DNA of 64,000 nt from Chiloscyllium plagiosum (Eukaryota): the NCBI RefSeq assembly GCF_004010195.1, contig NC_057758.1, forward strand, positions 4,904,702 through 4,968,701. Reading direction: 5' to 3'. Below the pieces are notes generated by a model. The model did not search any database. It was not told where the DNA came from and worked only from the letters and a program-made list of their open reading frames with translations. Below, piece by piece: positions 1 to 64,000 of this stretch. Made by a program: the position numbers and the translations under genes. How positions within the stretch are numbered: position 1 is the stretch's first letter; the number at the start of each line of letters is the position of its first letter.

Positions 1-1103
1 ACCTGCCACAGCCAATCCTGTCCCTGTTCTACCCATGTCTCCGTAATAGCCACACAACATCGAAATCCCAGGTACTAACCCACGCTGCAAGTTCACCTAC
101 CTTATTTCGTATCCTTCTTGCATTGAAGTATACACACTTCAAGTCACTTTCCTGTTTACAGGCACCCTCCTTTGAAATTGATTCCATGTTCCTAACCTCC
201 CTACACTCCAGTTCCTGCACCCTAAAGCTACAGTCTGGGTTCCCATGTCCCTGCAGAGTTAGTTTAACCTCCCAAGAAGAGCACTAGCAAACCTCCCACC
301 AAGGATACTGGTGCCCCTCAGGTTCAGGTGCAGACCATCCTGTTTATAGAGGTCCCACCTTCCCCAGAAAGAACCCCAGTTATCCAAATACCGGAATCCC
401 TCCCTCCTGCACCATCCCTGTTGCCACGCATTTAACTGTTCTCTCTCCCTATTCCTCGACTCTCTATCACGTGGCACGGGTAACAAACCAGAGACAACAA
501 CTCTGTTCGTTCTAACTTTGAGCTTCCAACCTAGCTCCCTGAAAGCCTGCCGAACATCCTCAGTGCTCCTCCTACCTATTTCATTGGTGCCAATATGGAC
601 CACGACTTCGGGCTGCTCCCCCTCCTCCTTAAGGATCCGGAAAACACGATCAGAGACATCACGAACCCTTGGACCTGGGAGGCAACATACCAAACGTGAG
701 TCTCTCTCGTTCCCTCAAAACTGCCTATCTGTGCCCGGAACTAGCGAGTCCCCAATTACTATTGCTCTGCTCTTCTCCACCCTTCCCTTCTGAGTAACGG
801 GGACAGGCTCCGTGCCAGAGGCCTGAGCCCCGTTACTTACCCCGGGTAGGTCCCCCCCCCACAAGTATCCAAAACGGTATACTTGTTCTTGAGGGGAACG
901 GCCGTAGGGGGTCCCTGCACTGGCTACTTCCTCCCAGTCCCCCTCACTGTCACCCATCTATCTGCCATCTTTGGAGTTACTACTTCCCTAAAGCTCCGAT
1001 CTATGACCCCCTCTGCCTCCTGAATGATCCTAAGTTCATCCAACCCCAGCTCCAGTTCCCGAACACGGTATTGGAGGAGCTGGAGATGGGTGCACTTCCT
1101 GCA
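1..1103 (-). mobile_element. CR1-clade LINE, 5' part: ORF1 (Zn-finger/leucine zipper + SGNH esterase) and start of ORF2 APE endonuclease; decayed, runs off window start
   Basis: Minus strand gives CRKCTHLQLLQYRVRELELGLDELRII (~1103-1020). ORFs 715..957 and 259..693 carry SGNH blocks (VIGDSLV, VVHIGTNE, DGLHLN). ORF 29..220 has the APE start LKCVYFNARRIRNKVGEL. Confidence 0.9.
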
Positions 1104-1214
1104 AGTTCTCCAGCTCCTGTCATGCTACCTGACCTGCTGTTCTTTTCCAGCACCACTCTCTCCAGAACGAGATGTGGGTTTGTTTATAAAACACTTCAGA
1201 GGATCACATTTCCC

Positions 1215-1645
1215 CACACACTAACCTGGAGGAAGAATTCCTCTTGTTCCACCTTGGCACCCTGCAAACACACGGGAGTAACGCGAATTTCACCAGGTTA
1301 CTCAATTTCCCTTTCACCACCTGTTATCTCAGTCACAATCCTCCAACTCAACATCACTCTCTTGATCTGTCCATTAGCTTTTCGAACTATTAACTCCACC
1401 CTTCTCTCTGACCTATTTCTTGCCACCTTCATCTGCCTGTTGCATTCTCAGCTACCTTTCCCCAAGCCACACACTCCGTCTCTTTGTCTCTCAGCCCGAT
1501 TGCCCAACAAGCCTCATTCCTGATGAAGGACGAACACCGTGAAGTTCGACTTCACTGTTCCACAGATGCTGTCTGACCTGCTCTGCTTTTCCAGCACCTC
1601 GCTGTCAACTCGGATCCCCAGCATCTGCTGCCTTCACGTTCTCCC
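1215..1645 (+). mobile_element. Penelope-like element (family 1) 3' end: GIY-YIG C-terminus, pyrimidine-rich 3' UTR, decayed hammerhead motif and tail
   Basis: From 1223 it translates NLEEEFLLFHLGTLQTHGSNANF, resembling the PLE endonuclease C-terminus. CTGATGA lies at ~1520, followed by the same terminal sequence (gatgct..tgacctgct..ttttccagca..ccagcatctgc) seen at 4.8, 21.3 and 41.6 kb. Confidence 0.7.
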
Positions 1646-2247
1646 ACAACTGGTTGTTAGGACTGGAGATCTGATCCAGTGGGTGTGGAATGACAGAGCT
1701 CGGCATTGTTTTACGCGCCTGTGCTCCTCCCACTATTAAGCTTGCATGTATTTCTTTATTATGTCTTCAGCAAGATCATCCCTCATTCCTCATGTGCACT
1801 TGGTGCTGCTCTTGACATCCTCTTCATTTAAGCACTGTCGCTGGGAAATAGCGATTGAAGTGAATACCTAGGCCATGAAGTTATCAATAACGTTGAAGTT
1901 CTTTTCATTTTTCTTCAATTGGCGCGACCTGTATCTCTGTTGTGACCAGCATCCTTTGCACAGCCCTAGCTCTCTTTGAGAAGGTGACGGTGAGCTAACT
2001 TCTTGCCCAACTGCAGTCTCATCTTCAGTTGTTCTTGGCCACAGTGTGCCATGGATGCCGAGGTTTGGAGCTGCCCGCTTCGTTTGAAATAACTTTTATC
2101 GACGTCGAGAACACCACCGAATGGCCCAAAGTGCTATACAGCAACTGCTAAAATAAACGCACACGGATCCCTAGAATGGGGCAAGAGATCAGACATTTCC
2201 CCCATCTGTCTTGTTTAAAGACACAGAATGAAGGGGAGAGATACAGA

Positions 2248-2255
<8 letters not shown>

Positions 2256-2287
<32 letters not shown>

Positions 2288-2316
2288 GATAAAACAAGAG
2301 ACAGGGTGAGAGAGAG
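2256..2316. repeat. (GA)n microsatellite
   Basis: Directly visible gagagaga run with a degenerate continuation. Confidence 0.9.
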
Positions 2317-4176
2317 ATGGACTTAGATAGTGCAGGCTGGCAACAAGGACAACACTTCAACTGGAATTCGTTGCCTGAACATTACACTGACACATTCCGA
2401 CCCTGGGAAAGTGAGATAGAAAATGATCTTAGCTCCCTTTCATCCCACCATTTCCTCCCCAAGAACGCTTTGCATCTCTCTCGATCAACATTTCCAACTG
2501 TCGCCATAGTTCAAGCAATATAATTTCGATTTTCCAAACGGCCTCTTCTGTACTGCGTTATTCTTTCTTTCTATGATTCCATCTCGGTGTCTCATCAAAT
2601 CTTGTATTTACTTATGTCCCGACCTTTCTCATAATTCTGTCTGGCTTTTTCTCACTTCACTCATTTCTCTCTTTGATTCTCTCCTTCCTACCTGTCTCCA
2701 TTTTTCCCTCTCAATCTGTAGCTCTGCCTTACTCTGGTATCACCTTCTGTTTCTTCTCACTCATTTGCTGCTTTTCTGCATCTCTTTCTACCACTGTCTC
2801 TACATGTGTTCCAGTGTTCTTTTCTCTTCTTGATCGCATTCAAATCGTTTGCGTCATTACCATTCATCCACGTTCTTCTGTCACCATCTCTGCCTTGCTT
2901 CATGTTATCTCTCTGCATCTCTCTCTCACACTGCCTGATTTATTTGTCCAGAGTGTTAAACAGTATTGATTCTTCGTTGTTTTGTGGAATAACTGCTTCC
3001 AAATGGTCCTGCTTCTCGCTGCTCACCAATAGATTTTTTTACTTAAGTTGCAAGGAATGAACTATCACAGAACATGATACAGCAGCTCACTGTCTATCTG
3101 TTGGGACAATGCATAGATCTGAATGGCTGAATATCCGATCATCACCAGATTATATCCTTAATATTGTAAACTAACGTGCGTTGTATTTGTCGGTAATACC
3201 TGAAGAGAAGCTTCCCAGAGACAAGCATTGTGGCCATTATCGTTGGGAAACTGCAGACTTTGTTTTCAAGGGATGTGACTGATTCTTGATGAATCTTGCA
3301 TTTGTAAAGCGACCCATTTAACCCGGTCTTGTTCACTAGTTTAACGGTACTGCAGCCTCCATTCGTTTTGTGGGATCCAATACATTTCCGGACCTAAAGT
3401 CTGAGCTAGATATAAGCACAACGAAGAGAGATAGCACAAAAGAACATTAAAAACATGGGTTCCGTGCACTAAACGCAGTTATGAAGGTATTAACGTGTTG
3501 CACATTTCTCCTTGTCCAGGAAAATTATTGGTGGATCCAACCACACGATGATATTGAACAAAGGTGAGCAAGATGGACTGTTTCCCGCTCGAAATTGAGA
3601 GAGAACCAAGCGGTGTGGAATCAGGCACGATTTTAAATGATTGGAAATGCAAAATACTTGAGTTGAAAAAGTTGTTTATTCCTCAAAGCACAGACGTTTG
3701 TACTGGAATTGCTGTCTTGAAGTTTTTAAAAGAGGCATTTAATGGAGATTTGAACAGAATGGATATGCAAGGTGCGAGCGAAATCCAACGAGCTTGCTGT
3801 TCAATTATGAATCTCTTTCAAACAGCCAATTCAAAAAGTTCGGATCGAACGACCTCCTGGAGTACAGCCAGATTTTTTGTGAGTTCGTGGACCATATGCC
3901 AAGCATACAGCAAGGCTTTGGGCTAAAAGCAGAACGTGGTGGTATTTGTCTGAGTGTGGCTTCGAGGATCACTGAAGTCAATGGAGACCATGGGAACCAA
4001 TTGTATTTGTCACAGATCAAAGCAGTAGTCACTCCAGAGGTCTGATCATTTCAGCCCAGGATATCCACAGAATGGTGCCCTCTGCACAGTTGCATTTATA
4101 TCCTTCCACAGTGACCTTGAATGCTTGATGTTTAAAATGTCACACTTGATATAAGTAAGAGTAAATGAAGTTCCTT

Positions 4177-4259
4177 GGATTATGCCTGAGCTGCTGTGCT
4201 ATTCCAGCACCACACTCGAGACTCTAATCTCGACAATTTGCAGTCTTCACTTTCTCCTA
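4177..4259 (+). mobile_element. PLE family 1 terminal-repeat/tail remnant
   Basis: tgcctgagctgctgtgctattccagcaccacactcgagactctaatctcgacaatttgcagtcttcactttctcc matches the terminus at 4810-4891 and 21330-21415. Confidence 0.6.
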
Positions 4260-4672
4260 AACTTGCAAATTGCAGACCTGTTCGCTTGATATCAAGAATG
4301 GGAAGACTGATGGGAGCCAAAGTACGAAATAAGTTAAAATATACACCTAAAAGATTGAAAACAGACAGTATGGGAGGTAGACGATTCACAGATCGGAGAC
4401 AGTCTGAAGTGGTGGTTCCAGGCATAACTGCCTGAATCCTTATTGATTTTAATTCCTGAGAGAATCATTGAGAGATAGTTAATGAGAGTAAAATCCCTCA
4501 ATTCAGAAATGGCATTGATTAGGACCAATAGTGAATTGCGAAGATTCTAAGCAACGTCAGATGAACATTAACAGAATAAATCTCCAGCAGCATGTAAAAT
4601 CTTTTTCAGGAGTTTTTTTCTGAAAAACAAATTTGTTCTGAAACTCACATACTGGGGTGGTTGCAATATTTC

Positions 4673-4891
4673 ATCGAAAAGTGCAGGGCTGGAAAGGTAA
4701 GCTGGTCAGGCCGCATTCGAGGAGCAGGAGGGGCGACGTTTTGGGAATTAGCTCTTCAGCAGGAATTCCTGATGAACGCCATATGCCCGAAATATCGACT
4801 TCCTGCTCCTCAGATGCTACTTGACTGGCTGTTCTTTTCGCGAACCACACTCTTCGTCTCTGATCTCCAGCATTTGCAGTCCTAACTTTCT
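4673..4891 (+). mobile_element. Older PLE family 1 mini-element: head-to-head inverted terminal repeats plus tail, with decayed hammerhead motif
   Basis: Imperfect palindrome centred on aggaattcct (4761-4770). CTGATGA at 4769-4775, GAAA at 4789-4792, and an unpaired tail at ~4858-4891. Confidence 0.75.
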
Positions 4892-5189
4892 GCTTGATAC
4901 AGCATTGCCAAGCACGCGTATTCATTAACTGAAGGTACTGCGTGTTCTTATAAATGGAAACTGGGCTCTGACCATCTCAGTATCCCGCCAAGAGGATTAG
5001 CTGAAGATTTGGAGAGCACGGCTCTTGTTGCTTGTGTTTCTGGTGCTGGAACATCCCATCGAATCTAAATGTGGATTAAGAGGACGCTTTCTCTATGGGG
5101 GTAAGTGAGCTTTTCCGTCTCCAATCTGACGAGCCACTCCGACAGACGGGAGGAATTGATGGACCTGAAACGTCATTCAGATGAATCAG

Positions 5190-5447
5190 AGATTAGATTA
5201 CTTACAATGAGGAAACAGGCCCTTCGACCCGCCGAAGCGCCACCCACCCTGCCCCATTCCCCCTACATTTATCCCTTGACTTAACACTACGGGCAATTTA
5301 GCATGGCCTATTCACCTAACCTGCACATTTTTGGACTGGATGAGGAAACTCCCACGCAGACACGGGGAGAATGTGCAAACTCCACACAGTCAGTCGCCGG
5401 AGGCGGGAATTGAACCCAGGTCTCTGGCGCTTTGCCAACCGTGCCGC
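5190..5447 (-). mobile_element. HE1/V-SINE-type tRNA-derived SINE (internally deleted)
   Basis: Reverse complement of the SINE at 56640-56960, with B-box GGTTCAATTCC and a (TAATC)n tail. Confidence 0.85.
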
Positions 5448-6315
5448 ACACAAAGATGTCCCCAAGTTTGAATCGACTGACTTAACGTAGTTCTCAAAGA
5501 TGTCTGCCCCTTAACGAAGACTCTCAGTTTAAGGTTGCTACTAAATTTACTAAAAAAGAATCCTCACTTTTGTACATTGGTTTCAGTTACCGAGGAATGA
5601 TTTTCCTTTATCTTCAACTTTCTACGTACATCTAAGTTTTTGTTTCTAAGGATAGTTCTGGTCCGATTGTTCATTTGTTATGCCAAAAGCAGAGCACAGA
5701 GCTCAGTCCCTTGCTCCACCTCCCCTGTTTCGATTACAGAAGAATGCCAGTGAACATTCCCTGACTGAATTGTCGATAATAGACTACAGTGAAGTACAGT
5801 GTACAGACCATGTCTCGATCTTCCCTATGAGATCACGCTGGGAGTACAGCGTACAGGCCCGATCTCTATCTCCCCTGCTCAGACCACACTGGGAGAACAC
5901 TGCACACTTCCTGTCATACTTTCCTTTTCCCAAACACACTTGAAGCACCGTGCTTAATGCCTGTCTACTTATACTCTGAAATTGCTTTCCTTTCAGGGGC
6001 GATCTTTGGATGCGACAGAATTCCTGGGAGCTGTAGACAGGGGCCTTGTCGGAGAAATGAGTACATAGTCCCTAATAAATGTTTCTGGTTTTATAAATGC
6101 TGCGTGGTCAGATGATGAAAGACTGGGAGTTGTCACTGTCGACTGCGACGTCACCACTCCCACAACAGCTCCAAATATTGACAGTGTCAGTCTTCATGAT
6201 ATGACATTCATTGCGAATTGTGTTAATTAAAATCACTTAATAAATTTCTAACTGGTCTCAACGTTTTATTCTGACCTTTCAATAGTGGAGAGCCGTCTCT
6301 GAGCTCGCAATCAGG

Positions 6316-6523
6316 CACTCCCTTAGCACTGATCCCCTGATTGTGCGAGATTCCTGAGCACGGACCCTCCAATACTGCAGGAACCCATCAGCGCTAACCC
6401 TCCAATCGTGTGTAGATACCTCAGCAGTAACTGTTCAACAGCCTGGTACTCCCTCCCAACTGACACTCTGACAGTACAGAGCTCTGACAGCACTGATCTT
6501 CTGAGAGTGCGTACCTCCTTCAG
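6316..6523 (+). repeat. Degenerate ~32-bp minisatellite, ~6.5 units (consensus approx. CACTCCCTCAGCACTGACCCTCCGACAGTGCG)
   Basis: Repeated units visible by eye: cactcccttagcactgatcccctgattgtgcg / ttcctgagcacggaccctccaatactgcag / cccatcagcgctaaccctccaatcgtg / tactccctcccaactgacactctgacagtacag. Confidence 0.6.
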
Positions 6524-6840
6524 GTGAGCTAGGTATGAATATTTTGGAGACAGCAAGAGCAGTGCGCAGTGGGCCTTTGTGTGCATAGATTCTTGGTTAT
6601 AAACGTCAGTTGTGAAGATTGGAACACATTTCTCCATAGATGTGCGATGGATTGAGCGTGGGTAGGGTAGGGAGGGATTTTCTCGTGGTTGAAGTAACCA
6701 CAATTTGACGAGGCAGCTAAAGTGTAAAGACCAGGATAAACTATTTCCGACTCGTAAATGATCAGTGACCCAGAGGATGTCCGGCCAGGCACTCATTAAA
6801 AGTGATTAGAAAATACAATGAACAGCGACACTGTTCATTG

Positions 6841-7157
6841 AGGCAGCACAGTGGCTCAGTTTCTCGCACTGCTGCCTCACAGCGCCAAGGACCTGAGTTC
6901 AGTTTTATAATTGGGCGAATGTCTATGTGGACTTTCCACATTCTTCCCGGGTCAGCGTGAGATTCCTCTGGATGCTCCTGTTTCCTCCCACAATTCAAAG
7001 ATGTGCAAGTTAGTTGAATTGCCCGTTTTGAATTGCCCATAGTGTTCAGGGATAATTGCACAATAATGGGACAGGGTGGGCGGGTACCTATTCAGAGGGT
7101 CGGAGTGGACTTGCTGGGCTGAAGGGCCTGTTTTCACACTGTAGGGATTCCATTATT
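6841..7157 (+). mobile_element. HE1/V-SINE-type SINE, older copy
   Basis: tRNA-like head (ggcagcacagtggctcagt..gcactgctgcctcacagcgcc), central core, and CR1-like 3' end (gaagggcctgttttcacactgtagggattc). Confidence 0.8.
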
Positions 7158-7639
7158 TAAAAAAAAGAAGTCAGAAACGAATCAGTTTCTTAACAACAGA
7201 GTTTTCTAATGCATTGGAGTTTCATTGACCCCCGGATGCCTTAAGATTCTCAAATCCAAAATTCAGTCAAATGACGCCTGACTTTGAAGGGCAGTCACTT
7301 TCACCTTACCTCTTGTGCTTCCCCTTATTATGTCGAAATTTGGACTGAAGCTGTCATGAATTTAAGGCCAGGAACCAAGGCGAATAATTCTGAATTGACA
7401 ACAAACACTTGCCTTCGAAGTGATACTTCTTGAGAGAGAAAATATACCTTTAGTTTGCTTCTGAAGCAAGAGGCCATGACAAGATTTCAGATCCTATACA
7501 TTTTCCGGAGAAGATTCACAGTTCAATCAACACCATTTGCATTTTGTAGCAGACGTATAAACTGGGTGGGGGTTGAAAGAGCACTGAAAGTTAAATATAT
7601 TTGTGGGGTTCGCACTGTCTAAGCTAATTTGGAAGACAA

Positions 7640-8280
7640 CAGGTGGATGCAGGTGGCAGCTTATTGTGAAAGGTCGTGGGAGAGGGTGTAATGGATAACT
7701 GGGAAGGAAGATGAACAGGTATAATAAGTCAAGATGTCAGTATCGAGTTGGGAGCATTGGGTCTGGCATAAGGTGGAAGGTTGGCAGATTTGAAAACTAG
7801 TGAAGTTGTTGATTTTGTGTGGTTGAACGGTGCCACGTTGGAAGACCAGGCGTTGTTCTTGTTGGGTCGTTTATATTTCGTGGTCAGGGAGGCCCTGGAC
7901 TTGCTTGTCCTTGGAGGAATGTGAGGGGCAGTTGACGTGTTCCACCATTGTTTGGTAGGTTTGTTTGGTGCATGTCTTCCTGAGATGTTCCCTGAAAAGC
8001 TCCGGGAGTTGGCATCCTGTTGCAATGTCGAGAAGACCACATCAATTGCAACGGACACAGTATATGAGATGGATGGATGTGAAAAGATCATTTGGGGCCT
8101 TGAACGGAGTTGATGGGGATGGCAAAACACCTCTTATGGCAGCAAAATGAAAGTTCCTGTTGTTGAGGGTGGGTTGATGGAGGGCGTGGACCTAACATGT
8201 GAGACGCCGAGGGAATGGTCTCTGTGAAACACAGATAGGGATGGGTAGATAAATATACCTCTGGCGGTGAGGTACAATTA
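7640..8280 (-). mobile_element. Penelope-like element fragment (decayed GIY-YIG endonuclease)
   Basis: Minus strand reads LIYCVRCN*CGLLDIATGCQLPELFREHL (IYC..YIG pattern), then PSHSSKD and EQRLVF..GT.QPH.IN, homologous to the fragment at 1223. Confidence 0.7.
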
Positions 8281-8284
8281 CAGG

Positions 8285-9330
8285 TGGCAGAGATTTAAAA
8301 TGGACCTCAGGAGCAGCATTTTCATACAGGTGGCCATGCGTGTATGGAATATGCTGATGGAGCAAGTGGTGGTGGCTGGCGCAATTATAATATTTTAAAG
8401 GTACCTTGATGGGTACGTGAATAGGAGTGGTTTAGAGGCATATTGGCCAAATGCTGACAAATATGACTAGATTAATTTAGGATATCTGATTGTCATGGAC
8501 GAGTTGGAACCAAGGGACATTTTCTTTGCCAAATATCTTTCTGACTCTCTTACAGTAAGTGTAAAATCATTGACTTTGGGAGGTAGATGCAAGAGGAATT
8601 AATACAGTAACTGGCAGAACCCTGAGGAGCATTGATGCGCAAATGATTCTTAGGATACAAATTTATTGCTGCCTGAAAGTGACAAAAAAAAACAGATAAG
8701 TGGCAAAGAAGACATGTGAATTGGTAGCCTTCATCAGTCAGGACGTTGAGTGTAAAAGCTGGCAAATTATGCGGCAGCTGTAAAAAAACAAAACGTTTGG
8801 TCACAGTTGTCGTGTTGTGAACATTTGTTTTTACCGCAGCACAAGAAAAATATGGAGGCCTCGGCGAGGGTGCAAAAAGCGTTTCAAAGATGCTGTCTGG
8901 ACTTGAGTGCATTTGTCATGAGTCAAAGTTAAATAAACTTAGAACGTTTTCACGAGAGTTTTAGAGGGAACGTTGTGACTTGACAGAGGTCTATAAAATT
9001 ACGAGTGGCATGAACAGACTGAATTGCACGGTTTTGTTCACGGGGTAAAATTATCAGATGTAAGGATTAAGATGAGAAGGGGAATCATTAACGGAGTTAT
9101 CTCAGGTAAGATATTTTCTTCATGCAAAAGGATGGCAAGTGCTTGTAGCAAGCGACCAGCTGGTGTGGACGTGTTAAAAACAGGTACGATAGCAACGTTT
9201 CAGAGTGATTTGGGCAGAAACATGAGTACGCAGGAAATAGAGGTGTTCTGTACATGTTCAGACGAATTGGGTCAGTTTAGAAACGCAGCATATGTCTGAA
9301 CAGACAAGATTGCTGTACTGCTCTATGTTT
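8285..9330 (+). mobile_element. Two old CR1 3'-end fragments
   Basis: Degenerate CR1 C-terminal/3' UTR sequence (tgtatggaat..gtggtggtggctgg; gagtgtaaaagctggcaaattatgcggcagctgtaa; ctgtactgctctatgtt). Confidence 0.55.
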
Positions 9331-9593
9331 GAAATCATAATGGTAGAATATGTGGATAAGAGTTGGAGAGCGAGAATTTAAGTGGTCAGTTGGAGTGTGA
9401 GATAGAGAGGGAGATGAAGAAGAGGGAAGCGTAAACATGAACAAAGATAGACAGAGAGAGGAGAGCTCAAGAACGTTTCAGAGGAAGTGATGACAGCAAA
9501 AATGAATGATCTGTAGACCCTCCACCAGCATCTTTTGGAGCCCCAAAAATCTTTCAGAGTGCTGTGCACATAATGACTTGTATTTACAACTCT

Positions 9594-9923
9594 NNNNNNN
9601 NNNNNNNNNNNNNNNNNNNNNNNNNNNNNNNNNNNNNNNNNNNNNNNNNNNNNNNNNNNNNNNNNNNNNNNNNNNNNNNNNNNNNNNNNNNNNNNNNNNN
9701 NNNNNNNNNNNNNNNNNNNNNNNNNNNNNNNNNNNNNNNNNNNNNNNNNNNNNNNNNNNNNNNNNNNNNNNNNNNNNNNNNNNNNNNNNNNNNNNNNNNN
9801 NNNNNNNNNNNNNNNNNNNNNNNNNNNNNNNNNNNNNNNNNNNNNNNNNNNNNNNNNNNNNNNNNNNNNNNNNNNNNNNNNNNNNNNNNNNNNNNNNNNN
9901 NNNNNNNNNNNNNNNNNNNNNNN
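9594..9923. other. Assembly gap (330 N)
   Basis: N run. Confidence 1.
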
Positions 9924-10321
9924 CTACTCCCCTTTTGGAACATATGCACATCGTTTGCTATCCTCAAATCTTCTGGCACTATTCCTGTCGGAATGACGAC
10001 ATAAATCACAAAGTCAAAAGTTCTGCAATTTTCCCCCCAGCGTCCCAGGGAATCTTAGGATAAATCCCACCCGGTACAGGAGACGTATCTATTACTACAC
10101 ATTTCAGAATTGCTAACACGTCCTCCTTATGAATATCAATCCCGTCTAGTCTGATCGCCTGGATCTGAATATATTCCTCAGCAACATTGTAATTGTCAGT
10201 GTGAATACGACTGAAAAATGATCGTTTAGCACTTTGCCTGTCTCATCGGAATTGACACAAAACGTCCCAATACTAATGTTGACTGGTTTGAATATTACTC
10301 TAGTCATTCATTTATTCCTGA
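9924..10321 (-). mobile_element. Old CR1 ORF2 fragment
   Basis: Minus-strand TGIVPEDLRIANDVHMFQKG (CR1 VPEDWRIANV.PLFKKG motif). Confidence 0.7.
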
Positions 10322-12109
10322 AATGTCCCATGAACGTCACCTTTCTTTCGCAAATTCTGATTTCTTTAAGTTTATTACAGCTTTTGCTTCGTGTAATCGT
10401 TCAAACAGCTCTGCCAGCTGTACCATATAATCTTGATGTATCCATGTTGGGGCGATAATTACAGAGACGTCTTTCGCTTTCCCCAATTAAGGTATCTGCC
10501 AATAACTACATCATAAGTCCAAGACTGTGATGAAACTGGTTTGTCCAATATTCTCTACACACTCTTCCAGCCTGGATGTTGGTTATGAGTTCGATTTTGT
10601 TCTGGCATTGATCATCCGATAATCATCACAAAATCATTGGTTCTCTCCAATTTTGGGAACTGACATGATCGATGAACTCCACACGCTCTGACTCGGTAAG
10701 ATCATATATTCGTTGAGCATCAGACCCACTTCATCTCTGTCTTTGAAACGATGAAGGCTGTAGTCGTTTTGTTGCATTGGAACATCACTCCCTACGTGTA
10801 CCTCATGCACAAAATCATCTTATTCCTGCATATGTCCTCATTGTGCTGTAACCACCCTTTCAGCTGCGTTCTTTGCCCAGGAGGCAGACAGTTTCTGAAA
10901 CCACGCTACTCCACAAGGACTTCATCATTGCTTAACGTAGTTTGAGGCTTATCACATCCCGCTTTGATTCGTCAATTCTGCGTGGCAGTAACACAGACCT
11001 GTTTCTCCATCTCCTATTCTCTGTTATAATAAGGATTCAAAACATTCACATGACATGTCCTTATAATTATCATTTTCTATCTGGTATCTTTGCCGGATAG
11101 GTAACCTCACTCAACATTTACTCAATTTCATAGGGACGACTGAACCTGACAATACTGTTAAGTCATGCTCACGGGAAAGCGTGCGAATGCCAGCGTTTTT
11201 ATCTGCAACCTGCTTCATTCTATGTTATTCGCTCTTAAGATGCTGTTTAGCTATCTCACTTATTCGACTTAAGCACTGCCTCATCTCTGATACGTACTCC
11301 AAGGGTAAGACCTCCGAATTTAGTCTCGTGAATTTCAAAATATTTCATTTCAAAAGGCGTCGAACGTCATGTTCGAATATCACCTCAAATGGAGTGAATT
11401 GAGTAGGTTCATTTTGGGACATCTCTAAAGGCAAGCAACATAAATGGGTAGGTTTATCGCAATCCTTCAGGTTATCCTGATAATACACTCTTAACATGGT
11501 CTTCAGGGGCTGACGCGACGTTTTGAAATTTCACTGGGACTCAGGTCAATACGCAATTGATTTAAAGTATTGTATACGCCAGACATTCATGATTTCCTTA
11601 AAGAGCTTAGCATTAATCAGTCTTGGTCTGATTGAATGGATCTGAGTCGCCCGCCCAGCGTGAAGAAATCTACTAACACCTCCACCACACTTTTTGCCTC
11701 AATATTCCATAATGGAAATACCTTCAGAAATCTAATAGACACATCCATTACGATTAGTAAGTCATGGCTCCCATGTTCGGTTATTGGAAGGGGACCCACA
11801 CAATCAATCAAAGGTGCTGGTTTTATTACTGCTGTGTCTTACCTACCATTTGGCATTTACAACACGTACAAAAAATGTTAACCACATCCTTGTTCTTCTC
11901 AGGGCAATTGAAATGCTGTTGTAAATTAGCCTGACTCCTCCGTACACCTACGTGGCCTCCTACTCGAAGTTCATGTGCGACAAGTAGCACTTAATCTCTG
12001 TACGCTATACTGGCATACAGTCTGTTGCACTTCTTCCTGTTTTTCGACTGCACTAACCTGCCGTTGTTTCTAATTTCGTCTGAGGATTCACCCTTTAAGA
12101 TAATAACAC
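10322..12109 (-). mobile_element. Gmr1-like Gypsy LTR retrotransposon, 3' part: integrase followed by RT (decayed)
   Basis: HHCC zinc domain AHELRVGGHVG..CTCCKCQMVG (~11990-11840). Integrase core IDCVGPLP..IQSDQ (11811-11617). GPY/F-like RFSRPYEI (~11145). Then RT CVENIGQTSFITVLDL*CSYWQIP (~10560-10490) and LAELFERLHEAKAVINLKKSEF (~10420-10350). Confidence 0.85.
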
Positions 12110-15100
12110 TAGAGAGTGCAGGAAATCCTCAAGGACGAATCTGAAAAGCCAGAGGTGGCGGTACATGTCGGCACAAATGAGGTCGGGAAGAAGAGGAGGA
12201 ACATACTACAGTGGGACTTCGGAGAATTAAGAAGAAGGCTGAAAAGCAGGACGTCTCCGGTTTGTTTCCAGTTCCTCGTGCTGGTGAGGCCAGAAACAGG
12301 GAGATAATGAACTTGAACGTGTGGCTGGGGAAATGGTGCAGGAAGCAAGAATTTAAATTCTTGGATCNNNNNNNNNNNNNNNNNNNNNNNNNNNNNNNNN
12401 NNNNNNNNNNNNNNNNNNNNNNNNNNNNNNNNNNNNNNNNNNNNNNNNNNNNNNNNNNNNNNNNNNNNNNNNNNNNNNNNNNNNNNNNNNNNNNNNNNNN
12501 NNNNNNNNNNNNNNNNNNNNNNNNNNNNNNNNNNNNNNNNNNNNNNNNNNNNNNNNNNNNNNNNNNNNNNNNNNNNNNNNNNNNNNNNNNNNNNNNNNNN
12601 NNNNNNNNNNNNNNNNNNNNNNNNNNNNNNNNNNNNNNNNNNNNNNNNNNNNNNNNNNNNNNNNNNNNNNNNNNNNNNNNNNNNNNNNNNNNNNNNNNNN
12701 NNNNNNNNNNNNNNNNNNNNNNNNNNNNNNNNNNNNNNNNNNNNNNNNNNNNNNNNNNNNNNNNNNNNNNNNNNNNNNNNNNNNNNNNNNNNNNNNNNNN
12801 NNNNNNNNNNNNNNNNNNNNNNNNNNNNNNNNNNNNNNNNNNNNNNNNNNNNNNNNNNNNNNNNNNNNNNNNNNNNNNNNNNNNNNNNNNNNNNNNNNNN
12901 NNNNNNNNNNNNNNNNNNNNNNNNNNNNNNNNNNNNNNNNNNNNNNNNNNNNNNNNNNNNNNNNNNNNNNNNNNNNNNNNNNNNNNNNNNNNNNNNNNNN
13001 NNNNNNNNNNNNNNNNNNNNNNNNNNNNNNNNNNNNNNNNNNNNNNNNNNNNNNNNNNNNNNNNNNNNNNNNNNNNNNNNNNNNNNNNNNNNNNNNNNNN
13101 NNNNNNNNNNNNNNNNNNNNNNNNNACCAGGGTGAAGGCAATTCTGGATCTGGTATTGTGCAACGAACCAGAATTGATCAGGGACCTCGAAGTGAAGGAG
13201 CCATTGGGAAGTAGTGACCATAATACAATAAGCTTCAATCTGCAATTTGAGAGGGAGAGGGTACAATCGGAAGTGATAATATTTCTGTTGAATAAAGGGA
13301 ACTATGGAGCTATGAGGGAGGAGCTGGCCAAAGTTCAATGGTGCAATACCTTAGCAGGGATGACAGTGGAGGAACAATGGCAGATATTTCTGTGTATAAT
13401 GCAGAAGATGCAGTTCATTTCCAAAAGGAAGAAAGATCCTAGGAGAAGGCATGGGTGACCGTGGCTGACGAGGCAAGTTAAGAAACATATAAAGTTAAAA
13501 GAGAAAAAGGATAACATAGCAAAGATAAATTGGAAAACGGAGGACTGGGAAGCTTTTAAAGAACAAAAGAGGATTACTAAGAAGGAAATACGCAGAGAAA
13601 AAATGAGGTACGAAGGTAAACTGGCCAAAAATATGCAGGAGGATGGTAAAAGCTTTTTTAGGTATATGCAAGGCAAAAAAATGTTTAAGACTAAAATTCG
13701 GCCCTTGAAGACAGAAACAAGGGAATATATTTCGGGGAACAAAGAAATGGCAGAAGAATTGAATTGGTACTTCAGATCTGTGTTCACTGGGGAAGACACA
13801 AGCAATCTTCCTGAGGGAACAGCGGCTGAAGGACCTGAACTTAATGGAATTTATATTTGCCAGGAAATGGTTTTGGTGAGACTGTTAGGTCTGAAGGTTG
13901 CTAAGTCCCCGGGGCCTGATGGTCTATATCCCAGGGTACTGAAGGAGGTGGCTCGAGAAATCGTGGATGGGTTGGTGATTATTTTCCAGAGTTCGATAGA
14001 TTCTGGATCAGTTCCGGCGGATTGGAGGGTGGCTAATGCTGTACCACCTTTTAAGGAAGATGGGAGAGAGAAAGCAGGAAATTATAGGCCGGTTAGTCTG
14101 ACATCAGTGGTGGGAAAGATGCTGGAGTATAGTATAAAGGATGAAATTACGACACATCTGGATAGTAGTAACAGGATAGGTCAGAGTCAGCATGGATCTA
14201 TGAAGGGGAAATCACGCTTGACTCATCTTCTGGAATTTTTTGAGGATGTAACTCTGAAAATGGATGAGGGAGATCCAGCAGATGTATTGTATCTGGACTT
14301 TCAGAAAGTTTTTGATAAAGTCCCACATAGGAGGTCAGTGTGCAAAATTAGGGCGCATGGTATTAGGGACAAAGTAAAACCTTGGATTGAAAGTTGGTTG
14401 GCTGACAGGAAACAAAGAGTAGTGATAAACGGCTCCATTTCGGAATGACAGGCAGTGACCAGTGGGATATCGCAGGGATCAGTGCTGAGACCGCAGCTTT
14501 TTACAATATATATTAATGATATAGAAGAGGGTATTAGTAATAACATTAGCAAATTTGCTGATGATACTAAGCTGGGTGGCAGGGTGAAATGTGAGGAGGA
14601 TGTTAGGAGATTTCAGGGTGACCTGGACAGGTTAGGTGAGTGGTCAGACGCATGTCAGATGCAATTTAACGTGGATAAATGTATGGTTATCCACTTTGGT
14701 GGCAAGAACAGGAAGGCAGATTACGACCTAAGTAGAATCAATTTATTTAACGGGACAGTACGAAGAGATTTGGGTGTTCTTGTACACCAGTCAATGAAGG
14801 TAAGCATGCAGATACAGCAGGTATTGAGGAATTCTAATAGCATGCTGGCCTTCACAACAAGGGGGATTGAGTATACAAGCGAAGAGGTTCTTCTGCAGCT
14901 GTACAGGGCCCTGGTGAGACCACACCTGGAGTATTGTGTGCAGTTCTGGTGTCCAAATTTGAGGAAAGACATTCTGGCTGTTGAGGGAGTGCAGCGTAGG
15001 TTCAAGAGGTCAATTTCTGGAATGGTGGGACTACCTTATGCTGAAAGACTGGAGCGACTGGGCTTGTATACCCTTGAGTTTAGAAGACTGAGAGGGGATC

Positions 15101-15497
15101 TGATTGAGACATATAAGATTATTAAAGGATTGGACACTCTAGATGCAGCAAACATGTTTCTGCTGATGGGTGAGTGCCGAACAAGGGGGCACAGCTTAAA
15201 AATACGGGCTAGACCATTTAGGACAGAGATAAGGAGAAACTTCTTCACCCAGAGAGTGGTCGCTGTGTGGAATGCTCTGCCCCAGAGGGCAGTGGAGGCC
15301 CAGTCTCTGGATTCATTTAAGGAAGAGTTGGATAGAGCTCTCAAGGATAGTGGAATCAAGGGTTATGGAGATAAGGCAGGAACAGGATACTGATTAAGGA
15401 TGATCAGCCATGATCATATTGAATGGTGGTGCAGGCTCGTAGGGCAGAATGGCCTACTTCTGCACCTATTGTCTATTGTCTTTTGTCTAATATTGTC
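12110..15497 (+). mobile_element. Relatively young 5'-truncated CR1 LINE inserted into the Gypsy element
   Basis: ORF1 esterase VHVGTNE at ~12160. ORF2 runs in one frame from ~13126 to 15393 with APE end (LGSSDHN), RT (YRPVSLTS, YLDFQKVFDKVPH, QGSVL, FADD) and CR1 C-terminus. Only two premature TGA codons (13456, 14446). Ends in a (TATTGTC)n tail. Confidence 0.95.
12368..13125. other. Assembly gap within the CR1
   Basis: N run. Confidence 1.
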
Positions 15498-17564
15498 TGC
15501 CTCGTTTTCTGAATTTGCATCAACAAAGGGATATGATATTGTCTCGACTTTCTGTTGTAAATCCATTAGACTTTCAGGAATAAACACTTCTGTCTGACCA
15601 TCTGCAAATGGAGACTTTTCGTGTACCAACACGTCATACATGGTGTCTGCTAACTGAACCTCAACTCCTTCATCTTTCGCATTACTTTTTGCTTCGTGTT
15701 GTGACTTATTACAGTGCGATTTTATTACTAAACAGTCTTGGAAAGTGACAGGCTTTTTTTTTCTTTGGACTAATCAGTTCTCCACATTAATCCCACCTTG
15801 ATCCTATGTATCGCTTTGAAGAACCAAGTAATCTCCGTCAATCACTCCCACTGTTACTTTCCCAGTCTTGAATTGGCACCGCAACCTGGTATTACGGAGG
15901 TCAGTCGGTGAATTCCTGTCGACAAATTACCACTGTCTCGTGTAACAGGTCAAAAAGAGTGCAAAACCGTTCTACTATGATTATTAGAGACCGGTTAGAT
16001 CTTATATGTCTCAAATAACCCTTTCTTCCCTTCTCCCCAGTTCTGGGTAAGTAATTGTTACCCAAAGAGACGAATTCTTGACAGATTAAGTAAACTCTTC
16101 ATACTTCGTACTAACAACGTAACTGGCTCCTGCCAAGTTTTTGCACTCTCCTGCAGCTCCTTAACTTTTCTTGTGGTTTCCTTTACTACTTTCAGTAATG
16201 CCACTGGCGTAGCCTCCTTTCCCACATCTTTTCACGCAGTGCCTTTATTTAACGACCAGCACTGTGACTTTATGTGTCCCACGTTAAAATAGGCGAAATG
16301 CCTGAGGACCTTCAACTCCTTTCCACCCTCTTGAGTTTCTTTTTTCACCTGTGGTAAACAATTACCAGTGTTTTATAATCTTTGTTTCGTAGCGTAGGAT
16401 CTCCAGTTCTCCCGATTTTTATCCCTCACAGGGTGAACTTCCTGCCAGAAACTAATCTTTGCCTCATGCAGCAATGTATACCTGCCATCACCGCTGCTCT
16501 TCTCACTTCCTAAGCTTCCTGTATATCCAAGTAAATCTTTATTAACTCTGGAAGTGAGTTTTTAAACTCGTCCAGCACAATACTCTCTTTTAGAGCCTCA
16601 TAGGTCTAATCTATGTTAAAGGCCTGCACCCACCTATCAAAATGACAATGTTTAATTCTTTCAAAATCAACTTACGTCTGACCTGGTTCCTTTTGTATGT
16701 TTCTGAACCGCTGTCTGTATGCTTCTGGTACCAATTCGTAAGCTCTCAAAATAGCCTGTTTGACTTCTTAATATTCTATTAAGTCCTTATCTGACAGCGC
16801 TGCAAATACCTCACTAGCTGTGCCTATCTGTTCAGTCTGAACAAGAATTACGCACAAGTCTTCTGACCGCTCCATCTTGCTAATTTTTCAAATCAAATAA
16901 AGTCTTTGTCATCTTTCTCGTCGAATTGTGACGTTGTTTTAACATACTGTATATATCACCACCATCTGTCCTAATTTCCATCCTGTCAACTTGACTTTCC
17001 TAAGTCGCAACGTCTGACGTCTTATATTTCTCTGCATTTATCCTTCTTTCCTCTCTTTTTCTCTCTCCCTTTCTTCTCCCTCTTTTTGCTCAGCTAATAA
17101 CATTCGCTCTCTTTTTCCTCTCTCGCTATTTCTTTTGCCTCTCTTTCTCTTTCTTATACCTCCATTTTTCTTTCTCTCTCCATTTCTTTACCTTTTAAAT
17201 CCACATGTTTGTTTCTCTGACAATCTGAAGTGTTTGAGTAATTCCCTTTCAATTTCAGCTTTACTGTTTTTCCTTGGTTAAGCACATTTCTAACCTCATT
17301 CCTGATTCTAAAATTACGGTCTTTTCTTTTGTTTATAAACATTCTTTGCAAATCTGGGAATCATCTTCAAACACGGGAAATTCTTCAGCAATTTGAAGAG
17401 CGATTTCTCCCACATTTAATTTGATCAGCTACAAATAACTGATATTAAAAACAATACTACAACTAACACTTTGTGCATACCGTCAGACACATGATAAGTG
17501 TTTGCCAGCTTTTCAACTTTCACTCTCTCTTAAAAGTACAGTACAGGCCTTCAACTTCATAACA
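15498..17564 (-). mobile_element. Gmr1-like Gypsy LTR retrotransposon, 5' part: possible LTR remnant, Gag with SCAN-like capsid domain and Zn knuckle, decayed protease region
   Basis: Possible LTR start TGTTATGAAG at 17564. E/R/K-rich coiled region ~17200-17040. VKQAILRAYELVPEAYRQRFR (PEAYRQRFR = 16728-16702). IVLDEFKNSLPE ~16580. Knuckle remnant GHIKSQCW ~16280-16255. The LTR and protease calls are weaker than the Gag call. Confidence 0.8.
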
Positions 17565-17686
17565 GCACGGTGTGTGCTTCCTGCATGCCGAAGTGCCTTT
17601 ACTGATCATCTGTGGCCTCTCATCTGACAGTCATAGAAAGTGAAACGCACTAAATTGGTTTTGCTTCACTTTTTTTAAACTCTGAT

Positions 17687-18589
17687 TTATTTTTTAAGCA
17701 ATTTTGTTGCGAGTGAAACTGGATATTTGAACACATTCTTCATCTGATCCCTGAATTTGTTCAATGTCACGGTATAAATACAAATGTTAGTACAGTAACT
17801 CGTGAGCTGGCAGATGTGTCCAATTTCTGCCACAAAATAATGGAGATAGATTGCCTTCAGCCCCAATCGCCACATTCTTTTCCATATTGAATGGAGCATA
17901 AAGGCTGCCCATGACATTACAAAATTGGCTGAAATGAGAAACAACAAGATTATGGACTTTCTTCGAGTCTCCATTTTTCTTTCTGTGGCATTTTCCCCTC
18001 TGCTGAGAGTTTTGAGTCTCCTGCGAGCTCTGTTGGCCATTATGATACGCCTGACACAAACAGCATTGAACAGTATAGTCAAAAGAATTGCCAAACATGG
18101 GGTTAGAAGATGATGCATGATTTCGAATGTTCCCCAAAAATGAGATAGTCCACCACCTGATCTTACCTTACAAAACCAAGGGAGGTTCTTGAGCTGATAT
18201 TGACCAGTTAACATAAAATACCAAAAAAATATTCTTTAAACAGCTCAGTGTTGTCACTATTCCCAAAACGACAGATGCAGTTTTCTCGGTGCAATATTTA
18301 CATTTCAGTTTCTGGCAATAGATGGCCACAAATCGATCAAACGTGAAAGCAACAGTGAACCAGACAGAACAATCCGTGGCTGCATGGACAAGAACAGCAT
18401 GGATGTTGCACACAGGTATGGACTTCACAAACAGAAATTTTACTTTATATACAATTGGAATATGCTTCAGTGTCAGGTCAAGGATGTTGACTACTAGATC
18501 TGCCACTGACATGTAGACCAGATACCGTCCGATGCATTTTGATAGACCACACTTAGCCCGAGAAAGGATTGAAACAGCCAGTACGTTAA
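17687..18589 (-). pseudogene. Exon 2 (end of TM1 to TM7 and stop) of a GPR139-like class A GPCR; one +1 frameshift
   Basis: Acceptor ttcctttcttgcag|TT at 18590/18589. Reads NVLAVSILSRAKCGLSKCIGRYLVYMSVADL..CSVWFTVAFTFDRFVAI..KNIF. The T7 run at 18223-18229 shifts frame into ORF 17687..18214 (PWFC, RRKSIILLF, CTNICIY, KFR). Removing one T gives KNIFWYFMLTG. Confidence 0.9.
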
Positions 18590-19329
18590 CTGCAAGAAAG
18601 GAAATTAACCAGCAAATTAACCAGCACTTGAGAAGTGCTCATTACGTTTGACAGCACATAGAGGAGCAGAGGTCCAGAACAAAGAGACACCACTTGAGAC
18701 AACATGTATGGCATCACTCAATGTTGTGGACCTTTGAATTCCTTGCACAGATTACCTTTAAAGTCAGAGTGTTTTTGTACATTTACGTGATACTGGGCTC
18801 AACATGTTCACCCTCCTACTACCTCCAGATATGCTGTCATGAAGAACAGCCATACTGGACATAAAACAGGTCTCAGGTAAGAATGTTCCAGATGACCAAA
18901 GGGGTCCAGAACCGGGAATGGGGTGCTAGTTGTGGTCACAGTACAAGTTTCGGCATAGGACTGAAATGAAATGTGAACTCCATTTCTCTCTCTCTCTTTC
19001 CACAGATGCTGCCAGACCTGCTGAGCTTCTGGAAGGTTTGTCCTGATATCATCTGTGCCAATGGCCTGAGAGGAAACGTCGCTGGGCGTCACTGAACATT
19101 TCAACGAAGGCAATGTGCCGAAACTGAGCTGATAATCGAAAGAAGACTGGTGGGATGAAGTAAGACTGAAACAGAAACTTTGCTGGTGTGGAACAGCATC
19201 ACAAATGGTGCAGCTAATTCCTTCAGCCCAAAACACTATTCCTAAAGTTTGAATAGGTTTTGGACTTACAAATGTGGTCGTAATGGAGGCAAAGACTGAA
19301 GAGGCATGAGACCTATCTGGCTGAAGAAA

Positions 19330-19438
19330 AACGGTTATGAATTCTTCATTACTCAGAGACTAGTAAAGGTATGGAATGCTTTGCCTGCAACGGTAGTAGA
19401 TTCGCTACCTTTAAGTGCATTTAAGTCGTCATTGGACA

Positions 19439-19476
<38 letters not shown>

Positions 19477-19572
19477 TGGAATGGTGTAGGTTAGATGAGC
19501 TTCAGATTGGTATGACTGGTCAACGCAACATTGAGGGCAGAAGGGACTGTACTGCACTGTCATGCTCTATTT
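19330..19572 (+). mobile_element. CR1 3'-end fragment containing a (TA)n microsatellite (19442-19473)
   Basis: FFITQRLVKVWNALPATVV..FKSSLDKH followed by a CR1-type 3' UTR. Confidence 0.8.
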
Positions 19573-19914
19573 GTTCTGGATTACCCTGTTAAGGGCTGCA
19601 AAAGATTGGGGTTTTCACCAAACTTTGACTCTCTGTTGCATGAGTTTCAACTGAATGTTGGCAGAATGGCCGATGCTCAATCTCACCCATTACTTTGTGA
19701 ATGATTCCGCTTTGTCGCTCGCATGCTACTCGTGCTGTTTGTGAAACAAGTTCTGGATTGCACCACTTCATCAAGCTTGCATCCCATCTTTCAAATTTGC
19801 TTGATTCTGCTCTTGAAGGCCTCATTTAGCCACCTGCTTTAAGCTCGATGTTCGAATGAACGAAGATCACTTCAATGTTCGCGCTGCCATGTCCCAATTT
19901 GAGCTTTTATATTT

Positions 19915-20830
19915 AAAACATAGAACACAGAACAATACAGCGCAGAACAGGTCCTTCAGCCCTCGATGTTGTGCAGACCTGTGACCTATTCTCAGCTCAT
20001 CCCCCTGCACTATCCCCAAATCATCCACGTGCTTATCTAAGGATTGTTTAAATCTCCCTAATGTGGCCAAGTTGACTACATTGGCAGGTAAGGAATCCCA
20101 CGCCCTTATCAACCTCTGAGTAAAGAACCTTCCTCTGACATCTGACTTACATCTATCACCCCTCAATTTGTAATTATGCCCGCTCGTACAAGCTGATGTC
20201 TTCATCCTAGGAAAAACACTTTCGCTGTACACCCTACCTAATCCTCTGATCGTATTGTATGTCTCTATAAAATCCCCTCTTTGCCTTCTTCTTTCCAATG
20301 CGAAGAGACCCAAGTCTCTCAGTCTTTCCTCATAAGACATTCCCTCCAGACCAGGCAACATTCTGGTAAATGTCCTCTGAACCTTTTCCAATACTTCCAA
20401 ATTCTTACTGAAATATGGGGACCAGAACTGTGCACAATATTCAAAGTGTGGCCTCACCAGCGTTTTATATAGTTGCAACATGGTATTGCGGCTCCAGAAC
20501 TCAGTCCCTCATCGAATGAAACCTAACACTCCGTATCGCTTCTTCACAGCACAATCACCCTGGGTGGCAACTTTCAGGGATCTATGTACATGGACGCCAA
20601 GATTCCTCTGCACATCCAAGAATCTTTCCATTGACCCAGGACTCTGCCCTCCTGTTTTTTTCCACAATGCATCACCTCACATTTAGCTGCATTGAACTCC
20701 ATTTGCCACCTCTCAGCCCAATCCTGAAACCTGCAAGATCCATTCCCCACCCTGCTCTATCCATGTCTCCGAAATAGCTCCAACAACGAAGTCCCAGGTA
20801 CCTATCCATGCTGCAAACTCAACTACCTTA
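19915..20830 (-). mobile_element. CR1 3' end fused to an endonuclease N-terminal fragment (large internal deletion or junction at ~20720)
   Basis: ORF 19867..20481 LYKTLVRPHFEYCAQFWSP..FFTQRL. RT end jumps at ~20720 to VVEFAAWIGTWDFVVGAISETW, which matches 53995-54100. Confidence 0.8.
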
Positions 20831-21079
20831 TTGCACCTCCGACTGTTAGAATCTTCAAAGGATACATGTGCAAATTTGAAATTGAACACTTTTCTTTCCA
20901 ATGAATGCCTCCCTGTCCCTTCAATTCCTGTGTTTCTCACTTCCCTGCCTCCATTTGTCCAGATGAATAGATAGGATAATTAAACTAACAGTAATGAACT
21001 GCTGGGCGTCTGAACCGAAAGCAGAAATGGCTGGAGAAACTCGCCAGGTCTGACGGAATCTGGGAGGTGGGGGGTAGGG

Positions 21080-21650
21080 TTAATGGTACAGTCTCTCTCT
21101 GCTGAGCACTGACTCCTCACAGCGCCAGGGACTCCGGTTTGATTCCTTCTTCATGCAACTGTCTGTGTGGAATTTGTATGTTGTTCACGTGTTACCTGGG
21201 TTTCATCTGAGTGCTGAAAATGTGTTGCTGGAAAAACGCAGCAGGTCAGGCAGCATCCAGGGAAAAGGAGAATCGACGTTTCGGGCATAAGCCCTTCTTC
21301 AGGAATATGCCCGAAACGTCGATTCTCCTGTTCCCTGGATGCTGCCTGACCTGCTGCGCTTTTCCAGCAACACATTTTCAGCTCTGATCTCCAGCATCTG
21401 CAGACGTCACTTTCTGCTCAAAGATTTCATCTGAGTGCACCGGTTTCATCCTACAGGCGAAAGATGTGCAGGATAGGCGAACTGGCCATTCTTAATTAAC
21501 CCTGTTTTCAGGGAGTGTCGGTAAGGTGCAATAGTCTGGGGTAAGTGCAGAGTGGTAGGGGAATGGGTCTGGGTGAGTTCCTCTTCAGAGTTTCGGTCTG
21601 GGCTAGTGGGCCAAAGGACCTGTTTCGACACTGTACGGATTGTATTCATC
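21080..21650 (+). mobile_element. HE1/V-SINE-type SINE, interrupted by a PLE mini-element (paralogs ~30845-31192 and ~54338-54685 are uninterrupted)
   Basis: gcactgactcctcacagcgccagggactccggtttgattcc head and ccaaaggacctgtttcgacactgta tail. Confidence 0.8.
21215..21424 (+). mobile_element. Young 210-bp non-coding PLE family 1 mini-element (77-bp inverted repeat + tail) with 14-bp TSD and a minus-strand hammerhead core
   Basis: TSD tttcatctgagtgc at 21201-21214 and 21425-21438. Arms 21213-21289 and 21306-21382 have 2 mismatches. The site is empty in the paralogs at ~30965 and ~54461. Confidence 0.9.
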
Positions 21651-22036
21651 ATGTTTCAGGTCCTGTTTCCAACTTCAGTCATTAGTACTGTTATACCCAC
21701 TCCCTTTTCGGGTGGAGGATTCGGCTGACACCGTTTCATCTCTGCTGATTTTGCAAAGAGCCTGTGGCATTCCCCGACAGAGTCATGCCTCAATTGGGAA
21801 GGCTGCTACCTCGAAGTGGATTGCGAAGAAGAGAAAACATCCGGGAAACAGCACACCAGGTTCGAAAATACGATACATATTTGATGGGGGCGGGGTGGGG
21901 TCAGATTGACATTTTGGACACACTGCCTGCATTCACCGATGTAGTTATTCATTGTATCCACGTTTGACTGTCCACAGAGTTGAGACTAAGGCATTTTCGT
22001 ACTGTTCTAATTTAGCTCTGCAAACGTAATGGCTGT

Positions 22037-24989
22037 AAAAGAATAACAAAGAACAATGAACAAAATAAGAAAAGATAAACTGCACAGGAACAGGCACTTT
22101 GGCCCTCCAAGCCCACGCTGATCCAGAGCCTCTATCTAATCCTGTCACCTATTTTGTAATTATCTGTATCCCTTCGCGCCATGCCCACTCATGTATCTGT
22201 CGAGATACATCTTAAATGACGCTTTCATGCCTGCTTCCACCATATCCACTGGCAAAGTGTTCAAGGCACACATCACACCCTGCGTAAAGAATTTCCCTTA
22301 ATATCTCCCTTCAACCTTTCCCACCTCACCTTGATCTGGTGATCCTTAGTACCGAGTTCCCCAGTCAGTGAAAAAAAAAACTTCCTTCTATTCACCAAGT
22401 GTGTACCTCTCATGATTTTGCTTATCTCAATCAATTCCGCCTCAACTTTTGTCTTTCTAATGAAAATATTTCCAACCTACTCAATCTCTCTTCACAGCTT
22501 GCGCCCTTCATATCAGGCCATATACTGGTGAACCTCCTCTGCAAACTCGCCAAACTATCCACATCATTTTGATAATGTGGCGACCAGAACCGAACTAGAA
22601 ATGGATCAAATGTGACGGAACTAAACAACTGCAACATGACCTGTCAACTCTTGTACACAATGCCCTGACCGATGAAGGAAAGCATGTCATCTGTCTTCTT
22701 GACCACTCTATCGAACTGCTTTGCCACATTCAGGGTACAATGGAAAAGATTACGCAGATCTCTTTGGTAGTCAATTTTCGAAAGGGCATTTCCTTTTACT
22801 GTATTATTCGTTCTTGAATTGGAACTTCCAAAATGTTTCATGATACTTCGCCCGGATTGAATTCCATCTGTCATTTCTCCTCCAAACTCTCCAGTGTGTC
22901 CATATTCTGCTGTATACTCTGACAGCCCCTTTAAAATACCTGCTCCTCTTTCAATCTGAGAGTCATCTTCAAACTTGCTAATCAGAACATTTCTCACTTC
23001 CTGCAGGTCATTTATGTATGTCACAATCAATGTGGTCACAACACGCATTCCTGTGGAACACCAATTTTCACATCAACTCCATTCCCTTCTACTCGATGTC
23101 TTCTGCTTCACAGTCAGTTTTCTATCCAACTAGCTATTACACCTTGTACCCCATGCGACTTCACTTTCTCCACCAGACTGTCATGAACGCCTTCCAAAAG
23201 ATCATGTTTTGACCACTACAGCCCTTTCCTCATCAATCAACTTTATCAAGTCCACAAGTAATTCTATTCAGTTTGTTCGACATTACTTTCCTTCCACAAA
23301 ACCATGCTGCCGGGTACTGCCCATTTTCTTGCAAATCTAAATAGTTCCTTTGCCTCAGTATGCTCACCAGCATCTTCACTACCGCTGACATCAGGCTCAT
23401 CGGTCTATAATTACCTGGACTATCTCTACTAACCGTCCTAAACAAAGCGACACCAGATCTCTGGGACCTCATCCGTGTTCGAAGACGATGCAGCGATATC
23501 TCTTCAGATCCCAGCTATTGCCTCTCTCACTTCCCTCAGTGTCCTGGTCATGACCCCATCAGAACCTCGGACTTGTTCGCTCTTATGCTTTTCAGACTAC
23601 CCATCAATTCCAACCTATTTATGCCGATTTTATCGAGTGTGACCAAAGATCTACCCCTAACCTCAACATCCGCCATGTCCCTATCTTTGGTGAATACTGA
23701 GGCAAAATAATATTTAACAATCTCATCCATTTTCTCTGGTTCCATGCATAACTTCCCTCCTTTCTCCATGAGTTGCACAACCCTTTCTTGAGTTAGCCTC
23801 TTGCCCCTTTCCTGCGAGAAAAGGGCTTTGAGATTTTCCTTAATCCTGTTTACACAAGACATTTCATGGCGATTTTTAAACTTCTTATATTTTCGTTTCA
23901 GATTGGTCCTACCTTCACGATATTCAACCAAATCTTCATTTGCTCTCAGTCGCCTAGACTTTGGCTCGACGTACTTTTTCCTCTCAGCTAACCTTACAAT
24001 TTCAAAGTTTGTGAGAAGATTTGTAGCTCGGGTGCTCGTTGTTGTGGTTCTGTTCGCCGAGCTGTGAATTTGTGTTGCAGACGTTTCATTCCCTGTCTAG
24101 GTGACATCCTCAGTGCTTCGGAGCCTTCTGTGAAGCGCTTCTGTGATGTTTCCTCCGGCATTTATAGTGACCTTGTTTGTGCAACTTCCGGTTGTCAGTT
24201 CCAGCTGTCCACTGCAGTGGCCGGTATGTTGGGTCCAGGTCGATCCTCCCAAGCACTGAGGATGTCACCTAGACAGGGGACGAAACATCTGCAACACAAA
24301 TTCCCAGCTCGGCGAACAGAACTACAACTTACAATTTCACCTGTCATTCATGGTTCCTTCATCTTTCCGTTTGTATCCCTCATTTTCGCAGGCACATGTG
24401 CGTCGTGCACTCTAATCAAACTCTCTTGAAAAGCCTCCCACTCATCAAATGTGAATTTACACTCAAAAAACTCATCCCAATCCACACCTCCAGATCGTGC
24501 TGAATTTTGCTGTCGTTGTCCTTCCCCCAGTTTAGCTCTTTTCCTTTAATACCACTGTCATCTTTGACCACGACGATTCTAAAAGTTACGGAAGTGTGTT
24601 CACTATTCCCTAAATTATCCCCAGCTGAAATTTGAACAACCTGGCCATGCTCGTTCCTCAACATAATTTCCAGTCTGACCCGATTCCAAGCGGGACCATT
24701 TTCCATACTGCTTTATAAACTCTCCTGGGTGTTTATAACAAATTTTGTTCCATCAAGAACTCTAACACGAGTCATTCCCAGTCAATTTTGGGATAAATAA
24801 AATCTCCCATTTCCCGCACCCTGTTGCTCGTTTATCTTTCCATAATCAGTTTATATATTTATGCCTCTCTCTCACGATCGCGTTGGGAGGCCTCTCGTAC
24901 AACCCCAGCATTTTTAACCACACTTTTCCTCTTTCTGAGCTCTGCCCATATTGCCTCACTGCGCGAGTCCTCCTTGTGCCCTCCTTCAA
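22037..24989 (-). mobile_element. Decayed CR1 LINE (CR1-A, copy 1), interrupted by a PLE
   Basis: ORF fragments FWSPHYQNDV, ISKFEDD, PGNYRPMSLMS, YFASVFTK. 3' tail (gaacaa/gaataa)n at ~22040. Confidence 0.85.
24005..24327. mobile_element. PLE family 2 insertion, collapsed 323-bp version (inverted terminal repeats + 36-nt tail; two hammerhead motifs)
   Basis: TSD cttacaatttca at 23993-24004 and 24328-24339. Hammerhead motifs at 24077-24116 (-) and 24253-24292 (+). Confidence 0.9.
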
Positions 24990-27950
24990 AGAAAAGAACA
25001 AAGACAATTTACAGCCCAGGAACAGGCCCTTCGGCCCGCCAAGCCTGAGCCAATCCAAATGTACAGTCAAAACCTGTTGGTCAATTCCTAAGAATCCGTA
25101 TCCCTCCGTTCCGCACCTACTCATGTATTTGTCCAGATGCATCTTAAATGAATCTACTGTATCTGCCTCTACCACCTCTGCTGGCAACGCATTCAAAACG
25201 CCCATCATCGTCTGTGTGAAGTACTTGCCGCATGTATCGCCCTTAAACTTTCTGCCTCTCACCTTGAAAGAGTGTCCTCTCGTTATTGAATCCTTCAACC
25301 TGGAAAAAGGTCTTTTCTCTACCCACCTTGTCTATAACCTTCGTGATTTTATTAACCTCAATCAGGTGCCCCTTCAAATTCCTTTTTTTCTGATGAAAAT
25401 AAACCTAACCTACTCAACCTTTCTTCATAGCTAGCATCTTCCATACCAGTCAACATCCTCGTAGACGTTCTCTGAACCCTCTCCAAAGCGTGCACATCCT
25501 TTTGGTAATGTGGCGACCAGAACTGTACACAGTATTCTAAATGCGGCTGAACCAATGTCTTGTACAATTTTAACATGACCTGCCAGCTTTTATACTCAAT
25601 ACCCTGTCCAATGAAGGCAAGCATACTATAAGCCGTCGTGACCACTCTAGCCACCTATGCAACAACCTTCAGGGGACAATGGACCTGCACGTCAAGATCT
25701 CTCTGCCCATCAACTTTTCCCAAGGCTCTTCCATTCATTGTATAATTCGCTCCAGAATTAGTCTTCCCTGAATGCATCATCTCATATTTGCCTGGATTGA
25801 AAACCATTTGCCACATTTCTGCCCAACTCTCCAGCCTATCTATATCCTCCTGTATTCTCTGACAGTCCCTTCTGCTTTCTACGACTCCACCAATCTTCGT
25901 GTCATCTGCAAACTTGGTGATCATCCCAATAATGACCTCTTCCAGATCATTTATGTATATTACAAACAACAGTGGCCCCAACACTGACACCTGTGGAACA
26001 CCACTGGTCACCTTTCTTCATTTCGAGAAACTCCCTTCAATTACTACTGTGTATCTCCTGTTGCTCAACCAATTCTTTATCCACCTATCTAGATCACCCT
26101 GACCACCATGTGACTTCACTTTCTCCATTAGTCTACCAGAGGGAACCTTATCAAACGCCTTCCAAATGTCCATGTATATGACATAAACAGCCCTTTCTTC
26201 ATCTATCAACTTGGTCACTTCCTCGACAACTTCTCTACAGTTGGTAAGGCACGATCCCCCCGCACAAAGCCATGTTGCCTATCACTGATAAGTCTATTTC
26301 TTTCTAAATATAAATAGATCCGATCCCTCAGTACCTTCTCCAGCAAAATTACCACCACTGACAACAGGCTCACTGGTCTGTAGTTACCCGGAATATCCCT
26401 AATACCCTTCCTGTGCAGGGGGATAAGATGAGCAGCACTCCAGTCCTCCGGCACCTGACCTGTATTTAATAATTCCACAAAAATATCTGTCAGTGCCCCA
26501 GTTATTTCCTCTTGCCTCCCTCAGCAACCTGGGATAGATCCCATCTGGTCCTGGTGATTTGTCCACCTTAATAACCTCTAGCCTACACAACATGTCTTCC
26601 CTACTTATGTCAACGTGATCCAGAATAATCAAACTTCTATCTCTAATCTCAACATTCATCATGTTCCTCTCCTCAGTGAACACTGATGCAAAATAACCAT
26701 TCAGAATCTCACCCATTCTCTCAGGTTCATCGTACAGCCTTCCATAGTTATTCTTTAGTGGATCAATCCTTTCTCTAGTTCGCCATTTGCTTCTGAAATG
26801 AGAATAAAATGTTTTGGGATTCTCCGTAATTCTGCTCGCTCAAGCCAATTCATGACCACTTTTAGCCCACTTGACTCCTCGTTTAAGACTTGTCCTACTA
26901 TTCCGAAATTCTTCCAAGGCCCGTTCTGTTCTTAGCTGCCTAGACCTTTTGTGTGCTTCTCTTTTCCTCTTGGGTAGTCGTATAATTTCTCATGTCATCC
27001 ACGGTGCACGAATCTTGCCCTTCCTATCCTTTGCTTTCAACGGGACACGCCAGTCCTGCACTACCTTTAACCTCTCTTTGAAAGCCTCCCACATCTCAAG
27101 TAAGAATTTCGCTTCAAAGAGCTGTGTCAAATCCACATTTCCGAGCTCCTACCTAATTTTGATAAACTTGGGCTTGGCCCAGTTTAGTACTCTTCCCTTA
27201 GGACCACTCTCTTTTTATCTACGACTATTCTAAAACGTACAAAATTGTGTTCACTGTTCTCAAAGAAATCCCCCACCGCAACTTCTACCACCTGCTCTGG
27301 CTCGTTCTTCAGTAAAAGGTCCAATATGACCCCTTCCCTCGTCGGACTATTGACATACTGCTCTATCCCTCAACTAAGTCTCATTCATATCCGTAAAATC
27401 ATACTCAAAGGTATTAATTCGAGGTCTAAATTCATCTGCCTTAACTTTTACGCTTCTCGAATTAATACAAATGCATCTCAGACCACATGTGCTCCCTCCT
27501 ACTCCCTCACTTAGTCACGCTGACTTCAATATCTCTTTCCTTACACGCTTTAGTTTCTACCTCCTCACTATCTGCTAACTTCCTTATATAGTTCCCCCCT
27601 GTGTCACATTCGTTTAATGTCTGCGCAACAGCGTTAGCGCGGGGACACTTAAGGACATTAGCTCCAGTCCACCCCAGGTGTCGAACGTCCAATTTCCAAT
27701 AGTCCCAGATTCCTCACAAACGGTGCCAATTTCCGAAAAGTCTGAACCCAACACTATTGCACCATCTCTCAGCCCTTCGTTCATCTTTTCTCTTCTTCCA
27801 TTTCTACTGTCCCCAGCTATATCAGTGCACAGGCCTACCCAGAGCCGACTGGCTGCCGAGGAAAGTCCTTTTTGAGGGAAATATACCTTCCCAGCAGACC
27901 TCAGCTCCGCGCTCTTACTGCTCCCTCTGCTACTGAAAATGGAGGCTGGG
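24990..27950 (-). mobile_element. Decayed CR1 LINE (CR1-B, copy 1)
   Basis: ORFs 25655..26011 (SGVPQVSVLGPLLFVIYINDL..KFADD), 26018..26218 (KAFDKVP), 26215..26478 (GNYRPVSL). Confidence 0.9.
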
Positions 27951-29354
27951 AATAGCGTAATGTGTCACTGACTTCCTGAATCTGCCCACAACTCTCTTCA
28001 CAATCGACACAAGTCAGGATGTTGAGGGAATAATTCCCAATTGCATTGTTGGATGAAAATTCAACAACACTCTGGGAATTCATCATCATAGAAGACAATC
28101 AGCCACCATCGTTGGCTTCACATTCACAAATGTCCTCTACATCAACATATAACGCTAAAGAGCAATAATGTGTGCTCCCCGCAGGATGCACCACAGAAAT
28201 TTTCAAAAGATACTTAGGAAACGTCTTCCAAACTTACAAGCATTTTCTTCGAGAAGGACATCTGTCAATTGACTCCCATGCCACTCACCATGTGACTTGA
28301 CAATCTATTCGCCGTTTCTTCAGTGTGGCTGGATTAATGCTCGGATCACCTCCCTCACGGAATTGTGTATTTACCTACAGCATGTGGACTGGCAACGTTT
28401 CAAGAAGGCAGCTCACCAATATCTTCTTAATGGGAAGATTTAGATGAGCAACAAATTATGCTCTAAGCCATTGACGTCCACATTCCACCAGAGCAGACAC
28501 AAAAAATAGCGAGATGACTTGGGAAAATAGACTCGAAAAGGAAGTTTCAGTTGTATTATATAATTTTGAAGCAGTAAATTCAATCGGGTATTAAACCAAC
28601 AACTTAATGAGGACTCGAATCCCTGGTAAATATTCTAGTGAATAAGATATATTAAAGTTCTTTCTTCAACAGTTGAAGCAGTCGCACAGAAGAAGGGTGT
28701 CTGTATTGCAAACATTAAGCCTGGTTCTGTTAACTGATGCTGCCGGAGGTGTTGTGTTTTCCCAGTACTTTATGTGTTTTTTATCTGATATAAGCAGTTC
28801 TTCCGGTTTGTTTGCGTCTGTTGGTTGGGCTGTGAGAAGGTCATCAATCATGACAGCATAGATTGCTGGAGAAACTCAAGTTTGCAGGTCGGACAATTTA
28901 CGTGGAGAGAAAGGGGAGTCAGAAGTTTGGGTCCAGTGAACCTTCGTCTTAACTCAGGAGACAAACAGTTCCTTGGGCTCACCTTGGACAAGCTCAAGTC
29001 TCAATCGCTGATTCAACGGGAGTTTATTGGTATAAACGGCAGGTTCTTGGGATGACATACGTTTTGGCAAAAGAATGAGGAGCAAGTCAGTGAGCATTCC
29101 AGTTTCTGAAGATGCCGAATGCGTTGGGATGGCGGAGGTGGAAAGGAGGGAAACTGACAAATAAAGCTAAGAATTCCATTTTGCAGCAAATGTCAAGGGG
29201 AAATGATGCAAAATCAGACTTGCTTTTCAGGAGAGAGATTTCTACTATTCAAGTACACATCAGTGTAAGAAGATTTACTGTTTGTGTGAGCCATTACAAT
29301 GTCAAATTCCAAACTTCGATCCATACATTATTTTTATTTACAGCTGGGATGTGA

Positions 29355-30136
29355 TCATCTTTGATTGTGACAACACGTTATTACCCATCTTGACCATTCT
29401 ATCGACTTGCTTTGCCAACTTCAGGGAACTTAAAACGAGATCTCTCTGGATATCAGTTTTCCCCAAAGCCTTTCCATTTACTGTGTGGTTCGCTTTGAAA
29501 TGGCTCTTCCAAAATGTTCCACCCTGCATTGCCCGGATTGAATTCCAACTGCCATTTCTCTGCCCAACACTACAATCTATCTATATTCTGCTGCATTCTC
29601 TTACAGTTAAATTCACTACTTGCTAATCCAGCAATCTTTGTGTCATCTGCAAAATTGCTGATCGGACCACTTATATATTTATGTATATCACAAACAGCAA
29701 TGGCCACAACACGAATCCCTGCGGACCACCACTGATCACAGTTCGCCATTTTGAGTAACTCCCTTCCACTACTAATGTTTGTCTCCTGCTGTCCAGTCAG
29801 TTCTTTATCCATATAACTAGTACACCCAGGAGCCATGCGACGTCACTTTCTCCGCTACCCTACAAAGGGGAAACCGATTAACCAACTCACTGAAGTGCAT
29901 GAATATGCTATCAACATACCTTTCCTCATCAATCAACTTTGTCACTTTGTCAAAGAATTCAATTAAATTGGTATGATATGTATTTCCCTAGACAAAAAGA
30001 GATGCCATTTACTGTTAAGACAATTTTCTTGCAATCCTAAATACATCCTCTGCCACAGTAAATATTCCAGCATTTTCCCCACCCTGACAATACCTTGACC
30101 AGTCTATAATCGCCTTGATTATCCCTGCTACCCTTC
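29355..30136 (-). mobile_element. CR1 RT fragment (CR1-C, copy 1)
   Basis: ISNFADDTKIAG in ORF 29570..29836; paralog of ~39105-39901. Confidence 0.8.
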
Positions 30137-30178
30137 TCAAACAGAGTGGGAGTGAAAAGGATGGCAAAAGACAAAAAC

Positions 30179-30678
30179 NNNNNNNNNNNNNNNNNNNNNN
30201 NNNNNNNNNNNNNNNNNNNNNNNNNNNNNNNNNNNNNNNNNNNNNNNNNNNNNNNNNNNNNNNNNNNNNNNNNNNNNNNNNNNNNNNNNNNNNNNNNNNN
30301 NNNNNNNNNNNNNNNNNNNNNNNNNNNNNNNNNNNNNNNNNNNNNNNNNNNNNNNNNNNNNNNNNNNNNNNNNNNNNNNNNNNNNNNNNNNNNNNNNNNN
30401 NNNNNNNNNNNNNNNNNNNNNNNNNNNNNNNNNNNNNNNNNNNNNNNNNNNNNNNNNNNNNNNNNNNNNNNNNNNNNNNNNNNNNNNNNNNNNNNNNNNN
30501 NNNNNNNNNNNNNNNNNNNNNNNNNNNNNNNNNNNNNNNNNNNNNNNNNNNNNNNNNNNNNNNNNNNNNNNNNNNNNNNNNNNNNNNNNNNNNNNNNNNN
30601 NNNNNNNNNNNNNNNNNNNNNNNNNNNNNNNNNNNNNNNNNNNNNNNNNNNNNNNNNNNNNNNNNNNNNNNNNNNNNN
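30179..30678. other. Assembly gap, exactly 500 N (probably an unsized scaffold join)
   Basis: Round-number N run. Confidence 0.95.
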
Positions 30679-33277
30679 TGTCCCTTCAATTCCTGTGTTT
30701 CTCACTTCCCTGCCTCCATTTGTCCAGATGAACAGATAGGATAATTAAACTAACAGTAATGAACTGCTGGGCATCTGAACCGAAAGCAGAAATGGTTGGA
30801 GAAATTCGCCAGGTCTGACGGAATCTGGGAAGTGAGGGGCAGACTTAATGGTACAGTCTCTCTCTGCTTAGCACTGACTCCTCACAGCGCCAGGGACTCG
30901 GGTTTGATTCCTTCTTCATGCAACAGTCTGTTGGAATTTGTATGTTCTTCACGTGTTATCTGGGTTTCATCTGAGTGCTCCGGTTTCATCCCACAGTCGA
31001 AGGATGTGCAGGATAGGCGAACTGGGCATTGTAAATTAACCACTGTTTTCAGAGAGGTGTTGGTAAGGTGCATTAGTCTCGGGTAAGTGCAGAGTGGTAG
31101 GGGAATGGGTCTGGGTGAGTTACTCTTCAGAGTTTCGGTCAGGGCTAGTGGGCCAAAGGACCTGTTTCGACACTGTAGGGATTGTATTCTTCATGTTTCA
31201 GGTCCTGTTTCCCAACTTCAAAAATTAGTACTGTTATACGCTCTCCCGTTTCGGGTAGAGGATTCGGCTGACACCGTTTCATCTCTGCTGATTTTGCAAG
31301 AGCCTGTGGCACTCCCTGACAGAGTCATGCCTCAATTAGGAAGGCTGCTACCTCTAAGTGGACTGCGAAGGAGAGAAAACATCCGGGAAACAGCACACTA
31401 GGTTCAAAAGAACGATACATATTTGAGGGGGGGGGGGGGATGGTTGTGGTGGGGTGGGTCAGCTTGACATTTGTCTTAAATAACACTATCATGCCTGCTT
31501 CCACCATATCCAATGGCAAAGTGTTCGAGGCACCCATCACACTCTGCGGAAAGAATTTTCCATAATATCTCCCTTCAACCTTTCCCACCTCACCTTGATC
31601 TGGTGATCCTTAGTACCGAGTTCCGCAGTCAGTGACAAAAAACTTCCTTCTATTCACCACGTGTGTACCTCTCATGATTTTATTTATCTCAATCAATTCT
31701 CCCTCAACTTTTGTCTTCCTAATGAAAATATTTCCAACCTACTCAATCTCTCTTCACAGCTTGCGCCCTTCATATCAGGCAATATCCTGGTGAACCTCCT
31801 CTGCACACTCGCTAAACTATCCACATCATTTTGATAATGTGGCGACTAGAACCGAACTAGAAATGGATCAAATGTGACGGAACTAAACAACTGCAACATG
31901 ACCTGTCAACCCTTGTACACAATACCCTGACCGATGAAGGAAAGCATGTCATCTGTCTTCTTGACCACTCTATCGAACTGCTTTGCCACATTCAGGGTAC
32001 AAAGGAAAATATCACGCAGATCATTTTGGTAATCAATTTTCTAAAAGCCATTTCCATTTACCCGTATTATTCTTTCTTGAATTGGAACTTCTAAACTGTT
32101 TCATGATACTTCGCCCGGATTGAACTCCATCTGTCATTTCTCCTCCAAACTCTCCAGTGTGTCCATATTCTGCTGTATACTCTGACAGTCTCTTTCAATA
32201 CCTGCTCCTCCATCAATCTGAGAGTCAGCTTCAAACTTGCTAATCAGAACACTTCTCCCTTCCTGCAGGTTATTTATGTATGTCACAATCAATGTGGTCA
32301 CAACACGCATTCCTGTGGAACACCACTTTTCACAGCAACTCGCTTCCCTGCTACTCGATGTCTTCTGCTTCACAGCCGGTTGTCTATCCATTTTGCTAGT
32401 ATACCCTGTACCCATGCGACTTCACTTTCTCCACCAGACTATCATTGGAAAACAGATCAAACGTCTTCCAAAAGTTTATGTTTTTGACCATTACAGCCCT
32501 TTCCTCATCAATCAACTTTATCAATTCCACAAGTAATTCTATTAAGTTTGTTAGACATTATTTTCCTCCACAAAACAATGCTGCCGCTTGCTGCCCATTT
32601 TCTTGCAGATCTAAAAAGTTCCTTTGCCTCAGTATGCTCCCCAACAGCTTCACCACCGCTGACGTCAGGCTCATCGGTCTGTAATTACCTGCACTCTCTC
32701 TACTAACCTTCTTAAACAAAGAGTCACCAGTCCTCTGGGACTTCATCCGTGTTCGTTGACGTTGCAGTGATATCTCTTAAGATCCCAGTTATTGCCTCTC
32801 TCACTTTCCTCAGTGTCCTGGGCATGACCCCATCAGAACCTCGGACTTGTTCGCTCTTATGCTTTTCAGACTACCCACCAATTCCACCCTATTTATGCCG
32901 TCTTTATCGAGTGTGACCAAACATCTAGCCCGAACCTCAACATCCGTCTTGTCCCTCTCTTTGGTGAATACTGAGGCAAATACCAGTTAACAATCTCACC
33001 CATTTTCTCTAGTTCCATGCATAACTTCCCTCCTTTCTCCATGAGTTGCACAACCCTTTCTAGAATTAACCTCTTGCCCCTTTCCTGCGAGCAAAGGGCT
33101 TTGAGATTGTCCTTAATCCTGTTTACACAAGACATTTCATGGCGTTTTTCAAACTTCTTACATCTTCGTTTCTGATTGGTCCTACTTTCACGATATTCAC
33201 CCAAAGCTTCATTTGCTCTCAGTCACCTAGAATTTGGCCCTACGTACTTTTTCCTCTCAGCCAATCTTACAATTTCA

Positions 33278-34431
33278 AAGTTTGTGAGAAGATTTGTAGC
33301 TTGGGTGCTCGTTGTTGTGGTTCTGTTCGCCGAGCTGGGAATTTGTGTTGCAGACGTTTCGTCCCCTGTCTAGGTGACATCCTCAATGCTTGGGAGCCTC
33401 CTGTCAAGCGCTTCTGTGATGTTTCCTCCTGCATTTATAATGATTCGTTTCTGCAACTTCCGATTGTCAGTTCCAGCTGTCCACTGCAGTGGCCAGTATA
33501 TTGGGTCCAGGTCGATGTGCTTATTGATTGAATCTGTGGATGAGTGCCATGCCTCTAGGAATTCCCTGGCTGTGCTCTGTTTGGCTTGTTTGACTTCACA
33601 TTCACATTCAATAACCAAATATATGAACAAATCCACGCACACCCATGGGCTCACCCATCTCTGGACTCATAGCAGAAGCGGTAATGCATAGGTCAGAACA
33701 AACAGTCTGACCATAAAGTCAACCCAAACTCTGGGTCAGATATGTAGATGATACCTTTCTAATCGTTAAAAACACAGAAATAGAGAAAACACACCGGATC
33801 ATCAACGCCACACTCACAGGAATCCGATTCACTAGAGAGGAAGAAAAGGGCAACCAACTCCCATTACTAGACGTGATTATACAGAGACCACCGAATGGAG
33901 AATTCACCACTAAGGTATACAGGAAAGCCACACACACAGACCAAGTCCTAAACTACGAAAGCATCCACCCCAACACACACAAAAGAAGTTGCATCAAGAC
34001 ACTGTTCAAAATGGCCACAACACACCGCAGTACACCAGAACTGCAAAAAGAGGAAGAAGAACACCTATAGAATGCATTCGTCAAAAACGGAAAGCCCTGA
34101 CATTTCATCAACAGATGCCAAAGGGAAAGACAACAGAGTGAGGACATGCCACAACCCAAAGGACTAGCCACACTACCATGCATAAAAAACATTTCTGAAC
34201 TGACCACAGATTCAATCAATAAACACATCGATCTGGACCCAATATACCGGCCACTGCAGCGGACAGCTAGAACTGACAACCGGAAGCGGCAGATACAAAT
34301 TGCTTTTAATGCCGGAGGAAACATCACAGAAGCGCTTCACAGGAGGCTCCCAAGCACTGAGGATGTCGTCACCTAGACAGGGGACGAAACGTCTGCAACA
34401 CAAATTCCCAGCTCGGCGAACAGAACCACGA
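33278..34431 (+). mobile_element. PLE family 2 insertion, 1154-bp version (inverted 3' segment + RT C-terminal half + terminal repeat)
   Basis: TSD cttacaatttca at 33266-33277 and 34432-34443. KLWVRYVDDTF at ~33726-33760 and VYRKATHTDQVLNYESIHP. The GIY-YIG N-terminal half is deleted at ~34205. Confidence 0.9.
34354..34396 (+). ncRNA. Minimal type I hammerhead ribozyme motif (best-preserved catalytic core in the window)
   Basis: GCA-CTGAGGA-T-GTCGTCACCT-AGAC-AGGGGAC-GAAAC-GTC-TGC. Stem I is GCA/TGC, stem II closes G-C, stem III is the palindrome ACGT, and the cleavage triplet is GUC. Confidence 0.7.
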
Positions 34432-35093
34432 CTTACAATTTCACCTGCCATCCATGGTTCCTTAATCTTTCCGTTTGTATTCCTCATTTTCGCAGGCACA
34501 TGTGCGTCCTGTTCTCTAATCAAACTCTCTTGAAAAGCCTCGCACACATCAAATGTGAATTTACACTCAAAAAGCTCATCCCTATCCATACCCCCAGATC
34601 GTGCTGAATTCTGCTGTCGTTGTCCTTCCCCCAGTTTAGCTCTTTTCCTTTAATACCATTGTCGTCTTTGACCACGAGGATTCTAAAAGTTACGGAAGTG
34701 CGATCACTATTCCCTACATAATCCCCAGCTGAAATTTGAACAACCTGGCCAGGTTCGTTTCTCAACATAATTTCCAGTCTAACCCGATTCCAAGCGGGAC
34801 TATTTACATACTGCTTTATAAAACTCACCTGGATGTTTCTAACAAGTTTTGTTCCATCAAGACCTCTAACACGAGTCATTCCCAGTCAATGTTGGGATAA
34901 TTAAAATCTCCCATTTCCAACACCTTGTTGCTCGTTTAACTTTCCATAATCAGTTTATATATTTATGCCTCTCTCTCACGATCGCGTTCGAAGGCCTCCA
35001 GTACAACCCCAGCATTTTTTAACCACACTCTTCCCATTTCTGTGCTCTGCCCATATTGCCTCACTGCACGTGTCCTCCATGTGCCCTCCTTCA

Positions 35094-37690
35094 AAGAAAA
35101 GAACAAAGACAATTTACAGCCCAGGAACAGGCCCTTCGGCCCGCCAAGCCTGAGCTGATCCAAATGTACTGTCGAAACCTGTTGGTCAATTCCTAAAAAT
35201 CCGTATCCCTCTGTTCCCCACCTACTCATGTATTTGTCCAGATGCATCTTAAATGAATCTACTGTGTCTGCCTCTACCACCTCTGCTGGCAACGCATTCA
35301 AAACGCCCATCACCCTCTGTGTGAAGTACTTGCCGCTTGTATCCCCATTAAACTTTCTACCTCTCACCTTGAAAGAGTGTCCTCTCGTTATTGAATCATT
35401 CACCCTGGGAAAAGACTTTTCTCTATCTTCCTTGTCGATAATCTTCATGATTTTATTAACCTCAATCAGGCCCCCCCCTCAATTCCTGTTACTTTTCTCT
35501 ATCTTCCTTGTCTATAATCTTCATGATTTTATTAACCTCAATCAGGCCCCCCCTCAAATTCCTTTTTTCTGATGAAAATAAAACTAACCTACTCAACCTT
35601 TCTTCATAGCTAGCATCTTCCATACCAGTCAACATCCTCGTAAACATTCTCTGCACCCTCTTCAAAGCGTGCACATCCTTTTGGTAATGTGGTGACCAGA
35701 ACTGTACACAGTATACTAAATGTGGCTGAACCAATGTCTTGTACAATTTTAACATGACTTGCCAGCTCTTATACTCAATACCCTGTCCCACGAAGGCAAG
35801 CATACTATATGCCGTCTTGACCACTCGAGCCACCTGTGCAGCAACCTTCAGGGTACAATGGACCTGCACTACAAGATCTCTCTGGCCATCAACTTTTCCT
35901 AAGGCTCTTCCGTTCATTGTATAATTCGCTATAGAATTAGTCTTACCTCATATTTGTCTGGATTGAAAACCATTTTCCACATTTCCGTCCAACTTTCCAG
36001 CCTATCGATATCCTCCTGTATTCTCTGACAGTGCCTTATGCTTTCTACGACTCCACCAATCTTCGTGTCATCTGCAAACTTGCTGATCGTACCAATAATG
36101 ACCTCTTACAGATCATTTATGTATATTACAAAGAACAGTGGCCCCAACACTGACACCTGTGGAACACCACTGGTCACCTTTCTCCATTTCGAGAAACTCC
36201 CTTCAATTACTACTGTGTATCTCCTGTTGCTCAACCAATTCTTTATCCACCTAGCTAGAACACCCTGACCACCATGTGACTTCACTTTCTCCATTAGTCT
36301 ACCATGGGGAACCTTATCAAACGCCTTACAAATGTCCATGTATATGACATAAACAGCCCTTCCTTCATATATCAACTTGGTCACTTCCTCAAAGAATTCT
36401 CTACAGTTGGTAAGGCATGATCCCCCCGCACAAAACCATGTTGCCTATCACTGATAAGCACATTTTATTTTCTAAAGATAAATAGATCCGATCCCTCAGT
36501 ACCTTCTCCAGCAAATTTGCCACCATTTACAACAGGCTCACTGGTCTGTAGTTCTCCGGAATATCCCTAATACCCTTCCTGTGCAGGGGGACAACATAAG
36601 AAGCACTCCAGACCTCCGGCACCTGATCTGTATTTAATGATTCCTCAAAAATATCTGTCAGGGCCCCAGCTATTTCCTCTTGCCTCCCTCAGCAACCTGG
36701 GATAGATCCCATCTGGTCCTGGTGATTTGTCCACCTTTATAACCTCTAGCCGACACAACACGTCTTCCCTACTTATGTCAATTTGATCCAGACTAATCAA
36801 ACTTCTATCTCTAATATCAACATTCATCATGTTCCTCTCCTCAGTGAACACTGATGCAAAATAACCATTCAGAATCTCATCCATTCTCTCAGGTTCAACG
36901 TACAGCCTTCCATCGTTATCATTTACTGACGAATCCTTTCTCTAGTTAGCCAATTGCTTCTTATATGAGAATAAAATGTTTTGGGATTCTCCTTAAGTCT
37001 GCTCGCTCAAGCCAATTCATGACCCCTTGTAGCCCACTTGACTCGTCGGTTAAGACTTGTCCTACTATTCCGAAATTCTTCCAAGGCCCGTTCTGTTCTT
37101 AGCTGCTGAGACCTTATGTGTGCTTCTCTTTTCCTCTTGGGTAGTCGTACAATTTATCATGTCATCCACGGTTCACGAATCTTGCCCTTCCTATCCTTTA
37201 CTTTCAACGGGACAAGCCAGTCCTGCACTACCTTTATCCTCTCTTTGAAAGCCTCGCACATCTCAAGTGCGGATTTTCCTTCAAAGAGCTGTGTCAAATC
37301 CACATTTCCGAGCTCCTACCTAATTTTGATATACTTGGGCTTGGCCCAGTTTAGTACTCTTCCCTTAGGACTACACTCTTTTTATGAGGGGACACTCAAG
37401 GACTTTAGCTCCAGTACACCCCAGGTGTAGAACGCCCAATTTACAATAGTCCCAGGTTCGCCACAAACGGTGCCAATTTCCCAAAAATCTGAACCCAACA
37501 CTATTGCCCTATCTCTCAGCCCTTCGTTCATCTTTTCTGTTCTTTCATTTCCACTGTGCCCAACTATATCAGTGCACTGGCCTACCCAGAGACGACTGGC
37601 TGCCGAGGAAAGTCCTTTTTGAGGGAAATGTACCTTCCCAACAGACCACAGCTCCTCGCTCTCACTGCTCCTTCTGCTACTGAAAATGGA
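35094..37690 (-). mobile_element. Decayed CR1-B, copy 2
   Basis: ORFs 35489..35917 and 36106..36384 (KAFDKVPHGRL, SGVPQ). Confidence 0.9.
35415..35563 (+). repeat. 76-bp direct tandem duplication, specific to copy 2
   Basis: acttttctctatcttccttgtc..aatcaggccccccctcaa at 35415 and 35491; single copy in the paralogs at ~25312 and ~60940. Confidence 0.9.
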
Positions 37691-39104
37691 GGCTTTGAAT
37701 CGCGTAATGAGTCACTGAGTTCCTGAATCTACCCAAAACCCTCTTCACAATCGACACAAGTCAGGATGATAAGGGAATAATTCCCAACTGCATTGCTGGA
37801 TAAAAATTCAACAACACTCTGGGAATTCATCATCATAGAAGACAAACAGCCAACATCATTGGCATCACATTCACAAATATCCGCTACATCAACTTATAAC
37901 GCTAAAGAGCAATAATGTGTGCTCCCCGCAGGATGCACTACAGAAATTTTCAAAAGATACTTAGGCAACACCATCCAAACGAACAAGCATTTTCTTCGAG
38001 AAGGACATCTGTCAGTTGACTCCGATGCCACTCACCATCGTGACTTGACAATCTATTCGCCGTTTCTTCAGTGTGGCTGGATGAATGCTCGGATCACCTC
38101 CCTCACGGAATTGTGTATTTACCTACAGCATGTGGACTGGCAACGTTTCAAGAAGGCAGCTCACCAATATCTTCTTAATGGGCAGATTTAGATGAGCAAC
38201 AAATTATGCTCTCAGCCATTGACGTCTACATTCCACCAGAGCAGACATAAAAAATAGCGAGATGACTTGGAAAACAGACGCGAAAAGGAAGTTTCAGTTG
38301 TATTATATAATTTTGAAGCAGTGAATTCAATCGGGTATTAAACCAACAACATAATGATGACTCAGATCCCTGGTAAGTATTGTAGTGAATAAGAGACATT
38401 AAAGTTCTTTCTTCAACAGTGGAAGCAGTGGCACAGAAGAAGGGTCTCTGTATTGCAAACATTAAGCCTGATTCTGTTAACTGATGCTGCCGGAGGTGTT
38501 GTGTTTTCCCAGTACTTTATGTGTTTTTTATCTGATATATGCAGTTCTTCCGGTTTGTTTGCGTCTGTTGATTGGGCTGTGAGAAGGTCATCAATCATGA
38601 CAGCATAGATTGCTGGAGAAACTCAAGTTTGCAGTTCGGACAACTTATGTGGAGAGAAAGCGGAGTCAGAAGTTTGGGTCCAGTGAACCTTCATCTGAAC
38701 TCAGGAGACAAACAGTTCCTTGGACTCACCGATCAATGACAAGCTCAAGTGTCAATCGCAGATTCAACGGGAGTTTATTGGTATAAACGGCAGGTGTTTG
38801 GGATGACATACGTTTTAGCAAAAGAATGAGGAGTAAGTCAGTGAGCATTCCAGTTTCTGAAGATGCCGAATGCGTTGGGGTGGCGGAGTTGAAACGGAGG
38901 GAAAATGACAAATAAAGCCAAGAATTCCATTTTGCAGCAAAAGTCAAAGGGAAATGATGCAAAATCAGACTTGCTTTTCAGGAGAGAGATTTCGACTATT
39001 CAAGTACACATCATTGAAAGAAGATTTACTATTTGTGTGAGTGATTACAATGTCAAATTCCAAACTTCGATCCATACATTATTTTTATTTACAGCTGGGA
39101 TATG

Positions 39105-41990
39105 ATCATCTTTGATTGTGACAACACGTTATTACCCTTCTTGACCATTCTATCGACTTTCTTTGCCAACTTCAGGGTACAATGGAACTTAAAAACGAGA
39201 TCTCTCTGGATATCAGTTTTCCCCAAAGCCTTTCCATTTACTGTGTGGTTCGCTTTAAAATGGCTCTTCCAAAATGTTCCACCCTGCATTGCCCGGATTG
39301 AATTCCAACTGCCATTTCTCTGCCCAACACTACAATCTATCTATATTCTGCTGCATTCTCTGACATTTAAATTCACTATCTGCTAAACCAGCAATCTTTG
39401 TGTCATCTGTAAAATTGTTGATCAGACCACTTATATATTTATGTATATCACAAATAGCAATGGCCACAACACGAATCCCTGCGGCCCACCGCTGTTCACA
39501 GTTCGCCATTTTGAGTAACTCCCTTCCACTACTAATGTTTGTCTCCTGCGGTCCAGTCAGTTCTTTATCCATATAACTAGTACACCCAGGAGCCATGCGA
39601 CTTCACTTTCTCCGCTACCCGACCAAGGGGAATCCGATTAAACAACTCACTGAAATGCATGAATATGCTATCTACATATCTTTCCTCATCAATCAACTGT
39701 TTCACTTCGTCAAAGAATTCAAGTAAATTAATATGACATGAATTTCACTAGACAAAAAGAGATGCCGTTTACTGTTAAGCCAATTTTCTTGAAATCCTAA
39801 ATACATCCTCTGCCTCAGTAAATATTCCAGCATTTTCCCTGACAATAACTTGACCAGTCTATAATCGTCTTGATTATCCCTGCTATCCTTCTGAAACAGA
39901 GGGACGCCATCGTAATCCTCCGAAACTCCCGGACCTCATACATGTTTAAGGATGCTGGAAAGATATCTGTTAAGGTCCCAGCTATTTCCTATCTCGCTTC
40001 TCTCAGTAACCTGGGATCGAACCAATCAGGATCTGAGGACTTAGACACCTTAATGCCTTTTGCAAAAGCCAAAACTTCATTCCCACTAATGCCGATTGAT
40101 CTTGAGTAAACAAACATCTATCTTTAATCTCAACATCCGTAATACCCCTCTCCTTCGCGAATACCGATGCAAAGCATTCATAAAGATTCAGATTCTTCCT
40201 ATAACTGAGTGGGCGTAAAATTTGTTGTGTTACTCTCTTATTCCTCTCATACAAATAAAAAGCTTTGGAATTTTCCTTGATGCTGTTTTCTCAAGCTATT
40301 TCACGACCCTCTTTAGACCTCTTGACTCACCATTTCTGATTTGCCCTACTTTGCCGATATTATTCCAAAGCATCGCCTGTTTTCAGTCATCTAGACCTTA
40401 TGTTTGATTTCTTTATCCTCTTAGCTCGTCTCACAATTTCACCTGTTTCCGCCATTTGTTTTAGATTTCTAGTCCTAAATTTCACAGGTTCACGTATGTC
40501 CTGCACTCTACTCAATCTCTCTTTAAACATCAAATGTGGATTTACCCTGAAGCAGCTGCTCCCAATCCACATTCGCCAGCTCCTGCCGAGTTTTGCTGCA
40601 GTTGACCTTCCCCCAAAGTACCAGTCTTCCAATAGGACCACTCTCTTCTTTGTCCATGGTTCTTCTGGCCGCTACGGAATTGTGAGGAGTATTCTCAAAA
40701 TAATCCCCTTCTGAAGGTTCAATCAGTGGCCGGGCTCATTCCACAACACCAATTCCAGTAAGGCCCCATCCCGAGTTGTACTGTTTCCATATTGTTGTAT
40801 AAACTCTCCGAGATGATCCTTACAAATTTTGCTTCATCTAGACCTCTGACACGAAATGACTCTCAGTCAATATTAGGAAAATTAAAATCTCTCAATACCA
40901 CCACACTGTTGCTCCTACATCTTTCCATAATTTGTTTGTATATTTGCACCTCAATCTCACACACTCTGTTGGGACGCCTGTCATACAGTCCCACCATTGT
41001 TACCTCACACTTCGTATTTTTAAACTCTGTCCATATAGCCTGACTGCTCCAGTCCTACAAATGACGTCCTTCAGCATGGCTGTGATGTCCTCTCTGACTA
41101 GTAATGGAAGTCCGCCACTCATTTCAACTTCTTCTCTCTCCTGAATAAATCATCAATATCCTGGGATATCGAGATGCCATTCTTGCTCATCCCTCAACCA
41201 AGTATTACTAATAGCAATAGCATCATACTCCCAGGTACTAATCCAATCTCGAAATTCGTCTGCCTTGCACTTGCATTAAAACAAATGCCCACTTCAGGCC
41301 ACCAGTCCCTTTGCGTTCGTCATGTGCTCCAATTCTCCGCAGGCTTCATCCACCCAAATGGTCAGGTTGACTTTATTATCTCGTTCCTTACAGGTTTTAG
41401 TTAGTACTTATTTACTGTCCATTAATCTGATCATTCGGTTCCAATCCACCTGCCACATTAATTTAAACAAACCAAAACAGCATAAGCAAAAGCACCCAAA
41501 GGTCACTGGTTCCAGTCCTGGTGGCTGTCGCCCGTTCAAGTTGTAATAGGAGAAAGTGTGGTCTGCAGATGCTGGAGATCAGAGCTGAAGAAGGGCTTAT
41601 GCCCGAAACGTCGATTCTCCTGTTCCCTGGATGCTGCCTGACCTGCTGCGCTTTTCCAGCAACACATTTTCAGCCAAGTTGTAATAGCCCCACCTCCTTC
41701 AGAACCAGTCAAAATGTTCCAAAGGTCTGCTCCGTTCCCTCCTGCACCATTTGATCAGAGACTCATTCATCCTGCCTACACTTTAGTTTCTACTCTAACT
41801 GATATACTACCTGAACCATACTTTGTACTGAGTTATTCCATCGCTCCCGCTCAGTTCTTCGCACACAACGTCCCTGCTACTGCAAAATGGATGCCACTAA
41901 CTCTTCAGGTCAATCCTTTCAGAGGGAAATTTACCTTCCCAGCGGCCCCGATCGTCGCTCCCACTGCTCCCACTGTTGCTGAACATGGCG
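39105..41990 (-). mobile_element. Old CR1 LINE (CR1-C, copy 2), RT to 5' end
   Basis: NNFTDDTKIAG, CFASVFAKE, endonuclease remnants at ~40850-41290. Its 5' end resembles that of CR1-B (37620-37690). Confidence 0.8.
41550..41674. mobile_element. Young 125-bp non-coding PLE family 1 mini-element with 13-bp TSD and intact hammerhead core
   Basis: TSD caagttgtaatag at 41537-41549 and 41675-41687. The tail is on the minus strand (41550-~41585), joined to plus-strand CTGAAGA-A-GGGC-TTAT-GCCC-GAAAC-GTC (41585-41612). Confidence 0.9.
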
Positions 41991-43239
41991 GTTGGGAATC
42001 CTGCAATGACTGGCTGACCACCTGAATCACCCCAAAGCCAAGGCATAAATCAGGATTGTAATGTAATACACCCCAATTACCCTGTTTGATGCAAATTCAA
42101 AACTCTAGGAAATCAACACCACCCAAGGTAAATTGCCCACTTGATTGTCACCACATCCACAAACGTCCACTCCATCTACGAACAATGCTTATCAGCAATA
42201 ATACGTGCTACCTGCAGGATGCACTACGGCAATTCACAAAAGATTCTTATACAGCACCTTCCAAGCTCATAAACAAATTCTTCTAGAAGGGCAAAGTCAG
42301 CAGACACATCGGAACAACACCAACAGCAAATTCGATTCCATGACACTCACCATCATGGAGTTGGAAATAAATTGGCTGTTCCTTCAGTGTGGCTGGATCA
42401 ATGTCCTGGAATCGTCTCCCTCAGGAAATTGTGCATCTACCTACAACATGCGGACTTACAGGTTTTCAAGAAGGCAGCTCACTAATTTCTTCTTAAGGGC
42501 ACCATAATGATGACTCTGGTAATTATTGTACAAAATAAAACATCTTAAGGTTCTTTACTCAAAATTGCGAGAAGTGGCTTGGAAGAAGTGTCGTTCTATC
42601 TGAAACATTAAGTCGGGTTTTTGTACACTGATGTTGCCAGACCTGTTGTGTTCTTACAGTACTTGCTGCTTATGAATCTGATTTCCAAAAATTTGCGGTT
42701 CTTCCGGTTTTGTTTTGGTACTGTTCTTTGGTCTGTGAGAAGGCAATCAGTCAGGAGAGCAAAAATTGCTGTGAAAACTAAGCTGTGCAGGTCTGCCATC
42801 TTATGTGGAGAGAAAGGATATCAGAATTTATGGGTCCAGTTACCTTTCTTCTGAAATTAGGAGACAAACACATTCTGTTGCTCGGGGTTCAATGACAGGC
42901 TCAAGTCTCAGTCGCTGATTTCACATGGGATTTAACTGGCAAAACAGGCACGTTTTGGGATGACACACGTTTTGGCAAAAGAATGAGGAGTCAGTCAAGG
43001 GAGGAATCGAGTTTCAGAAGACGCCAATGTGGTTGGGACGGTGGGGTTGAAAAGAATGGCAAAAGACAAAAACGCCGAGAATTCCTTTTTGCAGGAAAAA
43101 TCAAGGTGAAATGAGACAATGTCAGACTTGTTTATCAGGAGAGAGATTTCGACCATTTAAGTACACATTATTGAAAGAAGAAGGACGCTTTGTTTGAATC
43201 ATTATAATGTCAAATTCCAATCTTCGATCCATGCATTAT

Positions 43240-43900
43240 TCTTATTCACTTGTGGGTTGGGAGCATCTTGGCTGTGACAGCACTTTATTGTGGATCTCGA
43301 TTTGACTCGGTGAGAAGGCTGTGGTGAGTCGCCTTCTTAAGTTGTTGCAGTCTGTGGGATGCACAAACGTTAATGCCGTTTACGATGGAATTCCAAAATT
43401 GTGACTCAATGACAGTGAAGGGTTTGCCAATATATTTCCAATCAGGACGGTGAATGGCTTGGAGGGGAACTTGCAGCTGGTGATGCTCCCATGTGTCTGT
43501 TGCTCTTGACCTTTTAGATGCAAGTGGCCAAGATATTGGAAGGTGCTGATTAACGACCTTTGTTGCATTTGTGGAGGGTATCTTATAAGTGCTAAACGTT
43601 GCTGCGTCGAGGCATCCATGTCTGAGGGAGTGAATGTCTGTGTCCGAGAGACAGAGACTGCAAAAACCAGGATATTAAGCATCAATAGTTAAATGCCTAA
43701 GTTTGCTGTAGCTTTTTTTTTTGATGAACCCAGCTTCAAGTCAAGACTACTTAGGCAGGATGTGGAGCTGGTCTGGAGGATCTTTGGTCAAGACGTCAGG
43801 GTCGTAATGTTATGGATCAGACGTACATGGTCACTTTTCAGGTGACGAGATTTGATCACGGTATTTAAGCTCATCTTGGTCTTTTTCGGATTTAAGTGAC
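43240..43900 (-). mobile_element. Old LINE (CR1/L2 group) 3'-end fragment; related fragments at ~1910-2090 (-) and ~28000-28500, 37760-38250, 42050-42500 (+)
   Basis: Shared terminal motif aagaaggcagctcacca..cttct or its reverse complement gagaaggctgtggtgagtcgccttctt. The family assignment is by recollection only. Confidence 0.45.
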
Positions 43901-44084
43901 AAGGGGAGAGGCCGGAAAGGTGGGATCATGATTTGATGTGGGAACTGAAAGCCTGTTGCTAGTGTCAATCTAAATCACACAGGAGCCCCGCAGTCAGCGG
44001 AGATCACAAAGTCAGATGAAACATCTAAACTACTCAATCTCTCTTTACTTGACAGCCCACTCATTCCCATATCGAGAGACTTAC

Positions 44085-44223
44085 CCAAGACACCAACAGC
44101 AGCAAGGAATGGATAGTAAGCGTGCTGAAACAGCAGAAGAATATACCGTATTCGATAGTAGACTGTCATCCAATGCTGATTTCGAATATAATAGGCGATT
44201 TGTGCAGGGAATCTTTTATTCAT
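44085..44223 (-). CDS. Exon 1 (N-terminus and start of TM1) of a GPR139-like class A GPCR
   Basis: ATG at 44223; MNKRFPAQIAYYIRNQHWMTVYYRIRYILLLFQHAYYPFLAAVGVL, then donor G|gtaagt at 44085/44084. The exon is 139 nt (phase 1), matching the phase of the acceptor at 18589 and giving AAVGVLVNVLAVSILSR. Confidence 0.85.
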
Positions 44224-44409
44224 ATTTGTGTAATTTCAGTCTGCTGACTCTAGGTTCAGTTCCATTGTTGTAATATTCCAGTGTGTCCTTCTCAGATTTC
44301 GATCACTCGTCTCCCTCATTTTTACTGAGGCTGATCGCTCTGCAAGCCACAGCTAAGGGCGCTCTGTGATACCATGAGATGACACTTTGGAGTGTTGCCC
44401 TTATGAAGC

Positions 44410-44682
44410 GAAAAGGGGAAATCTCCACTGATACAAGAAGGATCCCTGGAGATTGACATAACTGGTCGTCTCTGAACAAATCATTGCTGCTGGCGTCTCT
44501 CATTGCAACATGCCTTCGCCTCAGAAAATCACAAAAACAATTTTTTTCATTGAAAAGAGGAAATCTCCACTGATTCGACGAGGATCCCTGAAACCTTACA
44601 TCATTTGTCGTCTATGAACATATAATTTCTACTGACGTCTCTCAGAGCAACACACCTTGGCCTCAGAAAATAACAAAACATT
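44410..44682 (+). repeat. Diverged 142-bp tandem duplication just upstream of GPCR exon 1
   Basis: gaaatctccactgat..aggatccctg..gtcgtct.tgaaca..cgtctctca..gcaaca..gcctcagaaaat at 44418 and 44560. Confidence 0.85.
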
Positions 44683-46584
44683 AACTTTCCCAGAGATATC
44701 GAGAAAACATGACTTCACAAAATAGATAAACAAACAGCAAAACCTTTCAAGTTTATAATTCCGAGCTTTCTTGATTGATTTGTTTGAGAAGCGGTTATTG
44801 AAAAAGTGCACTTCTTAATAAGATAATGGCAATCATAAAACATCTTAGTGTGGGCCTCTCAGAGCAATATCAGAAAGAGTGTGCAGAGAGGCACAGGACC
44901 TTATGACTATAATCCAAACATATTCTTCCAATTTGCCGAAAACATGGAGTCAGAGCTCGCTAGTCACAAATATGTCAAATCTAGACACTGTCTTCAAATT
45001 TTGTGAGAGTAACTGCATCCACCACCGTCTCTGCTAGCACATTACACATTCCAGGTGAAAGGAATTTCTCAGATTTCCGCGAAATCTCTTGCTCATTTAC
45101 CTTTAACTGATGTTCTCTGGTCTGAGACAGATCTGCCATGGTTTAATAATACTGTATCTGTTACGTATCGTTCAGAATGTAGCAGAGAGGACTGATGAAT
45201 CTCACAGCTGAAGGAAGAATAATAAAGTTACCAAAAAATGTGGCGAGAAGTGCACAGCAAAATGGAGTGCTTTAGAGTGAAAGGACAATATCACCAATGA
45301 TATGATTTATGTGACTGGAACGCTTTTCAGTGAATACACTTTGACAGGCTGCAGTGCGGCTGATTTGATGTGGGCAGATTTTTGCCAACTGGTCTGGAGA
45401 GTAGACCCAGAGTGAAAATTGGAAGAGAAACTACAGGACGTACTGAATGATTTCAGGAGTGATAACCCCACCTCAGGAAACTGAAAGATATTGATCACTC
45501 ATAGTTAGGCGTACGAGAGGAAATAACATGGAAAGTAAACATAATGTGCCTGCACGTGAATTCCATGTAAATGTTAAACTGTGCTGGCAAGATACAGTGG
45601 CAGATTTCATTCCACCTGTCCACAGGAGAAAACAAAAATAATGCTGCGGGAGCTTCGAAGTCGGGGTTTCAGTTAGAGCATTACTGCGTGTGTCATTTTG
45701 CTGGTTATAAAATATTCAGGAAACATAAGAAAATAGATTAAGGTAAACGCCGCATGCTTGTGGGGCAGAGAGCGTCGCGGGTGACCCACAAAGCGAAGAG
45801 ATTGTGACCATGTGTCAGTATAGGTCATTGCGGGGAACTGAGACACAGTTTACGATACCAATACCTTTCCATTTCTCTGTTAAAATAATCTGTTCACCTC
45901 CATCTTGGAAAATCTTTCATGTGCAACCTCGACCATCTTCGGAATGCACTGAGTTCCAGAGTCACACAAAAGATTCCTCAGAGAGAGAGGGAAAATTTTC
46001 GTCTCCGAATTGAAAGGGCGGCATCTTATCCCGATCCTCAGCCACTGCAAATCCGTTTACCTCTCATTCCAGACGGACACACAACAGGAGACGTGTCTCC
46101 CCATGTCTGCTTTGACCAGACATTTCAGTATCAGACACTCATCAATATGGTCACTCCCTTGCCCCACACCCCACTTCTCAAAACTCCAGTGGGAGCAAGA
46201 CCAATCAATCCAACCTTATCTCGTCATTCCAGGGAATCAACCAATGATTCCTCCTTCTTAATCAGTTTTAACAAATTTACATCGATCTTTCAGTAAGGAG
46301 CCCAGAACCGCACACCATACTCCAGATGAGAAAACTCCAGCACCCTCTGCAACGAACCCTGTATAACAGAAATATCACATTTAGGTTCACTCTGTCTTGT
46401 CATAAAAGCCAACACCACATTCGCCTCCTACATTATCTTCTGTTTGTATAGAAGAACGACTTGGGACTCATGCACCTGAAGATGTAAATCACTCTCTTTT
46501 TCGACTTTAGTGTCATAAAATAATGAAGATCTACGGCACAGAAAGAGACTCTTTGGTCCAAGTCGTCCATACTGACCAGATATC

Positions 46585-49500
46585 GAAGAACAAAGAGAAT
46601 TCCAACACAACAACAGGCCCTTCAGCCCTCCACGCCCGCGATGATTCAGATCCGCACTTAACCTGTTGCCTATTTTCAAAGAATCTGTGTTGCTATGCTC
46701 TCAGTCCATTCATATATCTGTGTCAATACAATTTAAATGACACTATCGTCCCCATCACTACCTCCACCGCTGGTAACGCATTCCATGTACCCACCACCCT
46801 CTGCAGAAAGAAGCTTCCATTTATATATCCCTTAAGCGTCCCCGTCATCTTGAAGTTGTGATCCATAATAGTGGAGACTCCATGATGGGAAAACACTTCT
46901 TGCTATCCACCCTATCTCTACCTTTCCTGATTTTGTAGATCTTAGATGGCGCCTCCTCAATGACCGTCTTTCCAATAAAAGTAATATCAATCTACTGTAA
47001 ATATCTTCAGACCAATTACCCTCTAAACCAGGCAACATCGTATTCAACCTCCTCTGCACTTTCTCTGAAGCGTCCACATCGATTTCCAAATATGGTAACC
47101 TGAACTATATGCATGAATCCGACTTTGGCCGAACCAAACTTCACGATAACTGGAACATGTCCTGCCAACCCTTGTACTCAATACCCCATTCAATGAAGGA
47201 AATCGTGCTGAATGTCTTCATGATCACTATATCGACCCATGTTGTTGATTTCACACATTAATGGACCTGAACATGCAGATCTCTCTGTACATCAATTTCC
47301 CTCGCACTTTTCCATTTTCTGTATAATTCACTCTTAAACTGAATGCTCCAAAATGCATCACTTCGCATTTGCCCAGATTGAACTGCATCTGCCATTTCTC
47401 TGCCCAACTCTCCAATCTATCTACATTCTGATGCAGTCTCTGACAGTCCCCTTCACTATCTACGACTCCAAAAATCTTGGTGTCAACTGCAAACTTGTCA
47501 ATCAGACTATTTACAAATTCGTCCAGATCATTTATGTAAATCACAAACAACAGTCTTCCCAACAGACATCCCCGTGGAAAACCACTGGTTGCAGTTCTCC
47601 ATTCCGATATACTCCTTTCCACGACTGCACTCTGACACCTGCTGCCCAGTGAGCTCTCTGTTCATATGGCTGGTACGCACTGGGACCATGTGACTTCACT
47701 ATCTCCCTCAGCCTACCATGTGCAACATAAGTAAAAGCCTTACTGAAGACCGCGTATCTGACAACTACAACCCATTCTCATCAATTAACCTTGTCACTTG
47801 CTCAAAGAATTGTATCAATTTGGAAAGACATGACATTTCCGTGCACAAAAGCATGTCGCCGATCATTAATTAGCGCATTTTCGAACAGATATAAATGAAT
47901 CCCATTCCTTAGCATATTCTCCAGCACCTTAGCTACCATTGACAACAGGCTCACCAGTCAATAAGCACCAGGATCATGCCTTCTTAAACAAAGGGACAAT
48001 ATTAGCAATTCTCCAGTCATCCAGGACCCCACCAGTTTTCCATAACGCTCAAAATACATTTGCTAAGGCCCCACATATTCATATCTCTTTTCCATCAGTA
48101 TTCTGGGATAGATCCCATCCAGACATTGGGACTTAACCACCTTAATGTTTTTTCGGATCAACACTTCCTCCCTCCTTCTGCGGACGTGAACTAGAGTATC
48201 AAAATTTATCCCTAACCTCAACTATCACACACCTCTCCTTGAATAATACTGAGTCAACGAAATAATTAAGAATCTCACCTATTTTCTCTTACTCCACGTC
48301 AAACTTACCTCCTTTGTCCTTGGCTGGGCTCGCCCAGTTCCCCTCTTGCTCCTTATATACGACTAAAAAGCTTTGGCATTTTCCTTAACCGTGTTTACCA
48401 GAGATAATTCATGACCCCTTATTGTCATCTTCTTGCTCATTTCAGATTGCTCCTCCTTCCCAATTTTCTTACGAAGCTTCGCCTGTTTTCAGCTGCCTCG
48501 ACCTTATTTAAGCTTCCTTTTTCCTCTTAACTGTTTTCACAATTTCGCCTGGAACACTTAGTTTTCTGGTTTTGCCAGAGCTAACCCTCATTTTGACAGG
48601 GTAAGTCCCTCCTGCCCATCAGTCAGTCCATCTTCAAAGGCTTCCCACATATCAAATGTGGATTTGCTTTCAAATAGGTGTTCCCAAACCACATTACGTA
48701 GCTGCTGCCACATTTTTATATGGCTTTCCTTCCCCCAAATCAGCACTCTTACTTTAGGTCTACTCTCGCCTTTGCCCATGCACATTCTCAAATAATGTAA
48801 TTGTGTCACTATTCCCAAAATAATACCAAACTGAAATTTCAACCTCCTGTTCATTTCATTCCCAACAACATGTCGAGAATGCCCCCTTCCAGAGTGCGAC
48901 TATTTCAATATCTTGCTGGATTATTTATGTACCCTCGTGCATGCTACTTAGAAATTCTGTTCCAACTCGACATCTGACACGAAGTGAATCGAAGTCAATG
49001 TTGTGAAAATTAAAATTTTCTATTATCACCACCCTGTTGCTGTGACATGTTTCCATAATCTGCCAATATATTTGTACAACTGTCTCACGTTCACTGTTGG
49101 GAGGACGGTAGTCCAGCCCCAAGACATTTCCCCAACCGTACCTCTTTCCTATTCTTGAGCTCTGCCCATATTGTCTCACTGCTCGGGTCCTCCATAGTCA
49201 TCTCCTTCAGCAGAGTTGTGATATCTCTCTGACCAGTCATACAACTCCTCCACCAATTTTACCGAATGAAATATCTATATCCTTGGATTTTTAGTTGCGA
49301 ATCTTCCATCTACCGAGTCTCAGTACTATCAATAGCACCATATTGCCAGGTACTAATTTATGGCCTCAATTCATGTGCCTCACCTACCGAACTTCTGACA
49401 TTTAGAAAAAGTGCACCTCAGACCACCTTGCTCCCTGCCTACTCTTCCCCTCAGACACGTTGACTTCATTATCCTGTTTCTAACAAACTTTAGTTCCTAC

Positions 49501-50500
49501 CTTGCTGTGCTCCACTAACCTTGTCATTTAATTCTCACACCTCCGCCACGTTAGTTTAAACCCTCTCCAACAGCATTAGCAAAAACACCCCGTCGGGGAT
49601 TGTTTCCAGTCCTGCCTAGGTGTAGACCTTCCAATTTGTAATCGTCCCACACCACCCAGAAACGGTCCCAATGTCGGGAAAATCAGAACCCCCTCCCTCA
49701 GCACCATCTCGCCAAGCCACGCTTTCATTCTGCCTATGCTTTCATTTCAACTCTGACGAGCACATTGCACTGGTCACAATCCTGAGGGTGGATGAATACC
49801 TCCAACCTCCTATCTTTTACATGTCTGCTAATTCCCTACATTCTGCTGGGAAGATCTCATCCCTCTTTTTCCATATAACATTGGTGTTTTGTGCACCACA
49901 ATTAGGGTTTCACCCTCCAACTTCAGAATATTATGCAGCCAATCCGCGACATACCTGACACGTGCACCTGGGAGGCAACATCCCATTCTGTCGACTCGTT
50001 TTTGACCACGGAATATCTATCTACTCTCCTTACAATTGAACCTTTATAGTGAGAGCCCTTGCGCTCATTTTCACACCGTTCTACACAGCAGAGCCATGAT
50101 GTACAATGCCATGAACGTGGCTACTGCTGCCTTTCCCTGCTGAGCCATCTCTCTTAGCAGTATTCGAAAGAGAATACCTGTTTTCCAGAGAGATCACCAC
50201 AGGAGTCACCTGCACCGCCGTCCTGCTCTTTCCCCGCCTTTTTGTCACCCATTCCATTTCTCCCTCATTAAGCCTGACGTGCGGTGTGACCAATTTACTA
50301 AACGTTTATCCCCGATCTCTTCAGCATTTCAGATCAAAGCAAGTCCATCCACAGACCGAGAGCTGTCATCCAGGCTAACATGAACTGCAGCTGGAAACAC
50401 AGCACGCGAAGGAGTATGGGATATCAGTTGTGTTACTGATCTCCCGCATTGAGCAAGAGGAGGATAACACGGGTCTGACCTCTCCTGACATTTTTAATCT
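46585..50500 (-). mobile_element. Near full-length, heavily decayed CR1 LINE
   Basis: 3' tail at ~46590. ORF 47251..47622 (LLFVIYINDL..KFAVDTK), endonuclease YRPPNSERE (48925..49179), ORF1 remnants (50081..50293, SLENRYS). Confidence 0.85.
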
Positions 50501-51035
50501 TAAAAGCAATTTAATCGAAGCGTATCTGGTTCTCTTCGCCAGCACTTAGCCTATAACCCTCTAATCCGTTCCAATTCATATATCCACCAGATACCAGCCT
50601 CCACGTCTTCCTCTGCCAGCTTAATCCATACATGTACCATTCTCTGTGTTAAAGCTTGGCACTTTGGTCCCTTCTACATTTTCCCTCTCAACCTCAAGCT
50701 AAGACCTCTGTTTCCAGATTCTACGACCAAAGGGAATACACGTTATCTATTTACACAATCCATGCACGTCATGATTTCCTTATCTCCTAATCGGTCACCC
50801 CTCAGCCTCCGATACTATAGTCCGAGACGACTCAACATCTCCCGACAGCTTAAATCCGTTGTAAATCACAATATCCTTCCAAGAGGTGAGCGACTAGAAT
50901 TGCACAAAATATTCTAACGATGGCATAACCAATTTTAGAGTAACACTTGTTGAAATAATGTTTGCTATTCTTTTTTGACATCTTATGTCTGCTGAACTAT
51001 TATGAGGAGGTCGGGAAAACACGTGAAGCGAATTG

Positions 51036-51935
51036 GTTAATCTTGGAATAAAAAACGCACCAGCCACATTCCAAAGGCGCATGAAAAGTGTTGTAACTGG
51101 ATTAACAAAATGTGCAGTCTGTCTGAATGATTTAATGAGCTCTATGAGTCAGGGAAAGATCACATGGTGCAATTAGCAGAGATCTTTCAAAGATGAAGAG
51201 AAGCAAAACTGTTAATAAGCTGAAGTAACCAGAATTCGCGAAGGCAGAGTTGATGCTCTTTGGACATAACATCAGGCATGGAAGATTGAACCCAAGGAAT
51301 GCAAAGATTAAGGCCATCGAGGAATTTCCACAACAACTCTGGAAGAAAGAGGTGTTTCCGTTTTTGGGAATAAGTGAATTCCACCAGAAGTTTGTTCGTG
51401 ACTTCAGCAGCGTATTCGTACGGCTCCAGATTCACTGATGACAAACATAACATTTCATTGGATAGAACAATGCCAGGATACATTTGGAAATTTCAAAGCA
51501 GTATGAATCATCGAACAATTTCGAGCTCCACCAAAATTTTCGAAACGCTCCAAAGTTGCAATCGATGCAAGTGATAAAGGGGTCGGAGAGATAATACTGC
51601 AGGAAGATAACGATGGAATTGAACGGCCAATCGGTTAATTTTCGGAAAAATGTCAACACCTAGCAGAGAAAATACTCTGTCATTGAAAAGGAATTAACGA
51701 GTCTGGTACTGGCCTGACAATATTGAAATGTCAACTTGGCAAACAATGTGTCAGAGACAGTTGTGAACAAATTGTGAACACTATCTTTTTATATTCTTGA
51801 CACGATTCAAAGATAAGAATATGAGACTATTTCGTTGAAGACCTTTGTAATAGAATTTTAATTTATAAACTGTATATGTTATAGGTCGTAAGACTCCGCT
51901 ATGTGATAGCTGAGGCGTTATTTCGGATTTAACGG
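51036..51935 (+). mobile_element. Gypsy RT/RNase H fragment (decayed)
   Basis: LGIKNAPATFQRRMKSVVTGLTKCAVCLND (YLDD decayed), AIDASDKGVG..LQED..GIERP, KYSVIEKEL. Confidence 0.85.
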
Positions 51936-52435
51936 NNNNNNNNNNNNNNNNNNNNNNNNNNNNNNNNNNNNNNNNNNNNNNNNNNNNNNNNNNNNNNNNN
52001 NNNNNNNNNNNNNNNNNNNNNNNNNNNNNNNNNNNNNNNNNNNNNNNNNNNNNNNNNNNNNNNNNNNNNNNNNNNNNNNNNNNNNNNNNNNNNNNNNNNN
52101 NNNNNNNNNNNNNNNNNNNNNNNNNNNNNNNNNNNNNNNNNNNNNNNNNNNNNNNNNNNNNNNNNNNNNNNNNNNNNNNNNNNNNNNNNNNNNNNNNNNN
52201 NNNNNNNNNNNNNNNNNNNNNNNNNNNNNNNNNNNNNNNNNNNNNNNNNNNNNNNNNNNNNNNNNNNNNNNNNNNNNNNNNNNNNNNNNNNNNNNNNNNN
52301 NNNNNNNNNNNNNNNNNNNNNNNNNNNNNNNNNNNNNNNNNNNNNNNNNNNNNNNNNNNNNNNNNNNNNNNNNNNNNNNNNNNNNNNNNNNNNNNNNNNN
52401 NNNNNNNNNNNNNNNNNNNNNNNNNNNNNNNNNNN
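51936..52435. other. Assembly gap, 500 N (probably an unsized scaffold join)
   Basis: Round-number N run. Confidence 0.95.
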
Positions 52436-54100
52436 CCCATGTATACCACGTTAACTGCTCTACCCTCACCTACATGCTTGGTTACCTTCTCAAAAAAAAC
52501 ACAATGAGGTTTGTGAGACATGACTTCCAACTGACAAAACCATGTTGACTATTTGACATCAAATTGTTTCTTGCTTGATGATTATAAATCTTATCTCTGA
52601 TAATCGTTTGCAAATACTTTCCTGCAACAGATTTAAGGCTCACTGGTCTATAATTACCTGTGTCATCTCGAATGCCCTTCTTGAACAAGGACACAATATT
52701 TTCAATCCTCCAGTCCTCTGGTACTAACTCTGGTAGACAATGATGACTCAAATATCAAAGTCTCAGCTATCTCCTCCATAGATTCCCAGAGAATGCTCGG
52801 ATAAATCCCAAAAAGCCCAGCGAACTTGTCTGCTTTCAATCCTTCTAGAATTGATAACACCTGTTCGTAACTGAACTCGATCCTTTCTAGTATAATATCT
52901 TGTATCTCATTCTTCTCTGCAATATTCTCCTTTTCCTGAGTGAAAACCAATGGGAAATGTTCGTTTAGCATCGCTCCGATCTCCACAGTGTCCACACTCA
53001 ACTTCCCACTTCTGTCTTTGACTGGCCCTATTCCTACATTAGTCATCCTTTTTTTTCTGACGTATCTGTAGAAATCTTTCGGGTTTTCCTTTATTCTGTT
53101 TGTTAAAGACTGCTCGTGTCCTCTCTTTGTTCTTCTGAACTCTCTCTTTAAATCCTTCCTAGCTGATCTGTAACTCTCCCTCGCCTCATCTGAACCATCT
53201 TGCCGAATCAACACATATGACTCCTTCTAATCTTAGCAAGCTATGCAATTTCTGTAGTAAACCAAGGTTCCCTCACCTTATCACTTCCTCCCTGCCTGAC
53301 AGGTACATACCTATCAAGGAAAGGCAATATCTGTTCCTTAAACCTCCACAGCTCCACAGTTCCATTGTCTGCAGCCCCTGCATTTTGCTGTCCCATTCTA
53401 TGTATCGTAATTCTAGACTAATCGCATTATAATTGCACTTTCCCCATCCATAACTCTTGACCAGTAGCATGTACCTATCCCTTACCATTGCTAAAATAAA
53501 TATAACTGAATTATGGTCACTGTCTTCAAAGTACTCACCTACAACTAAATCAAACACTTGCCTTGATTCATTTTCCCGGACCAGATCCAGTGGGGTCTCC
53601 CCTCTTGTCGGCCCTTCGACATTCTGCATCAGGAAAAACTCTCGCACACATCGGACAGAAACGGATCCATTCAAATTACAAGAGTTATAGCATTTCCAGT
53701 CAATGTTGGTGTAGTTAAAGTCCCCAATAATGACCACCTTGTTCCTTCCACACCTACCCAGAATAATTTTGCTAATCCTCTCTTCCACCTCCTTGGAACT
53801 CTGTGGAGACTGATAAAAATCTCCAAGCAGTGTGACGTCTACTCTCCTGTTTCTAACCTCAGCGAACACTACCTCAGTAGATGAGTCCTCATCAAAGGTC
53901 TCTCAGCCACCGTTCTACTATCCTTGACTAACAAGGCCACGTCTCCCCCTCTTTTACCGCCTTGCCTGTTCTTAATGAAAGATTTAAACTCTGGAACCTG
54001 CAAGATCCATTCCTCACCCTGCTCTTTCCATGTCTCCGATATAGCTCCAACAACGAAGTCCCAGGTACCTATCCATGCTGCAAACTCAACTACCTTATTT
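52436..54100 (-). mobile_element. Decayed CR1 ORF2 (endonuclease to RT)
   Basis: ORFs 53273..53869 (IIGDFNY..DSDHNSV), 52702..53214, 52482..52751 (GNYRPVSL, QHGFV). Confidence 0.9.
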
Positions 54101-55632
54101 CACCTCCGACTGTTAAAATCTTCAAAGGATACATGTGCAAATTTGAAATTTCTTTCTTTCCAATAAATGCCTCCCTGACCCTTCAATTCCTGTGTTTCTC
54201 ACTTCTCTGCCTCCATTTGTCCAGATGAATAGCTAGGATAATTAAACTAACAGTAATGAACTGCTGGGTGTCTGAACCGAAAGCAGAAATGGCTGGAGAA
54301 ACTCGCCAGTTCTGACGGAATCTGGGAAGGGGGGCAGAGTTAATGGTACCGTCTCTCTCTGCTTAACACTGACTCCTCACAGCGCCAGGGACTCGGGTTT
54401 GATTCCTTCTTCATGCAACTGTCTGTGTGGAATTTGTATGTTCTTCATGTGTTCCCGGGGTTTCATCTGAGTGCTCCGGTTTCATCCCACAGGCGAAAGA
54501 TGTGCAGTGTAGGCGAACTGGCCATTCTAAACTAACCAGTGTTTTCAGAGAGGTGTAGGTAAGGTGCATTAGTCTGGGGTAATTAGTGTGGTAGGGGAAT
54601 GGGTCTGGGTGAGTTACTCTTCAGAGTTTCGGTCTGGGCTAGTGGGCCAAAGGACCTGTTTCGACACTGTAGGGATTGTATTCTTCAAGTTTCAGGTCCT
54701 GTTTGCCAACTTCAGTAATTAGTACTGTTATACCCACTCCCGTTTCGGGTGGACGATTCGGCTGACACCGTTTCATCTCGGCTGATTTTGCAAAGAGCCT
54801 GTGGCACTCCCTGACAGAGTCATGCCTCAATTGGGAAGGCTGCTACCTCGAAGTGGATTGCGAAGAAGAGAAAACATCCGGGAAACAGCACACCAGGTTC
54901 AAAAGAACGATACATATTTGAGGGGGGGGGGGTTGTGGGGTGGCGGGGTGGGTCAGATTGACATTTTGGACACACTGCCTGCATTCACCGATGTGTTTAT
55001 TCATTGTATCCACGTTTGACTGTCCACAGAGTTGAGACCAAGGCATTTTCACACTGTTCTAATTTAGCTCTGCAAACGTAATGGCTGGAAAAGAATAACA
55101 AAGAACAATGAACAAAATAAGAAAACATAAACTGCACACGAACAGGCACTTTGGCCCTCCAAGCCCGCGCTGATTCAGAGTCTCTATCTAATCCTGTCAC
55201 CCATTTTGTAATTATCTGTATCCCTTCGCGCCATGCCCATTCATGTATCTGTCGAGATGCATCTTTAATGACACTATCATGCCTGCTTCCACCATATCCA
55301 CTGGCAAAGTGTTCGAGGCACCCATCACACTCTGCGTAAAGAATTTTCCATAATATCTCCATTCAACCTTTCCCACATCACCTTGATCTAGTGATCCTTA
55401 TTACCGAATTCCCCAGTCAGTGACAAAGACACTTCCTTCTATTCACCGCGTGTGTACCTGTCATGATTTTGTTTATCTCAATCAATTCTCCCTCAACTTT
55501 TGTCTTCCTAATGAAAATATTTCCAACTTACTCAATCTCTCTTCACAGCTTGCGCCCTTCATATCAGGCAATATCCTCGTGAACCTGCTCTGCAAACTCG
55601 CCAAACTATCCACATCCTTTTGATAATGTGGC

Positions 55633-56018
55633 NNNNNNNNNNNNNNNNNNNNNNNNNNNNNNNNNNNNNNNNNNNNNNNNNNNNNNNNNNNNNNNNNNNN
55701 NNNNNNNNNNNNNNNNNNNNNNNNNNNNNNNNNNNNNNNNNNNNNNNNNNNNNNNNNNNNNNNNNNNNNNNNNNNNNNNNNNNNNNNNNNNNNNNNNNNN
55801 NNNNNNNNNNNNNNNNNNNNNNNNNNNNNNNNNNNNNNNNNNNNNNNNNNNNNNNNNNNNNNNNNNNNNNNNNNNNNNNNNNNNNNNNNNNNNNNNNNNN
55901 NNNNNNNNNNNNNNNNNNNNNNNNNNNNNNNNNNNNNNNNNNNNNNNNNNNNNNNNNNNNNNNNNNNNNNNNNNNNNNNNNNNNNNNNNNNNNNNNNNNN
56001 NNNNNNNNNNNNNNNNNN
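55633..56018. other. Assembly gap (386 N)
   Basis: N run. Confidence 1.
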
Positions 56019-56639
56019 CACTATCATGCCTGCTTCCACCATATCCACTGGCAAAGTGTTCGAGGCACCCATCACACTCTGCGTAAAGAATTTTCCATAA
56101 TATCTCCCTTCAACATTTCCCACATCACCTTGATCTAGTGATCCTTATTACCGAATTCCCCAGTCAGTGACAAAGAAACTTCCTTCTATTCACCGCGTGT
56201 GTACCTCTCATGATTTTGTTTATCTCAATCAATTCTCCCTCAACGTTTGTCTTCCTAATGAAAATATTTCCAACTTACTCAATCTCTCTTCACAGCTTGC
56301 GCCCTTCATATCAGGCAATATCCTGGTGAACCTGCTCTGCAAACTCGCCAAACTATCCACATCCTTTTGATAATGTGGCGAACAGAACCGAACTAGAAAT
56401 GGATCAAATGTGACGGAACTAAACAACTGCAACATGACCTGTCAACTCTTGTACACAATACCCTGACCGATGAAGGAAAGCATGTCATCCTTAGTACCGA
56501 GTTCCCCGGTCAGTGAAAAAAAACTTCCTACTGTTCACCACGTGTGTACCACTCATGATTTTGTTTGTCTCAATCAATTCCCCCTCAACTTTTGCCTTTC
56601 TAATGAAAATATTTCCAACCTACTCAATCTCTCTTCTTC

Positions 56640-56960
56640 GGGCGACACGGTGGCACAGTGGTTAGCACTCCTGCCTCACAGCGCCAGAGACCCGGGTCCA
56701 GTTCCCGCCTCAGGCGATTGACTGTGTGGAGTTTGCACGTTCTCCCCGTGTCTGCATGGGTTTCCTCTAGGTGCTCCGGTTTCCTCCCATAGTCCAAAGA
56801 TGTGCAGGTCAGGTGAATTGGCCATGCTAAATTGCCCCTAGTGTTAGGTAAGGGGCAAATGTAGGGGTATAGTGGGCTGCGCTTCGGTGGGGCGGTGTGG
56901 ACTTGTTGGACTGAAGGGCCTACTTCCACAATAGTAATTAAGTAATCTAATCTAATCTAA
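56640..56960 (+). mobile_element. Young full-length HE1/V-SINE-type tRNA-derived SINE
   Basis: Starts GGGCGACACGG; A-box TGGCACAGTGG, B-box-like GGTCCAGTTCC, central core, CR1-like 3' end and (TAATC)n tail. Absent from the paralogous sites (~22492, ~31755). Confidence 0.9.
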
Positions 56961-58491
56961 GCTTGCGCCGTTCATGTCAGGCAATATCCTAGTGAACCTC
57001 CTCTGCACACTCGCCAAAGTATCCACATCCTTTTGATAATGTGGCGACCAGAACCGAACTAGAAATGGATTAAATGTGACTGAAACAAAGTCTTGTACAA
57101 CTGCAACATGGTCTGTCAACTCTTGTACACAATACCAGGACCGATGAAGGAAAACATGTCATCTGTCTTCTTGACCACTCTATCGAACTGCTTTGCCACA
57201 TTCAGGGTACAATGGAAAACATCACGCAGATCTCTTTGGTAATCAATTTTCGAAAGGGCATTTCCATTTACCCGTATTATTCGTTCTTGAATTGGAACTT
57301 CCAAACTGTTTCATGATACTTCGCCCTGATTGAATTCCATCTATAATTTCTCCTCCAAACTCTCCAGTGTGTCCATATTCTGCTGTATACTCTGACAGTC
57401 CTTTTCAATACCTGCTCCTCCATCAATCTGAGAGTCATCTTCAAGCTAGCTCATCAGAACACTTCTCCCTTCGTGCAGGTCATTTGTGTATGTCATAATC
57501 AATGTGGTCACAACACGCATTTCTGTGGAACACCACTTTTCACAGCAACTCGCTTCCCTACTACTCGATATCTTCTGCTTCACAGCCAGTTCTCTGTGCA
57601 TATTGCTAGTATACCCTGTACCCTATGCGACTTCACTTTCTCCAACAGACTGTCATGGGAAAACAAAACAAACGCCTTTCAAATGTTCATGTTTTTGACC
57701 ATTACAGCCCTTTCCTTATCAATCAACTTTATCAATTCCACAAGTAATTCTATTAAGTTTATTAGACATTACTTTCCCTCCACAAAACCATGCTGCCGGT
57801 TACTGCCCATTTTCTTGCAGATCTAAATAGTTCCTTTGCCTCAGTATGCTCCCCTGCTGCTTCACCACCGCTGACGTCAGGCTCATCGGTCTATAATTAC
57901 TTGGACTATCTCTACTAACCTTCTTTAACAAAGCGACACCAGATCTCTGGGACCTCATTCGTGTTCGAAGATGTTGCAGAAATATCTCTTAAGATCCCAG
58001 TTATTGCCTCTCTCACTTCCCTCAGTGTCCTGGGCCTGACCCCATCAGAACCTCGGACTTGTTCGCTCTTATGCTTTTCAGACTACCCACCAATTCCACC
58101 CTATTTATGCCGACTTTATCGAGTGTGACCAAACATCTAGCCTTAACCTCAACATCCGTCATGTCCCTCTCTTTGGTGAATACTGAGGCAAAATACTAAT
58201 TAACAATCTCACCCATTTTCTCTGGCTCCATGCATAACTTTCCTCCTTTCTCCATGAGTTGCACAACCCTTTCTCGAGTTAGCCTCTTGCCCCTTTTCTG
58301 CGAGAAAAGGGCTTTGAGATTGTCCTTAATCCTGTTTACACAAGACATTTCATGGCGTTTTTTAAACTTCTTAAACCTTCGTTTCTGATTGGTCCTACTT
58401 TCACGATATTCACCCAAAGCTTCATTTGCTCTTAGTCACCTAGACTTTGGCTGTACGTACCTTTTGCCTCTCAGCTAATCTTACAATTTCA

Positions 58492-59958
58492 AAGTTTGTG
58501 AGAAGATTTGTAGCTCGGGTGCTCGTTGTTGTGGTTCTGTTCGCCGAGCTGGGAATTTGTTTTGCAGACGTTTCGTCCCCTATCTAGGTGACATCCTCAA
58601 TGCTTGGGAGCCTCCTGTGAAGCGCTTCTGTGATGTTTCCTCCGGCATTTATAATGATTTGTTTCTGCAACTTCCGGTTGTCAGTTCCAGCTGTCCGCTG
58701 CGTGGCCAGTATATTGGGTCCAGGTCGATGTGCTTATTGATTAAATCTGTGGATGAGTGCCATGTCTCTAGGAATTCCCTGGATGTTCTCTGTTTGGCTT
58801 GTTTGACTTCACATTCACATTCAACAACCAAATATTTGAACAAATCAACAGCACACCCGTGGGCTCACCCATCTCTGGAATCATAGCAGAAGTGGTAATG
58901 CAAAGGTTAGAACAAACAGTCTGACCATAAATTCAACCCAAACTCTGGGTCAGATATGTAGATGATACCTTTCTAATCATTCAACACACACCGGATCATC
59001 AACGCCACACTCACAGGAATCCGATTCACTAGAGAGGAAGAAAATGGCAACCAACTCCCATTAGTAGACGTGATGGTACAGAGAACACCGAACGGACAAT
59101 TCACCACAAAGGTACACAGGAAAGCCACACACACAGACCAAGTCCTAACTACGAAAGCAACCACCCCAACACACACAAAAGAAGTTGCATCAAGACACTG
59201 TTCAAAAGGGTCACATCACACCGCAATACACCAGAACTGCAGAAAGAGGAAGAAGAAAACCTATACAACGCATTCGCCAAAAACGCATACCCCTGCAATT
59301 TCAACAACAGATGCCTAAGGGAAAGACAACAGAATGAGGACATGCCACAACCCAAAGGACTAGCCACACTACACACATCAAAAATATTTCTGAACTGACA
59401 GCCAGACTACTGCGACCACTAGGACTCACAGCAGCACACAAACCAACAGCCACTCTCAGACAATAACTCACCAGGACGAAGGACCCGATACCTAGCATGA
59501 GCAAAACCAATGTAGTGTACAAAATCCCATGCAAGGACTGCACAAAACACTACATAGGACACACAGGAAGACACCTAACAATCCGCATCCATGAACACCA
59601 ACTAGCCACGAAACGACATGACCAGCTATCCTTAGAAAACACACACTCAGGTGACAAGCAACATGAGTTTGATTGGGACAACACTACTATTATAGGACAA
59701 GCCAAACAGAGATCAGCCAGGGAATTCCTAGAGGCATGGCACTCATCCACAAATTCAATCAATAACCACATCGACCTGGACCCAATATACCGGCCACTGC
59801 AGTGGACAGCTGGAACTGACTACCGGAAGCGGCAGATACAAATCACGAGAAATACCGGAGGAAACATCACAGGAGGCTTCCAAGCACTGAGGATGTCATC
59901 TAGACAGGGGATGAAACGTCTGCAACAGAAATTCCCAGCTCGACGAACAGAACCACAA
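58492..59958 (+). mobile_element. PLE family 2 insertion, 1467-bp version (inverted 3' segment + RT C-terminal half + GIY-YIG endonuclease + terminal repeat)
   Basis: TSD ct(t/c)acaatttca at 58480-58491 and 59959-59970. WVRYVDDTF at ~58946-58972. ORF from 59497: NVVYKIPCKDCTKHYIGHTGRHLTIRIHEH..AREFLEAWHS..SIN. Hammerhead motifs at 58564-58603 (-) and 59884-59923 (+). Confidence 0.95.
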
Positions 59959-60620
59959 CTCACAATTTCACCTGTCATCCATGGTTCCTTAATCTTTCCG
60001 TTTCTATCCCTCATTTTCGCAGGCACATGTGCGCCCTGCACTCTAATCAAAGTCTCTTGAAAAGCCTCGCACACATCAAATGTGAATTTAGACTCAAAAA
60101 GCTCATCCCAATTCACACCCACAGATCATGCTGAATTTTGCTGTCGTTGTCCTTCCCCCATTTTAGCTCTTTTCCTTTCATACCACTGTCGTCTTTGACC
60201 ACGAAAATTCTAACAGTTACGGAAGTGTGATTACTATTCCCTAAATAATCCCCAGCCAAAATTTGAACAACCTGGCCAGGCTCGTTCCTCAACATAATTT
60301 CCAGTCTGACCCGATTCCAAGTGGGACTATTAACATACTGCTTTATAAAACTCTCCTGGATGTTTCTAACAAATTTTGTTCCAGCAAGAACTCTAACACG
60401 AGTCATTCCCAGTCAATGTTGGGATAATTAAAATCTCCCATTTCCAACACCCTGTTGCTCGTTTAACGTTCCATAATCAGTTTCTATATTTATGCCTCTC
60501 TCTCACGATCGCGTTGGGAGGCCTCGAGTACAACCCCAGCATTTTTTAACCACACTCTTCCTATTTCTGATCTCTGCCCATATTGTCTCACTGCGCGTGT
60601 CCTCCATGTGCCCTCCTTCA

Positions 60621-63575
60621 AAGAACAGAACAAAACAATTTACAGCCCAGGAACAGGCACTTCGGCCCGCCAAGCCTGAGCCGATCCAAATGTACTGTCG
60701 AAACCTGTTGGTCAATTCCTAAGAATCCGTATCCCTCTGTTCCACACCTACTCATGTATTTGTCCAGATGTATCTTAAATGAATCTACTGTGTCTGCCTC
60801 TACTACCTCTGCTGGCAACGCATTCAAAACGCCCATCACCCTTTGTGTAAAGAAGTAGCCGCGTGTATCCCCCTTAAGCTTTCTATCTCTCACCTTGAAA
60901 GAGTGTCCTCTCGTTATTGAATCCTTCACCCTGGGAAAACTCTTTTCTCTATCCACCTTGTCTATAACCTTCATGATTTTATTAACCTCAATCAGATCCC
61001 CTCTCAAATTCCTTTTTTCTATTGAAAATAGACCTAACCTACACAACCTTTCTTCATAGCTAGCATCTTCCATACCAGTCAACATCCTCGTAAACGTTCT
61101 CCGCACCCTCTCCAAAGCGTGTACATCATTTTGGTAATTTCCCGACCAGAATTGTACACAGTATTCTAAATGCGGCTGAACCAATGTCGTACAATTTTAA
61201 CATGACTTGCCAGCTCTTATACTCAATACCCTGTCCAACGAAGGCAAGCATACTATAAGCCGTCTTGGCCACTGCAGCCACCTATGCAGCAACCTTCAGT
61301 GTACAATGGACCTGCACTACCAGATCTCTCTGCCCATCAACTTTTCCCAAGGCTCTTCCGTTCATTGTATAATTCGCTCTAGAATTGGTCTTGCCTGAAT
61401 GCATCACCTCATATTTGTCTGGATTGAAAACCATTTGCCACATTTCCGCCCAACTCTCCAGCCTATCTATATCCTCCTGTATTCTCTGAAAGTCCCTTAT
61501 GCTTCCTACGACTCCACAATCTGCGTGTCATCTGCAAACTTGCTGATCGTAACAACAATGACCTCTTCCAGATCATTTCTGTCTCTTACAAATAACAGTG
61601 GCCACAACACTGACACCTGTGGAACACCACTGGTCACCTTTCTCCATTTTGAGGAACTCCCTTCAATTACTACTGTGTATCTCCTGTTGCTCAACCAATT
61701 CTTTATCCACCTAGCTAGAGTGACTTCACTTTCTCCATTAGTCTACCATGGGGAACCTTATCAAACGCATTACAAAAGTCCATGAAAATGACATAAACAG
61801 CCCTTCCTTCATCTATCGACTTGGTAACTTCCTCGAAGAACTCTCTACAGTTGGTAAGGCACGATCTCCCCGCACAAAACCATGTTGCCTATCACTGATA
61901 AGCCAATTCTTTTCTAAATATAAATAGATCCCATCACTCAGTACCTTCCCCAGCAAATTTCCCACCACTAACAACAGGCTCACTAGTCTGTAGTTACCCG
62001 GAATATCCCTACTACCCTTCCTGTGCAGGGGGACAACATGAGCAGTACTCCAGTCCTCCGGCACCTGACCTGTATTTAAGGATTCCACAAAAATATCTGT
62101 CAGGGCCCCAGCTATTTCCTCTTACCTCCCTCAGCAACCTGGGATAGATCCCATCTGGTCCTGGGGATTTGTCCACCTTAATAACCTCTAGCCTACACAA
62201 CACGTCTTCCCTACTTATGTCAACGTGATCCAGACTAATCAAACTTCTATCTCTAATCTCAACATTCATCATGTTCCTCTCCTCAGTGAACACTGATGCA
62301 AAATTACCATTCAGAATCTCACCCATTCTCTCATGTTCAACATACAGCCTTCCATCGTTATCCTTTCGTGGACCAATCATTTCTCTAGTTCGCCATTTGC
62401 TTCTTATATAAGAATAAAATGTTTTGGGATTCTCCTTAATTCTGCTCGCTCAAGTCAATTCATTACCCCTTTTAGCCCACTTGACTCCTCGTTTAAGACT
62501 TGTCCTACTATTCCGAAATTCTTCCAAGGCCCGTTCTGTTCTTAGCTGCCCAGACCTTATATGTGCTTCTCTTTTCCTCTTGGGTAGTCGTATAATTTCT
62601 CATGTCATCCACGGTTCACGAATCTTGCCCTTCCTATCCTTTGCTTTCAATGGGACATGCCAGTCCTACACTACCTTTAACCTCTCTTTGAAAGCCTCCC
62701 ACATCTCAAGTGCGGATTTCCCTTCAAAGAGCTGTGTCAAGTCCACATTTCCGAGCTCCCACATAATTTTGATGTACTTGGGCTTGGCCCAGTTTAGTAA
62801 TCTTCACTTAGGACCACTGTCTTTTTATCTATGAGTATTCTAAAACTTACAGAATTGTGTTCACTGTTATCAAAGAAATCCCCCACCGCAACTTCTACCA
62901 CCTGCTCTGGCCCGCTCCCCAGTACCAGGTCCAATATGACCCCTTTCCTCGTCGGACTATTGACATAATGCTCTATCCCTCAACCAAGTCTCATTCATAT
63001 CCGTAAAATGATACTCAAAGGTATTAATTCAAGCTCTAAATTCACCTGCCTTAACCTTTAAGCTTCTCGAATTAATACAAATGCATCTCAGACCACCTGT
63101 CCCTTTGTGTTCATCGTGTACTCCCTCCTACTCCCTCACTTAGTCACGCTGACGTTAATATCTCTTTCCTGACACGATTTAGTTACTACCTCCTCATTAT
63201 CTGCTAACTTCCTTACGTCGTTCCCACCCCGGTGTCACATTCGTTTAAAGTCTGCGCAACAGCGTTAGCGAGGGGACACTCGAGGACATTAGCTCCAGTC
63301 CACCCCAGGTGTAGAACGCCCAATTTACAAAAGTCCCAGGTTCCTCACAAACGGTGCCAATTTCCCAAAAATCTGAACCCAACACTATTGCACCATCTCT
63401 CAGCACTTCGTTCATCTTTTCTGTTCTTTCATTTCCATTGTGCCCAGCTATATCAGTGCACTAGCCTACCCAGAGCCCACTGGCCCCCGAGGAAAGTCCT
63501 TTTTGAGGGAAATGTACCTTCCCAGCAGACCCTAGCTCCTCGCTCTCACTGCTCCCTCTGCTACTGAAAATGAAG
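60621..63575 (-). mobile_element. Decayed CR1-B, copy 3
   Basis: ORFs 60618..61184, 61506..61694 (KFADD), 61813..62088. Confidence 0.9.
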
Positions 63576-64000
63576 GCTGGGAATCGCGTAATGTGTCACT
63601 GACTTCCTGAATCTGCCCAAAACCCTCTTCACAATCGACACAAGTCAGGATAATAAGGGAATAATTCCCAACTGCATTGTTGGATGAAAATTCAGCAACA
63701 CTCTGGGAATTCATCATCATGGAAGACAAACAGCCAAAATCTTTGGCATCACATTCACAAATGTCCGCGACATCAACTTGTAACGCTAAAGAGCAATAAT
63801 GTGTGCTCCCCGCAGGATGCACTACAGAATTTTTCAAAAGATACTAAGGCAGAAACCTTCCAAACATACAAGCATTTTCTTCGAGAAGGACATCTGTCAG
63901 TTGACTCCCATGCCACTCACCATCGTGACTTGACAATCTATTCGCTGTTTCTCCAGTGTGGCTGGATTAATGCTCGGATAACCTCCCTCACGGAATTGTG

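Follow-up and report, generated by a model that had tools for sequence, protein, structure and literature searches.

The insertions closest to the one described here are those of endonuclease-bearing (EN+) Penelope-like elements (PLEs), for which an inverted, 5'-truncated copy of the pseudo-LTR (pLTR), a one-sided tail of 30-40 bp and a target site duplication (TSD) have been reported (PMC3846280, PMC8557442). Among these elements the Neptune and Nematis clades are distinguished by a CX2-5CxxC linker ahead of the endonuclease (PMC8557442). For PAc, the Poseidon element of Anolis carolinensis, two internal start sites of reverse transcription, which bound the tail, were described in vitro; both target strands were extended and hammerhead cleavage was dispensable, and no RNA ends were reported at the hammerhead cut site (PMC11167929). 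The minimal hammerhead ribozymes (min-HHRs) of metazoan PLEs are described with a helix I of 4-5 bp and with self-cleavage in dimeric form (PMC4209133), and Drosophila Penelope with an internal promoter and a start within the pLTR (PMC2377424). In LINE-1 (L1), an extra 5' G of full-length insertions has been interpreted as copied cap (PMC11702581).

We analysed an insert in a 64,000-nt stretch of the Chiloscyllium plagiosum genome (contig NC_057758.1; this whole stretch is called the window). The insert is a head-to-head pair of terminal-repeat stubs of a Neptune/Nematis-type PLE, one of them with a tail of about 37 nt and the other tail-less (Table 1) and, judged by sequence, it is made up only of PLE terminal-repeat sequence. 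The pair was probably created in one integration, in which both cut target strands primed on PLE RNA.

The insert, its target site and its parent element

The 210-bp insert (21215-21424) is flanked by two identical 14-bp TSD copies. The preliminary description of this DNA was right in reporting a perfect 14-bp repeat at both ends of the insert, and also in reporting an empty site, with a single TSD copy, in both paralogous blocks, where the flanks are 92% (around 30965) and 91% (around 54461) identical. Its dating needs some correction: the insert does post-date the segmental duplication, which has diverged by 8-9%, but 'very young' is an overstatement for a copy with 4 differences in 210 bp from the majority letters of its family. 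One contig spans an empty site but has the indels of the paralogues, hence it is uninformative on polymorphism. There are three paralogous blocks in the window (at about 21050-30000, 30800-40400 and 54300-63600), which are 91-95% identical and abundant in LINE-like repeats. The element inserted into an older SINE-like repeat, which we take to resemble shark HE1/V-SINE.

Table 1. Features of the insert and of related sites in the window (element positions counted from the C of CUGAAGA)
Feature	Position	Strand	Remarks
Left TSD copy (14 bp)	21201..21214	+	last two bases coincide with element sequence at the first priming site
Arm A, PLE terminal-repeat stub	21215..21306	-	-4 to about +87/+89; tail-less; whole hammerhead
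Minimal type I hammerhead core	21275..21302	-	CUGAAGA, extra A, 4-bp stem II with 4-nt loop, GAAA, palindromic ACGU, C17
Arm B, PLE terminal-repeat stub	21306..21424	+	+13 to +131; ends in tail; lacks the 5' half of the hammerhead
Tail	21383..21424	+	spans from one preferred 3' end of the family (mode near +90) to the other (mode near +126)
Right TSD copy	21425..21438	+	first five bases are the element's continuation past the tail; 5-nt match, second priming site
Unoccupied paralogous target site	30965..30978	+	one TSD copy
Second insertion of the same family	41537..41687	-	tail-less arm reaching the core and short tail arm, 5-nt overlap
Unoccupied paralogous target site	54461..54474	+	one TSD copy

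The inverted arms (21210-21289 and 21306-21385) enclose a 16-nt loop, and the 77-bp stem with two mismatches and the 42-nt unpaired tail that had been described before were reproduced in full. The folding z-score was -22, and none of 200 shuffled sequences was equally stable. Positions were numbered from the C of CUGAAGA (0), which puts the predicted cut before +28. On this scale the two arms are unequal: arm A contains -4 to +12, absent from arm B, and arm B contains the tail, absent from arm A. Base 21306 is common to both arms, making a 1-nt overlap at the junction, and the TSD and the element have 2 nt in common at the outer end of arm A and 5 nt at that of arm B. The second insertion listed in Table 1 has its own 13-bp TSD (41537-41549 and 41675-41687). 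Older relatives of the terminal repeat, 67-92% identical and in some cases arranged as inverted pairs, are found in the window at 1106-1156, 1516-1642, 4170-4261, 4688-4894 and 18991-19028.

The search of the genome (3.56 Gb, 101,977 contigs) identified 33,157 exact copies of the 28-nt core and 83,325 copies of a 28-nt stretch downstream of it; the reversed patterns, used as controls, gave 0 in both cases. The suggestion that the insert represents a PLE end was borne out, as the sequence runs upstream into a GIY-YIG endonuclease and downstream into the start of an ORF, the latter being reached behind the tail in rare copies only. In longer copies the terminal repeat is preceded by a pyrimidine-rich 3' region and this by the GIY-YIG frame. 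A TSD-flanked copy of 670 bp (L085) leads from the GIY-YIG frame to the same hammerhead and tail, and its frame matches PF01541 with an E of 6.5e-5 (23.6 bits vs. a cut-off of 22.6). The endonuclease is C-terminal and has two cysteines within its motif, as in EN+ PLEs. It is preceded by a CX4CxxC linker, within the range of Neptune and Nematis, which was read from a 1.57-kb insertion with the same two-arm plan (L113). By this linker motif, which fits Neptune and Nematis equally, the parent would be a Neptune/Nematis-type PLE.

Three loci (L486, L477 and L483) have the layout inverted arm, terminal repeat, ORF start, N-run and 3' repeat with tail, with about 3.9 kb between the hammerhead positions, as calculated from the fetched loci. 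These three and two further loci (L459 and L479) have the pLTR at both ends, the optional inverted copy and the tail. In L486, thumb to endonuclease can be read in one frame, and the middle of the element reads N. In EN+ PLEs the reverse transcriptase (RT) lies upstream of the endonuclease within one ORF; here, RT fragments in two copies are 73-74% identical to the RT of a sister PLE, which matches RVT_1. No complete ORF of this subfamily was found, the middles being N. The 3' ends of the family are bimodal, with modes about 37 nt apart. Walking upstream, by which the sequence was followed to about 1 kb, yielded no full-length copy. L202 was rejected as a full-length element, it turned out to be a copy of this family inserted into a sister PLE: its positions 1-1200 contain the inserted copy, with a 13-bp TSD, at a nearly homologous site of the sister PLE, an arrangement that mimics full length. 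Long open frames among the candidates for the sister PLE turned out to be N-runs. The sister PLE RT has 48,800 first-look candidates genome-wide; PLEs are a major repeat class of this genome.

Where the copies begin

Arms and pairs were sampled as position-ordered pattern matches in the first 8 Mb of one contig, because the top similarity matches, all of 200-210 bp, reflect ranking bias. Of 91 core-bearing arms 75 begin at -9 to 0. The second sample was picked on downstream sequence and comprised 112 arms, 13 of which were bounded by N and left out. Among the 99 remaining arms, 32 start at -5 to -3, 38 are spread over 0 to +45 and two lie at -30 to -7; 22 in all start upstream of -7, and these we ascribe to another template or site. 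Some of the upstream 'ends' are points of subfamily divergence. The starts thus peak sharply at the front edge of the hammerhead, contrary to the view that the copies are simple truncations of continuous length. One arm, at +28, begins at the hammerhead cut site, and among these 99 arms there was no genomic sign of cut templates.

Position -4 is the exact 5' edge of stem I. It lies in the context TCATTC, which resembles the initiator consensus, and it is preceded at a distance of 30 nt by TTATCT in 75/79, 44/44 and 11/12 long arms of three close subfamilies; in a diverged subfamily the distance is 32 nt (17 of 19 long arms). A base that does not match the template precedes -4 in 5,359 arms; among the first 100 listed, it is G in 67, A in 18 and T in 15 cases, an excess of G with p 4e-17 relative to composition. 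That these arms might form a subfamily in which the G at -5 is templated was rejected, as they have no upstream sequence in common. Based on the genomic copies, it is likely that the pile-up at -4 represents run-off at the 5' end of the element RNA. We found no description of this run-off in the openly available articles on Penelope-like elements that we searched.

The same boundary is seen in tandem arrangements. When 50 loci were fetched for the sequence behind the tail (the 26th match was false), 25 had a fragment of the ORF start followed directly by a new arm of the same sense. The new arm begins at -6 to -3 in 21 of the 25, at 23 different ORF positions ranging from 66 to 839. Ahead of the -4 start the base is mostly C, with 13 of the 25 matching to -5, and G occurs once; C makes up 40% of the ORF strand. 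This preference for C over G is not what a simple cap-G model would lead one to expect. The tandem loci (L430-L478, e.g. L431, L444, L456 and L473, as well as L480 and L481) have an ORF-start piece of 66-839 nt and then an arm starting at about -5; in L480 and L481 the ORF fragment before the new arm extends to the RT. L473 combines arms of two different subfamilies, as would be expected if synthesis had jumped from one RNA to another. In a polyA single-cell RNA run there was an increase in read depth of about fourfold to fivefold at -4; both strands were represented, the clipped flanks were mixed, and there was no stack of molecule starts at -4 in this run. The pattern repeats the genomic one, as expected of copies embedded in host RNA, and is not informative on the RNA start.

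It is possible to keep the two-arm PLE product and explain the pile-up at -4 differently, as a stop of the RT at the folded or protein-bound edge of the hammerhead, or as an RNA-processing site. We think this unlikely. The explanation would leave both the G excess at target junctions and the fixed spacing of the upstream motif unaccounted for, there is no AG (splice acceptor) ahead of -4, and the coincidence of -4 with the terminal base of stem I, which at first sight speaks for it, must be set against the consideration that the 3' strand of stem I would have to be unwound before the enzyme reaches -4. The dominance of C over G at the tandem junctions and the lack of RNA starts in the single-cell reads would fit such a stop.

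Run-off at the RNA start could also be part of a wider scheme, which we offer tentatively, as a possibility rather than as the probable course of events. The copies would constitute a fossil record of strong-stop synthesis, starting from two sites near the 5' end of a capped mRNA, passing through the uncut hammerhead and running off at the RNA start; the cDNA would then be joined to the target, be joined to the cDNA of the other strand (giving a hairpin), or jump to another element RNA. Such jumps would create hammerhead-to-hammerhead direct repeats, one of which, with a 320-nt unit, would have been amplified as a retrozyme-like mini-element. If true, this would show the birth of a retrozyme from PLEs.

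The amplified mini-element, which has an internal deletion, is found in a younger sister subfamily (L399-L428, e.g. L410, L416, L425 and L427). It consists, in this order, of hammerhead, tail, about 120 nt of ORF start, 3' region and second hammerhead. A unit of 320 nt was measured in 12 of 30 loci, and the downstream junction was identical in all 30. The top 40 matches were 100% identical over 123 nt, and there were 1,704 first-look candidates. Stem I is a perfect 4-bp helix, and L410 and L425 begin at -4. By its sequence organization the mini-element looks like a PLE-derived retrozyme.

The hammerhead and the inverted pairs

The minimal hammerhead motif that had been noticed on the minus strand (21302-21275) is present and conserved across the family. 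It has the CUGANGA, GAAA and UH boxes, the extra base after A9, the G10.1-C11.1 pair and the palindromic stem III, with the predicted cleavage site between 21275 and 21274. The core was invariant in four subfamilies, chosen on flanking motifs, with changes only at N7, in loop II and at position 1.3; as the subfamilies are close relatives, this may be taken as modest evidence of selection. Stem I had been called weak, and in this subfamily it does consist of 2 bp followed by a U-U mismatch, but after the mismatch there is a third pair (3 of 4 pairs), and the sister subfamily has all four. The search of Rfam, which had been proposed as a check, found no hammerhead family at E<=10, only sub-threshold matches to miRNA hairpins, by chance. 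In the predicted fold of the minus-strand RNA of this copy the core pairs with arm B, and forcing the hammerhead fold would cost 38 kcal/mol here, compared with 3.7 when the arm stands alone. On the plus strand half of the core is missing. Because the core would be buried in the stem and the plus strand is incomplete, ribozyme activity of this copy is predicted to be unlikely.

The idea that the hammerhead cut might serve as the boundary of a retrovirus-like R region was not supported by the strand-transfer test: between the two best-sampled subfamilies there was no arm with the upstream type of one and the downstream type of the other, and one possible case came from a third subfamily. A different repeat family of the window (24041-24328, 33314-34432 and 58528-59959) also carries a hammerhead, in this case with a longer stem II, and has inverted arms. 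It is present in all three paralogous blocks; its cores are at 24113 (minus), 34357 (plus) and 59887 (plus).

We collected 62 distinct inverted pairs. Of these, 48 consist of one tailed and one tail-less arm, one is tail-tail, one short-short and 12 are other. The 48 tailed/tail-less pairs are 123-542 bp long and have 38 different junctions, with an exact 12-18-bp TSD in 36. The arm reaching the front edge of the hammerhead is the tail-less one in 23, the tailed one in 10 and both in 6 of the 48. The overlap between target and element was on average 1.8 and 1.4 nt, values that refer to the 21 of 53 pairs retained by the filter, as the microhomology script mis-extended some subfamily variants. 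The junction of the insert studied here occurs in 28 copies genome-wide, vs. 33,157 exact cores. Among the 28 the tail is on the +13 arm in 25 (three with the other arm masked by N) and on the -4 arm in 3, a bias in the same direction as in the wider sample. The same-junction copies span several haplotypes, while the arms within one copy are alike (L376, L380, L384, L388, L398); the haplotypes already indicate that these copies do not group among all arms. Since both polarities and several haplotypes are represented among the 28, the junction must have recurred independently, and it appears likely from these comparisons that junctions form anew at each insertion.

A very improbable alternative to priming by both target strands is fold-back, in which one cDNA or antisense RNA would have copied itself into a hairpin; self-priming on an antisense template is among the mechanisms proposed for head-to-head PLE repeats (PMC3846280). 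The shortness of the overlaps at the junctions and the haplotypes shared by the arms agree with it, but it does not account for an arm pair in which either partner may reach -4, nor for the position of both outer ends on the two family-wide 3' modes, and for this copy fold-back of one cDNA is excluded because each arm holds bases missing from the other.

The preliminary description also considered a non-autonomous family of the MITE or retrozyme kind. That the 210-bp hairpin should be such an element, transcribed, self-cleaving and mobile as a unit, is hardly credible, since the at least 40 near-full-length look-alikes (92-100%), the 25:3 polarity bias and the true amplified mini-element of the sister subfamily are outweighed by the small share of cores with this junction, the opposite polarities and differing haplotypes of the copies that have it, the 38 junctions in 48 pairs, the variable outer ends, the cost of the hammerhead fold in this copy and its lack of a second same-sense hammerhead. 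MITEs are bounded by terminal inverted repeats that are symmetric, and their TSD is short and fixed; here neither structure nor junction is fixed, the tail is on one end only and the TSD is mostly 12-18 bp. With one whole hammerhead and arms arranged head to head, the insert also lacks the repeat structure of non-LTR retrozymes, which are further characterized by abundant monomer RNA in linear and circular form.

Integration model and comparison with known systems

Priming by both cut target strands on PLE RNA would account for the insert as follows. The GIY-YIG nuclease of the element would make a 14-nt staggered cut, to judge from the TSD. Priming would then take place at two sites, as described in vitro for PAc: one 3' end would pair through 2 nt near +89, the other through 5 nt near +131. 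The first cDNA would pass the uncut hammerhead and reach -4, the likely 5' end of the RNA, and the second would halt at +13. Joining of the cDNA ends via the 1-nt overlap and fill-in would complete the insertion. The hairpin product is likely to be a dead end, because the ribozyme is predicted to be locked up in the stem. We regard the PLE origin, the anatomy of the arms, the heterogeneity of the junctions and the pile-up of 5' ends as established, and put forward the RNA start and the order of events as proposals; any cleavage by the ribozyme would be hypothetical.

Taken singly, this locus holds a dead PLE insertion of an ordinary kind, the product of a known class, and its layout of inverted truncated pLTR, one-sided tail and TSD has already been published (PMC3846280, PMC8557442). 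The pattern proposed at the level of the family, i.e. two-strand priming, uncut templates, run-off ahead of the hammerhead and template jumps, would be a refinement, of which we found no account in the literature searched. Tens of thousands of copies bear on the question how PLEs form tandem and inverted ends and on the role of the hammerhead. They indicate that in the living animal both target strands are primed at two tail-defining sites, that the ribozyme has left most of the copied RNA uncut, and that copying stops at a fixed point just ahead of the ribozyme.

The insert shares the head-to-head pLTRs, the tail at one end, the TSD and the hammerhead within the pLTR with the EN+ PLE insertions, as far as these are described in PMC3846280 and PMC8557442, and larger copies in this genome have the textbook layout. 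It differs from them by the absence of an ORF and by the small size of the arms (about 90-130 nt each), and the 5' ends of this family, instead of being evenly spread, have their maximum at the front of the hammerhead. The similarity to PAc extends to two start sites bounding the tail, use of both strands, no need for cleavage and a lack of RNA ends at the cut site, which are here inferred from genomic copies (PMC11167929). Unlike PAc, the present family carries the Neptune/Nematis linker CX4CxxC. Its ORF begins past the tail whereas that of PAc begins inside the hammerhead, and there are short target matches at the priming sites, where PAc was reported to initiate in the absence of homology (PMC11167929).

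The ribozyme resembles the metazoan PLE min-HHRs, as characterized in PMC4209133, in its core boxes, the extra base between 9 and 10.1, the G10.1-C11.1 pair, the palindromic loopless stem III and the short stem I, and also in that most copies are solo and some neighbour each other on opposite strands. Its stem II has 4 bp rather than the 7-8 bp of the Schistosoma families (PMC4209133), and in this copy the motif is predicted to pair with its own antisense arm. Like the non-LTR retrozymes, as outlined in PMC7229834 and bioRxiv 10.64898/2026.07.22.740005, the insert is non-coding, has a type I hammerhead, is related to PLEs and has a long TSD; the retrozymes are, however, head-to-tail repeats with a hammerhead in each unit, whereas the insert is head to head and contains one whole hammerhead. 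A mechanistic parallel is offered by twin priming of LINE-1, in the form given in PMC11702581, with two primings from two target ends, a preserved 12-18-bp TSD, an end-joined inversion junction and an extra G. The two L1 cDNAs cover adjacent parts of the RNA (PMC11702581), whereas those of the insert would start at two fixed sites and overlap in the RNA they copy, which results in a hairpin.

What the first reader, a model, noticed from the sequence alone, without database searches (positions are those of the whole stretch)
34354..34396. Intact minimal type I hammerhead motif in a PLE terminal repeat (six related copies in the window)
Seen: GCA CUGAGGA U [stem II] GAAAC GUC UGC, with all core nucleotides, an extra U after A9, a 3-bp stem I and a loop-less palindromic ACGU stem III. 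Homologs: 24253-24292 (+, GUC>AUC), 59884-59923 (+, stem II closes G-U), 24077-24116 (-), 33350-33389 (-) and 58564-58603 (-). The last two carry C3>U. Family 1 has a different stem II sequence but the same core and the same extra base, which is cross-family structural conservation. Each insertion places one motif on each strand, so the GPCR pre-mRNA (minus strand) would carry only the damaged versions.
Basis: partly seen in the sequence, partly recalled or inferred. Interest (0 to 1): 0.7.

Follow-up and report, generated by a model that had tools for sequence, protein, structure and literature searches.

The report
Dead Penelope copy's minimal hammerhead
This is a real but ordinary example of the tiny, likely self-cutting RNA motif that Penelope-type jumping genes carry at their ends; the six copies come from one old insertion duplicated twice, every one of them is mutated, and in this family the motif also holds the element's stop codon and likely its start codon.

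Summary
The 43-base motif and its five homologs are at the stated coordinates. They are minimal type I hammerheads in the terminal repeat of a Poseidon-type Penelope-like element (PLE), a kind described in 2014 with the extra base, the loop-less palindrome and opposite-strand pairs (PMC4209133). Corrections: (1) the six copies are one fold-back insertion, triplicated with its CR1 flanks and 11-bp target-site duplication; (2) the 'intact' copy is a private mutant: its 3-nt duplication occurs once in the genome against 3,415 copies without it, and it is predicted to misfold; (3) family 1's extra base is A, not U; (4) the GPCR intron holds only two of the insertions, plus a core-intact family 1 motif on the transcribed strand. 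Covariation is real, but between genomic subfamilies (stem I pair 3, stem II pair 3). In this family A9-U-G10.1 is an ATG in frame with the PLE ORF, and the ORF's stop lies in stem-loop II (38 of 56 copies), so cleavage would remove the start codon. Cleavage is untested. The scan noted this kind before (99 findings, at least 17 genomes), the start/stop overlap included.

The parts
34354..34396 (+). Focal minimal type I hammerhead: 3-bp stem I, core, extra U, stem II with a private 3-nt duplication, loop-less ACGU, predicted cut after 34390
34363..34365 (+). A9-U-G10.1 = ATG; in longer family members this ATG is in frame with the PLE ORF (likely start codon)
34374..34376 (+). TAG that ends the RT-endonuclease reading frame, at the top of stem II / loop II
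33278..34432 (.). Insertion B: inverted 3' arm (33278-33589, minus) joined to a broken RT-EN remnant and pLTR (33597-34432, plus)
33267..33277 (+). Left 11-bp target-site duplication of B, inside a CR1-type LINE fragment
34433..34443 (+). Right 11-bp target-site duplication of B
33350..33389 (-). Hammerhead of B's inverted arm, C3>U
24005..24328 (.). Insertion A: same insertion, middle missing; target-site duplication 23994-24004 and 24329-24339
24077..24116 (-). Hammerhead of A's inverted arm: core intact, 3' strand of stem II changed at two bases
24253..24292 (+). Hammerhead of A's forward arm: G16.2>A breaks the palindrome
58492..59959 (.). Insertion C: same insertion, longest RT-GIY-YIG remnant; target-site duplication 58481-58491 and 59960-59970 (one mismatch)
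58564..58603 (-). Hammerhead of C's inverted arm, C3>U
59884..59923 (+). Hammerhead of C's forward arm: C11.1>U and one further stem II change
20724..30146 (.). Segmental duplicate 1 (approximate ends), carries insertion A
   Evidence: self-BLAST, 91-95% to the other units
30679..39901 (.). Segmental duplicate 2 (approximate ends), carries insertion B
53991..64000 (.). Segmental duplicate 3 (runs to the window end), carries insertion C
21272..21305 (-). Family 1 (likely Neptune-type PLE) minimal hammerhead, extra base A, core intact, on the GPCR sense strand
41582..41615 (+). Family 1 minimal hammerhead core, 5' side of stem I cut off
44085..44223 (-). Likely coding exon 1 of the GPCR gene, GT donor at 44084
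   Evidence: phase-compatible with exon 2; joining inferred
17687..18589 (-). GPCR exon 2 (7tm_1), with a frameshift near 18.2 kb

Best explanation
The motif is a decaying genomic copy of the minimal type I hammerhead that sits at the ORF-to-ORF junction (pseudo-LTR) of an abundant, likely Poseidon-type Penelope-like retrotransposon; in the active parent element it likely cuts slowly, as a dimer and likely with help from the element's protein, while the window's copies are likely dead. Shown: one 5'-truncated fold-back insertion (inverted arm plus forward arm, each ending in the element's 3' 'tail', hence one motif per strand) landed in a CR1 fragment with an 11-bp target-site duplication and now exists in three 9-10 kb segmental duplicates; all six motifs carry lesions. 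Shown for the family: the RT-EN frame runs through the pLTR and stops at a TAG in stem-loop II; 8 nt earlier, A9-U-G10.1 form an ATG in frame with the next ORF; the predicted cut lies 28 nt after that A; copies end at about +68 or +107. Inferred: two transcripts (or two units of a tandem transcript) pair through the palindromic ACGU to build stem III; cleavage after C17 would separate units and take the start codon off the downstream ORF, and would not be needed for insertion, as in the anole element PAc. The arms of a fold-back copy are antisense to each other, so a read-through RNA would form a long hairpin rather than a hammerhead dimer.
For: Coordinates and lesions. Shared flanks, 91-93.5% identical, and shared target-site duplication. 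RT and GIY-YIG-like remnants in frame with the motif. 3,415 exact genomic copies of the common form, 0 control; 25,780 ATG-type cores against 31 control. Pairing across 20 distinct genomic sequences: 90% of cells paired, 16 cells changed on both sides, 0 of 500 shuffles as high, slid controls 32-43%. Stop at +14 in 38 of 56 copies. ATG opens the same N-terminal peptide in 4 of 4 loci with a motif upstream of the ORF, of 30 examined; 177 codons open in L114. 3' ends: 30 of 97 at +65 to +70 and 43 of 97 at +104 to +110. Inverted partner in 18 of 30 loci. Literature: PMC4209133, PMC8557442, PMC11167929.
Against: No cleavage was measured. No Rfam hammerhead model hits the six copies. Neither single-sequence folding nor RNAalifold predicts the hammerhead fold as the ground state, z-scores -1.4 to +0.6. 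Stem I is only 3 bp, shorter than the 4-5 bp reported for schistosome min-HHRs, and this subfamily has an A-G mismatch in stem II. Only 3 of 10 pairs change on both sides (145 of 500 shuffles reach that), and the sequences are related, so few independent events. The Pfam GIY-YIG hit (E 0.0088, 16.8 bits) is below the curated cut-off of 22.6. Only 2 of the 4 upstream-motif loci stay in frame all the way to the ORF anchor, both with internal stops.
Confidence: 0.85

Rival explanations
1. The motif is a catalytically dead relic in this lineage, kept only because it encodes the last codons of the ORF, the start codon and the first codons of the next ORF.
For: The core is doubly coding in this family; motif length is kept in frame across subfamilies; the hammerhead fold is not the predicted ground state; PAc inserts without cleavage.
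Against: Compensatory changes at stem I pair 3 (G-C 8, C-G 6, U-A 3) and stem II pair 3 (C-G 9, U-A 3, U-G 7) are not explained by coding. The same core with a different stem II is kept in family 1. The PAc hammerhead cleaves with C3/G8 dependence.
Confidence: 0.09
2. The copies are under host selection: the GPCR pre-mRNA has purged or co-opted the ribozymes on its sense strand.
For: Two of three minus-strand copies carry C3>U and the third has a damaged stem II; A and B lie in the likely intron 18590-44084.
Against: All three plus-strand copies are damaged too; C3>U is shared by B and C, the closest pair of arms (96.6%), so likely one event, and C is outside the gene; a core-intact family 1 motif is on the sense strand in the intron; exon 2 is frameshifted; in 25 copies chosen by their tail the core is not better kept than its surroundings (8 of 254 against 21 of 1,598 non-CpG changes).
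Confidence: 0.03
3. These are units of a non-autonomous retrozyme or SINE-like ribozyme element that replicates through circular RNA.
For: Very high copy number and many short copies; retrozymes are reported from one chondrichthyan genome and derive from pLTRs.
Against: Motifs are attached to RT-EN remnants of varying length. Among the first 100 listed exact hits, all 14 pairs within 3 kb are on opposite strands and none is head-to-tail.
Confidence: 0.03

Closest known systems
Minimal hammerheads (min-HHR) of metazoan PLE pLTRs, including fish Xena, Poseidon and Neptune (Cervera and De la Pena 2014, PMC4209133; parts 1-2 of 4 of the text read, one supplement file searched, the other not searchable)
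   Same: Type I topology, full core, extra nucleotide between 9 and 10.1, G10.1-C11.1, long helix II, palindromic 15.2-16.2 without loop 3, many families per genome, dual motifs 100-700 bp apart on opposite strands.
   Different: Helix I is 3 bp here against 4-5 bp in their schistosome families; no shark entry in the supplement file searched; about 169,000 core matches here against 4,000-9,000 motifs in coelacanth and Xenopus, though my pattern does not require stems, so the counts are not comparable.
Poseidon element PAc of Anolis carolinensis (Frangieh et al. 2024, PMC11167929; passages and the second part of the main text read; 3 supplement files searched, no sequence found)
   Same: ORF starts at the start of stem II with C3 and G8 upstream; cut 26 nt after the start codon (28 here); two preferred 3' ends bounding a 30-40 nt AC-rich tail inside the ORF; ATT-containing target.
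   Different: PAc's ribozyme was shown to be protein-assisted and dispensable for insertion in vitro; nothing was assayed here. Whether PAc's stop codon also lies in the motif could not be checked.
Complex tandem/inverted insertions of EN+ PLEs (Craig et al. 2021, PMC8557442; passages read)
   Same: 5'-truncated copy with an adjacent inverted copy and a tail at one end.
   Different: Here a clear 11-bp target-site duplication, and later triplication in a host segmental duplication.
Extra nucleotide between A9 and G10.1 in the CChMVd (+) hammerhead (De la Pena and Flores 2001, seen only through passages of the review PMC3705267)
   Same: Extra A tolerated, extra U raises trans-cleavage 3-4-fold, C and G are harmful; in this genome only about 2,745 of 169,131 core matches have C or G after A9 (control 1,189).
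   Different: Viroid type III ribozyme with stable stems; here the U doubles as part of an ATG.

Membership tests
Metazoan PLE min-HHR | Conserved core CUGANGA / GAAA / UH | tested here: met
   Focal copy; 2 of 6 window copies have C3>U
Metazoan PLE min-HHR | One unpaired nucleotide between A9 and G10.1 | tested here: met
   U in the family; in the focal copy the 3-nt duplication allows one or four unpaired bases
Metazoan PLE min-HHR | G10.1-C11.1 closing pair | tested here: met
   Focal copy G-C; G-C 10, G-U 8, other 2 of 20 distinct genomic sequences; the U variants fit CpG decay (inference)
Metazoan PLE min-HHR | Palindromic 15.2-16.2 with no loop 3 | tested here: met
   ACGU in 5 of 6 window copies
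Metazoan PLE min-HHR | Long helix II (7-8 bp) | tested here: met
   7 positions, 87.9% of cells paired; position 4 is an A-G or G-G mismatch in this group of subfamilies
Metazoan PLE min-HHR | Short helix I (4-5 bp in the schistosome families) | tested here: inconclusive
   3 bp, 95% paired, pair 3 covaries; a distal extension was not supported; the paper's descriptor minimum is in a figure I could not see
Metazoan PLE min-HHR | Located in the pLTR of a PLE | tested here: met
   Follows the EN C-terminus and precedes the next ORF start
Metazoan PLE min-HHR | Self-cleavage as a dimer | not testable with these tools
   Needs in vitro assay
Rfam hammerhead families (clan CL00010) | Match to a covariance model | tested here: not met
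   No hammerhead match at any of the six copies down to E 10
Penelope/Poseidon PLE | Single ORF with RT then C-terminal GIY-YIG, no extra Zn-finger linker | tested here: met
   Translations show RT motifs running into the endonuclease without a Cys-rich linker (motif names recalled); Pfam GIY-YIG only E 0.0088, below cut-off
Penelope/Poseidon PLE | Placement in the clade by RT phylogeny | not tested
   No reference PLE proteins were fetched
Penelope/Poseidon PLE | 5' truncation, inverted arm, 30-40 nt tail at one end | tested here: met
   Minus arms end at +107, plus arms at +64 to +67 by ungapped extension
Non-LTR retrozyme | Head-to-tail repeats with at least two consecutive hammerhead units | tested here: not met
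   Window arms are inverted; 14 of 14 close pairs among 100 listed genome hits are on opposite strands; no genome-wide tandem search was run

The most novel reading that the evidence does not exclude
In Poseidon-type PLEs the 'extra nucleotide' of the hammerhead is the middle letter of the start codon and the stop codon sits in stem-loop II, making the ribozyme a protein-triggered off-switch: ribosomes finishing or starting an ORF melt the core, and once the element's protein binds the adjacent tail and chaperones the fold, cleavage removes the start codon and takes that RNA out of translation. That would give the unexplained PLE hammerhead a job in feedback control rather than in transposition.
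Probability: 0.2. Interest if true: 0.55.

Novelty: new member of a known kind. Interest (0 to 1): 0.17.

Why it matters
As found, it matters little: it is the expected end structure of a common retrotransposon, in dead copies. The family has some use as material. Several subfamilies with compensatory pairs and tens of thousands of copies give natural variants for testing what PLE hammerheads do, an open question (PMC8557442 passages call their function unclear), and the start/stop overlap gives a specific, testable hypothesis.

Tried and rejected
Rfam scan: no hammerhead hit on the six copies; its best hit (MIR821, 24066-24303) is just the fold-back of insertion A. Extended helix I from complementary-looking distal segments: not predicted by RNAalifold or single folds; rejected as unsupported. 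Dimer energies: the hammerhead dimer is never the cofold minimum; nearest-neighbour energies omit the core's non-canonical contacts and the focal copy's stem II was hand-set there, so only the constrained folds are used. First decay tally was inflated by 5'-truncated copies; redone after dropping 5 of 30 loci whose breakpoint lies in the motif; two of the 8 'non-CpG' core changes are G12>A at a CpG, mis-binned by a tie in a four-member group. Expression: no RNA holder listed for the window stretch. One search was laid on the middle of the ORF, not the motif, and tests nothing about it. (one raw poly(A) single-cell run of a coded organism, about 2% read, plus three contig sets) shows level depth across the predicted cut (185 against 190) and no piled ends, but depth collapses beyond the tail, so the reads come mostly from truncated copies, and such libraries do not report 5'-OH ends: no verdict. 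Pfam found nothing informative for the ORF N-terminus. Lunse et al. 2016 (dimer cleavage of PLE hammerheads) is not held; seen only as cited in passages of PMC6765202. PAc sequence not in the supplements held. Searches for a paper stating the start/stop overlap or covering shark PLE ribozymes listed none that does so by title or abstract apart from the start-codon statement in PMC11167929; subscription papers and Repbase entries are not covered. L092, a chance match, was left out of alignments A1 and A2; A2 also leaves out the window copies.

Full report
Observation. The five homologs are at the stated places with the stated changes. A core pattern finds 8 window matches against 1.41 expected, and none of 100 shuffles reaches 8. 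In the genome the core pattern has 169,131 matches against 2,148 for the reversed control; of the 100 listed, 9 are of the focal type and the rest resemble family 1. The ATG-type core alone has 25,780 against 31. The motif is real. Rfam has no hammerhead match on it.

The six copies are one event. Self-comparison shows three 9-10 kb units at 91-95% identity. Each holds the PLE piece at the same site of the same CR1-type fragment, between the same 11-bp duplication; another CR1 copy in the window reads through that site. Flanks are 91.2-93.5% identical between units and the inverted arms 93.3-96.6%, B and C being closest, which fits their shared C3>U as one mutation (inference). Each insertion is a fold-back: an inverted 3' arm on the minus strand and a 5'-truncated RT-EN remnant ending in the pLTR on the plus strand. 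This is the family norm: 18 of 30 loci chosen by their tail have an inverted partner, and all 14 close pairs among the first 100 exact hits are on opposite strands. Craig et al. describe the same layout and tail for EN+ PLEs (passages). Minus arms end at +107 from the motif's A9 and plus arms at +64 to +67; across 97 family copies in my loci 30 end at +65 to +70 and 43 at +104 to +110.

The focal copy is not the intact form. It carries an extra GTC at the start of stem II. That exact 43-mer occurs once in the genome; the form without it occurs 3,415 times. The duplication lets the core pair with itself: the best hammerhead-compatible fold is 8.7 kcal/mol above the minimum, against 2.6 for the common form and 1.4-3.0 for four other subfamily examples. 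All six window copies differ from the common form inside the motif. In 25 of 30 tail-selected copies (5 dropped for breakpoints inside the motif) the core has 8 changes in 254 non-CpG cells against 21 in 1,598 elsewhere, and 8 of 25 have lost the palindromic CG; 12 of the 30 had a fully intact core. Inserted copies decay without visible protection of the core.

Covariation. It cannot come from the window copies, but it exists between subfamilies. On 29 genomic copies (20 distinct), 90% of cells pair, 16 cells change on both sides and the covariation score is 0.316, each above all 500 shuffles; slid controls pair 32-43%. Stem I pair 3 is G-C, C-G or U-A; stem II pair 3 is C-G, U-A or U-G. Against this: only 3 of 10 pairs change on both sides (145 of 500 shuffles reach that), the sequences fall in a handful of related subfamilies, they were selected for an intact core, and stem II pair 4 is unpaired in 8 of 20. 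Free folding does not return the hammerhead, as expected for a motif with no stem III.

Coding overlap. The reading frame that holds the endonuclease C-terminus continues through the pLTR and stops at a TAG at the top of stem II in 38 of 56 copies; the focal copy stops at the same TAG shifted by 3, and the other 17 have premature stops, frameshifts or a changed TAG. Eight bases before that TAG, A9, the extra U and G10.1 spell ATG. Of 30 loci fetched by the ORF's 5' part, 4 have a motif upstream of the ORF, and in all 4 this ATG opens the same N-terminal peptide; 2 remain in frame to the ORF anchor 567 and 582 nt on, with internal stops, and 2 shift frame late; L114 is open for 177 codons. Other subfamilies give a homologous peptide from the same ATG. 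The predicted cut is 28 nt after the A. [quoted passage not shown] That the ATG is used is inferred.

Family 1. Its extra base is A. One of 30 loci (L037) shows a broken GIY-YIG frame upstream with a Cys-containing linker remnant, which fits the Neptune type as described in PMC8557442; this is a lead from one locus. The shared core with a different stem II is real and is what Cervera and De la Pena report for every genome they examined. U or A at that position, and rarely C or G (2,745 matches, control 1,189), agrees with the viroid data quoted in PMC3705267, but may equally reflect two founder families.

The GPCR. Exon 2 (7tm_1) starts after an AG at 18589 and is frameshifted near 18.2 kb. 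A phase-compatible exon 1 ends at 44085 before a GT; their joining is inferred. The intron would hold insertions A and B but not C. On its sense strand lie 24077-24116 (core intact, stem II damaged), 33350-33389 (C3>U) and a family 1 motif with intact core at 21272-21305. With all plus-strand copies damaged as well, there is no strand-specific purge to explain.

Mechanism. Shown: anatomy, copy number, triplication, decay, coding overlap. From the literature: such motifs do not cleave as monomers and cleave weakly as dimers or trimers; PAc's is protein-assisted. Inferred: in the parent element two units pair through ACGU, cleavage after C17 separates units and removes the downstream start codon, and insertion uses uncut RNA, since most copies keep sequence on both sides of the site. 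The window copies likely do nothing.

Comparison and novelty. It works like, and on every sequence feature tested but helix I length belongs with, the min-HHRs of metazoan PLEs; activity is untested. It is a new member of a known kind. The scan has 99 findings on this theme in at least 17 genomes, and notes on the start/stop overlap in this same genome; these are unchecked AI notes, and my start-codon reading was recorded before the first look-up and the stop-codon tally made before the second. The host is likely a cartilaginous fish; this rests on recalled resemblance and those notes, not on a test here. Interest 0.17.

Noticed in passing
window 20724-30146, 30679-39901, 53991-64000: A 9-10 kb unit made of nested CR1 fragments and the PLE insertion is present three times at 91-95% identity; two copies lie in the likely GPCR intron and one upstream of exon 1.
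   Followed up: partly
window 17687-18589 (-) and 44085-44223 (-): Two-exon rhodopsin-family GPCR with a 25.5 kb intron and a frameshift near 18.2 kb: pseudogene or assembly error. Another similar first exon lies on the plus strand near L032:9865.
   Followed up: partly
window 21210-21385: Family 1 fold-back stub (80-bp arms, 96% complementary) present in segmental unit 1; the self-comparison shows the matching sites in the other units lack it, so it likely inserted after duplication.
   Followed up: no
window 4700-4894 and 41548-41674: Two more family 1 stubs; the one at 4766-4799 is decayed.
   Followed up: no
G000 genome-wide: About 169,000 exact hammerhead-core matches, roughly one per 21 kb, mostly family 1; far above published counts for other vertebrates, though from a looser pattern.
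   Followed up: partly
window 24244-24246: Insertion A lacks the whole middle of B and C, so its two arms abut; likely a deletion between the inverted arms after insertion.
   Followed up: no
L064, L066, L071: One subfamily variant has TCG in place of the TAG in stem-loop II, so its ORF would run on past the motif; the stop position is not universal.
   Followed up: no
L067:1570-1590 (-), L074 same region: An AT-rich, TATA-like stretch lies about 45-55 nt upstream of the motif in two other subfamilies but is not obvious in the focal subfamily.
   Followed up: no
window 7888-8081 (-): A 71%-identical match to the endonuclease region of the family 1 locus L037: an older PLE fragment.
   Followed up: no
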